NCBI GenBank assembly: GCA_964019335.1
Contig: OZ025700.1
Coordinates: forward strand, 310,001-374,000
From: Diplonema japonicum
Taxonomy: Eukaryota > Protista > Euglenozoa: Diplonemea
Direction of reading: 5' to 3'
Length of the DNA: 64,000 bases
Positions 1 through 64,000 of the stretch are shown here, piece after piece. The stretch's first letter is position 1; the number at the start of each line of letters is the position of its first letter. The translations under genes and the position numbers were made by a program. Below the pieces are notes generated by a model. The model made no database searches. It worked only from the letters and a program-made list of their open reading frames with translations, and was not told where the DNA came from.

Positions 1-1967
1 AGGTATTTAGAACGGACAGAGAACACCCGCCAAGCCGACTGGATGTCAACAGCGGCGAGGATTCTGCAGGCTTCTAACTTGTGCTGCTGGACACTGATGA
101 TACGGCGTTGCTGGGCGATTCTCTTCTCCTTCTGCCACCACCTCACCATGAGCAGACCTTTGAACACCTTCTGTATTTTTATCGCAGCGTCGCACTGTTT
201 CATCAATATATCTCTGTCTTGCCTTTCCTTCTCCTTCTTCACGTGTCGCCATATATCTCTTCCTTTTTTCCCCCTCCAGGCTCTTTGGATAACGCGTACC
301 GTCAAGGCCCGGCCTCGTTCGCGTTTGTTTTCAGCCTTTTCCCTCTCTCTGTCTTTCATTTCTTTCCACCATCTGCATATTCTTAATGCGGCGTCTGATC
401 GCTGCCGTGCTGCGTTCTCGATTTGCATTCTTCTCTGCCAGACGGCAGCTTCCTTGGCGAGTGTTTCGAACTTTGCATTCTGCCGTCTCGCTAACGCTTC
501 CTTCATCACCCTTCGCATGTTCACGGGGCCTTGTGCATTGGGTGACTGCGCATTGTCTACCAGTGGCGCTTTTCCCTGCTTTTCGACACGTGGTGAGCAT
601 GGCGTCTTTAATTTTTCAGGCTTAGCCGATAGTTTAGCATGGTCTGGCTTTGTGTGTGTTACCGTAGCGCGGGGCACCTCTGGTGTCGCAGGCGGTGTGT
701 GCGGGTTCGGGATGAATATTTTAACATTCGTGTGTGAGCTTTCTGGTGTCAAAAGTTTTCTGTTCGAAGCCGACGACTCGGAGCTGCACGGGGTGGGGCC
801 CAGGGACCTGTCCGGGTTGTCCCGCAGGATCGTCTTCGCTGACAGTATCCCAGACGTCGGGCTTACCACAGGGGAGTGCCTCAATTCGGATTTCTTCTTT
901 TTCAACATGCTACGCTGTCGGGAAGCAGTCTTCACAGGCACAGGTTTCCCCATCAGTTGCGCACGCACGACCTGCACCTGTCTTTCGAGTTGCCTCAGTT
1001 TCTGATGCAGCTGCTCCTTCTTCGCGGGTGATGGAAGCGGTGGCGTCCCTTTCCCCGAGTCTGGAGTCAGTCTCGAAGACACACTCTCAGCTCGCTTCGT
1101 ATTCTTTGAGGGGGTTGTCTTCGAACTCTTCCTCCGAGGGGGCTTGTGGACGGACTTCTTCTTAATAGGTGGGGGCATAGGTCGGTGTGTTTTAGGATTG
1201 GTCGACGGCTCTGCTGGAAGGATGGGAACTGGCGGCGAAGGCACCACGGGTGTAGCAGCGTTCAACGGTGGGGGTACTGGCACGGGTGGACGGGGTTGGA
1301 GCGACGTACGTGTGTTTACAACAGCTGGAGCAGGCGGGACATCAGCTACAGATGGAGGAGTGGGCGTTGGAGTGCTGGTGGGTGTACACGACGAGGCCCC
1401 TGCAGGGCACATCGATGCTGAGGAGGTGACTTCCCTGGGCTTCGGGGTGGGGATGTTGCGTTCTAGGATCTCTTCTTCATCACCAGTCGAGGAGTTTATG
1501 TCTTCATCTTCTTCTTCTTCTTCTTCTTCTTCTTCTGCCTTGTGGGGCATATTTTTGCCACCATATGCAGTGACCTCCCTCCCGCGCCCTGTTGGTTCCG
1601 GTAGGCTGTACTTCCGTACCATCCTGCAGCTTCCAGCAGACAAAGGCCGCCCAGATGATTCTCGAGACCCTCGCCGGCTGCTCGTTGCTGTTTGGGGTCT
1701 CTCGGGTCTTATCTTCGCCAGCAAGTCCATAGCACTAGTGTACTCAGGCAGCGTAGCAGGCGTGCTCCCATTGCTAGTGTAACTGCCTCCAGCAGCTCTG
1801 CTCAGATCCCTCTCATTCGCCACGCCAGGCAGAGTGGAGTCACTGCTCAACGTCTCGGGCCGCATCATGTACTGGGTGAGGTCGGGGTTCACCGGGGACA
1901 GCTCTCCCGAGCTCACACTGCAGCTGCTGAGACATGTGTTTGGATCAAGCTCAGGGTCCGGTAGCAT
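1..1967 (-). CDS. Partial (3' end beyond window) low-complexity/coiled-coil protein with multiple IQ calmodulin-binding motifs
   Basis: Minus frame from ATG 1967 (MLPDPELDPN...) appears open to the window edge; it is absent from the ORF track, consistent with no stop. Hand translation near 1-400 gives VIQRAWRGKKGR, IKIQKVFKG and VDIQSAWRVF (IQ motifs). May be spliced to the 2914 ORF. Confidence 0.7.
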   Translation of the reverse strand, partial: MLPDPELDPNTCLSSCSVSSGELSPVNPDLTQYMMRPETLSSDSTLPGVANERDLSRAAGGSYTSNGSTPATLPEYTSAMDLLAKIRPERPQTATSSRRGSRESSGRPLSAGSCRMVRKYSLPEPTGRGREVTAYGGKNMPHKAEEEEEEEEEDEDINSSTGDEEEILERNIPTPKPREVTSSASMCPAGASSCTPTSTPTPTPPSVADVPPAPAVVNTRTSLQPRPPVPVPPPLNAATPVVPSPPVPILPAEPSTNPKTHRPMPPPIKKKSVHKPPRRKSSKTTPSKNTKRAESVSSRLTPDSGKGTPPLPSPAKKEQLHQKLRQLERQVQVVRAQLMGKPVPVKTASRQRSMLKKKKSELRHSPVVSPTSGILSAKTILRDNPDRSLGPTPCSSESSASNRKLLTPESSHTNVKIFIPNPHTPPATPEVPRATVTHTKPDHAKLSAKPEKLKTPCSPRVEKQGKAPLVDNAQSPNAQGPVNMRRVMKEALARRQNAKFETLAKEAAVWQRRMQIENAARQRSDAALRICRWWKEMKDREREKAENKRERGRALTVRVIQRAWRGKKGRDIWRHVKKEKERQDRDILMKQCDAAIKIQKVFKGLLMVRWWQKEKRIAQQRRIISVQQHKLEACRILAAVDIQSAWRVFSVRSKY

Positions 1968-1981
1968 CTCCCCCTCTTTTC

Positions 1982-2914
1982 TTATACATGAGGACTAGTA
2001 CGGCAGTGCTGGCACAAGGGTAGGTGAAGCTGGCGCACCTCGATAGAAGCCGCAAATTTAATTTTTCTGGGGGGGTTTTTTTTTCTCTTTCTTTCTTAAC
2101 TTCTATCAGGCACCACCCACCGTGTGGCCCTAGGGTCATCGTTCATGGGAGGCCGCCACGTGGATCTATTTGGCACGTTTCTTCGTACTGGGAGTTCAGG
2201 CTGCCGCACGCACGGTGTGGGTGCGGGGACGGCCTCGGCCGGGCCCGGGGAGGGGGTCCGGGGGGGCGAAGGGGGGCGGGGCCCCTGTTTGGTTGGGGTG
2301 GAAACCACAGGAAAAGGAAAGGAAGGGTTGGCTTCAAGGTGTTCCTCGTAAGTAGTGGGAACATACCTGGTGAGGTACATGGATTTCCGATACTGCAGGT
2401 ACTGTTCCTCGGCCTCGTGCGAGAGGTGGCTTGGATCAGGGGTGCAGGCATCTACCTTATAAGAACACATTATCTCCTTGTACATCGCACGCCCCGTCTC
2501 GGCTACCGGGGGTGGGGCTGTAGACTTCACTATGCTCGCGTAATTAATGCCTTTCCAAGCGTGTCTGGGTACCTCCCACGGACGCAGTTCTCCGCCCCCA
2601 GTGCTGTGGACGGTGTAGCCTGTTGTCATGTTGCACACCTCCCAGTAGCCATTCTCACCAACACGAAGGACACCTGTCTCACCCACCCATTCTTGCCCGC
2701 ACTCTTTGTACCATCCGCTGGCTCCTGTGATGCAAACCCGTACCCACTGCTCCTCGGTTGTGCTGCCAGTCGTCTTTTCACGTTGGGTGGCAGCGGGCAG
2801 TACGTGCACTGAAGCATCCTCATTATGTGCTTCTCTAAATCTTGTAACAGCTGACCTATCAGTTTGTTTCACTTTAAACAAGGGCGGCGTTAAGCGTGAA
2901 GGGGGCGTAATCAT
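1982..2914 (-). CDS. Hypothetical protein (Trp/Gly beta-rich domain + Pro-rich linker); probable intron 2067-2120; may be the 5' part of the IQ-motif gene
   Basis: 272-aa ORF 2096-2914 runs into GTGGGT...A-rich...CCCAG (54 nt). Removing it gives a short exon ending at TAA 1982, only 14 nt before ATG 1967. An alternative acceptor near 1929 would fuse both ORFs in frame. Confidence 0.5.
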
Positions 2915-3730
2915 TTTCTCCCTCCCCCGCTCTCTGAGTATGAGTGGAATTGGGAATTAAGACAACGCAGAAAAAAAGAAGAAGAAGAAGTATAACTAAA
3001 CTCACAGGAGAAAAAAAAAAGAAGAAACAATAAGAAAAGAAAACATAGCTTCAGAAAAAAAGGGGGGGGTGGGTGGGGGGAAAAGAAGGGTTGTGGTAAA
3101 AAAGAAATGAAAGAAGAGGGGGAGGGGAAGAGAAAAGAGAAAAGAGAAAAGAGAGAAGAAAAAAGAGAAAAGAGAAAAGAGAAAAGAAGGAAAGGAAAAA
3201 GGCATTTTTTTTCTCCCACCCCCCTTCACTACTTGATCTCTGATAATTTGATTTAAGAAAAAAAAAAAAAAAAAAAAAAAAAAAGCAACATATGATTTAG
3301 CCTGTAGGGAGGCTTCCAGCAACCATGACAAATCAGATCGATATCACATGGAAGAAAAAGAAGAAAAACTTAAGAGGTTGTTTTGTCCTGCCTTCACTAA
3401 AATTTTTTATCGGTGATTCTTTCCTTTCTCAGACGTATTATATGACATGCTCCTTGCTCTGAGAAACGAAATGGTCAAACAAAAAAGAAACAACAAAAAA
3501 AAAAGAAGATGAAGAAGAAGAAGCTAGGCAGACTTCCAAAGGGACTTGACGCAATTTCTTTTTTAAAAGATTCCAGCAAGATCCGATTAAAAAAAAGAGA
3601 AAAAAAAAGAGAAAAAGAAAAAAACGAAGGTGTTTCTTTTTCAAGATGATGGGAGCACCATTGCCTCTCCCCCCTTTTTTTTATCTCCTTCATTATTTTT
3701 TTTTTCACTTGCTTTTTTTTTTTTTAAATT

Positions 3731-4270
3731 TCACTCTTCAGAAATTACTTCACGCACTGGGGGGCCCATTACTTCACGCTAAATCTCATTACTTCACGCT
3801 TAATCTCATTACTTCACGGTGAAATAATGGCCTGTTTTCCGTGAAGTAATAGGGGGTTTCCGTTAAATAATATGCCTCGGTAGGCCAATTTTTGCCTCGG
3901 TTCGGTTCCCAGTGGGGCAACTTTTTCCTCTCAGTTTGCTAATTTCCCCCAGGTTCAGTTCAATTGGCCAACTTTTGCCTCGGCTCAGTTCCAAGTTGGA
4001 CTACTTTTTCCTCCCAATTTGCCCACTTTCCGCTGTCGCTGGCATTGCCACTGTCACCATCTCTAATCAGGCCTTCCCATACCTGGCGCGGCCGCTGGCT
4101 CCTTTTTTTCTGCTGCTTCGGTATTTTGAAGTCATTTGGGCAGCTCTTAGTCAACAAAAGGAGGGAAAACAACTTGTATTGTAACCTTTGTAACCCCTCT
4201 CTTGTTGTACCCCTTGTCACCCTGTTGTGCCCCTCGTGGTGAAGTAATTTCAGAGTGTCGTGAAATAAAA
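3731..4270. mobile_element. MITE-like non-autonomous DNA transposon relic
   Basis: Imperfect terminal inverted repeat cactc..gaaattacttcac (3732-3753) / gtgaagtaatttcagagtg (4239-4257), tandem attacttcacg subterminal repeats, and an internal ~57-bp direct repeat (3883, 3966). Confidence 0.55.
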
Positions 4271-7159
4271 CCACTTACCTACCGCCAAGTAATGCTTTAC
4301 CGACCTCGAGGTAACGGTAAAGTCATTACTTGTTGGCAGTAAATAGCTATTTTTTTTTTTTTCTTTCTTGAAATGTAATGAAAAATTCACCACACCAAAA
4401 AAAGGATAGAGGGGGGAGGGGAGAAAAAACACAAAAATATGGGTAGTTTTTTTTTTTTTTTCCTTCTGCCCTTCTGAAAAAGGGGCATTTCACCGTTTTT
4501 TTTTTTTTAATTGTCACACAGTACTTACTACAGCACAGGCTAGACAAAAGGGGGGGGGGGGTAAAAGAAGACAAATCCCACTTGAGGGCAGCATCCATTA
4601 AAGAAAAAGATTTTTATCCCCACACGAACAAAGAATAACTCACCGATTTCTTTTTTTTTCCCCCTTTTTTCCCCCCCTGTCTATTCCAAGTCACTTGCCC
4701 TTGCTTGTTGGGAAAGATTCTTGAGGATTACGACAACCTTACGTATTGAGCCAGGTGTATAAGTAAATTAACTATTTCTTTTTTTTATTTACCAAAGCAA
4801 ATAATGAGCCAGTGAGGGGGGGGGGGGGGGGGGGTTATTATAAGAGATAAAGGGGCCGGAGTGGAATAATGGCTCATTTCACTTGTAAAGTAGCACATTT
4901 ATGGCACCCCCGACCTACCTGTTGAAATCCACAATTAGGTTTTTCTTTTTTCTTTTTTTTTTTCTTTTCTTTTTTTCTTTTGAAGTTTTAAGCTTTTTCA
5001 TTTTTTTTTTCTTTCCTCCCTCATTTCAAAAAATTGTAGTAGGAGGTAAACCACCACCATCGAAAAAAAAAAAAGCGTGGTGGGGGGGGGGAAGAGAAAA
5101 GAAAGAAGAAAAAAAAAAAACTAAAAAAAAAAATTAAGATTGTTCTGGATTTCTCGTTCTTCTTGGATTTTTGCGAAAGAAAGCGGTTTTGTAGATAAAA
5201 AAAAAAAAAAAAAAAGAGCAAATTATTAACCCCTTGCCCTGCGTTAAAAAGATTATCATAGAAAAAAAAAAGTTTTTTCCGGAAGCGGAAAAGGGGGTTA
5301 ACAAAAAAAAAATCTAAGCAGCGCACACAGCCTTTCCTCCTCTCCCCAGCGCGACCTCCTTTCTTTTTGCCTTGCAAAGCACTCGCCACATAATAAAGGA
5401 ATAGATAGCGATTCAAGCTCAGATGGGGGGGGGGGGGGGAGAAGCTTATATTCCATATTTCTTTTTTTTTTCCTATAAAAAAAAGAGACATTTAAGGGTA
5501 AAAACAGAAGAAGGTAAAAATGAAAAAGTCCGACAACCCTCGAAGCTCAACGGAGTCTATCCAAGGGGGGTAAAAGAACCAGAGGAAGAAAGGAGAGGAT
5601 GGGAAAAAAAAAGTTTTTTTTTTCTCCTTTTCAAAATTATCCTCTCCTTTCGTATTCTGTTTTTTTTTTCTTTTTCGTTTTTTTTTTTTTTTTTAATTTT
5701 AAAAACCATTCTTCTGACCTTTTTTTTTTGTTTTCCTTTTTTTTTTTTTTTTTTTTTTTGTTCCTTCTCTCCCATTCCTTTACAACACCCACCTTTTTTT
5801 TTGTTAGTAGTTTTTTTTTTTGACGCTTTCTTTTTGTTCCCAAAACTATTTTTAGACTAGAAATATTTGCTTCACTAATATGATGGGGGGGGGGGGGGGG
5901 GGGTCATCTCATATTTTTGCACAAGGACAACTCAAACACAGTGTCAACGCACACTTAAGAGGTCCGGGTGCTATCTACTACAGGGCGGCCAGCGTTGTCC
6001 TATTTAGGGTTTAAAGGGGTGCTTTTTTTCCCCCTCAGGGGTCGCGTTCTCAGACCGACCGTTGCGGGCAGCCGGTTCTTCTCTTAGTTTCTTCTCTTTT
6101 TTCTGCAGTGCTTTTTTTCAACCATACTCAGAAACAAATCTAAAAAAAAAAAAAAAAAAAAAGCAAGGGCTGATGTTTCATCAGCAGAGGAGAAGAAGAA
6201 AAAAAAAAAGAAAAAAAAAAACGGGCCTTCCTTCTATAATTAAAAAAAATATATATATAGTTTTTTTTCCCTCCCCCCACCTTTTGTCAGCGGGCAGCAG
6301 AGAACAATGAGATACTGTAAATCTCTTATTATTATTATTATTTTTTTAAAAGGCCAAAGTACGACACACATCTTAAGAAGAAAGGTGTGACACCCTAATT
6401 GGGATTTTAAAACGACTGGGTATCACTGGACATTCTTTTTTGATTTTTCCCTATGTCAGATCTAAGGCAAGAGATTTACAGTACACCAAAACCGATACAT
6501 TACGGCTTGTTTTCTGCCTCGTAAAAATGGGGGGGGGGGGATCGATTTCAATTTTCTTTTTCTTTTTTTTAAAAGTTTTTGTGATTATTATTATCTTACC
6601 CGTTGGTAATAGTACATCGAATGACTTTTTTTTTGTTTTGTTTTGTTTTTTTTTTCATTTTCACATTGTACTTTCTTTCTTTTTCTTTTTTTTTGTTTTG
6701 TTTTGTTTTTCTTCTTCCTTCCGCAGAAAATAAACTATGCATCTAGGTTAATAGCTTCACTTCATCATCTTGTCATGTGCCCCCCTCCCCCCCCCCCTTT
6801 CAGCACATTTTAATTTCCAAAAAAAAAAAACAAAAAAAAACAATCCTACACTGGTTTTTGTAAAAAAAAAAAAATTCACTATGATAGGAACGAAGTGGTT
6901 AGCAACGGCCCGCCAAAAAAAAAAAACAAATACTCACCCCCTTTTTTTGACAGAAAAGAACCCATAAAAAAAACAAAATAAAAATAAAAATAAAAATAAA
7001 AATAAAAATAAAAATAAAAACATAAAAGACAAAAAAAAATGGGGAGGGGGAGGAGGGGGAGCATGTCCATCATCCCCGCACAACAAAACCAAAAAAAAAA
7101 AAAAAAATAAGGTGTGGTATTTTTTTTTTTTTCTTTTCATTTTTTTTTTTTTTTTCTTT

Positions 7160-10100
7160 TCATTGCCCCGACGATACTTGAGTAGAAGACTCAGAGACCC
7201 TTCGAGAAGGAGGCACCAACGGAGAAGCAAAAGAGATACAAGCCCCGGTACGAGATAACGGGGGAAATATGGAATCTGAAGGTTCAGAACGTGAGCCGCT
7301 TCTAGTAGGCTGCAACGCCGCACTGACCAGCGCAGGTCGGAGTGAGGTGTTCTTCTCACGCATAGTAAGCACTTTTCGAAGCACAGCATCGGCAGGACGA
7401 TCCCTTACCAACTCCCGTAACGGGTTCAGCTCCCCACGAGTCAACGCGTCTTGAAGCTGAACAGAACTCCACGCATCGGTATCGAGAAGCATTTTTTCCC
7501 ACGCGTCTGCCACCGGCATCAACGCCATCGCCTTCAACTCGTATATTAAAATCTCTTCACCAACATAAGTCCACTTATCGACAGGACGTGTGTTGAAGGG
7601 TTCCTCCTTAGCGATACCACCTGATGCTGTCGAAGCACCCAACGCAAATGTCCCCAATTCGCAAGCAGATGTCGCGAGCAACATTGAAAGCTCGGATGTG
7701 TGGCCTAGAATGGTTGAAAACCGGTGCTTCTTACCGCCTACATTTCCCACAGCCACGACACCGGTCGCGACGCCGACGTGAGCTTTGCCCTTGATCTGAT
7801 CGTTCATCAGACCCACAAAAACACCGGCCTTCGCAGGATGCCGCCGACATGACTTCGACACGTTGTAGGAGACTGTTATGTTGCCCCCTGCGCCGTCCAT
7901 GATCATCCCGGAGGTGCGATCTGCGGCGGATTCTGCAGCAGATATTATCTGGTTAGTTGTCTGTAATACTGCTTGCATGGACTCCATGACGTTCGGGAAC
8001 AGAGTAGCGAACGCAGGCTGCACGTACACCACAGTGGCATCGGCTGTCTTCAACGTGGTACGAAGCTTCGAGTTGATGACTGCCGATGTCCCTTGTTCTT
8101 GGTCGATTGTGTAGTGGAATGCGTCGCGGGTGGCCAGCTGGTCCCGGACATTCTCAACACGACCTGCAAGGTTCGCCGGGACTAATCCTATCAAATCGAC
8201 ACGTTCTTGTATCCCCTTTAACTCCTTGAACCCGATTGATAAAATCTTCGGGTCGCCCACTCGTGCAATCCCGTCGGAGCCTAAAGCATCTAACACCGCA
8301 CGGGTTGCTACGACGAGACCTCCAACAGCTTGTCCTTCAACCCTTGCTGCTGTGTTCACCGTCGGGCCGAAGTAATCGCAGCGTCCCGTGACGGGGTTGT
8401 TGTCTGCGACGACCAAACCGCAATGTACCCCCATGCGCACACGTAGCCCGTTCCATATCACCTGGCCTGACCCGGATGTTATCTTTGCGTAGTCCTGCGT
8501 TTTTGAAAGCTTTGTGGGCCAGGGTGCGGCGACCAATGCAAGTTGTGAATCGATGCTGAACCTGCAAGCGTCGAGAACGCAGTCGAAGGCCACCATGAAC
8601 GCGTCACCGATTGTCTTCACCTCGTAGCCTCGGTTCTCTTCGAGAATCTTCCGCAAGACGTTGTTGTGTATCGCAAGGGACTCAACCATAGCAGAGTTGC
8701 CGACCAACCCCCACAGTTTGGTGGAGCCTTGGATGTCTGTGAAAACGAGGGTGAGGTTTTCACCAGGTGGGGGGTCTCTATGGGCAGGCAGGCGAGGCAT
8801 GCTGGAACCAGCAGCAGACACAGACGGTTGCCGTTCCGGAACCAACGGGTTAAACAGTGCAGGCGACGGTGTGTCGTTTTGATTCGGTTGTTCATCTTCA
8901 AGTTCGTCCTCTTCCTCGCGCGGCGCGGATGGCGTTCGCGCCTCGGAACTGGTGTCGTCGACCAGAACATACGCTGGGATGTAAGGCCGGAACTCCTTAA
9001 GGCGGCGAAGCATCGACAGGAATGAGGTTTGCATCATGGCGACCTCGTGCAGGCGGGAGCGGGGCTGGTCCGCGTCGATCTTGTCGAGCTTCATCATGGC
9101 AACGATGTTCATCTGTTCCTTGAGGTTCGTCAGGGGTTTGAGAAGCAAGTTGGTCAGGATGGTCGCGACACAGGACATCACCACACTGATTCCAACAACC
9201 GTGAGAAGAAGTATCGCCCTGTCCCGCTCAATACTATCTTGAACATCATTGTCAGACCGCACAAGATCCCGTTGAAGCTCGGCAACTGTTTGCGTCACGT
9301 TTTCAGACAATTTGTCGTGATCGACGACCGCACAAAGCCTCCAGAAGGTACCGTACCGCTCGGAGATATCCCTCGTTGCAATGTAGAATCTAGACGATCG
9401 GAAGACGGGTGCTTCTTTCGGAGCGTGGGTTTCCTCGTCATTCGTGTTTACATCGTGGTCCGGCTGGTGCTCGTACCTGATGGTCACGATAGATAAATTC
9501 GACTGCGGTGTAGATGGGATCTTTTCCAAACGGGGGACACCATTGCAAAACGATGCAGCGGGATCTATATCAGTACAGGACACAAGAATACCCGCCTGTT
9601 GTATTAAAGCATCATGCGCGTCTTCCATTTTAATCGGGGCGATCGGTTCAGAGTTGTTGGCTGCGCCGTGGTACCATTGGTGTGACCCGTGCGAGACGCC
9701 CATGAGGGTACCTACATCGTTGTGGGCTTTAAGTTTGAAGGATGCCGCGGTGTTGGGGACGACCGTGGAGGACTTGTGGATGAACGCGAACAGCCGTAAC
9801 TCGACATCGTCTAGCAACACGTGAGCTTCATTGGCGGAAACCCTCAGAAAATTGCTGACAGCGCGGAGATCATTGCGTGCGAGGACCGTCCCTGCCCTTA
9901 CCCCGTTGATTTCATACGGGATAACTACGTCCGCCCCAACGTATTGGTAGAATGCGTATGCAGCTCCCCAGGTCGGTTTGCCAATCTTCACTTGTTGTGA
10001 TATCAGCAAACCGGGGACCATTGCCGAATTTAAATCAGGGAACCCCGACAACGTTCCTGAGAACGTCCCATTGTCTTCAAACTCTTCAACATTATCTATG

Positions 10101-10654
10101 TATAATGAACCCGTCCCGTGCAAGATTATGTCAATATGTGATTGGTTTTCAGGAAGCCCAATTGTATCTGCTTGTTCGAGCATTAAAAGCGTGGTGTTTG
10201 GTGTGAGTATGCCTATGGATACGAGGCCGTTAGGACGTTGGTTTGCAAGTTCTGATTTCCAGGAGAGGATTTTGTCGGCCAGAGTGGGGAAGGTGACGGG
10301 TTCGCCGGAATCCGCGAGTTCTCTGATAAAGATGTCGTGCTGAGTCATCGCAGTACGCCGAATATCATCGAGAAACGAGAGGAGCTTGCCGTTGGCATTG
10401 TTCGCAAAGGTACCGATGTAAGCGTGCAGCCATATATCTAAGTTGGTGTCGGCCGTATCGAAACATTTCTTCACTGCAAGGTTGTGGGTGTCCCTTGTGT
10501 TTTCTACTGCTACCGCTTGGGACCGAAATGCCAGGCCTGTCGTTGCAAGCACTACCAGCAATATGCTCATTAAACTTATGCACACGGAGGCGGCCTTAAG
10601 CGATATGAGATCCCGTTTGAAGCTCCCGTCATCATTCTGGTTCGCAAGGTGCAT
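7160..10654 (-). CDS. Receptor-type class III adenylate cyclase (TM - extracellular sensor - TM - HAMP - catalytic domain - degenerate second cyclase-like domain)
   Basis: 1164 aa. Motifs TLVFTDIQGSTKLW, GYEVKTIGDAFMVAF, WNGLRVRMGVHCG and DYFGPTVNTAARVE (euglenozoan AC type); two hydrophobic helices; HAMP-like LKPLTNL...EVAMMQTSF. Confidence 0.93.
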   Translation of the reverse strand: MHLANQNDDGSFKRDLISLKAASVCISLMSILLVVLATTGLAFRSQAVAVENTRDTHNLAVKKCFDTADTNLDIWLHAYIGTFANNANGKLLSFLDDIRRTAMTQHDIFIRELADSGEPVTFPTLADKILSWKSELANQRPNGLVSIGILTPNTTLLMLEQADTIGLPENQSHIDIILHGTGSLYIDNVEEFEDNGTFSGTLSGFPDLNSAMVPGLLISQQVKIGKPTWGAAYAFYQYVGADVVIPYEINGVRAGTVLARNDLRAVSNFLRVSANEAHVLLDDVELRLFAFIHKSSTVVPNTAASFKLKAHNDVGTLMGVSHGSHQWYHGAANNSEPIAPIKMEDAHDALIQQAGILVSCTDIDPAASFCNGVPRLEKIPSTPQSNLSIVTIRYEHQPDHDVNTNDEETHAPKEAPVFRSSRFYIATRDISERYGTFWRLCAVVDHDKLSENVTQTVAELQRDLVRSDNDVQDSIERDRAILLLTVVGISVVMSCVATILTNLLLKPLTNLKEQMNIVAMMKLDKIDADQPRSRLHEVAMMQTSFLSMLRRLKEFRPYIPAYVLVDDTSSEARTPSAPREEEDELEDEQPNQNDTPSPALFNPLVPERQPSVSAAGSSMPRLPAHRDPPPGENLTLVFTDIQGSTKLWGLVGNSAMVESLAIHNNVLRKILEENRGYEVKTIGDAFMVAFDCVLDACRFSIDSQLALVAAPWPTKLSKTQDYAKITSGSGQVIWNGLRVRMGVHCGLVVADNNPVTGRCDYFGPTVNTAARVEGQAVGGLVVATRAVLDALGSDGIARVGDPKILSIGFKELKGIQERVDLIGLVPANLAGRVENVRDQLATRDAFHYTIDQEQGTSAVINSKLRTTLKTADATVVYVQPAFATLFPNVMESMQAVLQTTNQIISAAESAADRTSGMIMDGAGGNITVSYNVSKSCRRHPAKAGVFVGLMNDQIKGKAHVGVATGVVAVGNVGGKKHRFSTILGHTSELSMLLATSACELGTFALGASTASGGIAKEEPFNTRPVDKWTYVGEEILIYELKAMALMPVADAWEKMLLDTDAWSSVQLQDALTRGELNPLRELVRDRPADAVLRKVLTMREKNTSLRPALVSAALQPTRSGSRSEPSDSIFPPLSRTGACISFASPLVPPSRRVSESSTQVSSGQ

Positions 10655-11369
10655 TTAACACCCCACAAACACGTAAGAAATTTAGGGAGGAAAAAAAAAA
10701 AAAAAAAAAAAATGTGAGGGAGAGAGGGGTGACCCTCCCTCTTCTTTTTTCTCCCTCCTCCTCCTCTCCCCCCGCCCTACTCCCTGTGTGTTGTTTTTTT
10801 TGTGGGGGGGGTTTTTTTGGGTGAAATAAAAAAGAAGAAAGAAATAAATTGTCTATTCTCACATTTTTTTTTGTGTGTGAATTTGTGTGTAGCATTTTTT
10901 AGATGGGGGGGAGGAGGGGAGGGAGAGACAGAAAACAAAAAAAAAATCACTGTGATGGGGAAAACAAAGTGGTTAGCAACGGCTCACCGAAAAAAAGAAG
11001 AAAAAAGAAGAAGAAGAAAAAAAAAAGAACGTTAACAACACCGCAATTTTCTTTGTCGAATAAAGAGAAAAGAAAGGGGAGAGGGAACAAAAAAAAACTA
11101 GTTGGCTCTTCATTAGTTTGTATAGCACGAGCGGTATTTTACCTAATAAAAAAAAAAAGAATTACTCATTACGCTGCCATCAACTAGCATTTTTCAATCT
11201 CGACAATTGGTATATTGTTAATACAAAAAAAAATCACTCGAATGGAACGAATAAAAAAAAATGCACACAGTAAAGCGCACAATCTCCGCCCCCCCCTTCC
11301 AGGATCATTTCCCAGAGAGAGAGGGAGGTGAGGGATTTTTTTTTTTTTTTTTTTCTTTTTTTTTTCTCC

Positions 11370-12317
11370 TCATTCAAGCGTAACCCAATTATACAGATCG
11401 TCGGCGGACGATGGGGGCCACTGGTGGTTCATGCCTGGAAAGGACTTCCTGACGGTTTGAACACTATGGTTCAGCAGATAGTCATGATACAGGGCAGACG
11501 ACCAGTAAGGAACCAAAGAATCATTGGTACCGTGTGTGAAGAAAGTGCGAGGGTGCGACGGCGGCGAGAAGATCTCCGCAGGCACCTCGTTTGCGATTCC
11601 CGTGCTGCAGGTCTCCCCGTAACAATAGTAAAACGAGCCCGACAGTATCGAAATAGATTGGTATCTATGAGGGTAATTCACCGCCATCCTTCCAGACATG
11701 TATGCACCCGAGGAAAACCCAATACTGTGTACCATATTCGGATTGCACGGACCGAAAAACCCAGATTTACATTTCGACAGAATCCAGTCTACTTCTGTGT
11801 TGTCTCTGCTTGTGTTCCAAAGCTTCAGATCCGGGGAAACATATGGGGTTTGATTTGTTTCCCAATACGTGGTTTTCTCGTTGGAGTCAGGTGTTACCAC
11901 ACCGTACCCCATATTGAGGAATTTTTCCACGGTTTGAGCCTTGTAAAACAGGCCGTACGAGTACCAGTCCTCAGCGTACCAACAATAGACAGAGTTCATG
12001 AGGCCCCAGCCGTGGTAAATTACGACGAATGGCCAACCTTCTTCGGGGGCTTTTCCCTCGGGGGTCTGCCATCCTACCCAGCGGTCTTCGAAAGTTGTGT
12101 TGTGGTAAGTGCATGATACATATTCCCAGTTGGACTTGCAACGGCCGCTTCCCTGTTTGCCAGCTTCAGTCTTTCTCCCTATGGTGGGGGACATCCTCGC
12201 TTTATTCGTTTCTAGTTCTGTCTTCCATTCTTCCGATGGCCAGCTCTCCGTTTGCTTTTCGTGTGTTTTATGTGTACTGGTGAGACATAATATAGCCAAG
12301 TGAAAGGTCGCTAACAT
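11370..12317 (-). CDS. Secreted alpha/beta hydrolase, extracellular mcl-PHA (poly-3-hydroxyoctanoate) depolymerase-like
   Basis: Short hydrophobic N-terminus; WQTPEGKAPEEGWPFVVIYHG, GFFGPCN, lipase box GFSSGAYMSGRMAVNYP, HPRTFFTHGTNDSLVP, NHQW (Ser-Asp-His triad). Motif order matches bacterial PhaZ mcl-PHA depolymerases as recalled. Confidence 0.75.
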   Translation of the reverse strand: MLATFHLAILCLTSTHKTHEKQTESWPSEEWKTELETNKARMSPTIGRKTEAGKQGSGRCKSNWEYVSCTYHNTTFEDRWVGWQTPEGKAPEEGWPFVVIYHGWGLMNSVYCWYAEDWYSYGLFYKAQTVEKFLNMGYGVVTPDSNEKTTYWETNQTPYVSPDLKLWNTSRDNTEVDWILSKCKSGFFGPCNPNMVHSIGFSSGAYMSGRMAVNYPHRYQSISILSGSFYYCYGETCSTGIANEVPAEIFSPPSHPRTFFTHGTNDSLVPYWSSALYHDYLLNHSVQTVRKSFPGMNHQWPPSSADDLYNWVTLE

Positions 12318-12733
12318 TTTTTTTGTCCTTTACAAAAACGTGGTGCAAATAAAGATATTGAAAGGAGGGGGGTAAAAAAAGAGAAAAAAAAGAAGAAAGA
12401 AAAAAAAGAGATGAGATATAAGGAGGTTTTCCTTTTTTTTTTTTTTTTTTTTGGAACGTCTCCCCCCACCTTTGTCTACTTATCTCAAGAAAAATTGGGG
12501 GAGGGGAGGGGAAGAGTGTAATGTGTGCAGTATAGTTATGGTTAAAACTCGTTGTTTTTTTTGTTTTCGCTTTTTCTTTTTTTGAGTAAGAAGAGGGGGG
12601 GGGACCCCCTTGAAAAGAAGTGAGTCTTCCTTTTCTCGGTGCGCACTGTGTACAAATTTTATCTTTCAATTATATTATTAACCATGCTGCACTATTGAAC
12701 AATAAAAAGGAGAGAGAACAAAAAAAGGAGCGG

Positions 12734-12771
<38 letters not shown>

Positions 12772-13051
12772 GTGCCGGCTATTTATCTTTTCTTTTTAAA
12801 ACAAAGAACTATTTTGCTGTTGTATACAGTAAAGTCTAGGTGGGGAAATAATAGAAAAAAAAAAAGATATAAAATGGAGAACAAAAGAAGGAGGATTTTT
12901 TTTTTTGTTTCATTTTTTTTTTTTTTTTATAAATATCTCTCCTCCCCCATTCACTCCTCTTTTTTTTTTGTTGAAAACGTTAGCTTCTTTCACAGAACGA
13001 AATATCGCGACTTTTTTTTAATCCTTCTTTCTTTTTTTTTAAAAATCAAAT

Positions 13052-14111
13052 TCACGGGGTGCACTCCTCCTCGGAGCAAACGGGGAGGTTCTCGCACTCC
13101 TTCTTGAGGCCGGCGAAGAGGACCGTCGACAGGTACCTCTCACCGAAAGAAGGAACAATGGCAACAACAACCTTCCCTTCGTTCTCAGGCTCCGCCCCGA
13201 TCCTGATGGCGGCGTTCACGATGGCACCCGCAGAGATCCCGACAAGAAGCCCCTCCTCCTTCGGGAGGCGACCCGCGGTCTCCAGTGACGCAGCGCTGGA
13301 TGTTGTCATCACCTTGTCAACGACACCCATGTCCAACACATCGGGCTTGAACCCGGCGCCAATGCCCTGGATCTTGTGCGGGCCAGGCTTCCCCCCGCTC
13401 AGCACAGGGCTCTCCTCGGGTTCCACAGCAACAATCTTGCAGTCGCTCCCTTGGGATTTGAAGTACCTTGCACACCCAGTGATGGTACCTCCAGTGCCCA
13501 CACCAGACACCAGGTAGTCGATCTTCCCGTCCGTTGCCTTCCAGATCTCCGGGCCTGTTGTCGTCTCATGGACCTTCGCGTTCACAGGCGTCTCGAACTG
13601 CTTCGTCAGGATAGCACCGGGGGTCTCCTTCGCGATCTTCTCCGCCATGAAGAGTGCACCCTTCATCCCCTTCGATGCGGGGGTGAGCACCACCTTTGCG
13701 CCGTAGGCGGTGAGCAGGCACCTCCTCTCCAGCGACATGGTGTCCTGTTGTGTGGGATGTGAAGGCCCCTTCCAGACATACAGGCATCGTGAGGATCACT
13801 TTGTACCCTCGTGCTGCGCCAAGCATTGCAAGGGCGATACCGGTGTTCCCAGAGGTGGCCTCCACCAGTGTGCTCTTCCCAGGCTCGATCAGACCCTCCT
13901 CTTCCGCGTGCTGTTTTTTTTTTTTTTTTTTTTTTTTTTTCCACACCATGATCATCGCCTTCCCAAGCCTGTCCTTCACGGACTTTGCAGGGTTCTCAGA
14001 CTCCAGCTTCAAAGCAATGCGGGCCTTGCAGTCGGTGCCTTGGATCTTGTTCAACCACACCATGGGGGTGTCCCCCACACAGTCGTACACAGAGCTCTTC
14101 ACACCAGACAT
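13052..14111 (-). CDS. cysK: Cysteine synthase A (O-acetylserine thiol-lyase), 3 exons, 328 aa
   Basis: ENPAKSVKDR (PLP Lys), EATSGNTG, GVGTGGT, PHKIQGIG, PSFGERYLST. Removing introns 13911-13946 (36 nt) and 13745-13781 (37 nt) restores LTMPDTMSLERR. Confidence 0.96.
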
Positions 14112-14981
14112 TTTTTTTTTTGTCCTTCCTTCCATCGGTAGGTGGGATAGAGAAGGGGGAACACATAAAAAGCAACGATGAGTAATAACGAAGGGTGAAA
14201 GTACCAGAGATCCATATAAAGAAGAAGAAGAAGGAAAGGGGAGGGAGGGTAGGGGAGAATAGCTATTCTATGACCAAAAAAAAAAAAAGAAAAATCTCGG
14301 GGATCGAGAGGGATTTTTTTTTTCTTCCTTGCACTGTAGACCCTCGGACTTCAGCTTAACAGAAACACAGGGTTACATTTGCGATGGAAAGGGTATGTGG
14401 TCCCTCGTCATAAGAGGGGCTATAAGTGTGGGGCTCGAAACACAAGCACGTGTAACTATTGAGGCCCCTAGCAAAGAAATATGACGAAGAGCAGGGGGGG
14501 AAAAAAAAAGAAAAAGGATTTAGAATTCTCTGAACGCGGCATACTTGCGCCAACAAACAAGCCACCCATGGGAAGGCACCTTTAGTAAAATCAAAAAAAA
14601 CTCCTTCCTTTCCTGGGGGGGGGGGGGGGGGGGTTTCTTCCTTTTCTTATTCTTTTGAAAGGAAGGGGGGGTGATGTAAGGAGCACGGCCGAGCAGGGGT
14701 TTCCTCGGAAAATAATAAAGAGTTGCTCCGGTTTCTTTTTATTTTTTTCTTTTCTTTTTTTCTTTTTTTTTTTTGCGGAAATTGTATTACAAACTCTAGC
14801 ACATGGCATCGCTACCAAACATGTTAATTCTTTTTTTCTTTTTTTTAGGCGATACATGCACGTAAAAAAAAAGGGGGGGGAGAAGAAACTATTCTTATAA
14901 GTATGCGTTTTTACGCTCACCAGCTGCACCGTGGGACACCACATCGGGGCCTTGTATCACAAGGAGGGGAAACAAAAAAAA

Positions 14982-14999
<18 letters not shown>

Positions 15000-15031
<32 letters not shown>

Positions 15032-15302
15032 TTAAAGGAGGCCGGTTGGCAGCGCCCTGCACAAGAACTGTCTACTTGATTACAGGGGGCACACTGCAAC
15101 TGGGGGCGCACGCGGCCGAGTTGTAGTTCTTCTGCGTTCCGCGTCGTGTCCTTAATGCGTGCGGTACAGCTCAACCCCAGCCGGGGCGTGCAGTTTGCTG
15201 CCTGTTCGTCACCCTGAGCATCTGCGTTACGTTCTTCCACTCGGGCGCTACCGGTGATGACCGACGAGGAGGTCAACAGCGAACAACACATGTTATCCCC
15301 AC

Positions 15303-15303
<1 letters not shown>
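15000..15303 (-). repeat. Retroposon-like relic with (AT)n tail; truncated second copy of its 3' end at 15578-15617
   Basis: gagttaaaggaggccgg(tg)ttggc.gcgccctg occurs at 15029 and 15583, each abutting an (AT)n run. GC-rich island in a homopolymer-rich spacer. Confidence 0.4.
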
Positions 15304-15341
<38 letters not shown>

Positions 15342-16271
15342 AAAGCCAATTTTTGGGGTTGTCCGTTGCAAACCGGTAGAGGCTTTAGCGTTCACATCCA
15401 CTGTATCATCAAGGACCTGCTGATGACAAAGGATAACGGGAATAATAATTTTAAAAAAAAAATCAAGTGAAAGCTCCACGTGGGAGTCGGCAGGCCATCC
15501 CATAATTACACCTGCGCAGCTTACCTACTCATTCGGTGGTCCCGCTACCTTTAAAAAAAGAAGAAAAAAAAAAAGTTATATATGAGTTAAAGGAGGCCGG
15601 TGTTGGCGGCGCCCTGAAAAGTTTAAATCGTGAAATGTTAATGTCACTTGAGTGGAAACAAACAAAAAATCAAGAAAAAGGTCCCACCGACCCCACTTAT
15701 CTTTGTTACCCCCCTTCTTTTTTTTTTTTTTCCTTTTTTCAAAGATGACATTAATTTTTCACTGAAGCCGTAGGGATAGGACCATTCGCAACTACACTAC
15801 TCAGATTACCTACATCCAGTCTTCAAATTATGGGCAAATAAGTAACCTTTGCTAGCTAACCAGACTTTTCTGCGACCCTGAAGTGGGTCATTACAGATAT
15901 GTGTGTCTCAGAGTTTCCGTCTGGTCCAATTCTTTTTTTTTTTTTCCTTCTTTTTTTTTAATAGCAGGGAATTATAGAAATGAAAAAAGAAAAAGTTTGT
16001 ACAACTGACAACACAGGCTAACTTTCTTTACCTGTTTTTGAAAATAACAACTAACTGATCTCTGCGTGTGACAACCCCCCCCCCCCCCCCCCCCCCACTA
16101 CCTCAGAAAACGATTTTTGCCTTTTATTTGTTAAAAAAAATGGTTTTTTCATCATTACTTGTGCAACAGGTTAAGCGTATCGCAAACAAAAAAAAAAAAA
16201 AAAAAAAGAGGGGGGAAAAAAAAAGAAGAAAAAAAGCCTAAATAGGGAAGGAAGTGTTGTTGCTGTCTGTG

Positions 16272-16320
<49 letters not shown>

Positions 16321-17534
16321 TGTGTGTGTGTGTGGCGGCTATGTTGATTGGAAAACGGGAAGTTTTCCATATTTTCAAAAAAAAAAAGACATTTAGGGGT
16401 ACCCGCGGTATGTGGCAGGACACCGGAAGAGCCTCAATCTATCTCTTGATCGAAACTTTCTGCTGTGGTGTGGCCTTCGGCCCTTGCTCAGCCTTCTCGG
16501 TAGAAACCCCTCAACCCGAGTGAGTAAGGACACAAAAGGTGTACAATTGTCTTTTAAGGAAAGGTTCTTCCGACTCAGATTTTGGGATCATCGTGATCCA
16601 GTCAGGATGACCCCAAGTCAGGCCACACGCAAGGAGCAAGAAACCATCGAGGGTTTCCGGGGGTAGGTGTGCTAGCTCATTCAGTGTTGTCGCTGTTTCT
16701 CGTCACACTCGCTGAGCCGAAGTAGTGCTCCATCTCCCTCTTGTGCTTAGCTCTCCGAGATATCTTGCTGGCGAGGTCTATCGTTCTCTGCATTTGGGAA
16801 AAAAAAAAAAAAAAAAAAAAAAAAAGGAAAAAGGAGAGAGAAAAAAAAAAGAGCCGGTTGATTGTTGTTTGTGCACAGCCGGGGTTAACCTGTAGAAGGA
16901 TAAGCCCTACAATGCCACCACTACTCTTTTTTAGCACTAACAATTCATTATTATCAATATATTGTTTTTCAAAAAAAAAAAAAAAAAAAAGCTTAGAAAC
17001 GCGTTTACTTGCCAACATAGCCCTGGGGGGGGGGGGGGGGGGGGCATGGGGGAGGAGAATGGCAGGTCCCTTCAGAAATATGGAAACGCTTTTTTTTTTT
17101 TTCTTTCTTTTTTTTTTTTTAGAAAAGAGAAGAAAGAGGGGAATCATATTTTTTTTTTTTCACCCTCTCACCCCGCTCCTCCCAGCGGTTCCTTTCTTTC
17201 TACGATCCCTCCTTTTTTTTTTCTTAAAAAAAAAGTTTAAAGAAACACAATAGTGCATATTATGCGAGTAGCACTCAGGGATGAGAATGCTAAAATTACT
17301 GGGTATCCCCTCGTTAAGGTAACAAGGAAAGAGAGGGACCCTTCCACCCGGGGATGGGGGAATCTACTGAACACATTATTAGGGGGAGAGAGAACAATAG
17401 TATGGGGGAAAACGGGAGGTATAAAGAAAAAGGGAGGGGGTATTTTGATTGCTTTTCTTTTCTTCCTTTTTACAGTTTTTTATTCCAACATCATCAGCAC
17501 TAGATATGCATACATAGTGTTGATACGGGAGTAC

Positions 17535-17570
<36 letters not shown>

Positions 17571-17726
17571 AACACCCAAATATACCCATCCCACCTCCCT
17601 AGTTCCCATAGTAAAAAAAAAAAAAAAAAAGAGCTTTTTTTTTTTTTTCACCTTTTTTTTTTTTCTTTGAGCTTTTCTTTTTCTTGATTCTTCTGAAGTC
17701 GAATCGATGACAGAGAGAAAGAGATT

Positions 17727-17761
<35 letters not shown>

Positions 17762-17762
<1 letters not shown>

Positions 17763-18069
17763 CATGGTGCCCCGAGCTTTTTGAAGTCTTCCACATGAAC
17801 GGTGCCTGCACCACTGGTTAAAAGCTCTATCATGTGTCCCCCCTCCTCCTCTGTCACGTCTTCCCCGATTGCAGAATAAAATCTTATTATCTCTGACACG
17901 GTTATCTCTGTCTTTCCAAACGACATTTCGAAAAATGCTTTCTCCAATTGCTCCTGAGTGTTCTTTTTTTTCCCCCCTCCCTCCCTTCACATACATCTGT
18001 AAAGTGCTGATCAGCAATAGTCTGGATCAGCGGGTCCATCATAGGCGAAACTGGGGCTTGCGCCTCCAT
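17762..18069 (-). CDS. Small calmodulin/centrin-like single-lobe EF-hand protein (degenerate), 2 exons, 88 aa
   Basis: Intron 17954-17994 (GTATGT...CTCAG, 41 nt) joins FTD|EQLEKAFFEMSFGKTEITVSEI...GEDVTEEEGGHMIELLTSGAGTVHVEDF, a calmodulin-lobe pattern with non-canonical loops. Confidence 0.7.
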
Positions 18070-18405
18070 TTTCTTTTGTTTTTTTTTCCTCCCTTCCCCA
18101 CTCGCCTTTCTAGTGTAAGTTTTTTTTTTTTCTTTTAGAAAAAAAAAATTCAAAAAGCATAAAAATGAAATGGTTCCCCCCCCCCCCCCCTCCTTGTCCC
18201 CGTTTTTTTTTTTTTTCGCTCACCAATAAAAAGGATAAAAAAATAAGGGAGCCGAATTTTTTTTTTGAGGGGAAAAAAAAAAAAAAAAAACACTTTTCCC
18301 CCTTCAAAAAAAAAAAAAAAAAAAAAAGCAGCAACGAGTTGCATGTGTGCGCTTTTTTTTTTTTTTTTTTTTTTTTTTTTTGAACACTTTCCCCCGTGTC
18401 TTTTC

Positions 18406-19980
18406 TCATTTCAAATCAGCTAACGGTACTTCCACACCTCTCGTGTCCTCCGGGTCGGCAAGATCCTTCACGCGGACCATCTCACGTTTCCACTCATCCG
18501 GAGCAACAAGAATGGCCCTCCGTGCCCCCCTCCTATCCGCATAAGAAAACGCCTGTTTCGGTGAACGCTTCTTCTCGATAATAATGTCAACAGACCGGTT
18601 CATTGAACGAAGCTTGGTAGCGACGGATACGGCAGCCTCCCGCATGCTCTCATTGAAAGGGATAACGATATCTTGAACAGTAGATTCGAAGGTGGGGAGA
18701 AGCTTCTTATCCTTCAGAAGTTCGATGATAACGCAATCGCCAAACCCAAATCCACAAGCAGGAATGGATTGCGGCGACCCAAATGTGTCCATTAATGAAT
18801 CGTAACGACCGCCACCGCAAATGGCACGAAGGTGGCCGGCTCTGTCGAAACATTCAAATACCACTCCGGTGTAGTAAGCCAGACCACGAACAACGCTTGC
18901 GTCGAGCTGAACCCACGATGAGAAACCATATGAATCAAGGTATTTGAATAGACTTTCGAGTTCCTCGACAACACCGCCTGCATCCCCCACGGCTTGCTTA
19001 ATACCTTCCAACGTTTTGATTTCTAGACTTTTTAAAATGGTGTCGATGACGCCTTCATCGATACCTTTTTCCGCCAGCATTTCAACAATCTCGCATCTTT
19101 CAAGCTTATCCACCTTGTCTATGATGATACAAACGGGTTGGAATTGTTCCGGTTTGACACCTGCTTGTTGTAAAACGGTTTGAAGAAGCTTTCTCGAATT
19201 GATCTTGATCCCAACGTCGCCGGACGACAAACCAATATTTTTGAGGAATGTTATGACTGCTGCGAGAAGCTCTGCTTCAGCGGCTACGGTCGGGACACCG
19301 AAGATGTCCATGTTCCATTGGTAGTGTTCTCGCCTCCTGCCGCGCACGATGGCCTCGTGGCGCCAACATTGAGGGATGGAGAACCATTTTACAGGAAGGA
19401 GTAGAGACTGGCCTTTTTGCATGATGAGCCGAGCGAGGGTTGGGGTCATCTCCGGCCGGAGAGCAACATTGTGGCCGCCTTTGGTGGTGAAGTTGAACAT
19501 TTGATCAAGAATTTCTTCTCCTGCTTTGGCATCACCTTTACCTGCTTTCACTATGTACAGATTTTCCGATTCCAAGACCGGAGCGTCGTACTCTTCAAAT
19601 GCGAATTGTTTCGCAACTTTCCTGAAGTTCTGGAACAACCAGTCGCGGAGGCGGTAGTCTTCTGGTGCGAAGTCCCTGCAGCCTTGGACCGGTTGGGTTT
19701 CAATGCACGGTGCGCCCTTTTTGTTTTTCTTTTCCTTCTTCTCCTTCTTCCCCTTTTTATCAGGCTCCGCGTCCACGGCTTCCAGCAGATCGCCGACTTG
19801 CTTTTGCTTGCTGTCGATTGCGGCCCTTAAGGAATCGATCTCCTTCTGAAGGTTGATCTTCGCCAAATCCTTTTCGCTCACTGCCTTCGTCTTCAACTCT
19901 TTACACACATCGCACACCGTCGTGTTCTCCTCCCACGGTTTAAACACGTGCCCAGTAAGACAGAAAACCTCCTTACCCAT
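18406..19980 (-). CDS. hisS: Histidyl-tRNA synthetase (kinetoplastid/bacterial-like type), 524 aa
   Basis: [67 protein letters not shown]. Start set at ATG 19980 after a poly-A leader. Confidence 0.96.
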
Positions 19981-20006
19981 ATTTCTTTTTTTATAATTTG
20001 TGATGG

Positions 20007-20039
<33 letters not shown>

Positions 20040-20077
20040 AAAAATTGCAATTTCTTAACAAAAAAAAAAAAAAAAAA

Positions 20078-20782
20078 TCACATTGTATTCAATGTGGAGA
20101 AAACTCGGTCTTTTCTTGGCTTGGATTGTGAAGTCGGTGATTGGTCGCTTTGTCCGGTTTCTAAGGAAGCTCGTGGCCGTTCGGTGTTGAAGTAAGGGTG
20201 GCTGGTCACTGGGGCTTGTTTAGCTGGTTTTCTTTTAAGTTTGGATAGAGCTGAAGCCTTTGCCTTCTCGACAGCTTCTGCAGTACGTAAGGTGTAGGAG
20301 ACAGGCAGCGGGACTTCAGAAATGTCCGCCTGATGTGTCGCGGTTGGTTTCAGTGTAACAGTGTGGCTTAGCAGTGATGGGTCGAGAAGGTCCACAGAGT
20401 CCTTTGTAGGGACTGTTGCTGCGACGTTGCTTGTTTCCGGTTCCTCTCCTTTTCTCCTTCTCAGCTCTGTGTCGATGAATTTTTTTTTCCGTTTTTCCTC
20501 TTCGCCTTCCAACACCTTGCCTTTTCCTCCTCCAAAACCTGCAATGAGCCCTCCTTTCTTCTCAACCTTTTCCTCCTCCTCAGTTATCGCTCCCACGGGG
20601 CAGGTTCTCCTCCATTCCCTCTCTTTTTGCAGCTTTCGCATTTCCCTCAGAACATCACTCAGCTCTTCCTTGTCATCAAGCTCTGTCTTCTCATCAGGTA
20701 GGAGGGCTTCTTTTTTTCGGAACGTTCCCGTGAGGCGGCGCTTCTTTAGAACAACCAATTTATCCCCATCGGTGTCGGACAT
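20078..20782 (-). CDS. C9orf78/TLS1/HCA59-like splicing factor
   Basis: Pattern [16 protein letters not shown]...[12 protein letters not shown]...[22 protein letters not shown] resembles the Hep_59 family. Confidence 0.6.
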
Positions 20783-20961
20783 TTTCTTTTTTTTTTTTTT
20801 TTTTTTTTTGCGCTCTTATCTTTTTTATAGAAATTTTTATAGAAGAAAAAAAAAGGGGAGGGGTATACAAATGAAAAGCTCTGCACAATTTTGGTGGTGA
20901 ATGAGAAAAAAAAAAAAGAGAAAAAAAAAAAAAGAAATCTATAAAAAAAAAGTTTTTTTTT

Positions 20962-21639
20962 TCACCTCTTCAAATTCGCAATGAGTTCGAAAGCATCGCG
21001 TGCCCTGTCCTCCGGTACATACAGGTGGTCATGGTAGTAGCCCGCAACAATGTTGCAAGGAACGTTGTGCGAGGCAAGCAGGTTGGAAAGCCTCGCTGTC
21101 AAACCGACAGCATCCAAGGAAGAGTGAATAGTTAACGTAATTCGCTTGCAGGTAAAAGTAACCTTGGTGCCGGGGGGAAGCTCGACCCGTGTAGAAACTA
21201 TTAACGAGTGCCCTTCGGGCTCTCTCTGGTAAGACTCAAGCACACCGAAGAGGTAAGCTGGCACAGGATCGTAAGAAGGTAGAGACGCAAAGACAAAGGT
21301 GTCATCTGAGAGCACTGGCTTTAACTCCTTTAATATCTCCGACAAGTCAATCTCCCCCACATGATGTCTCGGGGCCTCTTCAACACTCGAGACCGACAGC
21401 GCGCAAAATACAACATCTGGACCTGCCCTCTTCACCGAGATATCATCGCAGCCACTTACTACCTCTGGTATGCCACCATACCCACACTGGCGTAGAGCAT
21501 CTCGTATTCTCTCGCCGTGTTTTTCCTCATACATTCTCGCCACCTCCATCTCCCCCAGTTGCCTTCCCGAACTCTTTATTATGTTCTCAACCCGTTCTAC
21601 TAGGTGCCTCGCCTCCTTCGCCATCGGAAGAAAAGACAT
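20962..21639 (-). CDS. LOTUS/OST-HTH-like domain fused to bacterial-type DUF2241 ACT (ACT_3/ACT_7) domain protein, 225 aa
   Basis: N-half ...EVARMYEEKHGERI...CGYGGIPEVVSGCDDISV (LOTUS-like). C-half GEIDLSEILKELKPVL...EPEG...ITLTIHSSLDAVGLTA...CNIVAGYYHDHLYV (DUF2241). Confidence 0.75.
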   Translation of the reverse strand: MSFLPMAKEARHLVERVENIIKSSGRQLGEMEVARMYEEKHGERIRDALRQCGYGGIPEVVSGCDDISVKRAGPDVVFCALSVSSVEEAPRHHVGEIDLSEILKELKPVLSDDTFVFASLPSYDPVPAYLFGVLESYQREPEGHSLIVSTRVELPPGTKVTFTCKRITLTIHSSLDAVGLTARLSNLLASHNVPCNIVAGYYHDHLYVPEDRARDAFELIANLKR

Positions 21640-21831
21640 AATTCCCCCCCTTTTTCTTGATTGAATAAGTAAAAATAAAAGAACGGTGGGGGGGGGGGGG
21701 GGTAAATAATAAAAGATAAGAGCGGGAAGGTGGGGGGTGTAATAAGCCGGGGTGGGGTGCAAACAAAACAAGAAAAACCCCCTCATTTGGCTCCTATTCA
21801 AAGGAGAAATTTTTATTGGGGTTTTCGTCTT

Positions 21832-21864
<33 letters not shown>

Positions 21865-22009
21865 GGTAACACATTGTTTGAGCAGCTTCCTCTTTCAGTA
21901 TGGTTTCTTTTTTCTTTTTTTCTTCTCAGTTTCTTCTTTTTTTTTTCTTCCATTGAGAGCTGTCCCTTGTTATAAGAAAGGCAAGGTGAACAGCAATGTT
22001 CATTCAGCG

Positions 22010-22320
22010 CTAGTAGTAGTACGCCCTGGGGCTCACGACAGTGTCGTAGTAGCGCGGAGAGGCCAAGGCGTCGTAGTAACGAGGGGAGGTCGCCGAGGTG
22101 TAGTAAGCATCACGGATGCGCCTCGCAGAGGCATCGGCCTCCACACGAGCTGTCGCTGCAGCCACATCAGCAGCCACACCGTAGGTGGTGCTGTAGGCAG
22201 AGCTGTAGTAAGGTGTGTAAGCAAGGGAAGAGGTGTAGGGGACGGTGGCACGTGCAACAGCAAGGTCGGCCTCAGCACGAGCAACAGCAACATCGACAGA
22301 GGTCGGTGCGACGTAGTAGA

Positions 22321-22324
<4 letters not shown>
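22010..22324 (-). CDS. Tyr/Ala-rich SPR-YY small protein, array copy 1 (104 aa, lacks VSPRV)
   Basis: ATG to TAG ORF conserved across 10 copies while flanks diverge; strong codon bias (TAC, GCC). Confidence 0.85.
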
Positions 22325-22365
<41 letters not shown>

Positions 22366-22600
22366 GAGTTTTTTAAAATGTAAGTGTGGAAAGCTGTAGG
22401 TGTTCTAACATCAAGGAATGGGAAAGAATAGTTAACTGAAACACCCCCTCGGGTGGGCAGAGGGGTGTAGAGTCGTACAAACAAACAAAGTTGCAACAAA
22501 AAGGGAGCCCTCCTAGCTAAAGGAGGGTCCCCCACCGTCGCTGTGTCATGTGGTGTGGGGGGAGGGAGTCGAATTGTTTAAAGGGTGCTACTTTGCACCT

Positions 22601-22636
<36 letters not shown>

Positions 22637-22732
22637 ATCTTTCTTGGTTCGTTTAGTTTAATACAATAAACAACCACACCCTGTTATAAGGTGTTCAGGA
22701 AGTGGTTGTCTGTGAAACTATCCCCCTTGCCT

Positions 22733-23062
22733 TCAGTAGTAGTACGCCCTGGGGCTCACGACAGTGTCGTAGTAGCGCGGAGAGGCCAAGGCGTCGTAGT
22801 AACGAGGGGAGGTCGCCGAGGTGTAGTAAGCATCACGGATGCGCCTCGCAGAGGCATCGGCCTCCACACGAGCCGTTGCTGCAGCCACATCAGCAGCCAC
22901 ACCGTAGGTGGTGCTGTAGGCAGAGCTGTAGTAAGGTGTGTAGGCCAAGGAAGAGGTGTAGGGGACGGTGGCACGTGCAACAGCAAGGTCGGCCTCAGCA
23001 CGAGCAACAGCAACATCAACAGAGGTCACCCTCGGGGACACAGGTGCGACGTAGTAGACCAT
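22733..23062 (-). CDS. Tyr/Ala-rich SPR-YY small protein, copy 2 (109 aa)
   Basis: MVYYVAPVSPR...SPRAYYY-TGA; near-identical to the other copies. Confidence 0.85.
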   Translation of the reverse strand: MVYYVAPVSPRVTSVDVAVARAEADLAVARATVPYTSSLAYTPYYSSAYSTTYGVAADVAAATARVEADASARRIRDAYYTSATSPRYYDALASPRYYDTVVSPRAYYY

Positions 23063-23449
23063 TTTGTGTTTATAAGGTGTTTTAAGTGGAGTTGAAAGCT
23101 GTGGGTGCTGACATGAGAAAATAATGGAAATAAGTAAAATATAAGAAAAGCGGAAACACCCCTCGGGTGGGCAGAGGGGTGAAGAGTCGGTACAAACAAA
23201 CAAAGTTGCAACGAAAAGGAAGTCCTCCTAGCTAAAGGAGGGCCCCCCACCGTCGCTGTGTCATGTGGTGTGGGGGGGGGGGGGGGAGTGAAACTGTTTT
23301 AAGGGTGCTACTTTGCACCTGTTTCTTTTCATCTTTTTTTTATTGTATCTTCTTTGGTTCGCATGTTTGGTTTAATACAAGAATAAACAACCACACCCTG
23401 TTATAAGGTGTTCAGGAAGTGGTTGTCTGTGAAACTATCCCCCTTGCCT

Positions 23450-23779
23450 TCAGTAGTAGTACGCCCTGGGGCTCACGACAGTGTCGTAGTAGCGCGGAGA
23501 GGCCAAGGCATCGTAGTAACGAGGGGAGGTCGCCGAGGTGTAGTAAGCATCACGGATGCGCCTCGCAGAGGCATCGGCCTCCACACGAGCTGTCGCTGCA
23601 GCCACATCAGCAGCCACACCGTAGGTGGTGCTGTAGGCAGAGCTGTAGTAAGGTGTGTAGGCCAAGGAAGTGGTGTAGGGGACGGTGGCACGTGCAACAG
23701 CAAGGTCGGCCTCAGCACGAGCAACAGCAACATCAACAGAGGTCACCCTCGGGGACACAGGTGCGACGTAGTAGACCAT
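23450..23779 (-). CDS. Tyr/Ala-rich SPR-YY small protein, copy 3
   Basis: Same ORF as copy 2 with minor substitutions. Confidence 0.85.
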   Translation of the reverse strand: MVYYVAPVSPRVTSVDVAVARAEADLAVARATVPYTTSLAYTPYYSSAYSTTYGVAADVAAATARVEADASARRIRDAYYTSATSPRYYDALASPRYYDTVVSPRAYYY

Positions 23780-25261
23780 TTTATTTATATTATTTGGAGT
23801 GAAAAAAGAAGCTGTGTGGAAAACTGTGAATATATCCAAGTAAGAAAAAGTATTCAATATGAAAAAAAAAAGAAAAAAACTTAAAGTACAGGACAAGCCC
23901 CCCGCTAGAGGGCCGCCCTATGGGAGGGGGGGGGGGGTCTAAAATCTTGGCCCTATTTGGCATGTTGGATTTCACTCACAGGTTTTGGCATGTTGAAAAT
24001 TTTCGCTGTTAGTCCGGGTTTCGTCGCCGTAGGCCTTGGGCCTACGACAACGAACCCTTGTATTTCCCGCCCGCGGCCTGCGGCCGCGGTGCCACGACCG
24101 TTCCTCGGCCTTCGGCCTCGGAACCCACTGCCCTGACGCGGCCTTCGGCCGCGTTGCCCGTTAAAAGAAGTAATGCAGTGACTATTCACTATGAAAAACA
24201 AACTACTGACTTGTTGAGCGCTCCAAAAATCTCTTTTGTGAAAGGTACAAAAGCCTTTGGTATGCGTTCTTTTTCTTTCAATCGATTGTTATATGTACTT
24301 ATAAAATATTGCGCGCATTAGACGACACTGATTAAGCGACTGGCACCTTCCGAAGAAGGGCCTCCCATGTCCGCCGTGTTGAGCAGAGGATGCCCCGGGG
24401 CGGGCGTTCCAGTCTGATCATGTCGCACTATAATATATTTCTCATCTTCTAGAAGAAAATGAAGTTTTTGCCCTCGAAGAGCGCCGGGCCAGCACTCTTA
24501 CTTGCGTAAGGTGTTCTTCGGATGGCGCTGCCTGACGTTGTGCCATTGCAGCGTCGAGAAGAACAGCCAGTCAGTCGCCATGGAGTAGTGATCCTTTAAG
24601 GCTCTCCTATCTCCATGCCGCGTGTACTGTTGCCGTCTCTCGACGTCCCCCTTCGCCTTCCAGCCTTCCAAGTCAAACTGGCCATGAACCACGTGTTCCA
24701 ATGCCTCAAGTTCCACACCTTTTCTCCTGCAAAGCCACACACTTCTTGTAACACCCTTGTTTACTAGTGCCCTTAATTCCGTATGAAGAAAGGATCTTTG
24801 TATTATTATCATTTGGTCGATATATCATGAGTTTTAATTATAAACTTTCTTTGGCATGATTGCTTCCTTAACACGGTTATTGCATGGTTGTACTCATTAA
24901 AGACTAGTTTTCATTTGTGAGTAGTGCAGTGTTCCCTCTCAATGTTGCTGTTTCTTTTTTTTTTTTGTTTTCGTCGGATCAGCTACCTTGGAACGTCCAC
25001 ATACTTCCGCTATTCTATTCCATTTTAGAGGAGATGCACTCTTCTAGCAAGCTAGTGTAGATCACATTAGTGCTTCAAGGATTATCTGACGTTACCTGGT
25101 GCGGCTCTTCACAGGTCCCCACCCACTTCGCTATGGTTTCCTAATCGATTTCTCTTTTTTTCTTTTTTCACTCACTGAGGGCCTCATTATTTCCTCCGGC
25201 GACGACGGACGCAGCAGCAAACCCAGGCAGAGGTGGCAGGCACCTGCAGAACACGAACGAC

Positions 25262-25300
25262 CAATAAAGTACAGAAACTGTAGCTTTAGAATCATTGGTC
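25262..25300 (-). ncRNA. Spliced-leader (mini-exon) sequence, diplonemid type; probably the 5' end of a retroposed trans-spliced RNA rather than a functional SL RNA gene
   Basis: Minus strand reads GACCAATGATTCTAAAGCTACAGTTTCTGTACTTTATTG. The 3' CAGTTTCTGTACTTTATTG is the conserved kinetoplastid/diplonemid SL core. Followed by GTCGTT rather than GTATG; no Sm site seen. Confidence 0.88.
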
Positions 25301-25492
25301 TTACTTTTTCTTTTTCTTTTAGCCCGACCACTCACGTAACAGTCCGAGAAGGCCTCTCTTCGCGCCTCAGCTATGTCCGGGAACACCACATCAGCAACAC
25401 TCTTTGGCTGGGTTGCAGGTATTTTAAAAGAATTGGTTTTTGTGATATAATGATGGGAAAAGAGCTGTAAGAAATGTGGTGAGAATATGTTG

Positions 25493-25788
25493 TTGAGCAT
25501 TAATGAAACTAAGGGGGCCCAATTGGGCACTTCCGGGACTAAGGGGTACTTTGAGCATTTATGAAACTAAGGGGACCGAATTCGAGATCTAAAAACTTAC
25601 GGGTCAAGTATGAGGTTCTTTTTGAAGACTTGGGGTACTACGCAGAGATTTAGGAAACCTTGGGGACAGGACCAGAAACCCTTCCTTCCTTAAAGATAGA
25701 CCTTGAACATTGCTCAAACTAAGGGGGAAACTAAGGGGGTGGATTTTGAGCATTTCTCCGAACTTTGGGTCAAGTCAGCAGTTTTCTC
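25493..25788. repeat. Mutator-like long TIR arm with ~30-bp-periodic AACTAAGGGG motif
   Basis: Motif variants at about 25507, 25538, 25565, 25594, 25627, 25656, 25717, 25729 and 25761, ending in ...cagttttctc. Partner arm not found. Confidence 0.5.
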
Positions 25789-27528
25789 TTTTTTTTTTCC
25801 CACAAGGGAGGGATCTACAACCACCCCTCGCAATTCCGTTCGCTTCCGCTCCTGTGGCAAAGCACAGGCGGACCCAAAGAATGAAAAGATGAAGAAAACA
25901 GTCGTTAACGCGCCAAAAACCTTGCACGCTCTGCAGGCCCTGGAGAGGCCCTCATTTCCCTTAAGAAAAAAAATGGGCTTGACAAAAATCTTGGAACGAT
26001 TTGGCATGTTGAATTTTCTCTTAGGAAACTCACGGCCCTGGAGAGCGTTGCAAGCTGCAAGGTACAAAAACATCGCGCATCATGGCTATTTCCGTTTCAT
26101 GCTTACTGTTCCGCGTAGCCGAGTATCCTGCTATTTTCGCTGCCTGGTTGACTCAGGACTCGTTCCACGGGTGCACGATGACAACAACAAGAACATGCGG
26201 GAGGAACACATAAACTACAGGAGGCTCCTCTGGAGGATGTCAGTCACCTTTATTGACACTTCCCTCTTCACCCGTTTTTCAGTTTTCTCGCTCTTATCCC
26301 TACGTGCAGTAACATTTCTGCCACCTGGGAAGAACACTTCCGCAGGTGTTGAGAGTATCTCGATCATCCCACGCCAGCTCCTGTCAACACCACGCGTCAC
26401 CACCTGCAGCCTCTCTACGGCTATCTACCACTGTTCTATTCCCACGTAAACAAGAACCCGTCTGTCATCACTGAATAGGCTTTATCATACGAGATGGAAC
26501 CTGTTTCTGCAGAATTCATCTTGTCCGCCACGTTTATTATTTTCACTGTGTTGTCCGACATCTCACTGAAGGCGTAGTCACCCTCACTCACGAGTACTGC
26601 CCCACTGAACTAATGGAGCCCTCTTGACGAGCTCTTGACCCGCGACGGCAGCCACAGCGAACAGCAACATTTTAGTTTGACAGAAGAGGAGGCGGGGAGG
26701 GGATCAATAAACCTATTTTAACTTTTAAAGAGGTCAAGAGTTGATTTATCAACTGGAACCAATAGTGCACGACGGTGCTTGGGGACATTCCTTAGTCGCT
26801 GGGGACATGAAGAAGATATTCCTGCTCGTTCTTGTTACTCCCTGCTTCCTTTGGAGTCCTTGTAGTGTCCAGAGACACAGGTACAAGATGTGTGCAGCAG
26901 AGCAGGACGGTTACGACACGCGTGAAGGGAGTGTACTATCTAATCTACAGTGACGGAAATGTTGCGGAGGCTGACTGCGATACATCTTTCTCCCAAGCAC
27001 CGGGAATACCACCTGTTGGTCATGGAGACTGTGACCACGGCAGCTACTAAGGTGTGGTGGAGGATATGCAGCGATTTCTGAACTTCAATCAGGAGGCCCC
27101 TCCAACGATCCTCAACGAAGGTATTGCAATACACGCCTCAAGAGGTCTTTGTTTGTTAGACAATGTGCCAAAGAGTTGAAAGCGAAATTAAAGCAAAAGA
27201 AAAAATAAAATAAAAATAAAAGTATAAGAAAAGCGGAAACATCCCCTCGGGTGGGCAGAGGGGTGAAGAGTCGGTACAAACAAACAAAGTTGCAACGAAA
27301 AGGAAGTCCTCCTAGCTAAAGGAGGGTCCCCCACCGTCGCTGTGTCATGTGGTGTGGGGGGAGGGAGTGAAACTGTTTTAAGGGTGCTACTTTGCACCTG
27401 TTTCTTTTCATCTTTTTTTTATTGTATCTTCTTTGGTTCGCATGTTTGGTTTAATACAAGAATAAACAACCACACCCTGTTATAAGGTGTTCAGGAAGTG
27501 GTTGTCTGTGAAACTATCCCCCTTGCCT

Positions 27529-27858
27529 TCAGTAGTAGTACGCCCTGGGGCTCACGACAGTGTCGTAGTAGCGCGGAGAGGCCAAGGCGTCGTAGTAACG
27601 AGGGGAGGTCGCCGAGGTGTAGTAAGCATCACGGATGCGCCTCGCAGAGGCATCGGCCTCCACACGAGCCGTCGCTGCAGCCACATCAGCAGCCACACTG
27701 TAGGTGGTGCTGTAGGCAGAGCTGTAGTAAGGTGTGTAGGCCAAGGAAGTGGTGTAGGGGACGGTGGCACGTGCAACAGCAAGGTCGGCCTCAGCACGAG
27801 CAACAGCAACATCAACAGAGGTCACCCTCGGGGACACAGGTGCGACGTAGTAGACCAT
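27529..27858 (-). CDS. Tyr/Ala-rich SPR-YY small protein, copy 4
   Basis: Same ORF; G->S variant (TTYSVAAD). Confidence 0.85.
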   Translation of the reverse strand: MVYYVAPVSPRVTSVDVAVARAEADLAVARATVPYTTSLAYTPYYSSAYSTTYSVAADVAAATARVEADASARRIRDAYYTSATSPRYYDALASPRYYDTVVSPRAYYY

Positions 27859-28252
27859 TTTGTGTTTATAAGGTGTTTTAAGTGGAGTTGAAAGCTGTGG
27901 GTGTGCTGACATGAGAAGAACATGAAATAATAGAAATAAGTAAAAATTAAACTAAAAGCGGAAACACCCCTCGGGTGGGCAGAGGGGTGAAGAGTCGGTA
28001 CAAACAAACAAAGTTGCAACGAAAAGGAAGTCCTCCTAGCTAAAGGAGGGCCCCCATCCGTCGCTATGTCATGTGGTGTGGGGGAGGGAGGCGAATTGTT
28101 TAAAGGGTGCCACGTTGCACTTGTTTCTTTTTTTTTTTTAAATATTTTTTTTTTTGTTTCTTCGCATGTTTGGTTTAATACAAGAATAAACAACCACACC
28201 CTGTTATAAGGTGTTCAGGAAGTGGTTGTCTGTGAAACTATCCCCCTTGCCT

Positions 28253-28582
28253 TCAGTAGTAGTACGCCCTGGGGCTCACGACAGTGTCGTAGTAGCGCGG
28301 AGAGGCCAAGGCATCGTAGTAACGAGGGGAGGTCGCCGAGGTGTAGTAAGCATCACGGATGCGCCTCGCAGAGGCATCGGCCTCCACACGAGCTGTCGCT
28401 GCAGCCACATCAGCAGCCACACCGTAGGTGGTGCTGTAGGCAGAGCTGTAGTAAGGTGTGTAGGCCAAGGAAGTGGTGTAGGGGACGGTGGCACGTGCAA
28501 CAGCAAGGTCGGCCTCAGCACGAGCAACAGCAACATCAACAGAGGTCACCCTCGGGGACACAGGTGCGACGTAGTAGACCAT
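28253..28582 (-). CDS. Tyr/Ala-rich SPR-YY small protein, copy 5
   Basis: Same ORF, 109 aa. Confidence 0.85.
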   Translation of the reverse strand: MVYYVAPVSPRVTSVDVAVARAEADLAVARATVPYTTSLAYTPYYSSAYSTTYGVAADVAAATARVEADASARRIRDAYYTSATSPRYYDALASPRYYDTVVSPRAYYY

Positions 28583-29726
28583 TTTATTTTTGGAGTGAAA
28601 AGGGAAGGGTGTGTGGAAAACTGTGAATAAATGTCTTCAAGTTGCAAAGGCTGAATCGACGACAGCTCTTTCTCCCAAGCACCGGGAATACCACCTGTTG
28701 GTCATGGAGACTGTGACCACGGCAGCTACTAAGGTGTGGTGAGGGCATCGGGTTTAAGAACGTATGTAAAAACAAAAGAATAGAAAAAAAAACAATCAGA
28801 AAAAACCCCTCGGGTGGAGGGATAAAGCATCGGTACACACGAACAATGGTGCAACAAGAGGGAAGTCCTCCCAAAGAAGGCTCCCACCGTCGCTTGTCAT
28901 GTGGCGTGGGGGAGAAGGGGGGGAAAAAAAAATTACGAGAATTTAAAAAAAAGAAAAATTGAAATAAAGGGAGAAAGAGAGGGAAATAAAAACACGACAT
29001 TCGTTTCTTTTTTATAAAATACCGACCCTCCCACTTTTGTTCTCAATTAAGAAGTGGCAAAAGTTCTTTTTTTTTTTTTTTTTGCTGGATCTCTATAACC
29101 ATCCTTAAGTAGGAGGCTTCCCATAAAGGGGCACGTGGCTACGAGAAAATGAGGGTGGGCTAAAAGAAAAGAAAGAGAAAGTCGCAAAATGTGAGAGGGA
29201 GAAAAAAGAAGCTTTTGCTTGAGTGTGCAAGGGGCGGCACCGACACAAAAAGCAGGCATATGAGATTAGTTTTTTCTTCTTCTTCCTTCCTTTCCCCCCT
29301 CTTATCAAAGAAAGAAGTACAAAACAACCTCATAAAAGAAATCAGGGGAAAGGGGGGGGGGGTTATATTTTCAGGTTTGTGTTTCTGGAAGAAAAAGAAA
29401 ACAAAAAAAAAAAAGAAACATTAGGGAATTGGAGAAGCCGGCGATCGATGTGCAATTCCATGACACGGGTCATGTAAGTTTGCTGTCACCAAAATAAAAA
29501 AAATAAAAAACCTTTTATTTTTTTATATTTTCTCTCCCTGGTTCTTTTTTGTTTCCTTTCCCTCCCCTTTTTCAGTTTTTTTTTTTTTTTTTAAACAATG
29601 TGTTAACATAAGAAAGGATCTTCGGAAGTCCAGCCAACCCCCGACACAAGACATTTTGCGCGATAGGTCACAAAAAGGGAGGGGGAGAGGGAGTGGGGAG
29701 AAGTCAAACAAAGCTACCTTTCTTTT

Positions 29727-31433
29727 CTAGTTGCTGATTTTTTTGCACTCAGGTGCGTACCAGCACCTCCTCAGGCACCTGGCCCACCACCTGCTCTGCT
29801 GGTAGCACGCAAGCCCTGCCTCACAGCAGTTCGGGTTCTGCATGCACCCACCCCACATTCCGATCCTGCGTGCGCACTGGTTGTCAGCTGTGGGCACGGG
29901 AGTGGAAGCATCAGTCGGCATAGGGGTAGGCATAGGAGTGGGTGCAGGTGTCTTGCCAGCAGTGGGCATGGGAGTAGGCATAGGAGTAGGCATGGGTGTA
30001 GGCTCAGGAGTAGCATCAGGCTCGTTTGCAGGCTGAGGAGTGGGCATAGGCGTCGGCATAGGAGTGGGCATGGGTGTAGGCATAGGAGTGGGCATGGGAG
30101 TAGCATCAGGCTCGTTTGCAGGCTGAGGAGTGGGCATAGGAGTGGGCATGGGAGTAGGCATAGGGGTAGGCATAGGGGTGGGCATGGGAGTAGGCATAGG
30201 GGTGGGCATGGGTGTAGGCATGGGAGTAGAAGGAGGGTTGGGGTTACTGCCACTACTGCAGCCCCTTGTCTGGCTGACTGTGCGACCCACTGTCTGCGAC
30301 CAGTCACCGTTGGTGTCGTGGAGAGCGACCCAAAAGAAAGCCCCCCCGTTGCAAGGGTACTCTTTGTTCAGGTCGTTCATTACGCTGACAGCCTGCTGCG
30401 CGTTGCTGTTGGAGCCGGTGCCTGAGCAGTCGCTGATGCAGAACCCAAACACCACCTTCGTAGGGTCGTTCCCGAAGCAGTCCGTCACAAGGGTTTTGAA
30501 GTGCTGCAGGGCGGACTCGTGCACTCCCCCGTTGATCCCATCTGTGTTGGGGCGCGTCACCCCGTTGTAGTACTGCGGCATGAGGAAGTCCATGGAGCTT
30601 GCCACTTCCTTGATGACGTTGTAGTAGCCGGTCCCCTTCTTCATGTCGATGTCCATAGGGGCGTGCGAGACTTCCTTCCCGGAGGGGAGGCTCTGCCTCA
30701 GCCCGACTGTCACGTCCTTAAGGAACTTCTGAGCCTGGGCACCCTTAGCGAAGGAGGACCCCCTCTGACCGTTCTCGTAGTAGTACTCGTAGTCGATGTC
30801 CACCCCGTCGAAGCCCTGGCTCCTGGAGATGTCGACAAGCTGCTGGATGACGTAGTCCTCCTTCCCGTAGCAGTACTCCCAGCAGTCGTTGAGGCCGTCC
30901 CAAGAGCCACCCATGCCCGCTCCGCCGAATGACAGGATAACCTTTTTACCAGCAGCACGCCACTTGGAGATGAGGCCAGGGTTTGGCGCGTTGTTGCAGA
31001 CAGGGACAGGGGTGCTGATCTTGCACTGTTGGTTGCACTGGTTCTTGCCGGGTGCCCAAGTGTAGGTCACAGCGAAGGAAACGAGGATGTGGGTGTAGGC
31101 GTTCACCTGGGCGTCTGTGGGGCAGGCTTGCCAGTTCCCGACATACGCAATGAGCCTGCTGTCGTGCTCTGCCTTTGCACTAGGACCAGGAGGGGGTGTC
31201 GGGGGGTTGGGGGTCGGCTCCGGTGCGGGGACAGTCCCTCCCATACTCGGGCACCATGTTGCTCCATTTGCCGCACATGCACCTGCACTGCCGCCACCTG
31301 GGTAACACGGCTCTGCCCACCCTGATTTATAACAGGGTTCCCCTCTATTGATGCACCTTTGACAATCGGCCGTCGACTGCCCTGACGCAGCACCTACGAG
31401 CATTGCGAGTCCTAAAATCTTCATTGCCGTCAT
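29727..31433 (-). CDS. Secreted GH18 chitinase: signal peptide, Cys-rich N-module, GH18, (PTPM)n linker, C-terminal CBM1-like module
   Basis: [15 protein letters not shown] signal; KVILSFGG; catalytic FDGVDIDYE (DxxDxDxE); PQYYN; GAFFW; WGGC...[18 protein letters not shown]. Confidence 0.92.
29915..30230 (-). repeat. Coding 12-nt tandem repeat (PTPM)n with duplicated PQPANEPDA insert
   Basis: ggcatgggagta/ggcataggggtg units within the chitinase linker. Confidence 0.9.
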
Positions 31434-31655
31434 CTTTTAAAAATCTGTGGTGTTGAGGTTTGTCTACAGTGGTTGAAAGAAAAAACAAAAACAAAAAAAG
31501 ATAAGTAGGGAGACGAATAGCATAAGAGTGCTTTGCACCTGGTCTTTATATCTTCTTTGGTTCGCATGTTTGGCCTAATACAAATAAAAACAACAACCAC
31601 ACCCTGTTATAAGGTGTTCAGGAAGTGGTTGTCTGTGAAACTATCCCCCTTGCCT

Positions 31656-31997
31656 TCAGTAGTAGTACGCCCTGGGGCTCACGACAGTGTCGTAGTAGCG
31701 CGGAGAGGCCAAGGCGTCGTAGTAGCGAGGGGAGGTCGCCGAGGTGTAGTAAGCATCACGGATGCGCCTCGCAGAGGCATCAGCCTCCACACGAGCCGTC
31801 GCTGCAGCCACGCTGTATGAGGGGCTGTACGCGGAGCTGTAGGCAGAACCGTAGGTCGAGCTGTAGTAAGGTGTGTAAGCAAGGGAAGAGGTGTAGGGGA
31901 CGGTGGCACGTGCAACAGCAAGGTCGGCCTCAGCACGAGCAACAGCAACATCAACAGAGGTCACCCTCGGGGACACAGGTGCGACGTAGTAGACCAT
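31656..31997 (-). CDS. Tyr/Ala-rich SPR-YY small protein, copy 6 (113 aa, variant central segment)
   Basis: Central YSSTYGSAYSSAYSPSYSV replaces YSSAYSTTYGVAADV; frame preserved. Confidence 0.85.
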   Translation of the reverse strand: MVYYVAPVSPRVTSVDVAVARAEADLAVARATVPYTSSLAYTPYYSSTYGSAYSSAYSPSYSVAAATARVEADASARRIRDAYYTSATSPRYYDALASPRYYDTVVSPRAYYY

Positions 31998-32426
31998 TTT
32001 ATGTTTATAAGTGGAAAACTGCGCAAAAAAGTGACGAAATGAGCGACATCGAAAATATGAATGGGAAAGCAGAGTGAGAAAATAAGGTACCAAAGCAACA
32101 TTTGTGCTCACCTTCATGTAGATTGGAAGCCTACTCTCTTACACGTCGGCCTTCCTTACTACATAGCTCTTCTGGAATCTTAGGAACTCACAGGAAGAAA
32201 AAGGGGGGAAGAAGGCCATCCAGTTAAAAAAAAAAAAAAGAATCGATTCTAAGAAACGTACCAAATAATGTTGGATCATGCGAACCTTTTCTTGACCGGA
32301 AACCAAGGGGGGAGATCTAAAATGGTACAGGGGCGGGTTTTCAACCTCATTAGAAATTCCCCTCGTCCTTTTTATTTTCTTTTTTTTCTTTTTTTTATTT
32401 TTATTTTTTCTATTGAAGCACGTAAC

Positions 32427-33557
32427 CTAGGCAGTTGCCATCAGCTGGAAGATGTCATCGACTTGACCGAAGCCGATTTTGAGAAGGAAGGTTGGGTCTC
32501 TTGCGTAGGCTTTGCCACCAGCCACGAAGAAGGAGGGCTCGGGGGTATTCAAGGTGGCCGCCCCACCTGAGACCTGCTGGAGGCAGTCTGCAGTGGCAGA
32601 CCCCCCACGGCTGGTCAAAAGGTACGCGGAAAGAGCCATGGGCCCCTCGGACCCGTAGCAGATGTGGTTGCGCAGCTCACGTGTAATTGACAGGTCAGGC
32701 TGGAAGCCGACCAGCGAGAAGAGCACGTCGTACTCCAGCGTGAAGGGGCCTTCCTTGCCTTCGAACACAACGGTGTCGGCGTGCACCTCTGTGAGAGACC
32801 CGACCCTCCTCTCCACCCCGTTGGCGAAGGAGGCCAGGTCGTTCCTCTGCGGCAGGGGGTCGTTGTCGATCAGCGTGAAGGGCGCCTTCTCCTTCCTGGT
32901 CACCCACACCACACTCTTCATCTCCCCGTACTTCTGCGTCAACATGAACTTCATCAGCGTGGCTGCGCTGTACCCCGCACCTATAACGACAGCCCGCTTA
33001 CCCGACAGGTCTGTCCCGTCGCGGGGGATCTCGCTCTGCACGCGCCCCAGTTTCCTTTGCTTCTTTTCCCCAATGGCGGGGATGCCACCTGTCCCAGGCG
33101 ACTTGAAGTTGCCGTAGCACCCCGAGGCGTCGATGAGCGTGTCGAAGGGTGTGAAGACCTGCTCCTCGCCGTCGACCTCTGCCAGCACGCGGAAGGGTGC
33201 CCCCTTGCGGTCCGTGTCGGACTTCAGAAGCCCCGCGCGCCCCACGTTCGTCACTGTGCAGTTCTTCACGATTCGAACGCCCTTCGCCACAAGGTGCGCT
33301 TCCACCTTCTCAAGGACAGCCGTGCGGTACTCCCCTCCTGTGGGGAACACCTCGTCGTCGACCACCACCACACGCCTCATCCGCTCCGAGAGGTTCAGCT
33401 TGTTCTTGCTGAATAGTTGCACGTCGCCCCACCTCCGCAGGTTCTCCCCCACAACGCTGCCCTTCTCCAACACAGTCACCTCCATCCCTTCCTCTACACC
33501 CTTCAGTGCCGCGTCCAGACCCACAGGCCCCCCGCCAATGATGCATAATTTCGTCAT
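32427..33557 (-). CDS. Bacterial-type FAD/NAD(P)-dependent oxidoreductase (flavoprotein monooxygenase-like)
   Basis: Two Rossmann motifs IIGGGPVG and VIGAGYSA; WGDVQLFS; IDASG; C-terminal PEPSFFVAGGKAYARDPTFLLKIGFGQV; intronless, high GC3. Confidence 0.85.
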   Translation of the reverse strand: MTKLCIIGGGPVGLDAALKGVEEGMEVTVLEKGSVVGENLRRWGDVQLFSKNKLNLSERMRRVVVVDDEVFPTGGEYRTAVLEKVEAHLVAKGVRIVKNCTVTNVGRAGLLKSDTDRKGAPFRVLAEVDGEEQVFTPFDTLIDASGCYGNFKSPGTGGIPAIGEKKQRKLGRVQSEIPRDGTDLSGKRAVVIGAGYSAATLMKFMLTQKYGEMKSVVWVTRKEKAPFTLIDNDPLPQRNDLASFANGVERRVGSLTEVHADTVVFEGKEGPFTLEYDVLFSLVGFQPDLSITRELRNHICYGSEGPMALSAYLLTSRGGSATADCLQQVSGGAATLNTPEPSFFVAGGKAYARDPTFLLKIGFGQVDDIFQLMATA

Positions 33558-33900
33558 CTTTCGTTGCCTCGGTCTCTCTGTGCGGGTGAGTCGTGGGCAG
33601 AATATGTGAGTTGACTAAAATAAAAGAAAAAGAAGAAGGAAAATCGGGCCATTGCGGCACCAAAAAAAAGCGACTTGAGAGGAAGGGAAAATGAGTGTAT
33701 GGTAAATACTCGTGGGGGGCTACGAGGGGGGATACAAACAAAGATTATAATTTTTTGTAGGCCTTCGAAAAGAGGGGCGCCCATGCTTCAGTAAAAAAGC
33801 TTTACCTCTGTGTTATAGGACCACAGAGGCAGGGACGGCTCTTTCGTGCACTGTGTGTGGGTGTCTTGTTATTGCACAACTTATAATTAATTTCCTCAAC

Positions 33901-34230
33901 TTAGTAGTAGTACGCCCTGGGGCTCACGACAGTGTCGTAGTAGCGCGGAGAGGCCAAGGCGTCGTAGTAACGAGGGGAGGTCGCCGAGGTGTAGTAAGCA
34001 TCACGGATGCGCCTCGCAGAGGCATCGGCCTCGGCACGGGCTGTCGCTGCAGCCACGCTGTATGAGGGGCTGTAGGTGGAGCTGTAGGCAGAGCTGTAGT
34101 AAGGTGTGTAGGCCAAGGAAGAGGTGTAGGGGACGGTGGCACGTGCAACAGCAAGGTCGGCCTCAGCACGAGCAACAGCAACATCAACAGAGGTCACCCT
34201 CGGGGACACAGGTGCGACGTAGTAGACCAT
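33901..34230 (-). CDS. Tyr/Ala-rich SPR-YY small protein, copy 7 (variant central segment, TAA stop, unique 3' flank)
   Basis: YSSTYSPSYSVAAATARAEAD variant, 109 aa. Confidence 0.85.
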   Translation of the reverse strand: MVYYVAPVSPRVTSVDVAVARAEADLAVARATVPYTSSLAYTPYYSSAYSSTYSPSYSVAAATARAEADASARRIRDAYYTSATSPRYYDALASPRYYDTVVSPRAYYY

Positions 34231-34611
34231 TTTGTGTTTATAAGGTGTTTTAAGTGGAGCTGAAAGCTGTGGGTGCTGACATGAGAAAATAATGGAAATA
34301 AGTAAAATATAAGAAAAGCGGAAACACCCCTCGGGTGGGCAGAGGGGTGAAGAGTCGGTACAAACAAACAAAGTTGCAACGAAAAGGAAGTCCTCCTAGC
34401 TAAAGGAGGGCCCCCCACCGTCGCTGTGTCATGTGGTGTGGGGGGAGGGAGTGAAACTGTTTTAAGGGTGCTACTTTGCACCTGTTTCTTTTCATCTTTT
34501 TTTTTTGTATCTTCTTTGGTTCGCATGTTTGGTTTAATACAAGAAACAACAACCACACCCTGTTATAAGGTGTTCAGGAAGTGGTTGTCTGTGAAACTAT
34601 CCCCCTTGCCT

Positions 34612-34941
34612 TCAGTAGTAGTACGCCCTGGGGCTCACGACAGTGTCGTAGTAGCGCGGAGAGGCCAAGGCGTCGTAGTAGCGAGGGGAGGTCGCCGAGG
34701 TGTAGTAAGCATCACGGATGCGCCTCGCAGAGGCATCGGCCTCCACACGAGCTGTCGCTGCAGCCACATCAGCAGCCACACCGTAGGTGGTGCTGTAGGC
34801 AGAGCTGTAGTAAGGTGTGTAGGCCAAGGAAGTGGTGTAGGGGACGGTGGCACGTGCAACAGCAAGGTCGGCCTCAGCACGAGCAACAGCAACATCAACA
34901 GAGGTCACCCTCGGGGACACAGGTGCGACGTAGTAGACCAT
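34612..34941 (-). CDS. Tyr/Ala-rich SPR-YY small protein, copy 8
   Basis: Same ORF; 5' flank matches that of copy 5. Confidence 0.85.
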   Translation of the reverse strand: MVYYVAPVSPRVTSVDVAVARAEADLAVARATVPYTTSLAYTPYYSSAYSTTYGVAADVAAATARVEADASARRIRDAYYTSATSPRYYDALASPRYYDTVVSPRAYYY

Positions 34942-35569
34942 TTTATTTTTGGAGTGAAAAGGGAAGGGTGTGTGGAAAACTGTGAATAAATGTCTTCAAG
35001 TTGCAAAGGCTGAATCGACGACAGCTCTTTCTCCCAAGCACCGGGAATACCACCTGTTGGTCATGGAGACTGTGACCACGGCAGCTACTAAGGTGTGGTG
35101 GAGGATATGCAGCGATTTCTGAACTTCAATCAGGAGGCCCCTCCAACGATCCTCAACGAAGGTATTGCAATACACGCCTCAAGAGGTCTTTGTTTGTTAG
35201 ACAATGTGCCAAAGAGTTGAAAGCGAAATTAAAGCAAAAGAAAAAATAAAATAAAAATAAAAGTATAAGAAAAGCGGAAACATCCCCTCGGGTGGGCAGA
35301 GGGGTGAAGAGTCGGTACAAACAAACAAAGTTGCAACGAAAAGGAAGTCCTCCTAGCTAAAGGAGGGTCCCCCACCGTCGCTGTGTCATGTGGTGTGGGG
35401 GGAGGGAGTGAAACTGTTTTAAGGGTGCTACTTTGCACCTGTTTCTTTTCATCTTTTTTTTATTGTATCTTCTTTGGTTCGCATGTTTGGTTTAATACAA
35501 GAATAAACAACCACACCCTGTTATAAGGTGTTCAGGAAGTGGTTGTCTGTGAAACTATCCCCCTTGCCT

Positions 35570-35899
35570 TCAGTAGTAGTACGCCCTGGGGCTCACGACA
35601 GTGTCGTAGTAGCGCGGAGAGGCCAAGGCGTCGTAGTAACGAGGGGAGGTCGCCGAGGTGTAGTAAGCATCACGGATGCGCCTCGCAGAGGCATCGGCCT
35701 CCACACGAGCCGTCGCTGCAGCCACATCAGCAGCCACACTGTAGGTGGTGCTGTAGGCAGAGCTGTAGTAAGGTGTGTAGGCCAAGGAAGTGGTGTAGGG
35801 GACGGTGGCACGTGCAACAGCAAGGTCGGCCTCAGCACGAGCAACAGCAACATCAACAGAGGTCACCCTCGGGGACACAGGTGCGACGTAGTAGACCAT
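35570..35899 (-). CDS. Tyr/Ala-rich SPR-YY small protein, copy 9
   Basis: Protein identical to copy 4, 8041 nt away, with matching flanks. Confidence 0.85.
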   Translation of the reverse strand: MVYYVAPVSPRVTSVDVAVARAEADLAVARATVPYTTSLAYTPYYSSAYSTTYSVAADVAAATARVEADASARRIRDAYYTSATSPRYYDALASPRYYDTVVSPRAYYY

Positions 35900-36293
35900 T
35901 TTGTGTTTATAAGGTGTTTTAAGTGGAGTTGAAAGCTGTGGGTGTGCTGACATGAGAAGAACATGAAATAATAGAAATAAGTAAAAATTAAACTAAAAGC
36001 GGAAACACCCCTCGGGTGGGCAGAGGGGTGAAGAGTCGGTACAAACAAACAAAGTTGCAACGAAAAGGAAGTCCTCCTAGCTAAAGGAGGGCCCCCATCC
36101 GTCGCTATGTCATGTGGTGTGGGGGAGGGAGGCGAATTGTTTAAAGGGTGCCACGTTGCACTTGTTTCTTTTTTTTTTTTAAATATTTTTTTTTTTGTTT
36201 CTTCGCATGTTTGGTTTAATACAAGAATAAACAACCACACCCTGTTATAAGGTGTTCAGGAAGTGGTTGTCTGTGAAACTATCCCCCTTGCCT

Positions 36294-36623
36294 TCAGTAG
36301 TAGTACGCCCTGGGGCTCACGACAGTGTCGTAGTAGCGCGGAGAGGCCAAGGCGTCGTAGTAACGAGGGGAGGTCGCCGAGGTGTAGTAAGCATCACGGA
36401 TGCGCCTCGCAGAGGCATCGGCCTCCACACGAGCTGTCGCTGCAGCCACATCAGCAGCCACACTGTAGGTGGTGCTGTAGGCAGAGCTGTAGTAAGGTGT
36501 GTAGGCCAAGGAAGAGGTGTAGGGGACGGTGGCACGTGCAACAGCAAGGTCGGCCTCAGCACGAGCAACAGCAACATCAACAGAGGTCACCCTCGGGGAC
36601 ACAGGTGCGACGTAGTAGACCAT
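36294..36623 (-). CDS. Tyr/Ala-rich SPR-YY small protein, copy 10
   Basis: Same ORF, unique 5' flank. Confidence 0.85.
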   Translation of the reverse strand: MVYYVAPVSPRVTSVDVAVARAEADLAVARATVPYTSSLAYTPYYSSAYSTTYSVAADVAAATARVEADASARRIRDAYYTSATSPRYYDALASPRYYDTVVSPRAYYY

Positions 36624-37641
36624 TTTATTTTTTTGTGTTGAAGTGTGGAGTGGAAAAAACTGTAGGAAAGTTGCAAATATACGTGTGAATGGATGCTTCT
36701 AAAGGGCTCATCGAGAGGAGGCCACACAGAGGGCGACCCGTTTAAAGAAGATACGAAGGGGAAATATAAAGAGCTGAGGAAGAGAGAGAAAGAGAGAGAA
36801 TAAAAGGGTTCTTGGTTTGCACCCTACTTTTTCTTTTATATTTACTTTGTGTGAAAGTCGGAATGGCGAGCTAAGAGTTAAAGAGAAGAGAAAAAAAAAA
36901 AGAAATTCTGAACTGAAATCATCGTTGTAAAGAATTGCTTTTTTTGTTTTCTTAAAAAAAAATATTTTTCGTTTAGAAACAGATTTCAATGCAGCATGAA
37001 GAGAGAGAGAAAAAGGAGAAGAAAAAAGAAAAAGTAATGGAAACGAAAGCCAAATTGTGGGGATGGGAGGGGAAGGGTGAAAGTAGAAAAGAAGGAAGTG
37101 AGAAAGAAGAAATAAGGTAGAAGTGAAACAAGCCATGAAACAAGCGCACACAGGGGGACAAGATCAACCCTGAATCTTTTTTTTGCTACATTTCTTAGCC
37201 TGTGACCCCTTCCCTCATCTCCTTTTCTCTTTTCTTCCTCCCTTCAAAATTTCCCCCCTTCCACCTCCTTCCTTTTGAAAATTTGGTAAAGGGTTTCCTT
37301 TTTTTTTATGGTACCCTTACTCCTATCTTTTCCTTTTTTAGAAAAAAACACTCGTTTTCTTGTTTCTCCCCCCCCCCCCCCCCCCATTCCGCCATGCGAC
37401 CCACTCAATAACAAAACAAAAAAAAAACAAAAAAAAAATGTGTAAAAAGATAAGTTGAAAAAAAAAAGGGGGAAAAAAAAGTACACCTCACACGCTTATA
37501 TTATTTTTTTTTTTAAATTTTTAGTGCGAAAAAAAAAAGAAAGAAAGGGGGAAAAAAAAAAATTAAAAAACGATCAAGATGTGGTTTTCTTTTTAAAAAT
37601 CCGTTTCCTCGTTTTTTTTTTTTTTTTTTTTTTTTTTCCCT

Positions 37642-38904
37642 CTACTCAATCATCTGCTTTTTTGCCCCCCAGGCAGACTTCAAGTTGACAGCAAGCTTGT
37701 TCAAAAATTCGTCTGTGGAAAGGTACTCACTCCTGGTCGGTTCACCACCCTTAACGACGAGCGCAAGATCCTTGGTGTAACTGCCCGACTCAACAGTGTC
37801 AATAACGACCTTCTCAAGCGTCGATGCAAAATCCTGCAGAGGGCGGTTGTTGTCAAGCTTCCCACGGTGGTTCAGGCCTCGGCTCCACGCGAAGATCGAC
37901 GCAATAGGGTTGGTGGAAGTTTCTTTCCCCTTCTGGAAGGCCCTCCAGTGACGGGTCACAGTACCGTGAGCTGCCTCTGCAAGCCTAGTCTTCCCATCAG
38001 GAACAAAAAGTACAGACGTCATAAGCCCGAGCGAACCAAACCCTTGAGCAACACTGTCGCTCTGAACATCACCGTCATAGTTCTTGCAAGCCCACACATA
38101 TCCTCCTTCAGATTTCATAGCGTAGGCAACCATGTCGTCGATAAGCCTGTGCTCGTACCAAATGTTCTTGTCCTTGAACCTCTGGACGTATTCCTTTTCA
38201 TACACCTCTTGGAAAATGTCTTTGAAACGGCCGTCGTACTTCTTCAAGATGGTGTTCTTGGTGCTCAGGTAGCACGGGTAACCTCTGTCCAGAGAATAGT
38301 CGAAACAAGATTTCGCGAAATCCTTGATGGAAGCATCAGTGTTATACATTGAGAGTGCTGTGCCGCCTCCATTGAAGGTGTACACTGTTGTTGATTGGGG
38401 TGTACCATCTGCGGGTGTGAATGTCATGTCTAGTGTACCTGGGCCTTTGACGACCATGTCGGTGGCGCGGTATTGATCGCCGAAAGCGTGGCGGCCGATT
38501 ACGATGGGTTTTGTCCATGGGGTGACCAGGCGGGGGATGTTCTTGCAGATGATCGGTTCTCTGAAGACGGTTCCACCAAGGATGTTGCGGATGGTCCCGT
38601 TGGGGGACTTGTACATGGATTTGAGGTCGAATTCTCTGACTCTAGCCTCGTCGGGTGTGATGGTCGCACACTTTACACCGACGTTGTGTTGCTTGATGGC
38701 CTTCGCGGCTTCCACGGTGACCTGGTCGCCTGTGAGGTCTCTGTTCTGGATCGAGAGGTCGTAGTAAGCAATCTTCCCATCAATATCGACAAATGGCTTT
38801 ACAAGCTTGTCCTTGATACTCCTCCAGATAACCCGGGTCATCTCGTCACCATCCAGTTCAACGATTTTCCCTTGCACACCGATTTTCGCTGGGACCGCGG
38901 CCAT
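37642..38904 (-). CDS. IDH: NADP-dependent isocitrate dehydrogenase (eukaryotic IDH1/2 type)
   Basis: [77 protein letters not shown]; no obvious presequence. Confidence 0.97.
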
Positions 38905-39060
38905 TTTTTTTTTTTTTTTTATAGACTGGGATTTTTTTTTTTTCTTCCCCCCGAGTGAAAAGTTGAGGGGGGAAATGAATTCGAAAAAAAAAAAATATGA
39001 TTTTTTTTTTTGAGGAATTTGATAAGAAAAAAAAAGAGAAAAAAAAAAAAGTTTCCCCGT

Positions 39061-39096
<36 letters not shown>

Positions 39097-39102
39097 CTTT
39101 TT

Positions 39103-39689
39103 TCACCACTCATCGTCATCCAATTTCTCTTTTAATTTTGCGTCCAAAGCTTCATCGTCCATGCTGTCTCCGAAGGCTTCTTTGAACTGTTCTGGGAATA
39201 ATCTTTTCTCGGTTTTGATTGCGCGAAGAACTCTTTTTTTAAGCTGAGTGGCGGTGTGCTGGAAGGGGTTGAGCTTCATGTCCCTGTGTAGAAAAAAAAA
39301 AAAGATTTTTTTTAAACCCTCTTCCAACCCACATACCATGACATGGCTTTGAAGTCCAGTCCATGTTTAGAAACCAAATTATCGACAAAAGCGTGTTCCA
39401 GCTCTGATATATGTTTTGGTCTGGTCGGGCCTTGCTCTTTAATTGGAGGAAGGGACGTTAATTTTCTCTCGGGGATATTTTTCAGCAGTCTTTTTTTCTC
39501 ATTCTCCGTCATCCCAGCCTTGCTTGCTATGCCCATTTTCCCGTATGACTGCTTAAGAGGCATGCTTGTGTCAAGCAAATTTGTCATGATATTTGTCACA
39601 CAACCTTTCGCTTTATGTTCTTTTTTGGTGGTTTTCCCCACGATTTTCACCACTCGGGTGCGAGCTGATTTCCTTCCACGAACACCCAT
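39103..39689 (-). CDS. NOP16: Nucleolar protein 16 (60S biogenesis), 2 exons, 177 aa
   Basis: LKQSYGKMGI; intron 39284-39336 (53 nt) joins LVSKHGLDFKAMSW to DMKLNPFQHTATQLKK, the Nop16 signature. Confidence 0.85.
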
Positions 39690-40049
39690 TTTGTTATCTC
39701 TTTTTTTTTTTCCTCTTTTCTATCCCCCTGTTATTATCAAAAAAGTTTTTTTTTTTTTTCTCGTCAAAATCAATTCAAAGAAAAAAAAAATCCTGTTACC
39801 ACGAACGGAGAAAAATAATACCAGCGCTCGGGGGGGGGGGGGGAGGGGGGGAAGAAAAAATATCGTTCATTAAAACCTATTTAGCTCCCCCCCCCCCCCC
39901 CCCCTCCCCTAAGCTAAACCTCTTGAAAGATTGGTCTCGACCCAAAAAGTAAGGCCGTATATAAAAAGGGATCTTCTTCTTTTTTTTTTTCAACACAAAC
40001 AAAAAAAAAAAAAAACTCCGGATCCCAGAATATTTTTTTTTTTTCAAAA

Positions 40050-40859
40050 TCATTTTTTTTCTTTGCCGTCCAAAGGGGGTTCTTCCCATTTGGGGCCGTC
40101 TTCCTCGTCCGCGGTGTACGCCTCCATGGCTTTCAGACTCTCGGGGAGGTTTGCCGCCTCACCAATAATGCAAAGTGTTTGCTGTTCATCAGGGGTCCCT
40201 TCCATCTTACCCTTAACAATATCAGACAGAGTTAGAACCTGTGTCGTCTCTGTCTCCCGAGCAGCATCTGACACAATTGCAACCTTTGTCGACGAAGGAG
40301 CACCGTTAGAGATAAGCTCAGGGACGAGAGATGAAAGGTATTTCCCGCACATGTAGGAGGCAATATTGCCTGAATTCTTCAGTGTTGCGATAATAGAAGG
40401 CACGGAAGGGCTCTGACCGCTAGTGATGAGAACTTGCTGCGAATTTTTTAAAGTCAATGGAACTTTTGCCGCTGCGGCAGCTGCAGACGCAGCTGTGACC
40501 CCCGGGATGATTTTATACGGGATTTTGTTCAAGGTCAGATGTTTCAATTGTTCGCCCATCCGGCCGAATATTGCCGGGTCTCCTGTTTGCAGCCTGACTA
40601 CTCTTTTGCCCATAGCGGCTTCTCTGGTCATGATGGCGTTGCACGCCATCTGCATCACCCTCCCCGGCTTCCCGAAACCCTTCCCCACGTTGACTATATC
40701 GGCGTCGTTTTTCAGCAGTGCGAGGACATCGCTCCCCACCATCCTGTCATGGAGGCACACGTCTGCTTCCTTTACCGCCTTCACCGCCGCCTGTGTCAGG
40801 TACTCCGCAGGCCCCGGTCCTGCTCCTACGATTGTTACGTGTCCTGGGAGGGCTGCCAT
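40050..40859 (-). CDS. cobA: Uroporphyrinogen-III C-methyltransferase (SUMT, siroheme branch)
   Basis: VTIVGAGPGPAEYLT, DVCLHDRMV, VVRLQTGDPAIFGRMGE, IIPGVTAASAA, PLT, ITSG. Confidence 0.88.
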   Translation of the reverse strand: MAALPGHVTIVGAGPGPAEYLTQAAVKAVKEADVCLHDRMVGSDVLALLKNDADIVNVGKGFGKPGRVMQMACNAIMTREAAMGKRVVRLQTGDPAIFGRMGEQLKHLTLNKIPYKIIPGVTAASAAAAAAKVPLTLKNSQQVLITSGQSPSVPSIIATLKNSGNIASYMCGKYLSSLVPELISNGAPSSTKVAIVSDAARETETTQVLTLSDIVKGKMEGTPDEQQTLCIIGEAANLPESLKAMEAYTADEEDGPKWEEPPLDGKEKK

Positions 40860-40997
40860 GTTGGATGGTTTTCTTCTTTTTTTTCTTTTTTTGCCCTCTC
40901 CTTTTTTTGGGGGGGGGGTTGTGTGTTAAAATTTTTTTGTATTTTTTTTCTTGCTTTTTTTTTTTTGGGTCCAAATAAAAACTCAAAAAAAAAGGTC

Positions 40998-41429
40998 CTA
41001 CTGGGAGTCCTCCTCAACACGGAGCTTGGCGGCACCGTTCACGACCTTGATGTCAAGCTCCTTGGCACGGTTCACGATGGCGGCGCGGGTCTTCTTACCA
41101 ACAGCGGATCCGATGACGGCGGCGTGGGTGGTGTTGCGCATCAGGAGAAGCTCCAAGTCCTGTGGAATGAGTTTTTATTTTTTATTTTAAACCCATCGAC
41201 ATACCTTCTCGCAGTTGATGTTGAAGTGCTTGAGCCCGTCAGGGTGCACGTTACGGGTGGACTTGGCGTTACCGTAACCGATGTTGGCCATCTTGATCTG
41301 ACCCCTCCACTTCCTCCTCACGACGGAGTCAATACCTTTAGGCCTCCTCCAGGACTCACCAACCCTGCAGTGCCTGTCAGAGTGGTGCCTCTTGAACTTG
41401 TTAACCTTCTTCTTGACAATGTGGACCAT
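40998..41429 (-). CDS. RPL32: 60S ribosomal protein L32, copy A, 2 exons, 128 aa
   Basis: [16 protein letters not shown]...[13 protein letters not shown]...NIGYG; intron 41160-41204; exon 2 DLELLLM...[14 protein letters not shown]. Confidence 0.95.
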
Positions 41430-41626
41430 TTTGTCTTACTTGAAACAACTAAACTGTGGGAGTGAAGGGGAGGGGGGTTGTCGGGGGGAGAAATTGCGAG
41501 AAAAACTCGACGTAAAAAAACAAAAAAAAAGAAGAAAGAAAAAAACACACAAAAAAAAAAAGCAGCAAAGATCCCCTCTTTCTCTGGGCTTTTTTTCTAC
41601 TCCTTTCTACACTAATGATAAAATTC

Positions 41627-42058
41627 TTACTGGGAGTCCTCCTCAACACGGAGCTTGGCGGCACCGTTCACGACCTTGATGTCAAGCTCCTTGGCACGGT
41701 TCACGATGGCGGCGCGGGTCTTCTTACCAACAGCGGACCCGATGACGGCGGCGTGGGTGGTGTTGCGCATCAGGAGAAGCTCCAAGTCCTGTGGAATGAG
41801 TTTTTATTTTTTATTTTAAACCCATCGACATACCTTCTCGCAGTTGATGTTGAAGTGCTTGAGCCCGTCAGGGTGCACGTTACGGGTGGACTTGGCGTTA
41901 CCGTAACCGATGTTGGCCATCTTGATCTGACCCCTCCACTTCCTCCTCACGACGGAGTCAATACCTTTAGGCCTCCTCCAGGACTCACCAACCCTGCAGT
42001 GCCTGTCAGAGTGGTGCCTCTTGAACTTGTTAACCTTCTTCTTGACAATGTGGACCAT
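41627..42058 (-). CDS. RPL32: 60S ribosomal protein L32, copy B, 2 exons
   Basis: Duplicate 629 nt from copy A; intron 41789-41833. Confidence 0.95.
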
Positions 42059-42184
42059 TTTGGTTATGGGTTTTTTTTTTTCTTTTCTAACCTTGACTGT
42101 GTATTTTTGATATATAAGGAGACGGACGGAAGAACATATAAAAAAAAAGAAACAAATCCATTCACCCCCCCCCCCCCCCCCCCC

Positions 42185-42335
42185 TCACGCTTTACCGCAA
42201 GCAGAGATCCAGAGGGGTTTGATTGGCCGTCCGTCCTTTTCTCCTGCGTATTTGGATATTTTCTCCAGGGTTTCAAGACCCTCAACTACCTTGCCGAAGA
42301 CAACATGTTTACCGTCAAGCTTGCTCTGTGGAGGG

Positions 42336-42379
<44 letters not shown>

Positions 42380-42976
42380 CCATACCAATGGTTCCTTCGC
42401 AAGAGAAATGTAGAACTGGCTGGAATTGGAGTCCTTGCCTCCGTTTGCCATGCCAACGTCCCCTAAGCCGCTGTGTTTAATCTTGAGACCTTCCTTTTCA
42501 TCTTTAAACTTGAGGCCGTAGATGCTTTCGCCTGCAGCGCCGGTTCCTTTAACGAAATCGCCCCCTTGAACAAGGGTGTCGGGGACAAGTCGGTGCAGCG
42601 GGCATTTGAGGTAGTGAAGGGGCTTGCCCGACTCCTTACCTTTGCCCTTCTCACCTGTGCAGAGGGCCTTGAAATTCGCCGATGTTTTGGGGCATTTTGC
42701 ATCGTTAAGCAGAATGGTTAGCCTGCCTAGCAGCGGGTCGGCAGGCTTGGAGGTCAGGGGCTTGTCCCCTGCTAGCTTCGACAACTCGGGGTCAGCCATA
42801 ATGATATCTGACAAGATCCCCTCGTCGTCAGGTCCCAGCTCGTCCGCATCGGCTGACGACAGGCCGTACTCCAAGCCTTTCTTCTCCACAAACTTTTTGA
42901 CCATTTTCCATTGTTCGGCCGTCGCCTTGTTTTCCTCTTCATCTCCCACAGTCACATCCAAGTACACGGTGGTCAT
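42185..42976 (-). CDS. Cyclophilin-type PPIase with N-terminal insertion, 2 exons, 243 aa
   Basis: CPKTSANFKALCTGEKG, LHRLV...QGGDF, GESIYG, MANGGKDSNSSQFYI, LDGKHVVFGKV. In-frame 60-nt poly-A intron 42326-42385. Confidence 0.93.
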
Positions 42977-43368
42977 TTTTCTTCCCTTTTCTTTAAATTT
43001 TCTTTGTCAAGAGAGAAAAGAAGAATGAGAAAAAACAAAAAAGAAAAGAAAACTAAAAAAAAAGTCAGATGTGTTTTTCTTTTATAGAGGTGTGCATTTT
43101 CTTTTTTTTTTTTAATTTTAGCCTCTCTCTCCTTCACCTCCCCCCTTTTTTTTTCCCCCCTCCCTCAAATTCAAATGGTGTGTATGAATGTAAAAAAAGA
43201 GGAAACCTGGCAGTTTTTTTTTTTTTTTTTTTTTTTTGTCACGTGCCCATGGGGAGGGTTGGGTTCCCCCCCCCCTTTTTTTTCTTCTCTGTCTGTCTGG
43301 ACAAAAGCGTGGCTTTGGAGGGAAAAAAAAAACAAAGAAACACTATTTCTTTTCTTCTTCTTTTTTTT

Positions 43369-44388
43369 TCAAGCAGAAGTCTCATAAATACGTCGCAGGT
43401 GGTCCAGCGTGCAGTGGACGTGAGTCACAGGATCGTCTTTCTTAGATTCTACGTGCTGATGGATGCAAGGGTAACAATACACAATGCCTGACGAGGCGTT
43501 AAGGGTAGGATTGGTTATGGAGTGGCTGCAGATAGGACAAACAGATGAATCAGGGTTTAACCCAGATAACTCCCGAGGAGCGGGCGGGGCAGGGATCCGC
43601 ATCGGTGCGGAGGCCCCAGCAGAACCCGAATCATCATTCGCCCTGCTGGTCTCGGACGAGTTCCACCATTCCAGTACGCGGAATCCTACAATAACCCACA
43701 GGATGAAATTGCTCGTTCGTTCTATGAACGAACCGGTCCCGTCCTTCTTCATCGCTTGGAAGTCCTTCATTTCCAACCGTCTCAGCAAGATCCTTCTGGA
43801 ATGCAAGCCCAACGACCACCAAGGGCTTTCAAATAAATACCGCAACCAATACATACACGTCACCATTTCCAAGACAAAATGAACCCATGGATACACCTTA
43901 ACAAATATTTTCGTCAGGTTCCGCCTTCTCTGCGTACCGGTGAACGTCGCACTTTCAGGATCCTCCTTGTACTGCCACATTAAATTGCTGAGTTTTGTTT
44001 TGATGTATGGTACTAGGACGCATAGCAGGAGGGAGATGATGTGGTCGCGTTTTGACAGTTTTGAATATGAAGCGAGGAGGCCTTCTTCAACGTCTTGGCG
44101 GATGGATGCGTCCAAAGGTGCCACCACACGTTTCACGCCGTAGAAGTATTCTGAAAAAGTGGAGTCGATCGCTGTTAGAAACTTGTAGTCCACCCACGCA
44201 CGGATAACGGCAAATATCTCGTCGCTATATTTTACAGCGGGCGCGAGCTGTATTACCCGTTGCGCTGTCACTGTCAACCCGTACTTAAACGCCCCTCCAA
44301 GGATCGGGGTGAGCTCTTCCTGCGCCCGCAGCTCAAAAAATGTAGGAAGAGGCGAATCGAGATTAAACTGCGACAGGAGTAAATCCAT
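43369..44388 (-). CDS. PEX12: Peroxin 12 (Pex2/Pex12 N-domain + degenerate RING)
   Basis: PTFFELRAQEEL, STFSEYFYGVKR, VPYIKTKL, FRVLEWW, CPIC...SGIVYCYPCI...PVT. Confidence 0.9.
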   Translation of the reverse strand: MDLLLSQFNLDSPLPTFFELRAQEELTPILGGAFKYGLTVTAQRVIQLAPAVKYSDEIFAVIRAWVDYKFLTAIDSTFSEYFYGVKRVVAPLDASIRQDVEEGLLASYSKLSKRDHIISLLLCVLVPYIKTKLSNLMWQYKEDPESATFTGTQRRRNLTKIFVKVYPWVHFVLEMVTCMYWLRYLFESPWWSLGLHSRRILLRRLEMKDFQAMKKDGTGSFIERTSNFILWVIVGFRVLEWWNSSETSRANDDSGSAGASAPMRIPAPPAPRELSGLNPDSSVCPICSHSITNPTLNASSGIVYCYPCIHQHVESKKDDPVTHVHCTLDHLRRIYETSA

Positions 44389-44478
44389 TTTTTCCTTTTT
44401 CCCCCCCCCCCCTTTCCCCACCACTACCACCCTTTGATTATAATTTGCGATTTTTCCAAAAAAAAAAAAAAAAAATTC

Positions 44479-45297
44479 TCACTCCTCAATGTCGTACGAG
44501 ACACGATACGCTGGAAACTGTGAAGTATCGATCGTACCACCCACGTCTCTAAACGTCAGGTTCAGCCTTCCGGATTGAAACGGGAAGCGGATGGAAGGCG
44601 GCTTTGTGTTGCTGTGGATGCACAGCACTGAGTGAACTATCATTCTCGACGGGCCTCCAAAAACCAACACATCCCCGCTGTTCAACCGAACTGTAATATG
44701 CTCCGTCTCCTCATATTTATTGCGAATGCCAAAGCTGCATGACTCGCCTATGGTGAATGACACAATCGGTTTCCCAATTCCCTTGGCAAGCAGGGCAGGG
44801 TCTTCACTGTCCTTATGCCATTTAAACGTGCCCTTCTGATTGTAATAGTTAATCAAGACAGTCGATGGGTCCATGGTTGGCAGACAGGGATCGGCCTTGA
44901 TGGCAAGGTTGAGGCACCGCATACATTCGTCTTTCAGCAGACTGGTGAAATCGTCGATCTGGTGGATGATACGGCCTCTGTTGCCTTGGTTTAGAATTAA
45001 CTTCTCGCCTGCCTCCTTCGGGGCCTCGTAGAAGCCAGAGGCTTCCGTTCCAACTGGTGCTGCGCCTGTTTCAAAGCATTCGTTTAACAGCTTTTGTTGT
45101 ATGTCTAGAGGGATCGCCTCCCGGAGGATCACGATGCCGTCCTGTATCCTCTCGATTTCCCCCTTGCGCGACTGAAAAGATATTTTCTCTTGCGACGCTG
45201 ATCCCATTGCACCGGGTGCTTGACCCATGCTAGATGCGGGTTTTGGAAGGGATGTTTGCTGCGGTTTTTTCTTCTTTTTTTGGCCAGATATTTGCAT
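44479..45297 (-). CDS. AlkB-family 2OG-Fe(II) dioxygenase
   Basis: LINYY, WHKDSE (HxD), PIVSFTIG, LNSGDVLVFGGPSR, distal H, RLNLTFR. Confidence 0.92.
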   Translation of the reverse strand: MQISGQKKKKKPQQTSLPKPASSMGQAPGAMGSASQEKISFQSRKGEIERIQDGIVILREAIPLDIQQKLLNECFETGAAPVGTEASGFYEAPKEAGEKLILNQGNRGRIIHQIDDFTSLLKDECMRCLNLAIKADPCLPTMDPSTVLINYYNQKGTFKWHKDSEDPALLAKGIGKPIVSFTIGESCSFGIRNKYEETEHITVRLNSGDVLVFGGPSRMIVHSVLCIHSNTKPPSIRFPFQSGRLNLTFRDVGGTIDTSQFPAYRVSYDIEE

Positions 45298-45397
45298 TTT
45301 TCTTTTTTAAATTCGCTCCCCCCCCCTTTTTTTATTTTTTTGCTTGGATTCGGTAAACAGGGAGGGGGTTTGGTTTTTCGAGTTTCTTCCCTCTCTT

Positions 45398-46409
45398 CTA
45401 CTTCTTTTTCTTAGTGCTTTTTTTCTTCTCCTTTTCTTTTGACGCTTTCGATTTCCGCTTTGATTTCGCCTTAGCCCCAGACGATGCTGAAGATGTAGAA
45501 GATGAATCATCTGATGGTGTCGCGGCTTTCTTCTTGCGGGAGGCTTTCTTGGTAGGTTTGGGCGTCTTCGCCTTCCTCTTTTTCTTCTTTTTGTCGGAGG
45601 AGGATGATGAGGAAGATGAAGCCGTGTCGTCATTCTTGGACACCTTCTTGGGTTTTTTGGAAGACTTCGATTTTTTAGAGCGGGATTTTTCGTTGGAGTC
45701 TTCGCTCATGGGCTCGGGCTTCACCTCTTGCTGGGGAGCCTCTTCAACATCGACTTCCATTTCCATCAAGTTATCAAAAGCTTCATCCACTTCCTTCACC
45801 CTTGGAGACTGTTGTTTAATCACGGTAAGGGCGTCTGCTTGAAGGGCTGGCTGGGAACTGGGGTCAAAGTACCGTTTTTTTTTCGGTTCATTCTGAGCCA
45901 TGCCGTCTTCCTCGTCGCTGGTTATGTAAATCAAATCTTTTTCTTTTTCCTTGTACTCCGGCATTAAGAGGAAGTGTTTTACCTTTTTTTTTTTTTTTTT
46001 TCTTTCCCCATACCAACACCAAAAGATCGCTAATGTAGGAATCGGTCAGGGACTCCTCTATGCGCTCGTCTGTGAGCATGCCTTCCACAATCAGCTCCAA
46101 TGCCACTCGATCTTCAGGTTTGCTGTTTAACAATTGAATTTTCTCAGCCAATGTCAAATGAGCTGGTTCTCCGTTCGGCGACGCGTACTTACTGCATACC
46201 TCATCGACCTTTGCCAGGAAGCCTTCCACCTGTCCTTTACCCAGACCCTTCTCTGATTTGAACGTGTTCCTCAAGAGTGACGTCTCGAGCTTGAAGACGG
46301 CCTCGCTCGGGAGGATCTGCTCAGCGCCACGAACCTTCCTCCACTTCTCCAGTGCATGGTATACTTCGAAATTCGAGAGTTGGCACACACCAGCTTCTAA
46401 GACTTGCAT
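45398..46409 (-). CDS. RNA polymerase III subunit RPC9/C17 (Rpb4-like) with long acidic/Ser/Lys-rich tail, 2 exons, 326 aa
   Basis: MQVLEAGVCQLSNFEVY...LTLAEKIQLLNSKPEDRVALELIVE. A 31-nt intron 45983-46013 joins it in frame to ORF 45398-45964. Confidence 0.75.
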
Positions 46410-46418
46410 TGGTTTATC

Positions 46419-46459
<41 letters not shown>

Positions 46460-46768
46460 CCTTGTTGCTGATGGTGTCTGGTGTTGAAGTGGAAGGAGGG
46501 CGGGAGAAAAAAAAAAAAAAAAAAAAAAAAAACACAGAGCAGGGGGAAGGGGAGAAAAAAAAAAGAAGAAAAAAAAAGAGAGGATTTCACAACATAGGCC
46601 CGCCCACCCATGACCCGCCACTCTTCTTTTTTTTCCTTTCGTTTGTTTGAATGACCCCGTATCGGAAGGCTGGGGGAAGGGGGCTATTCCTTTTTTTTTT
46701 TTTTCCACGTTGTGGGGTATCCCCATCTTTTTTTTTTTTCCCTCTTTCCGCAAACCCCGTGGGTTTGC

Positions 46769-47944
46769 TCAAAGATTCGAATTCGTACCGCTGACCCATT
46801 TCCCCCCAACCATAACAGCCTTCAAAGAAAACGTTCTTTTGTCCACCAGGATCATATCAGCCTTGTTACCCGGAGCGAGGCTTCCCACATGCGTGGCCTG
46901 CGCGATTCTTGCAGGTGATTCAGCAAAAATCTTGGCGGCATCGGTGATGGGAAGCCCGCGTTCAGTAACAAGGTACTTCATTGAAGAAAAAAGCGTGGAG
47001 GTACTTCCAGCAAGTGTAGGGGGAGAGGACCCTTTAAGGTAACAACCTCCTTTAGGCGACACTACCATTGTTCTACCGTTATAGGTCATCTCCTTGTCAG
47101 GCTTGAACTCCGATACACAATCGGAAATTACAGCAATGTCCTCAGAAGACCGGCACTGCAGGACCAGATCAACGGTGAGAGGGTGAAGATGTATGTTGTC
47201 GCTTATAATTTCAACAGTAGGAGCCTCGAGGAGCCCGGTTTCACCATTCACCTGCCTCAACAACCCGAAGTGGGGTAAAGTACCCTGCTTATGGGAGAAA
47301 GTCATAACATTGAAAAGATGTGTTAGATGGCACCTCTGTTCACTTCCGTTGATACACGCTTCTATTTGAGTTTGCGTGCAAACCCTGTCATGCCCTAAGC
47401 TCGGTCTTACCCCGTGTTCATTCAAAACTTTAAGAACATCACCCGTAGCCATCGATGGGGATATGGTCATAACCTTGCAAGACGGCATGCTTTTCACCAA
47501 TGATTCAAATTTATCAACGCCGTTTTTTCTGATGTTGTTTTCGGGGAGGCCTCCTAGGTCTGCTATCAATGGGCCTTCCGCGTGTATTCCCACTAAACGG
47601 GCCTCGTTGTCCAAGCAGCCTTCTCGAATGGATTGTTCTACGTTTTGCACGGTGTTCCCTAAGGAGTTCATGTCCTCCCCGATGACTAGCGAAGCCAGGC
47701 AGGCTGTGGTCCCGTTTTCTGCGAGGTACCGTAGGGTGAACCCTGGGTTTTCCCAGTGCGTTGCAACGTCGTTGCTTCCACCGCAACCGTGGTTATGGAT
47801 GTCCACCAGACCTGGCAGAACGAAGCAGTCTGTCGGTGAAGCTCCGTCCTCGGATACAATTTCTGAAATTTCATCGTCCGATACAAGAATTCTACCCTTC
47901 ACGATGCCCTTGGGTGTCACAATGTCCCCGTGGATTGTGTGCAT
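46769..47944 (-). CDS. nagA: N-acetylglucosamine-6-phosphate deacetylase
   Basis: PGLVDIHNHGCGG, GTTACL, GIHAEGP, LGH, THLFNVM, IISDNIHLHP, LAGS, GSLAPGNKAD. Confidence 0.88.
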   Translation of the reverse strand: MHTIHGDIVTPKGIVKGRILVSDDEISEIVSEDGASPTDCFVLPGLVDIHNHGCGGSNDVATHWENPGFTLRYLAENGTTACLASLVIGEDMNSLGNTVQNVEQSIREGCLDNEARLVGIHAEGPLIADLGGLPENNIRKNGVDKFESLVKSMPSCKVMTISPSMATGDVLKVLNEHGVRPSLGHDRVCTQTQIEACINGSEQRCHLTHLFNVMTFSHKQGTLPHFGLLRQVNGETGLLEAPTVEIISDNIHLHPLTVDLVLQCRSSEDIAVISDCVSEFKPDKEMTYNGRTMVVSPKGGCYLKGSSPPTLAGSTSTLFSSMKYLVTERGLPITDAAKIFAESPARIAQATHVGSLAPGNKADMILVDKRTFSLKAVMVGGKWVSGTNSNL

Positions 47945-48406
47945 TTTCCCCTTTTCTGAAGAAAGTTTGGTAACTAATAAGCGGGAAATAAATTATACAC
48001 ACACAAGCGGAAACAAAAAAAAAGAAATTGAGATTTGTTTAAGAACCTCGGAGACACGGGGGAAGGGGGGGGGGGGGGGTTTGAGGAAAACGGGGGGAGG
48101 GGGGTTATATGAGGGAACGTTATTTGTTTTTCCCGGGGGGGGTCTATTAAAAGGTAATAAGAATTCATATCGAGGGAACGAAAAATAAAAAATAAAAAAA
48201 GAAGGGGGGGGAAAAAAAACACAATCTAAAATAGAAATAAAAAAATTAATTTGGCGCTTCATTTGTTTGTGCGCACGGGCGGCAGGAAAAAAAAAAAAAA
48301 AACAACAACAACAACAAAAAAAAGGGGAAGTGTAGTGTGGGAAGAAAAAAAAAGGGAAAAAAAAAAAAGAATACTGTGCAAGAATAATAATAAAGAAAAA
48401 AAAACT

Positions 48407-50672
48407 CTAACTTAGGACAGCAGGGCCTGCGGGCGACATCAAATAAGTAGACCTCGAATGGATGTGCTGCTGCTTGCTATCTACCAGCGACTGCGCCGTC
48501 TTGGCGACGTTACTCTCGTTATGCAACAGCGGGCATGACGAACCCCTCCGACAGTTGCCTGTCGAGTACAACGTGCAGATAGACGAGGTGGGTGTCCCGT
48601 CTCGGTTCGTCGGCGAAAACGAAACCCTGCGCTGATCCTCCGGAGAGAAGGATTTACTGTTGTTCGGGGAAATAGCAGTCCCATTCTCAAGGACGCGCCA
48701 ACCTTTGGCGAACCCAAGCTCAATCGCTCGTATCTCGTCTCTAGAAGGAATGGGAAGATTGGGAACAAATGAAGGCGCAAGATGTCTTTGCGCTGCAGGT
48801 GAATGCGACGCGCTGCTCACAGAACTGCTTCCAATCGACTCTTCTCTTGTTAAAACCCTTGCGCGAACGGTGGTTCCCTTCGACGTCACCCATTCATTCC
48901 CGTCTGAATAGCACCACATAGGTACCTCGTCAGGTGCCTTTCCGTCGTGCATGGCGGAAGACACCAACCGTCCTACATCCTTCTGCGGGCCTTTCTCATC
49001 AGCTGATACCATCCAATACCCTTCCCGTGAAGAGAAGATCCTGTGATGTCCACACCCCCACACTGGGTACCCGTTGTGTACCGTGTTTTCCATGGGTTCG
49101 TAGGTGCCTTGGACGATTGGTTTTTCGTCAGACTTGACGAAGAGAACCTTTACCCTGTACAGTGTCGGGGAAGGGGTCATTTTTGGTGCGCTGCGTTCTC
49201 TGTCGGCGTGCATTCCGTGCGACATTCTAAGCAGTTCAACTTGCGATGGTTTCCTGTCCTCATATTGTAGCGCCACCGACGATGGTGTCCCTGACCTCTC
49301 CGATACCACCTCTATGGTGTCTGGAACGGACGTAGAAACAGGCGCTGGTGGACTGTGATACGTGTTGTTTCCATTTTGCGGGGGTGGGGTGAAGAGTGGT
49401 TCCCTTGCAGGGGACAGTGCTGGTGGTGATGCGTCTTGTGTCATTCTCTCGCTGCTTTTTGTGGACGCGAGCTCGGCTTGAAGGTTGGACACCTTGCCCT
49501 CATTCTGTTCCATTGCCGCCTCCAACGCTGCTATCTTATCATCCGCCGCGCTGAGCATCTCCTCCAACACAAGTGTCTGGCCTTCTTTTACAATACTGTT
49601 CGCGACTTCACGTTCAAGCTTGTCGTTCGCAGCCTGTTGTTTGTATTAAAAAAAAAGTAAAGGATACCTGAAGCGCAACGCATTTCTTCTGACAGATGGC
49701 AGCGGATTCCGTCAGCTCGTTGGCGGCAGCCTGCTCGTCTTTGAGGAGGTTTCGGAGTTGAGCGGCTTCAGACTTTTTTTTATTGTGTTGGGTAATATAT
49801 ATAAATACCTGACTGTCCTCGTTCAGTTCCGTGAGCTGTTTGATCTGCGCTCGGAGCTCGTTGATGACCCGGGGGCTGGTTCCGTCCCATTTGGAGATTC
49901 TTTCTTTCATGTCGCAGCTTTCCTCTTCTTGTTGGATGAGCTTTTCGTGAAGTGCTGTGATTTCGGATTCAAGGCGTTGCTCCTCTGCCCGAAGCTGAGT
50001 GTCGGAAGATTCCTTCGCCTTCTCGGACTCTACGTATCGCGACTGGACGTGTGTGAGCTCGTCTTGAATCTGTTTTTTTTCGTCGGTGATGAGATCGATT
50101 TCATTCTGGAGGGCTGCGATGGAGCCTGCTGCAGTGCGGCATTTTTCATCAAGCGACGTGATGATAGCATCCCGCTCTTCAATAGCTTCTTGTGTATTGT
50201 CTGTTCGAGGTGCGGTTGACATGTTCAATAATTCGTCTTCCTTCTGTGAAATGGCATCGGCTGAAGCTGTCAGCTCTCCTTCTAGCCTCTGGATGACAAC
50301 GTCCCTCTTTTCGATTTCCTGGTTCAAGAATTCCACCGGTTCTTGCGATGATTCTATAATTGCTTTGAGGCGGGTTTCCTCTGCCCGACTCTCTGCTAGC
50401 CTTTCCTCTACTTCGTTCAAAGATTCCACTGAAACCATTCCCACGGCTTTGTTCCTGTTTGTCTGGACCAGCAACACCGTGAGGACCAGTATCACTAAGC
50501 TCATGCAAACCTCAGTAGTGAACTGCTGCATCGATCCGACCCATTCTTGCGAGGAATTCAACCATTCTTGGAGGACCGCCAACCATTTAGAGGTATCTAA
50601 CCATTCTTGGAGGACTGCTGACCATTGTGAGGTGTCTAACCATTCATCAAGAACCCCCGGTTCAGCTTGCAT
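48407..50672 (-). CDS. Membrane-anchored coiled-coil protein with Trp-rich beta domain and C-terminal CCCH zinc finger, 3 exons, 731 aa
   Basis: Introns 49773-49808 (36 nt) and 49634-49667 (34 nt) join the two ORFs; TM SLVILVLTVLLV; CTLYSTGNCRRGSSCPLLH. Confidence 0.75.
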
Positions 50673-50825
50673 TTTTTTTTGTATCTCCTCTTTTTTTTTT
50701 TTTTTTTTCTCGCGTTGGGATGAGGGGTGACATCAATCAGCAGAAAAAAATGGGGGGGGGGGACGAAAATATTGATTCCTTATTCTTGATCCAATATTTT
50801 CGAGCAAGAAAAAAAAAAATTTTTT

Positions 50826-51306
50826 TTAGACGAAAATGTTGATCAGAATCCGGAACATGATGAACAACCAGAACCACAATATTATGAAGCGGTAGAAGGC
50901 TCTGTCTCGCTGCCGCACGTACTCTTGATAATCGACCGATTCGTTCATTTTGTGTGCAGCCCAGTTGTCGAACACCTTCCGGAATTGCTCGTTGTGTGCC
51001 GCACGCTCCTTCATACGGTTCGCCTCCTGGTTCAGAGCTTCCTGTTGTGCAGACCGAAAGGTGTTCCAGAAATTTTCATCCCCGCTATGCTTTTTCTCGT
51101 GGTACGTGAATGTTTGCCCGTTACTATCGCGGTACGTGTAAACAGTCTCCTCCCCACCAAAACGATCATGAGTTGTGTGCGATGAAGAATATTGCATATT
51201 TTCGAAGCCTTGCTTCTGTTGGTTGGCTTGGAAACCCTGGAAACCTCCCGCCCAGTTCGCACCTTGGTTCGCAGCCCCAGGTGTCGCATGCTGTAACAAG
51301 TAAAAA

Positions 51307-51342
<36 letters not shown>

Positions 51343-51533
51343 CCCCCTTCTTATACACACCTCTGGGTACATTCTATTTGCATCACCTTTTTTTATGAGA
51401 TCGTAAGCTTCCTTCACTTTTTTAAACATTTTGTCGTCGCCCCCTGTGCGGTCCGGGTGGTGCTGCTTTGCTAATTTTATGTACGCTTTTTTAAGACCTG
51501 CGTCGTCTATCCCTCTATTCACACCCAAAGTCT

Positions 51534-51566
<33 letters not shown>

Positions 51567-51703
51567 CCCGTAAACACCTTCCAAGGATTGTCAGACTGCC
51601 CTCCTTTCAATACTGTTGTCGCCCATCGCCTTTGTTGTTGCCCACTTCTCTTGCTGCAATATCTCAAACCAGCGGTTCTTCGAAACAACTGCCGTGGGAG
51701 CAT
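50826..51703 (-). CDS. DnaJ (J-domain) protein, likely mitochondrial, C-terminal TM; 3 exons, 253 aa
   Basis: Arg-rich presequence-like N-terminus; NPWK|TLGV...KKAYIKLAKQHHPDRTGG...EAYDLI; introns 51532-51577 and 51291-51360. Confidence 0.88.
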
Positions 51704-51877
51704 TATATTTTTATTTTTATTTTTTCTTCCCCTTCTCTTTCCTCCTATTACGTGCATACCACTCACAGGGGGGGGGGGGGGGGGGGAAAGGGCGGGTGAA
51801 AGAAAAAAAATGGGTCAGAAATAACTTTTTTTTTTCTTTACGGAAGTAAAGAAAGAAAAAAAAAAAAAAGAAACTGG

Positions 51878-54800
51878 TTATTTTCGTCGAGTGTGAGGGA
51901 GCACCGACGGGTTGAGATGTAATTTTTTCTTAACCCGTTTTGGCTTGGCCTGCCTGATCGGTGGTCCCGTTCGGGTTCCCATTTCGATGTCGTGCGCAAG
52001 ATTGCGGACCGGCTTCTTACGAGGCTCGCAGAATATTTTTTTGAAAATATAACACAGCGCGATACAGTACAGCCCGTAGGTGGTGCAGAAGAAGTACCTC
52101 CCTTGGATGGACAGCGCACCACATAGGTCATCGTCAGCTCTCCAAATCAACATGTTTCCTATCACATACCAAATCGAGAGGAATATGAGGATGATAATCC
52201 ACAAACACCCCGTGACCCAGTTCTGTGCCAGGGTGATGTCCCACCGTGAGAGCCCGGACTTCCACACATCACGGAAGATGTACACAGCGATTAGGATGAA
52301 GACAGAGGTTATAACACCGTTGATGATGAACCATTTGTCAAGGAGTGAAGAGTTGCATGTCGCACCGCTTGCGCTGCTTGCTTCAACGCATTCCGCCTGT
52401 GGAGTATCGGCTCGTTTTGTACAGGTGCCTTTTCCGTATGAAGTTGCACCCAATACCAATGGCCACAACCCTAATATCCCCAAGGCAACCGAGTACGCCA
52501 CAACAATCAATGGGATGTACTTGGCTTTCTTCGACTCCCTCGCGGCGGGTTCCGCGCTCTTTTCAACATCCTGAACCGTCACGTCTTCTTGCTCAGTGAC
52601 CCACGGGAATTTTTTCGCTTCCCTGTCGCGTCGGGCCTGTTTTGTTTTGTTTTGTTTTGTTTTTTTTTGTTGCATACCCAACTGAACCCGTCTTCTGTCA
52701 GCAAAACCGGTGTCAAGTCCTCCATCGATCTTTCGATAGCGTGGAACACCACCGCTTTCGGTGTACCGTCAAAGTTGCATCTGGTTTTGTAGGGAAAATA
52801 GATTTTTTTTTTTTTTTTTTTTTTGCATACAAAGTTTCCAGTTCCTTTCTCCTTGCCGTTTCGGAATGCACCACCGCGGCCCAAGGGAGGTTTTTGTACA
52901 TTCTTTGAAAGTCCTCCAGCATCGGGTCCCCCGACACGAGCACGATCTCTATTTTCTTTTTCTTCGAGTTTCTCTTGTAGAAGTGAACCATCGCCTCGGT
53001 GTACAAATAATTCTGCTCGAGCATCCAGTTCGACAGCAACACCACAATAATGTAATTCTTTCCGGAAAGGGCTTTTTCGGTGGGGATCAGTCTGCACCCG
53101 AGTCCATCCTTCACGAGGAGGTGGTCCCCAAACCAGTCAATTAACGCGGAGGAGTCCGAATAAATATACGGCCTGCACCAAGTGGACCGCGTTTTCGGGA
53201 CTTTTAGAGAATTGTTGTTGTGCAAAGTGGTCCAGTCATCGTTGGCCTCTGCTTGGAAAACCCATTCGATGGGGTCGGTGTCGGGAGGAGAGTCCTCAGG
53301 AGCCGTTTGGAATATATACCCTGCTATTTTTTCGGGAGCGGTTAACCTGATTTGTATCTCAACAAGACACGGAACGTCGGCATCACCCCCCGCCCAGTGC
53401 GATCCCGATACCATAAGATTCTGTGCGGGATGTTCCTCGTCTTCAACCCCAGCTTCGTCGTCCTCTGCAGAGGTCACCATCACAACACTTTTGACCAACG
53501 CTGGTTCGACAACATCCCCGCCTACTCTTATCAACCGGATTGAAGACAGTTCGTAGAATGAACCACCATTGCGTGCTTTTGTAAAGACGAATCGATATGT
53601 GTCGTGCGATGGTTGGCTTGAGGCGGAGATGACCCATTTTTGCGGGACGGCGGCGAACAAAGGCGAGCAGCTTGCGACGGGTGCGAAGCAATCCTTCGGG
53701 TTGCTCAGTCGTGGGCGGCACAGGACTACCTGTGTTATCGCTGCGAGATTGACGGATTGGTCACCTACAAATGCATCCTCGACTTTTTGAAACGATATGC
53801 CGTCTTTAGACGTGGTGCAGAACGCGTGCCAGAGCTGTGCGATTTCCCGCTCGCAGTCCTCCCATCTCGCGGAGAGCGTTGCGCGCATTTCATTGATGGA
53901 GCCCGTCCCGAGTAGATCCTTCAACCGTTCCGGTTCGCTTCCGTATATTTCATGCAGTTTTTGTATCCATTTCTCGGCGGCCGGTAGTAAGACGTCGATG
54001 CTTGCTCTTACGAGGGTTTTGAAGAACTCTGAGGCTTCCGGACCTTTCAGCATCCCATTTTCGGCGCTGATGGTCTTTGTGAACATGTTCATCGCGTTGT
54101 CCAATGCTGGGCGTGATGATTTCATTATTCTCATAGTTCCCACCTCCATGAGGATGAGGGCTTGTTTCACGCCGTGTTCTGCGATGCTGCTGTCGAGCTT
54201 TGCCAGCCCCCGTTCGATGGCGACAGCACCGCATCGGATGAAGTTCTCGACGGCTGCTTCTTTTTTGCGGAGTTCCAAACTCTTCGCGCTGCTGCCCCTG
54301 CGCACCATTTCTTTCATACTCCTTTGTGACTCGCGTAGGGCGTCGGTGTGGACCTGCATTACGGGCTCGAGGTCTGCAGTCTTCAAGGAGATATTCATCC
54401 CTTCCCCCTCTTCTCCTTCTTCTTCTGAGGTGGGTGGTTGTGTCACACTGTCAACCTCTCTCCCCAAAGGAGATGCTTTCTCTGATGCAATAGACACGTC
54501 AACCGTCGCTGACTCTGAAGGTTCTTCGTGCAACGTCGAACGGGGGCTGGGGCCTTGGCTGTCGCTGTACAGCATTTCTTCTTCAGACACGGGTGCAGCC
54601 TGTTCATTCGCTTCCGCTTCCAGTGCTTCGATCTGCCGCTCCTTCTCTTCCCGTGCTTTTTGTGCCTCGTCTGATGTGGTTCGCCTCGGTTCTTGATCTT
54701 GCACTGTTTCTTGTTTTTCCATGGCTTCACGCGACACTGCATGTGCTTGCTCTATCATAGCAGATGATTCGGGCGACAGCAGGCTCTCATCCGCACTGGG

Positions 54801-56870
54801 CGAAAGAACAAGACTCTCAGACCTCTCTGCAGGTGCTTTCGGACTTAATTGTTGCTCTGATTCAAGCTGTGTCGAGGGCTGCTCTTCTTTACCTTGAATC
54901 TCTTCCTTGTCGATCGTAGCCTGCTTCACGGTGACAACAGTTTTTGCAGCTTTTTTCTTCTTTTTGCCCGTTGTCTCATTCAACTCCTTGTCCGCTTCTG
55001 CTGTGAGCGGCACCTCAGCATCTGCCGCGGCCTCTTCGTTCTTATCCTCAGCCACACGCTTCTTTTCCTTCTTTTCCTTTTTAGCTTTCTTCTCTTTCTT
55101 TTCTTTTTTGGCCTTGTCTGTGACTTCTCGAGTGGTATCTGCTTGTACCTGTTCACTAGTTTCTTCCTTCGCTGTGTGTGTCCGGTCTTCTAGTACTGTG
55201 CCTGCCTCGTCCTTTGCTGCCACAGTTGGATCCTCTCCCGTGTCTGTCTTGTCCTTCGCTGTTCCTGGTGTATCTTTTCCCGCGTCTGTCACCTCCTTTG
55301 CTGTGTGTGACCGGTTATTTGCTGTATCTGCCGTACTTGTTTTTTCTTTTGCTGGACCTGCCTCCTTTGTTGAATCTGCTTTGTCCTTTGATGTATCCAC
55401 ATTGCCTTTTGATGTATCCGTCTTCTCCTTTGTAGTGTCTGCCTCCCCCTTTGCTGAATCTGTCTTGCCTTTTGATGTATCTGTCTTCTCCTTTGCTTTG
55501 CCTGCCTCGCCCTTTGCTGAATCAGCCTTGCTCTTTGCTGTGTCTGTCTCCTTTGCTGAATCTGCTTTGCCCTTTGCTGAATCTGTCTTCTCCATTGTTG
55601 TGTCTGCCTCGCCCTTTGCTGAATCTGTCTTGCCTTTTGCTATGTCTGTCTTCTCCTTTCCTGTATCAACATCGCCCTTTACTGAATCTGTCTTCTCCAT
55701 TGTTGTGTCTGCCTCGCCCTTTGCTGAATCTGTCTTGCCTTTTGTTGTGTCTGTCTTCTCCTTTCCTGTATCAATTGAATCTGCTTTGCCCTTTGCTATA
55801 TCTGTCTTCTCCTTTGCTGTGTCTGTCACCTTTACTGCATCTGCTTTGCCCCTTGCAATATCTGTCTTGCCTTTTGTTGTATCTGTCTTCTCCTTTGCTG
55901 TGTCTGTCTCACTTACTGAATCTGCTGTGCCCTTTGCAGCGTCCGCCGTGTCCCTTGCTGTCTCGGTTTTATTCGGTGTGCCTGCTTTCCCTTTTGATGT
56001 ATCCACCTGCTGCGGTTCGATTGGTGTCTGTTGGCTTTGTTCTTCCTTAGGTCCAACAGGCGCTTCCTTTGCTTCAGATTTGTTGGCATCATCACTCCCT
56101 TCTCCCTTTGCTTTCCCTGATGCCATCTCTTCTTGCAGGTGTAGGTTTCTGTCAAGTTTCAACTCACAAGGTAGTGGCGGTGGTGAGGGAGGCGCGGGCG
56201 GAGGTGAGGGAGGCTCAGTCACGGGAGACCTACATTTTTCTTCTTTCGCTTTCTTCTCCTTTTTCTCTTTTTTCTTTGTCTCCTTCTTCACTTTCTCGCC
56301 GCTATTCACTTTCTTCGCTTCTTCCACTGTTTCTTCGGCTACTTTTTCTTCTTTCGGTATCTCGCGTATTTTCACTAGTTCTTCCCCACCCACCTCAGCT
56401 TTTCCCACCTGTTTTTTTCCTCCTGTCGGACACTGCTCGCTTTGTTTTGTCTCCATTTCTTTTTTTCCATCATCTATTTTCTCTTTTGCAATTTCCACTT
56501 CGGTTTCCATTTCCTTCTCCGGTTCATTCTTCTTGTCCCTGCCTTGCATTTCCATTTCTTTTTCTCGGCCTTCCTTCCCTGTCTCCTCCTTGTTCCTTTC
56601 GTCGTGTTCTGCACTCTCATGTTTTTGTTCCAGTGCCAGTTCTTCGCGTCTGGTGTCACTGTGTTCAGTGTGAACAGGAGAAGGGGTGGGCAGGGGTGCG
56701 TTGGGAGGTGGTGAGGACATGGCCTCAATCTCTTCCATGAGCCTCTCTGAATGCGTTGTGGGTGTCATGGGGTCATCTTTGCTGCTAATGCAGCCTTTCT
56801 CGTCGTCGTCGTCGTCGTCGTCACCTTCGTCTCCGAAGCCAATCTCGAAATCTTCGCTATCTTCGTCCAT
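51878..56870 (-). CDS. Large protein: charged repeats - helical region - discoidin/F5-8-like domain - CxxC-less nucleoredoxin/tryparedoxin fold - 4 TM helices; 3 exons, 1633 aa
   Basis: Introns 52781-52830 and 52637-52677 restore ELETLCNFDGTPKAVVF...TEDGFSWARRDREAKKFPW; also IEIVLVSGD...MYKNLPWAAV. Confidence 0.75.
55290..55960 (-). repeat. Coding 21-nt (7-aa) degenerate tandem repeat TAKEKTD/SAKGEAD
   Basis: Repeated cctttgctgaatctg / tctgtcttctcc units; visible in the translation. Confidence 0.85.
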
Positions 56871-56955
56871 CTGCCCCAACCTGTCTCCAACCTGTGATGG
56901 TTCAGTGGTATACTAAAAATGCCAAAAAAAGGGGGAAATAAACGTCTTTCGACGC

Positions 56956-59900
56956 CTAACCAACATGGAAAGAGGGGTAACAAGGTGTGCGTGAGGCGAT
57001 GGATAGACAAGGTGTCGCCGTCTTGGGGCGGGTTCGCCATCGAATAGTCGCGCTGCCCGCCTCAGGCGACACGCTGTGCTCGCTGTCGGAATCGTTTCGC
57101 GGCATCATCGTGTTCACAGCAGCACGCGGCTCTGTCTGTGCAAGGAACCACCGCCACAGTTCTTCAGAAGTCTCACCGACTTCCTCTTGTGCCCACCATT
57201 CTGAGGAGAACATCTTTCTTCCCGCTCTGTACAGCGCCAGCGCCATTCGCGTCTGCCCAGACCGGAACGCATCAGAGATCAGATCTGTCACCGACAGCCC
57301 GGTGATGTCGACCTTAGGCAGCTTCCCGTCCGCCGCTGCCTTCTTGATGTTTATTAGCAACGTTCTGAAGTTTGTGTTTGCGCTCTTCGCTCTCCCCCTC
57401 AGCGACGCGATGTTCGGTTTTGTCACAGCGTTGCCCTTCTCGTCCAACCCGCCCTTTTTGTACGCCACAGGCACGCACGCGTTGTACCTGGAACTGATCT
57501 TCTGTTCCCCGCGACACTTGTATCCGTGCAGCATGTCCTCTACCTGTTCGATGCGCTCGCTGCACGAAATGATAAGTGTGTCTGCCCCGAACTTCTGTTG
57601 CGATATCAACTCTTGTGCTCGCAGCAACTTCCTCTTCAGGAGTGTCTTCCGGATCTCTAAGTCCTCCGCCGCTGCTTGCTGCGCACGCTCGTCTCCGGCA
57701 ATCAAAGTGTGTGTCGTGGCCTTGACCCACTCGTCCCAGAACTGTTGGTCCTCGTCGACCTGCACGACAGAGGGCACCAACGGGAGCTGCTTTGTCTCTA
57801 TCGGCTTTGTGCGAACACCCCTTCTCCCCCCGACGAACGCCAGTGCAGGAAGGGGCAGGGTGTTCTCAGCTTCCTTGGGGCTGGGTAATGGCTCTGGTGA
57901 TGCTGCCATCAATGGCTTAGATGCAGGAGGCGTCGAAGCTACTGGCGAAACCAAAGTCATGGGCTTGGCCTCTTGCTCTTCAGAAAGGGGTTGTGGAGAG
58001 AACGGCTCTAATTGCTTGCTAAAGGGGGAGGGTGTCGACCTTCTGGGCGTGTGCAAAGATCTCCTTTTCTCAACCAAACTGAGGGGAGACAAGATCTCGG
58101 ACGACTCGGGTGAAACCACCTCCGGTGATGAGAGCACCTCCTTCATGATTGGGGGCTTGTATATGGCCTTGCCAGGACCCGCTCCTGCACCTGATCCTTG
58201 GCCCTTAAGAAGGGGCACCTTCTTCCGTATTACCGAAGGTTGCGGCTGCGGAGAGAGATCGACGAACTGTATTTTTGTGAAGCCTGTACTGGTCGTCTTC
58301 GCGATGAGGTGCACTGGGCGGTGCACTTTAGGCGTTCTGAGTGTCGGGGTTCTGACGGTGCTGCGGTCGATCACAGTAGTGCTGACTGCAGTGTCTACGA
58401 TCGAGTCTCTCTTTGGCTCGGGGGGGGGCTTGGGTGAAGATACACGAGTTGCAGCTCGCAGCCGATTAATTCTGGACATGGTCCGTTCAGCTTTGACCTC
58501 CATCTGGTGGTCCAAAGGGAAAACCACACGCTGAAGATCAGAAATCTGCTGCCGTGTCTGAGCGTTGAGGAGGCATGAGTATTTTGCTGTGAGTGTTAGC
58601 AGCACCTCTGCCGCGTTCCTTGTCCTCTTTCCGTCTTCTATCTTCTCAGACGCCAATTTTGGGATACTCAACACGACAGTCGGTGAGTGGGTTGTGTAGG
58701 TGCGCGCTGCCTCAATAATGTTCCTGTGCTGATCAGCGAGCCTCGCCTCCTCCTTCACCACGGCGTCGTCCAAAGAGGTGGTGGTAACATGTCCGCTACC
58801 TGCTGCGAGGAACACATCAGCCCCGCTGTTCTCTATGGGGTCAAGCTCCGTCTCTGTCCTCACCAGGATATCTTCCGAAGGCAGCTCCAAAGGTACAGGC
58901 GACAAAGGCGACAAGGGTGTTGCAGGCAACGAGGGCGACATAGAAGGAAAAGACTGCTGCGCATCTATCATCACAAGATCTCCTGTGGCAAGCTCACTCC
59001 CAGCAGGTTCCGAAAGCTGTAGAGTGTCAGAGGTAGCTGGCTCAGGCGGTTCATGTGTGTCCTCCTCCGTAACTTGGCTCATTACGACGCTTTGTGTGCG
59101 GGATACCGGGCTGGGTGCCTCTTCTTGTTCCTCTCCAACAAACATTGGTTTTCGTTTACTTGAACTGGTGCTTCCAGGCTGTCGGAGTACTGAGGTTTTC
59201 CTTCCGTCTAGGGTCGTGCTCAGCTCAAGATCCAGTTCGAGCATCAGGCCGTTTTCAATGACTTCGCTTTCGTCAGTATCTGTATCTGAGACGCGTGGTG
59301 AGCCTGCGTTCTGGGTTGTCTTGTTCGCCTTGCGTTTGGCTTTCTTTCCCTTTTTAACGCGAGCTTTTTTCGCTGCTTTCTTCGATGAAATGTGGAACGA
59401 CCCGACTGCGAAAGCAGAGTGCACAGACGACGCGGCACTGCTCTTCCTGCTGTCATAGGTCACCTCCTTCATAGAAGGGATCACAACAAGGTCTGTACTG
59501 TCGGGACGTTGTATGCTGGCAGCAGCAATGCGCGCTTCCTGTATGGCAATCGACGACTTTCTTCGCTTCTCCTGCTGTTCCTGCATTTCCTGCATCTGTT
59601 TCTTTTGCTGTTCTAGTTGCTCCTGCACCGCCTTGTCTTGGAGCTGCTGCTCGGTTTCTTTTTCAGTGCGGGCCGCTTGCCGTTTCTCTTCCTCGATTCG
59701 CTGCATTTCTAAAAGCTCTTCCCGTTTGGCCTCGCGGTCCTTTTGCATCGCAACCTGAGCTTCGGAGGCGGCTTGTTGCCGCATACGCTCCTTCCGTTGT
59801 GCCTCTGCTTCTCGTTCCTGTTGCAGGATGCGCTCCAGTTCCTGTTCGATTGCGTCGTCATCGTCATCGCCGGAACCCTCCGCGGTGTTCACGAGAGATT

Positions 59901-62900
59901 CTGTCCGACGGTCCTCTTGTTTCTCAAGGCTTCTTTCGATTCCAAACACTTTGTCATAACTGGACCCAAGCGTCCACCGCCGTTTGCCAAGCTTGCCTTG
60001 AGGTGTATAGATAAGAACAGATGTTGTACGCTCTAGTGGTTTCACAGGAGGGGGAAGCATCCTGGCAATGATAGCCTCTTCTCTGCTAAGGTCCCTTCGC
60101 GATACGTTTTCCTGTTGCGCTACGTCGCGTCGTCTGACCAACGACGGGTTGAACCCCACCAGGTTCAGCACCGAGTACGCTGACACCGGAAGCACTTTTC
60201 TCGACACTTTCGATCTCCACTCGCGGCTTACATTCCCGAACCTTATCTTAAGCTCTAGCGGGGTCTGGAACGCTGTCTTGTACTGCAGGGTTTTCAAGGT
60301 GCCGATTCTCCTTGATCGTGTCTCTGAAGAAATCCCGTCTATCATATCGGGCAGCACAGCAAACTGATGGTCCAGTTGGTGTAGTAACCGTGTGATGCGA
60401 AACCTTGAATATTTGAATGTTAGGATGTTTTCCCTTCCTTGCTGCCCGAGCAGTTCGTGCATGCTCGCGCGGACGACATATCGTAGAGTGGGGTAAACGG
60501 GTTTCGCGGTGTTGTGCGGAGAGAGTTGCTGTTGGTCGAGGGGGCTTTTTCGCGACAGTTTTTTGGAGCTTATTCTGAGATCGGCCGTTTGAAACTGCTG
60601 CATGATGAACGGCAGCTCCGAGGGTCCCAACACCCCGCGGATCGTGAAATTGGGGTTTTGATGATTTATACGAAGCGCGGTGCACTGTGCTGTGTACTTC
60701 GTCACGGTGCGTAGTTCCCGACGTGCCTTCCTGCACATCATGCAGTATAGGACCTTTCGCACGTCTTCGATGTAAGCATTGCAGTACTCGACATCAACTG
60801 TGGCGTTTCGAGCGTCGTAGAAAGGTGAACCGAGCGATGCCAGCAAAGCTTTTGACCGCTCTAAAGCGAAGTGCTTTTCGTCACGTTTCACTTCTTCGTC
60901 CCGACCTGCCCTTACGGAGAACGGCGCCACCAAGGGGTCTTGTAGAGAATCGTGCTGTGGGGACTTTGCAGGCTCGTGAATATGTAGCGTCTCGTGCTCG
61001 TTGAAGGATGCTAGCCTAACCAACCGGTTGATGAGCAGGCCATCTCTGTTGTTTGTCACCGAGTTCCATTGATCCCAGTGGTGTTTTATAAGGTGCTGGT
61101 TTCGAGTGTGCGTGTCAAAGTCTTGCTCCGGAAGCTCGTCGGTAAGTATGGAGGTTAGTTTAGAGTTTACCAATCGACGGCCGTCGATGTTGTTATCCGC
61201 CAAGAATTGGTCAAAGAGCATGTTGACTTGCGCCGTGAGTCCGTGGAGGAAGGTGGTGCGGGTGTGTTCGGGAAGGCTGTTTTTCGCATCGAAAAACTCG
61301 TGTTTGACCTTGGTCTCCTCCGGGTAAGGGGCGAGCACAGGTTGACACAAATCCTTGAGCTTGTGCGCCCGCTTGTTGTCATTCACAATAACCACGTGAA
61401 ACCAGCTTTGAAACACCGCTTTTAACAACTGCGCCGACCTCTCTGCCCAGTATCGGGAAACATAAATCCGAAAAATCTTTCGTTTCATCACGTAAGCCTT
61501 CCACCGCATCCATTTCAACACCATTGGAAGCAAGATCTCTTGGTCAGCAATGACCCCTAGTGCCATCAACGACAAAGGGCGTTTATGGATCAATCGAAAT
61601 ATGCCTGCAATACGAAGCACGTTGTACGTGTCTGTCTTCCGTCTCCAGACGCTGAAAAACCTGAATGTCGAGACCTTTTCGATGCATTGCAGGTTGTGTA
61701 CTTTAGAATGCTGCAGGTTAGTGAAATGCTTCCATTTCCCTAGGTAGAATATCAACGTGGCGGTTTCCTTGGCCTGGACCTGCATTTTGTTCATCACTAC
61801 GAACATCCACGACACAAACGCTCGTCGGAGTGAGGTGTAGTTGTGGTGTGCCCTGGCAAGTATTGTTTTCTCCCTCCTCCCCCGTCGATATTTGGTGTAG
61901 GCCACCCACTGGAGAAGACAGCTCAGAACGGTGTCCCCGAAATTTAAAAAATGAACCTTGCCCCGAATCTTTTTGCTGCCAGCATCATTCTCCACCCAAT
62001 CATCCCATTGCTGGAAGTACACCGGGAATTTCCTCGAGCGAAACCCAGTTTCCTTGTCGACTGGAGCCTGTATGTACGCCGTATACCTGTACCACATGAC
62101 AAATACCACTTTTATAGTTTGTTTCTGCCTGCACTCTAAGAGGATATCCGTTGCGAAGACTCTTCTGAGACACCGGATGTTCCCGTATCCAAGCAGTGCT
62201 GCAAAGCCCTTTTTTTTCATGTTTGTTGTGTACACGTTGCTTGCTTGAAACAGCCCCCGCAGCGCGAGGAGGTGTTGTTTCAAAACCTTGGCCTTCAACC
62301 GTCGGAAAAAATCACGTATTCTAAGGTACCGTCTCCGGGCCACAACCATCTTGAAGAAAGCTTGAACAATGGTTGCTTGTTTCGCAACAGAGATAAAAGC
62401 AGTGTTCGATGAATGCTGGTGGCTTGGTGTTGCCTTAAGCGGTGTCACTGAAGCTCCGAGTTCTGCAGATAGCATGCTGATCCCAATGTCGTGTTGTGGA
62501 ACATCGATTTCCAGAAGCTTTGCAAACCGTTTCTGTTCGAGCCTCTCTTGCGTCAAAACGAAGTTCGCTGGTTTTTGAAAAGATAGGTTTTCCTGCAGCT
62601 TTCTCCTTGCGGTGTCAACCAGTTTGTCGTAATGCCGGAATCTTTTGTACGCGAGGTCGAGATCTCTGTGGGCAAGCTGAAGGGCCCACTGTGCTTCCTC
62701 CACCAAGCCTTCACCGTTGTCCTCGTTGATACACATCGAGATGGATAGACGCAGCACTTCATCATGCGCAGCTTGCAACCTACTTAGTTCGCCTTCCTTT
62801 ATCTCGGCACATCTTTCGATCAATTTCAGTGCCGTTACCGTTGTTCTGCTCTTCTTCCCCGGTTCACCGAACAATGACTCCTCTCCTTCGAGTCCGATTT

Positions 62901-63009
62901 CGGACCCTTCCAAATCGATCAGTTCGCCGTCAAAATTTTGCACCCCCACATCGTCACCATATAGAGGCTCGCTTGCCACCGCTTCATTCGTCCCACCAGG
63001 TTTGTTCAT
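56956..63009 (-). CDS. Large cytoskeletal/basal-body-like protein with IQ motif, Sfi1-like Trp repeats and coiled coil (~2017 aa)
   Basis: ATIVQAFFKMVVARRRY; repeated F..W motifs (VFVMWYRY, LLQWVAY, AFVSWMFV, LGKWKHF, FSVWRRK, VFQSWFHV). Start placed at ATG 63009. Confidence 0.65.
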   Translation of the reverse strand: MNKPGGTNEAVASEPLYGDDVGVQNFDGELIDLEGSEIGLEGEESLFGEPGKKSRTTVTALKLIERCAEIKEGELSRLQAAHDEVLRLSISMCINEDNGEGLVEEAQWALQLAHRDLDLAYKRFRHYDKLVDTARRKLQENLSFQKPANFVLTQERLEQKRFAKLLEIDVPQHDIGISMLSAELGASVTPLKATPSHQHSSNTAFISVAKQATIVQAFFKMVVARRRYLRIRDFFRRLKAKVLKQHLLALRGLFQASNVYTTNMKKKGFAALLGYGNIRCLRRVFATDILLECRQKQTIKVVFVMWYRYTAYIQAPVDKETGFRSRKFPVYFQQWDDWVENDAGSKKIRGKVHFLNFGDTVLSCLLQWVAYTKYRRGRREKTILARAHHNYTSLRRAFVSWMFVVMNKMQVQAKETATLIFYLGKWKHFTNLQHSKVHNLQCIEKVSTFRFFSVWRRKTDTYNVLRIAGIFRLIHKRPLSLMALGVIADQEILLPMVLKWMRWKAYVMKRKIFRIYVSRYWAERSAQLLKAVFQSWFHVVIVNDNKRAHKLKDLCQPVLAPYPEETKVKHEFFDAKNSLPEHTRTTFLHGLTAQVNMLFDQFLADNNIDGRRLVNSKLTSILTDELPEQDFDTHTRNQHLIKHHWDQWNSVTNNRDGLLINRLVRLASFNEHETLHIHEPAKSPQHDSLQDPLVAPFSVRAGRDEEVKRDEKHFALERSKALLASLGSPFYDARNATVDVEYCNAYIEDVRKVLYCMMCRKARRELRTVTKYTAQCTALRINHQNPNFTIRGVLGPSELPFIMQQFQTADLRISSKKLSRKSPLDQQQLSPHNTAKPVYPTLRYVVRASMHELLGQQGRENILTFKYSRFRITRLLHQLDHQFAVLPDMIDGISSETRSRRIGTLKTLQYKTAFQTPLELKIRFGNVSREWRSKVSRKVLPVSAYSVLNLVGFNPSLVRRRDVAQQENVSRRDLSREEAIIARMLPPPVKPLERTTSVLIYTPQGKLGKRRWTLGSSYDKVFGIERSLEKQEDRRTESLVNTAEGSGDDDDDAIEQELERILQQEREAEAQRKERMRQQAASEAQVAMQKDREAKREELLEMQRIEEEKRQAARTEKETEQQLQDKAVQEQLEQQKKQMQEMQEQQEKRRKSSIAIQEARIAAASIQRPDSTDLVVIPSMKEVTYDSRKSSAASSVHSAFAVGSFHISSKKAAKKARVKKGKKAKRKANKTTQNAGSPRVSDTDTDESEVIENGLMLELDLELSTTLDGRKTSVLRQPGSTSSSKRKPMFVGEEQEEAPSPVSRTQSVVMSQVTEEDTHEPPEPATSDTLQLSEPAGSELATGDLVMIDAQQSFPSMSPSLPATPLSPLSPVPLELPSEDILVRTETELDPIENSGADVFLAAGSGHVTTTSLDDAVVKEEARLADQHRNIIEAARTYTTHSPTVVLSIPKLASEKIEDGKRTRNAAEVLLTLTAKYSCLLNAQTRQQISDLQRVVFPLDHQMEVKAERTMSRINRLRAATRVSSPKPPPEPKRDSIVDTAVSTTVIDRSTVRTPTLRTPKVHRPVHLIAKTTSTGFTKIQFVDLSPQPQPSVIRKKVPLLKGQGSGAGAGPGKAIYKPPIMKEVLSSPEVVSPESSEILSPLSLVEKRRSLHTPRRSTPSPFSKQLEPFSPQPLSEEQEAKPMTLVSPVASTPPASKPLMAASPEPLPSPKEAENTLPLPALAFVGGRRGVRTKPIETKQLPLVPSVVQVDEDQQFWDEWVKATTHTLIAGDERAQQAAAEDLEIRKTLLKRKLLRAQELISQQKFGADTLIISCSERIEQVEDMLHGYKCRGEQKISSRYNACVPVAYKKGGLDEKGNAVTKPNIASLRGRAKSANTNFRTLLINIKKAAADGKLPKVDITGLSVTDLISDAFRSGQTRMALALYRAGRKMFSSEWWAQEEVGETSEELWRWFLAQTEPRAAVNTMMPRNDSDSEHSVSPEAGSATIRWRTRPKTATPCLSIASRTPCYPSFHVG

Positions 63010-63183
63010 GGGTGCGTTGTGTGGGCTGTCAATTTCTCGCAATGCATTTGGGTTTTGAAGGGCGCTGTGTAATATGGAAGGAGAAAAAAAAATAAAACAA
63101 AAAGAATAGAACAAGTGTATACAAATAGTGGGGGGGGGTGTTCTGTACATACAAAAAAGGGCGGGGGGGGAGGGGAGAAAAAA

Positions 63184-64000
63184 CTACGTGTGGGGTACGA
63201 AGTCGTTGTTCAGGAACCTCCTCCATTGTGGCGAGGCGTCGGTGATGTCGTTAGGGGGCGGGTCGTCCAGTTTGCTGACGCGCATGAGTTGGAGTTCCTT
63301 CTCCGCAAGCGAGTCCATCTGCTGTTTCACGACGCTTTCGAGTGTTGCAACCATGCTTTTTAGGTCAGCGTTCTCATTAGACAAGGCGTCTAGCTCCTCG
63401 TGTGTTGCCGTGACACGCATCTCATTTGCTTCGTGCACCTCAAGCCTCTCCAAAGTCACTTTCAGCGTTTCCGTCAGCGTGTTTATAGCATTGTCTCCTA
63501 CTTCCTTCACCACCTTGACTGTCTGCTTCGACTCCCCGACCTCCCCCTGCAGCCCTGTTATCAACTCCTGCTGCGAAGCGCAGATCTGGGTCAGGTCTGC
63601 CAAGTCCGTCCGTAGTTTTTCCACCTCCGCAGAGGCTGCCTTGTGGTTGTTTATTTTATTATTATTTTTTTTTTTATCAGATACCTCTACGATGGTCTTC
63701 TTCACCATTTCCTGCCGTTCGATTTCTTGTTCCCTCTCCCGTTCGCTCTTTGCCTCTCTGTGTTTTAGCAGCCGGGCTTGGTTCTTGTTGTCTGCGACTA
63801 GTTTCCTGTGGGTTGAACAATTTATACTTTTTTTGTTTGTCTTGATCATACAGATTGCAGTCTCTAACATCGGCCATCTTCTCTTCCGTCTCACCCAGCT
63901 TTTCCATGAGCTGCTCCATCTTCACCGTCTCTCTCTCTAGCTTGATGTTCTCTCTCCTTGCAGAAGCAATGTCCGCTTCCCATCGCTGTTGTTCCTTCTG
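63184..64000 (-). CDS. Partial coiled-coil protein (5' end beyond window)
   Basis: Introns 63806-63851 (46 nt) and 63640-63684 (45 nt) join DVRDCNL|KLVADN and TIVE|AASAEV; heptad-rich. Confidence 0.75.

What the first reader, a model, noticed from the sequence alone, without database searches (positions are those of the whole stretch)
22010..36623. Ten-copy array of an unknown Lys-free, Tyr/Ala-rich microprotein with SPR-YY repeats
Seen: ten intact 104-113 aa ORFs. The 109-aa form has 17 Tyr and no K, C, W, F, H, N or Q. It carries two helical repeats (VDVAVARAEAD / VAAATARVEAD), four SPR sites, a YYY C-terminus and no signal peptide. All indels keep frame, and all three stop codons are used among copies, so the protein is what is conserved. 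Inference: a very abundant structural protein (cortex, extrusome or cyst), possibly dityrosine-crosslinked or phase-separating and controlled by proline-directed phosphorylation. I recognise no family.
Basis: partly seen in the sequence, partly recalled or inferred. Interest (0 to 1): 0.8.

Follow-up and report, generated by a model that had tools for sequence, protein, structure and literature searches.

The report
Amplified orphan tyrosine-rich diplonemid microprotein
A marine flagellate carries ten near-identical copies of a small gene that is transcribed, spliced-leader-capped and under selection as protein, yet has no relative in the databases searched; its 12-kDa tyrosine/alanine-rich product is likely an abundant cytoplasmic structural protein, possibly of the cell cortex.

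Summary
Observation confirmed, with small corrections. Ten intact minus-strand ORFs (104, 8 x 109, 113 aa; 7 distinct proteins) lie in four clusters, broken by a 3.3-kb insert, a chitinase gene and an oxidoreductase gene. The gene is real: contigs of 3 runs from 3 studies join a spliced-leader end to the AG acceptor 38 nt upstream of copy 5's ATG. Differences among copies are mostly silent (11 synonymous to 3 replacement outside a variable spacer, p 7e-5). Coding sequences stay 87-100% alike even where the flanks are unrelated, the concerted-evolution pattern of trypanosomatid dosage arrays. The three stop codons simply follow three 3' flank types. No relative was found in Pfam, NCBIfam, PDB, 1.84 billion representatives or three DNA collections. 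The protein has no hydrophobic signal stretch, so cyst wall, extrusome cargo and dityrosine cross-linking are unlikely. It fails the epiplastin criteria, but its SPRYYDA-x-ASPRYY motif recurs in what is likely the head exon of one IMCp epiplastin from a metagenome contig. Best reading (0.4): an abundant cytosolic scaffold protein that self-associates through Ala-heptad helices and Tyr clusters. Real, undescribed orphan family; function inferred only.

The parts
22010..22324 (-). Copy 1, 104 aa, TAG stop, 15-nt in-frame deletion removing the first SPR; unrelated 3' flank
22733..23062 (-). Copy 2, 109 aa, TGA
23450..23779 (-). Copy 3, 109 aa, TGA; CDS identical to copy 5
23850..26960 (.). Insert of about 3 kb between copies 3 and 4; no Pfam match; likely mobile-element remnants; holds an SL-exon-like relic at 25262-25299 (-)
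27529..27858 (-). Copy 4, 109 aa, TGA; CDS identical to copy 9
27958..28098 (-). Conserved GC-rich hairpin segment of the shared spacer / distal 3' UTR; repeated after copies 2, 3, 4, 5, 8, 9, 10 and, at about 75% identity, at 28795-28925; folding z -2.7, almost no covariation
28253..28582 (-). Copy 5, 109 aa, TGA; the copy on which runs were laid
28583..28622 (-). 38-nt 5' UTR (28620-28583) and AG trans-splice acceptor (28622-28621) of copy 5; SL 3' end joined here in runs X21, X1, X2. Copy 8 has the same 5' flank, so the junction may come from either
29727..31433 (-). GH18 chitinase-family gene with PMPT linker, sitting inside the array (context)
31656..31997 (-). Copy 6, 113 aa, TGA; 12-nt in-frame insertion and variant SAYS/SPSYS spacer
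32427..33557 (-). FAD-dependent pyridine-nucleotide oxidoreductase gene inside the array (context)
33901..34230 (-). Copy 7, 109 aa, TAA; variant spacer; unrelated 3' flank
34612..34941 (-). Copy 8, 109 aa, TGA
35570..35899 (-). Copy 9, 109 aa, TGA
36294..36623 (-). Copy 10, 109 aa, TGA; first copy in the direction of transcription

Best explanation
This is a ten-copy array of a trans-spliced, selectively constrained orphan gene of a euglenozoan flagellate (likely a diplonemid), probably amplified for dosage, whose 12-kDa product is likely an abundant cytosolic structural protein that would self-associate at the cell cortex or microtubule skeleton. Shown: intact ORFs, SL joined at an AG 38 nt upstream, synonymous excess, coding sequences homogenised across unrelated flanks. 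Predicted at low confidence: two Ala-rich helices (residues 14-32 and about 50-83) separated and followed by disordered Tyr/Ser/Thr segments; helix 1 has a clean heptad (V12, V15, V19, A22, L26, A29, V33). Inferred: copies pack through the helices into dimers or filaments, and paired tyrosines and arginines of the SPRYY repeats add multivalent contacts. Phosphorylation of the four S-P serines would loosen the assembly, for example at division. The lack of Lys would make it a poor ubiquitination target and long-lived. Three 3' flank types would give different mRNA stability or stage control.
For: ORFs and composition. SL junction at 28621 in X21 and in X1 and X2: 3 of 8 runs laid, three studies; the letters match the euglenozoan SL core quoted in PMC7859406. 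pN/pS 0.13 outside the spacer and 0.33 with it; 11:3 segregating sites, p 7e-5. The two open antisense frames show the reverse pattern (0:8 and 1:7). All 17 Tyr codons of copy 5 are TAC. CDS identity is 0.87-1.00 while the 3' flanks of copies 1 and 7 are at background, about 0.5, as in trypanosomatid dosage arrays (PMC1855330, PMC1533823 abstracts). Summed contig depth in X21 is about 1600-fold higher on the CDS than on a flank 800 nt away; the tool warns this is a poor measure of expression. No hydrophobic stretch. Helices in both AlphaFold runs; heptad. Lead: of 11 in-frame motif matches (10 of the 68 loci), the best match to the tail is L048 (ASPRYYDA-ASPRYYE). That contig also encodes an IMCp domain (27.5 bits, cut-off 21.1) and is the only 1 of 68 with an epiplastin-like window; a GTAAGT...CAG phase-0 intron would join the two frames; the motif is kept in a second protein, P0004.
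Against: No localisation, protein abundance or phosphosite data exist for it. The models are poor (mean pLDDT 60.9 and 51.5; pTM 0.26 and 0.23). The protein fails every epiplastin composition criterion, and SPRYY/PRYY occurs in none of the 13 supplement files of the epiplastin survey. The L048 link is one locus picked by a pattern built from the query; its score (70) is only 10 above the next (60); its organism is unknown and the intron is my inference. The low-depth contig of run X4 has 4 replacement changes among 7 coding differences. No ortholog was found in other diplonemids, although a core cytoskeletal protein might be expected to be conserved.
Confidence: 0.4

Rival explanations
1. A soluble or condensate-forming disordered protein (Tyr/Arg sticker type) acting in stress protection, storage or RNA granules, not attached to the cortex.
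For: 16% Tyr, 9% Arg, and disordered ends in both models; near-neutral charge, pI 7.9; high dosage suits a bulk protectant. Tyr as a condensate sticker: PMC5704491 and PMC12677899 (search listing and abstract start only).
Against: Almost no Gly and no Gln or Asn, unlike FUS-type prion-like domains (recalled); 22% Ala with a heptad helix; no RNA-binding motif.
Confidence: 0.27
2. Extrusome, cyst-wall or adhesive protein hardened by dityrosine or DOPA cross-links, exported without a classical signal peptide.
For: Seven YY or YYY clusters and a YYY end; a GH18 chitinase-family gene sits in the array; some Diplonema species have tubular extrusomes in the swimming stage (PMC8061765 passages).
Against: No hydrophobic signal stretch; no Cys or Lys; the chitinase splits a repeat unit's spacer and looks like an insertion, not a partner.
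Confidence: 0.12
3. A young, lineage-restricted gene whose copy number comes from unequal crossing-over, with a minor function; or the unit is kept partly for the conserved structured spacer RNA.
For: No ortholog beyond near-identical strains; a recent 99.3% duplication; the spacer element survives at 75% identity away from a CDS and folds at z -1.9 to -2.7.
Against: Synonymous excess and frame-keeping indels, including a 9-nt deletion in X1 and X2; copies 1, 6 and 7 lack the spacer element yet keep the CDS; no Rfam match; only 1 of 37 pairs has a two-sided change.
Confidence: 0.13
4. The helical part descends from the alpha-hairpin of a bacterial RND periplasmic adaptor (AcrA/HlyD type) by gene transfer.
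For: The only PDB sequence rows are AcrA (E 2.5-4), colinear over residues 14-86; the only tblastn-confirmed prokaryote locus is an RND adaptor sharing 13 of 14 residues with helix 1.
Against: Those E-values are not significant; L069 is 1 of 367 pattern-selected stretches; no NCBIfam or Pfam match for the query; against 5 other adaptor loci the score was reached by 10-295 of 300 window shuffles.
Confidence: 0.03
5. The copy number is inflated by assembly (haplotypes or repeats placed twice).
For: One 1.63-kb block is 99.3% identical to another; two pairs of CDS are identical.
Against: 8 distinct CDS with several flank types; in DNA-like runs single contigs over the CDS are 31-38 times (X19), 18-23 times (X20) and 5-15 times (X23) deeper than unique flank contigs. 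The tool says this is no copy number, but it points to more copies, not fewer.
Confidence: 0.05

Closest known systems
Trypanosomatid tandem gene arrays under concerted evolution (T. brucei arrays, PMC1855330; Leishmania beta-tubulin, PMC1533823; abstracts read)
   Same: Same-strand duplicates, SL trans-splicing, coding sequences homogenised while flanks diverge, dosage as the likely purpose.
   Different: The amplified gene is a 109-aa orphan, not a known housekeeping or surface protein, and the host is likely a free-living diplonemid.
Epiplastins (articulins, alveolins/IMCp, epiplasmins; PMC6212826, sections 7, 27, 30, passages and supplements searched)
   Same: Low complexity, no hydrophobic signal stretch, multi-gene; a shared SPRYYDA-x-ASPRYY motif with what is likely the head exon of one IMCp protein (L048); Paramecium epiplasmins are also Tyr-rich (14%).
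   Different: No acid-base-dyad domain (1 dyad), V+I 14% against 33%, Ala 22% against 1%, predicted helical, no VPV, no IMCp match.
KMP-11 (PMC13615690, parts 1-3 of 6 read)
   Same: About 10-kDa euglenozoan protein, four homologs in D. papillatum, on cytoskeletal structures: a model for what a small multi-copy scaffold protein can be.
   Different: No sequence relationship shown (no Pfam match); KMP-11 is highly conserved across the phylum, whereas this protein has no detected ortholog.
Tyr/Arg sticker low-complexity proteins (FUS-like) and Tyr-rich cuticle or adhesive proteins (recalled; listings)
   Same: Many Tyr in short repeats within disordered segments.
   Different: Ala-heptad helices, almost no Gly, no Gln or Asn, no RNA-binding domain, no signal stretch.

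Membership tests
Euglenozoan tandem dosage array | Same-strand head-to-tail duplicates | tested here: met
   10 of 10 on the minus strand; six spacings of 711-958 nt
Euglenozoan tandem dosage array | mRNA made by SL trans-splicing at an AG acceptor | tested here: met
   SL end joined at 28621 in X21, X1, X2; tested for the 5' flank shared by copies 5 and 8 only
Euglenozoan tandem dosage array | Coding sequences homogenised while flanks diverge | tested here: met
   CDS 0.87-1.00; 3' flanks of copies 1 and 7 about 0.5; no formal gene-conversion test was run
Euglenozoan tandem dosage array | Very high expression | tested here: inconclusive
   Summed contig depth about 1600 times the flank in X21; contigs cannot rank genes
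Epiplastin (Goodenough 2018) | Medial domain of acid-base dyads separated by short strings | tested here: not met
   One dyad (RD) in 109 aa
Epiplastin (Goodenough 2018) | V+I about 33%, charged about 35%, near-exclusion of A and G, low S and T | tested here: not met
   V+I 14%, charged 17%, A 22%, S+T 20% (criteria)
Epiplastin (Goodenough 2018) | Beta-strand or coil, no alpha-helix in the medial domain | tested here: inconclusive
   Models are helical but of low confidence
Epiplastin (Goodenough 2018) | Located in an epiplast | not testable with these tools
   Needs localisation
Secreted cyst-wall or extrusome protein | N-terminal hydrophobic signal peptide | tested here: not met
   Best 19-residue hydropathy mean 0.99; hydropathy only, no predictor run
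Secreted cyst-wall or extrusome protein | Dityrosine or DOPA cross-links | not testable with these tools
   Needs biochemistry
RND periplasmic adaptor (MFP) alpha-hairpin | Sequence similarity to the family beyond composition | tested here: not met
   No NCBIfam or Pfam match; shuffle control not passed for 5 of 5 other loci, best 10 of 300
Proline-directed kinase substrate | S/T-P motifs in disordered segments | tested here: met
   Four SPR in 9 of 10 copies, three in copy 1; the basic residue is at +2, not the +3 of the recalled CDK consensus
Proline-directed kinase substrate | Phosphorylation in vivo | not testable with these tools
   Needs phosphoproteomics

The most novel reading that the evidence does not exclude
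One of the most abundant proteins of this diplonemid is an unannotated, free-standing SPRYY module, the counterpart of an epiplastin head domain, that polymerises through Ala heptads and Tyr pairs into a phospho-switchable sub-membrane skeleton. It would be a new kind of cortical scaffold underlying diplonemid metaboly, missed because the gene is absent from predicted proteomes.
Probability: 0.15. Interest if true: 0.75.

Novelty: new variant of a known kind. Interest (0 to 1): 0.42.

Why it matters
[quoted passage not shown] A gene kept in ten or more homogenised copies and trans-spliced is a good candidate for a major cell component. It appears to be an annotation blind spot: a neighbouring HisRS is in EukProt, but none of the 7 distinct proteins is in the 15-billion-sequence collection, so proteomics against predicted proteomes would miss it. 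The array arrangement itself is ordinary for Euglenozoa, and the function remains inferred.

Tried and rejected
Protein homology: word-index search, near lengths, 0 of 174 candidates at E<=0.01; longer lengths with alignment A1, 0 of 7994 at E<=10; shorter lengths not searched. phmmer on 1.84 billion representatives gave 1 hit, P0002, a 53-aa tandem-repeat ORF whose score is summed from 25%-identity pieces; rejected. Calibration: 30 of 30 in-silico 50%-identical variants would pass E<=1e-3, but only 2 of 30 at 40%, so distant or unannotated orthologs are not excluded. Pfam 0, NCBIfam 0, PDB phmmer 0, ESM Atlas no usable hit (the sub-region search did not run). DNA collections: 0 relatives from 596 metagenome stretches, 0 from 31 viral, 1 from 367 prokaryote stretches, an RND adaptor, rejected (my extraction recovered a candidate ORF for only 5 of 9 loci and I did not verify their identity). 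Fold searches: Foldseek no match at E<=0.001; VIA-align best Z 5.0, generic long helices. A homodimer prediction could not be run because the queue was full, so self-association is untested. Antisense ORFs are open in two frames but rejected by the substitution pattern. Rfam: 4 chance rows, none in the array unit; no tRNA. No whole genome is held, so copies elsewhere were not counted. Of 24 runs listed I laid 8; X5 gave no contig; the 16 unlaid runs are not used. The pooled count 15:5 leaves out sites already segregating in the window and two X4-only replacement changes from a contig of depth 4; with them it is 15:7. The spacer mask was chosen after seeing the alignment, so both masked and unmasked values are given. 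Literature: eight searches listed no paper on such a protein; 'SPRYY' occurs in 11 papers, none on protists by title; supplements of PMC10161547 (7 files) and PMC12697944 (4 files) had no motif hit, but may hold no sequences. Look-ups of earlier findings by sequence, words and relatives were empty.
Full report
Observation. A script found 10 ORFs beginning MVYYVAP, all on the minus strand, at the coordinates given. They are 104, 109 (eight) and 113 aa and lack C, F, H, K, N, Q and W. They encode 7 distinct proteins from 8 distinct CDS. Copy 1 has three SPR motifs and the others four. The copies form four clusters (1-3, 4-5, 6, 7-10), separated by an insert of about 3 kb, a GH18 chitinase-family gene and an FAD oxidoreductase gene. 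A 1.63-kb block holding copies 4-5 is 99.3% identical to the block holding copies 9-10.

Host. The neighbouring HisRS is held by EukProt. All six neighbours scanned have Pfam matches and lie on the same strand as the array. Transcript contigs carry a leader matching the euglenozoan SL core quoted in PMC7859406 (passage). An earlier unreviewed note calls this genome Diplonema. So a euglenozoan is shown, and a diplonemid is likely.

It is a real gene. Of 8 runs laid, three (X21, X1, X2; three studies) have a contig whose loose end at 28621 is the reverse complement of the SL 3' end, exactly at the AG 38 nt upstream of the ATG. These runs are not on record as RNA; the junction itself shows processed mRNA. 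Outside a variable Ser/Tyr spacer, segregating sites are 11 synonymous to 3 replacement (p 7e-5; pN/pS 0.13, or 0.33 with the spacer). The two open antisense frames show 0:8 and 1:7. X1 and X2 add an in-frame 9-nt deletion and mostly silent changes; X4, one contig of depth 4, has 4 replacements in 7; X5 gave nothing. Copies are not independent lineages, so the p-value is indicative only.

Array dynamics. CDS identity is 0.87-1.00, yet the 3' flanks of copies 1 and 7 are unrelated to the rest (about 0.5) and 5' flanks fall to 0.33. Homology ends at the stop codon, which is why three different stops occur. This is the pattern described for trypanosomatid arrays: dosage with concerted evolution and divergent flanks (PMC1855330, PMC1533823; abstracts). 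In DNA-like runs, CDS contigs are 5 to 38 times deeper than unique flank contigs, and in X21 the summed depth is about 1600 times the flank. The tool states that these depths are neither copy number nor a good expression measure. I take them only as hints that copies are not over-assembled and that the mRNA is abundant.

No family. Pfam, NCBIfam, PDB, ESM Atlas, two word-index searches, a full phmmer scan of 1.84 billion representatives and three DNA collections gave no relative. By calibration the scan sees 50% identity but not 40%. None of the 7 distinct proteins is in the collection, so unannotated orthologs could also be missing. A resemblance to the alpha-hairpin of RND adaptors appeared twice but failed family scans and a shuffle control; it reflects a shared Ala-rich heptad.

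Anatomy. 11.9 kDa, pI 7.9, no hydrophobic stretch. Both low-confidence models give a helix at 14-32, a long helix ending at 83 and disordered linker and tail. Helix 1 has V12, V15, V19, A22, L26, A29, V33 at heptad a/d positions. Fold searches return only generic helices. The tail has three SPR repeats, two followed by YY and the last by AYYY. A homodimer prediction could not be run.

A lead towards the cortex. A degenerate scan for two spaced PRYY/SPRYY motifs gave 68 metagenome loci, 10 in frame. The best match to the tail, L048 (ASPRYYDAASPRYYE; also YVPVSPYV against YVAPVSPRV), lies upstream of an IMCp epiplastin domain (27.5 bits, cut-off 21.1). It is the only 1 of 68 loci with an epiplastin-like window, and a 130-nt GTAAGT...CAG phase-0 intron would join the frames. 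A second protein keeps the motif, with similarity falling away soon after the putative donor. Against this: it is one locus of unknown organism, selected by the motif, scoring 70 against 60 for the next; the motif is absent from the epiplastin survey's supplements; and the query fails the epiplastin criteria. It may work like an epiplastin head; it is not an epiplastin.

Mechanism. Shown: amplification, trans-splicing, selection on the protein. Inferred: a cytosolic, long-lived, abundant protein that self-associates through Ala-heptad helices and Tyr/Arg repeats at the cortex or microtubule skeleton and is loosened by S-P phosphorylation (0.40). Rivals: soluble condensate, stress or storage protein (0.27); young gene of minor function or spacer-RNA payload (0.13); secreted cross-linked protein (0.12); assembly inflation (0.05); adaptor-derived (0.03).

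Verdict. A real, undescribed (in the searches named under Tried and rejected) orphan family in an ordinary euglenozoan array. It is worth tagging and adding to proteomic databases, but it is not yet surprising in mechanism. Papers seen: PMC10161547 (passages, supplement search), PMC6212826 (outline, passages, sections 7, 27, 30, supplement searches), PMC13615690 (parts 1-3 of 6), PMC12697944 (word search, supplement search), PMC7859406 and PMC8061765 (passages), PMC1855330 and PMC1533823 (abstracts). The CDK consensus, secretory-pathway logic and FUS-type composition are recalled.

Noticed in passing
window 25262-25299 (-): SL-exon-like stretch inside the insert between copies 3 and 4, followed by GT but without a T-run about 75 nt later; likely an SL-headed retroposed relic rather than an SL RNA gene.
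   Followed up: partly
window 23990-24170 and 25493-25790: GC-rich inverted-repeat run and degenerate 28-nt repeats in the insert; likely mobile-element remnants; no Pfam match above cut-off for 7 ORFs tested.
   Followed up: partly
window 27958-28098 (-) and 28795-28925 (-): Conserved spacer element folding into a long hairpin plus a short one (z -2.7); a 75%-identical relic lies downstream of the chitinase gene, suggesting the chitinase was inserted into a repeat unit's spacer. No Rfam match.
   Followed up: partly
window 29727-31433 (-): GH18 gene with a signal-like N-terminus, a PMPT tandem linker and a Cys-rich C-terminal module (weak Toxin_12 knottin-like match below cut-off).
   Followed up: no
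window 41187-41429 and 41816-42058 (-): Two identical first-exon ORFs of what looks like ribosomal protein L32 (name recalled), a second small tandem duplication.
   Followed up: no
L048 502-1621 (+): Intron-containing gene of an unidentified GC-rich eukaryote encoding an IMCp epiplastin with an SPRYYDAASPRYY head; public gene calls (P0003, P0004) appear to read through the intron and miss the IMCp domain.
   Followed up: partly
window 28350 and 28373: Variants present in runs X20 and X21 (28350 also in X23) but in none of the ten window copies, pointing to further copies or strain alleles.
   Followed up: no
window 28263: One X23 contig has a poly-T loose end placed just after the stop codon, a possible very short 3' UTR or internal priming.
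   Followed up: no

What the first reader, a model, noticed from the sequence alone, without database searches (positions are those of the whole stretch)
25150..25330. Spliced-leader sequence in genomic DNA heading a ~130-nt A-tailed insert
Seen: minus strand GACCAATGATTCTAAAGCTACAGTTTCTGTACTTTATTG, then ~92 nt of GC-rich sequence, then AAAAAAGAAAAAAAG. A similar AAAAGAAAAAG lies just upstream (possible TSD or A-rich target). Known: this matches the 39-nt diplonemid mini-exon as recalled, about 4 differences, all in the 5' third. True SL RNA genes continue GTATG..., contain an Sm site and end in a T-tract; none of these is present. Inference: a reverse-transcribed trans-spliced RNA or SL-headed SINE, i.e. 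mRNA recycling like dinoflagellate relict SLs. It sits ~200 nt from a Mutator-like arm, so it may be a captured passenger.
Basis: partly seen in the sequence, partly recalled or inferred. Interest (0 to 1): 0.8.

Follow-up and report, generated by a model that had tools for sequence, protein, structure and literature searches.

The report
Spliced-leader-headed repeat fragment in Diplonema
A near-perfect copy of the spliced leader, the short tag these marine flagellates put on every messenger RNA, sits in a nest of repeats followed by about 60 bases of a multi-copy sequence that is unlike normal leader genes; it is likely the stranded front end of a jumping gene that lives in the leader genes, a habit known from trypanosomes, rather than a recycled messenger RNA.

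Summary
The leader is real: 25300-25262 (-) differs at 2 of 39 positions from the commonest full exon in metagenome hits and from the published Diplonema sp. leader. The body is not an ordinary SL RNA intron, although it does begin with GT. Contigs of public runs split the '92-nt body'. Only the first ~62 nt are multi-copy (roughly 25-30 times single-copy depth). That family runs on for 236 nt or more into other sequence, not into the window's last 30 nt and A tract, which share the depth of the flanks (about 9 times). So leader + 92 nt + A tail is not an amplified SINE, and nothing marks it as a recycled mRNA. Best reading (0.5): the head of an SL-gene-resident, CRE/SLACS-like retroelement, copied once from capped RNA into an A-rich site and then duplicated with its flanks. 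No reverse transcriptase could be reached, so membership is untested. This scan has already noted leader-headed retrotransposons on other DNA (Euglena, comb jellies, a sea squirt, and another piece of this genome); those notes are unchecked.

The parts
25262..25300 (-). Spliced-leader exon copy; matches from nt 2, with position 7 changed; position 1 is G here, and some sibling copies have the missing A
   Evidence: extra base behind 25300 in 2 contigs of X1, 1 of X3 and 1 of X11 (table 4)
25199..25261 (-). Head of a multi-copy family: begins GT, 2 A in 63 nt, no Sm-like motif; the window differs from most copies at 25216, 25234 and 25245
   Evidence: (tables 2, 3, 7)
25169..25198 (-). 30 nt not shared with the main family; depth close to that of the flanks; origin unresolved
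   Evidence: loose ends at 25197 and 25201; depth table; no significant match elsewhere in the insert
25149..25168 (-). Downstream A-rich tract (possible tail or target-site duplication)
25301..25320 (-). Upstream A-rich tract; shares an 11-nt word with the downstream tract and varies in length among sibling copies
   Evidence: table 4
25480..25801 (-). Arm with a GGG-A-run start and short subterminal repeats, Mutator-like by recalled pattern only; no partner arm in the insert
23836..26960 (.). About 3.1-kb patchwork of repeats of very different depth, interrupting a spacer of a tandem array of small genes
   Evidence: (table 2)

Best explanation
The leader and the next ~62 bases are a fragment of a longer multi-copy family, likely the front end of a retrotransposon that sits inside spliced-leader genes (CRE/SLACS-like), and this fragment was probably copied once from a capped RNA into an A-rich site and later duplicated with its flanks. 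Shown: leader + 62 nt recurs at high depth in the laid runs, continues elsewhere into other sequence, and is unlike SL introns; a second class of leader followed by GTA exists in the same runs; the flanks are themselves repeated and carry deletions. Inferred: about 25-30 copies; most copies share one upstream sequence, taken to be the SL gene promoter; the element would be transcribed from nt 1 of the interrupted gene, so its RNA would start with the leader without trans-splicing; reverse transcription of such an RNA at an off-target A-rich nick, with early priming, template switching or later deletion, would leave this 5' stub. Not reached: any coding sequence of the family.
For: Depth: in X2 one contig of depth 2802 covers the head against about 100 for unique pieces, while window-type letters account for 167 at all three variant sites. 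X1 and X4 give a similar rough ratio per contig. Continuation: loose ends at 25197 in 5 contigs of X1, 1 of X2 and 1 of X11 (236 nt) agree with each other. Separate GTA class: loose ends at 25260 in 25 contigs of X1 and 4 of X4. Few upstream contexts: in X4 at most 16 of 26 partly laid contigs can be upstream junctions. In X1, 12 contigs at 25299 agree at 0.84 on one sequence with T at -1, the base seen in 31 of 35 metagenome SL genes. The retained GT fits origin in an SL gene. Analogues: 3 of 91 metagenome loci (L025, L036, L054) have related sequence joined exactly at leader nt 12 and then leader + GT + non-intron sequence; two carry homologous reading frames upstream (44% identity). SLACS has 16-18 copies per haploid genome and is suggested to be transcribed from +1 of the interrupted SL gene (PMC3447711). 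D. papillatum has 745 SLACS-annotated RT proteins. Bracketing A tracts: two of three A-rich clusters on this strand of the insert flank the unit; window-wide such a tract starts within 10 nt in 4% and within 100 nt in 19% of positions.
Against: No reverse transcriptase, no 3' end and no poly(A)-leader junction of the family was seen; only 30 letters of the continuation are printed. The tool warns that contig depth is not a copy number and that a filter drops records, so the copy estimate and the upstream-context count are soft; 49 loose-end rows were hidden. Dispersed copies exist: a 12,037-nt single-depth contig of X4 holds leader nt 26-39 plus 43 nt of head, and the 7 upstream ends in X4 agree at only 0.49, which fits a dispersed family as well. 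Retrotransposition normally leaves 3' ends, not 5' stubs (recalled), so an extra step is needed. The analogue loci come from other organisms, may be one organism, and their frames had no Pfam or Atlas assignment. 745 SLACS-like proteins against 110 SL genes in D. papillatum implies that most such elements there are not in SL genes.
Confidence: 0.5

Rival explanations
1. The family is a dispersed retrotransposon (LINE or non-autonomous partner) whose RNA receives the leader by trans-splicing, so full-length copies start with the leader anywhere in the genome.
For: Dispersed copies with other flanks (records 17 and 24; heterogeneous upstream ends in X4); a second subfamily diverging at 25250; an almost A-free head, hence no AG acceptor or ATG in most copies. 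Unchecked scan notes describe leader-headed elements in Euglena, comb jellies and this genome; these are leads only.
Against: Fewer upstream contexts than estimated copies; one dominant upstream sequence with T at -1 in X1; GT directly after the exon would be coincidence (about 1 in 16).
Confidence: 0.25
2. The family is a second, divergent class of SL RNA gene or an SL pseudogene array, and the window copy is a 3'-truncated retrocopy or orphon of it.
For: Exon nearly intact, GT retained, homogeneous copies, shared upstream sequence. The intron model also misses true bodonid-type SL genes (L007, L020, L038, L053, L066), so it cannot exclude a very divergent intron.
Against: No GTA; no Sm-like motif (found in 21 of 39 GTA-type sequences); 2 A in the window's 63 nt against 10-24 A in the first 62 nt of the 39 GTA-type sequences; folds worse than 196 of 200 shuffles (z +1.7) while two true introns give z -3.8 and -2.8; a GTA class is present in the same runs; the family runs on for 236 nt or more.
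Confidence: 0.13
3. One reading: leader + 92 nt + A tail is one trans-spliced, polyadenylated RNA (mRNA fragment or SINE) that was reverse-transcribed with a target-site duplication.
For: A-rich tracts on both sides with a shared 11-nt word; leader starts at nt 1-2. A short derivative of the family with its own 30-nt end is not excluded, and in X1 a ~31-nt stretch at about 25163-25193 draws extra depth (about 50,000) from an unknown repeat.
Against: Siblings share both flanks; in X4 the last 30 nt are at most about twice the flank depth, against more than ten times for the head; no loose ends at the tail in X1 or X4 among the 19 rows shown of 68; only a 17-codon frame follows the first ATG.
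Confidence: 0.12

Closest known systems
CRE clade (SLACS, CZAR, CRE1, CRE2) of trypanosomatids (PMC12278014, PMC3447711; passages read)
   Same: Leader exon followed by non-intron sequence; tens of homogeneous copies; RNA that would start at leader nt 1.
   Different: Host is a diplonemid; this copy is off-target and only ~62 nt of the element remain; RT, endonuclease, poly(A) end and duplication were not seen; dispersed and 5'-truncated leader copies exist.
Relict DinoSL on dinoflagellate retrogenes (PMC5585692; passages read)
   Same: A near-intact leader in genomic DNA away from SL genes, probably via cDNA.
   Different: No coding sequence follows; the downstream sequence is a repeat family; one leader core in 64 kb, against more than 20% of genes in Symbiodinium.
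Diplonemid SL RNA gene (39-nt exon + 75-nt intron in D. papillatum, PMC10161547; metagenome genes)
   Same: Exon sequence; GT after the exon.
   Different: No GTA, Sm site, stem-loops, T tract or T at -1; no 5S, U2 or tRNA neighbours.
3'-truncated small-RNA retropseudogenes and U6/L1-type template-switch chimeras (recalled, from no call)
   Same: Exact RNA 5' end, missing 3' part, A-rich target.
   Different: The source here is probably a long element RNA, and the copy was re-amplified at the DNA level.

Membership tests
Canonical SL RNA gene | 39-nt exon | tested here: met
   37 of 39 identical
Canonical SL RNA gene | Intron starting GTA with diplonemid-type sequence | tested here: not met
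   GTC; intron model gives no match on the body while held-out L034 scores 52 bits
Canonical SL RNA gene | Sm site, stem-loops, T-tract terminator | tested here: not met
   tested on the window copy, and only 30 further letters of the family were visible
CRE/SLACS retrotransposon | Copies inserted at a fixed position of SL RNA genes | tested here: inconclusive
   Few upstream contexts and one dominant one in X1, but contigs break inside the exon so upstream and downstream cannot be linked; the window copy itself is not in an SL gene
CRE/SLACS retrotransposon | ORF with RT and restriction-like endonuclease | not testable with these tools
   No genome held; read-laying prints 30 letters of loose ends; patterns found nothing in viral or prokaryote contigs
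CRE/SLACS retrotransposon | 3' poly(A) followed by a duplicated part of the exon | not testable with these tools
   No such row among the 19 of 68 loose-end rows shown; the depth bins cannot resolve it
SINE | Many independent insertions of the whole short unit with own flanks | tested here: not met
   Last 30 nt and tail track the flanks; siblings share both flanks
SINE | A tail and target-site duplication | tested here: inconclusive
   Shared 11-nt A-rich word, 4 nt away from the leader, low complexity
Relict-leader retrogene | Leader upstream of an intronless copy of a protein gene | tested here: not met
   First ATG opens 17 codons; no minus-strand frame of 120 codons starts downstream within 1 kb
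Pack-MULE | Paired terminal inverted repeats and target-site duplication around the captured piece | tested here: not met
   Self-comparison of 23800-27260 finds no partner arm; may be lost by deletion

The most novel reading that the evidence does not exclude
Diplonema carries a dispersed, promoterless retroposon family whose 5' end is the host's cap-bearing spliced leader and whose next ~90 bases have been purged of A, so that no AG acceptor or start codon can erode or pre-empt the head; leader-capped element RNAs are reverse-transcribed to the cap and seed leader copies around the genome.
Probability: 0.2. Interest if true: 0.65.

Novelty: new member of a known kind. Interest (0 to 1): 0.35.

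Why it matters
If the best reading holds, SL-gene-resident retroelements extend from kinetoplastids to diplonemids, and their capped RNAs sometimes land off target. Genomic leader copies in Diplonema then cannot be read as mRNA recycling without looking at what follows them. It also points to a GTA-type intron class that is probably this organism's true SL RNA gene. The locus itself is most likely inert debris in a repeat nest. My searches of the open library listed no paper on leader-headed repeats in diplonemids. Subscription papers, Repbase and the main supplement of PMC10161547 were not available and could already describe them.

Tried and rejected
No whole genome is held, so no direct genome search was possible. 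Rfam on 23000-28000 at E<=1: 0 matches. No tRNA in the window. Run search: no RNA holder listed. X3 behaves like RNA by my own reading of depth and joints, but I draw no conclusion on expression. blastn of the body against the 91 metagenome loci: best 18 nt, E 0.027. A leader-body junction pattern found 0 matches in viral contigs and 0 in prokaryote genomes. Idea that the last 30 nt belong to the repeat at 23941-24010 and 25946-26030: rejected on sequence, scores 19-20 against a background median of 17 and 95th percentile of 23; only one joint in X1 links that repeat to 25117. The end of the X11 contig at leader nt 12 is explained by word length and is not evidence of an insertion site. X11 had a small share of words and 2 laid contigs and may be the same organism at low level; it is used only for the length of the continuation. 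Pfam on the analogue frames of L025, L036, L016 and L030: nothing; L063 had a weak zf-RVT hit below cut-off. Atlas on L036: unnamed clusters at 0.87, no use. For the intron model I used 19 of 23 diplonemid-type GTA sequences and left out L002, L042, L060 and L067, which looked atypical after the first bases. L056 and L080 repeat model members and are not independent controls. Scan notes by sequence and near this place: nothing; two word searches were empty. The G at position 1 could be a cap-derived extra base, but siblings disagree, so I did not use it.

Full report
Observation. The minus strand at 25300..25262 holds the 39-mer described, followed by 93 nt and an A-rich tract, with a similar tract upstream. 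Its 19-nt core is the only match in the window at up to 3 mismatches; 0.04 are expected. A scan of metagenome contigs for the leader's 3' part plus GT gave 91 loci. The commonest full exon in them (31 occurrences) differs from the window at positions 1 and 7 only, and it fits the Diplonema sp. leader listed in the supplement of PMC3795323 (rows seen). The host is therefore taken as a diplonemid; unchecked scan notes on this genome say Diplonema.

Not a canonical SL gene. Diplonemid-type genes in those loci continue GTA (invariant in 19 of 19 aligned), mostly show a U-rich Sm-like motif and two hairpins, and have T at -1 in 31 of 35 SL genes of all types. The window continues GTC and has no Sm-like motif. 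It has 2 A in 63 nt, against 10-24 in the first 62 nt of 39 GTA-type sequences and 7-27 in 48 others. It folds worse than 196 of 200 shuffles, while two true introns give z of -3.8 and -2.8. A sequence-only model of the 19 introns finds the held-out L034 at 52 bits and nothing on the body. It also misses bodonid-type genes, so a very divergent intron is not strictly excluded.

Setting. The unit lies in a ~3.1-kb insert (about 23836-26960) that interrupts a spacer in a tandem array of ten ~110-codon genes. Depth across the insert in X2 ranges from about 100 to 36,000 per bin: a patchwork of repeats. A Mutator-like arm (pattern recalled) starts at 25801 and points towards the leader, but no partner arm was found.

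What the public runs show. The run types are not on record. X1, X2 and X4 behave like DNA and X3 like RNA by my reading of depth (the tandem gene is 10-22 times the unique stretch in X2 and X4, and over 10,000 times in X3). Depth is not a copy number, so the ratios below are rough. (1) Only 25199-25261 is high. In X2 one contig of depth 2802 carries other letters at 25216 and 25234 (the other letter at 25245 has depth 3007 over 3 contigs), unique pieces have about 100, and the window's letters account for 167 at all three sites. So the family has roughly 28 near-identical copies and the window's allele is present at one or two. (2) At 25197-25201 the family leaves the window and continues into one related sequence in X1, X2, X4 and X11, for at least 236 nt in X11. 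With the three majority letters and the 30 printed letters, about 90 nt after the leader would contain no A; this is my reading of the tables, not an assembled sequence. A second subfamily leaves at 25250 (X2, X4). (3) The last 30 nt and A tract have depth 157-378 in X4, like the flank (117-216) and unlike the head (1745-4446); flank depth in X2 is about 900. An unexplained ~31-nt match adds about 50,000 in X1 at 25163-25193. (4) A separate class, leader followed by GTA, appears as loose ends at 25260 in 25 contigs of X1 and 4 of X4; it is probably the true SL gene. (5) Upstream of the leader, 12 contigs of X1 agree at 0.84 on one sequence ending in T at -1, while 7 of X4 agree at only 0.49. 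At most 16 of the 26 partly laid X4 contigs can be upstream junctions, fewer than the estimated copies, though a filter drops records and 49 of 68 rows were hidden. (6) Other dispersed copies exist: a 12,037-nt X4 contig of depth 17 holds leader nt 26-39 plus head, and a 1333-nt X3 contig holds leader plus 21 nt internally. (7) The composite has deletion forms: 25211 to 25272 in X1 and X11, 25240 to 25272 in X1, and 25213 to 26314 with 11 filler letters in X1 and X4.

Analogues. In 3 of the 91 loci (L025, L036, L054) related sequence joins the leader exactly at nt 12 and the exon is followed by GT and non-intron sequence. L025 and L036 carry homologous frames upstream (44% identity, E 2e-43) that Pfam and the Atlas did not name. 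[quoted passage not shown] PMC3447711 (passages) gives 16-18 SLACS copies and transcription suggested to start at +1 of the interrupted gene. PMC10161547 (passages and supplement tables) reports 110 SL genes with a 75-nt intron and 745 SLACS-annotated RT proteins in D. papillatum; its main supplement could not be read. PMC5585692 (passages) describes relict leaders upstream of coding sequences, which is not the case here. PMC4640811 (passages) and PMC3795323 (passages) gave background only.

Mechanism. Shown: leader + 62 nt is the head of a longer family, and this copy is a diverged stub inside a re-amplified composite. Inferred: the family sits mostly behind the SL promoter, which explains the intact exon, the retained GT, the homogeneity and the copy number; its RNA would begin at leader nt 1. 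The stub starts at nt 1 or 2 without promoter sequence. It lies between two of the three A-rich clusters on that strand of the insert (chance of the pair about 0.04 x 0.19 on window-wide rates). That suggests one reverse-transcription event at an A-rich site. The missing 3' part needs early priming, a template switch or a later deletion; deletions are common in this composite.

Verdict. Real feature, more ordinary than proposed: most likely debris of an SL-associated retroelement in a lineage where I found none described in the searches run. Membership of the CRE clade is untested. Similar leader-headed elements were noted by this scan elsewhere; the sequence look-ups found no look-alike of this stretch. 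Interest 0.35.

Noticed in passing
window 21887-36764: Tandem array of ten near-identical ~110-codon minus-strand genes for an Ala/Tyr/Val-rich protein with no Pfam match; 26961-28591 is duplicated at 35000-36632 with 99.3% identity.
   Followed up: partly
window 29727-33614: A GH18 chitinase-like gene with a long Pro-Thr-Pro-Met repeat and a Cys-rich tail, and a flavin-dependent oxidoreductase gene, lie inside the tandem array.
   Followed up: partly
window 25260 (loose ends in X1, X4): Leader followed by a GTA-starting sequence unlike the metagenome diplonemid introns after the third base; candidate true SL RNA gene of this organism.
   Followed up: partly
window 25282-25302 (joint in X1, X4): A single-depth locus elsewhere has two leader 5' parts in tandem, 29 letters apart, reminiscent of stacked relict leaders (table 5c).
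   Followed up: no
L011, L019, L029, L031, L039, L043, L068: Diplonemid-type SL RNA genes sit beside tRNA gene clusters: 7 of 13 loci scanned carry 2-12 tRNA genes, unlike the SL-5S-U2 unit reported for D. papillatum.
   Followed up: partly
L025:1500-1527, L036:1500-1527, L054: Related elements joined at leader nt 12, with an unnamed conserved C-terminal domain upstream; candidate SL-targeting retroelement family in another euglenozoan.
   Followed up: partly
L042:222-710 (-): An HNH endonuclease frame (E 2.5e-7) starts directly after a leader exon + GTA; L063 has a zinc-knuckle and endonuclease-like frame on the opposite strand next to a leader.
   Followed up: no
window 24017-24158: A 41-nt imperfect palindrome and GC-rich short repeats near the left end of the insert, possibly the end of another transposon.
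   Followed up: no
window 7160-10654 and 11370-12329: Receptor-type adenylate/guanylate cyclase gene and an alpha/beta-hydrolase gene; several genes in the window are interrupted by short stretches with long A runs on the coding strand that look like small introns.
   Followed up: no
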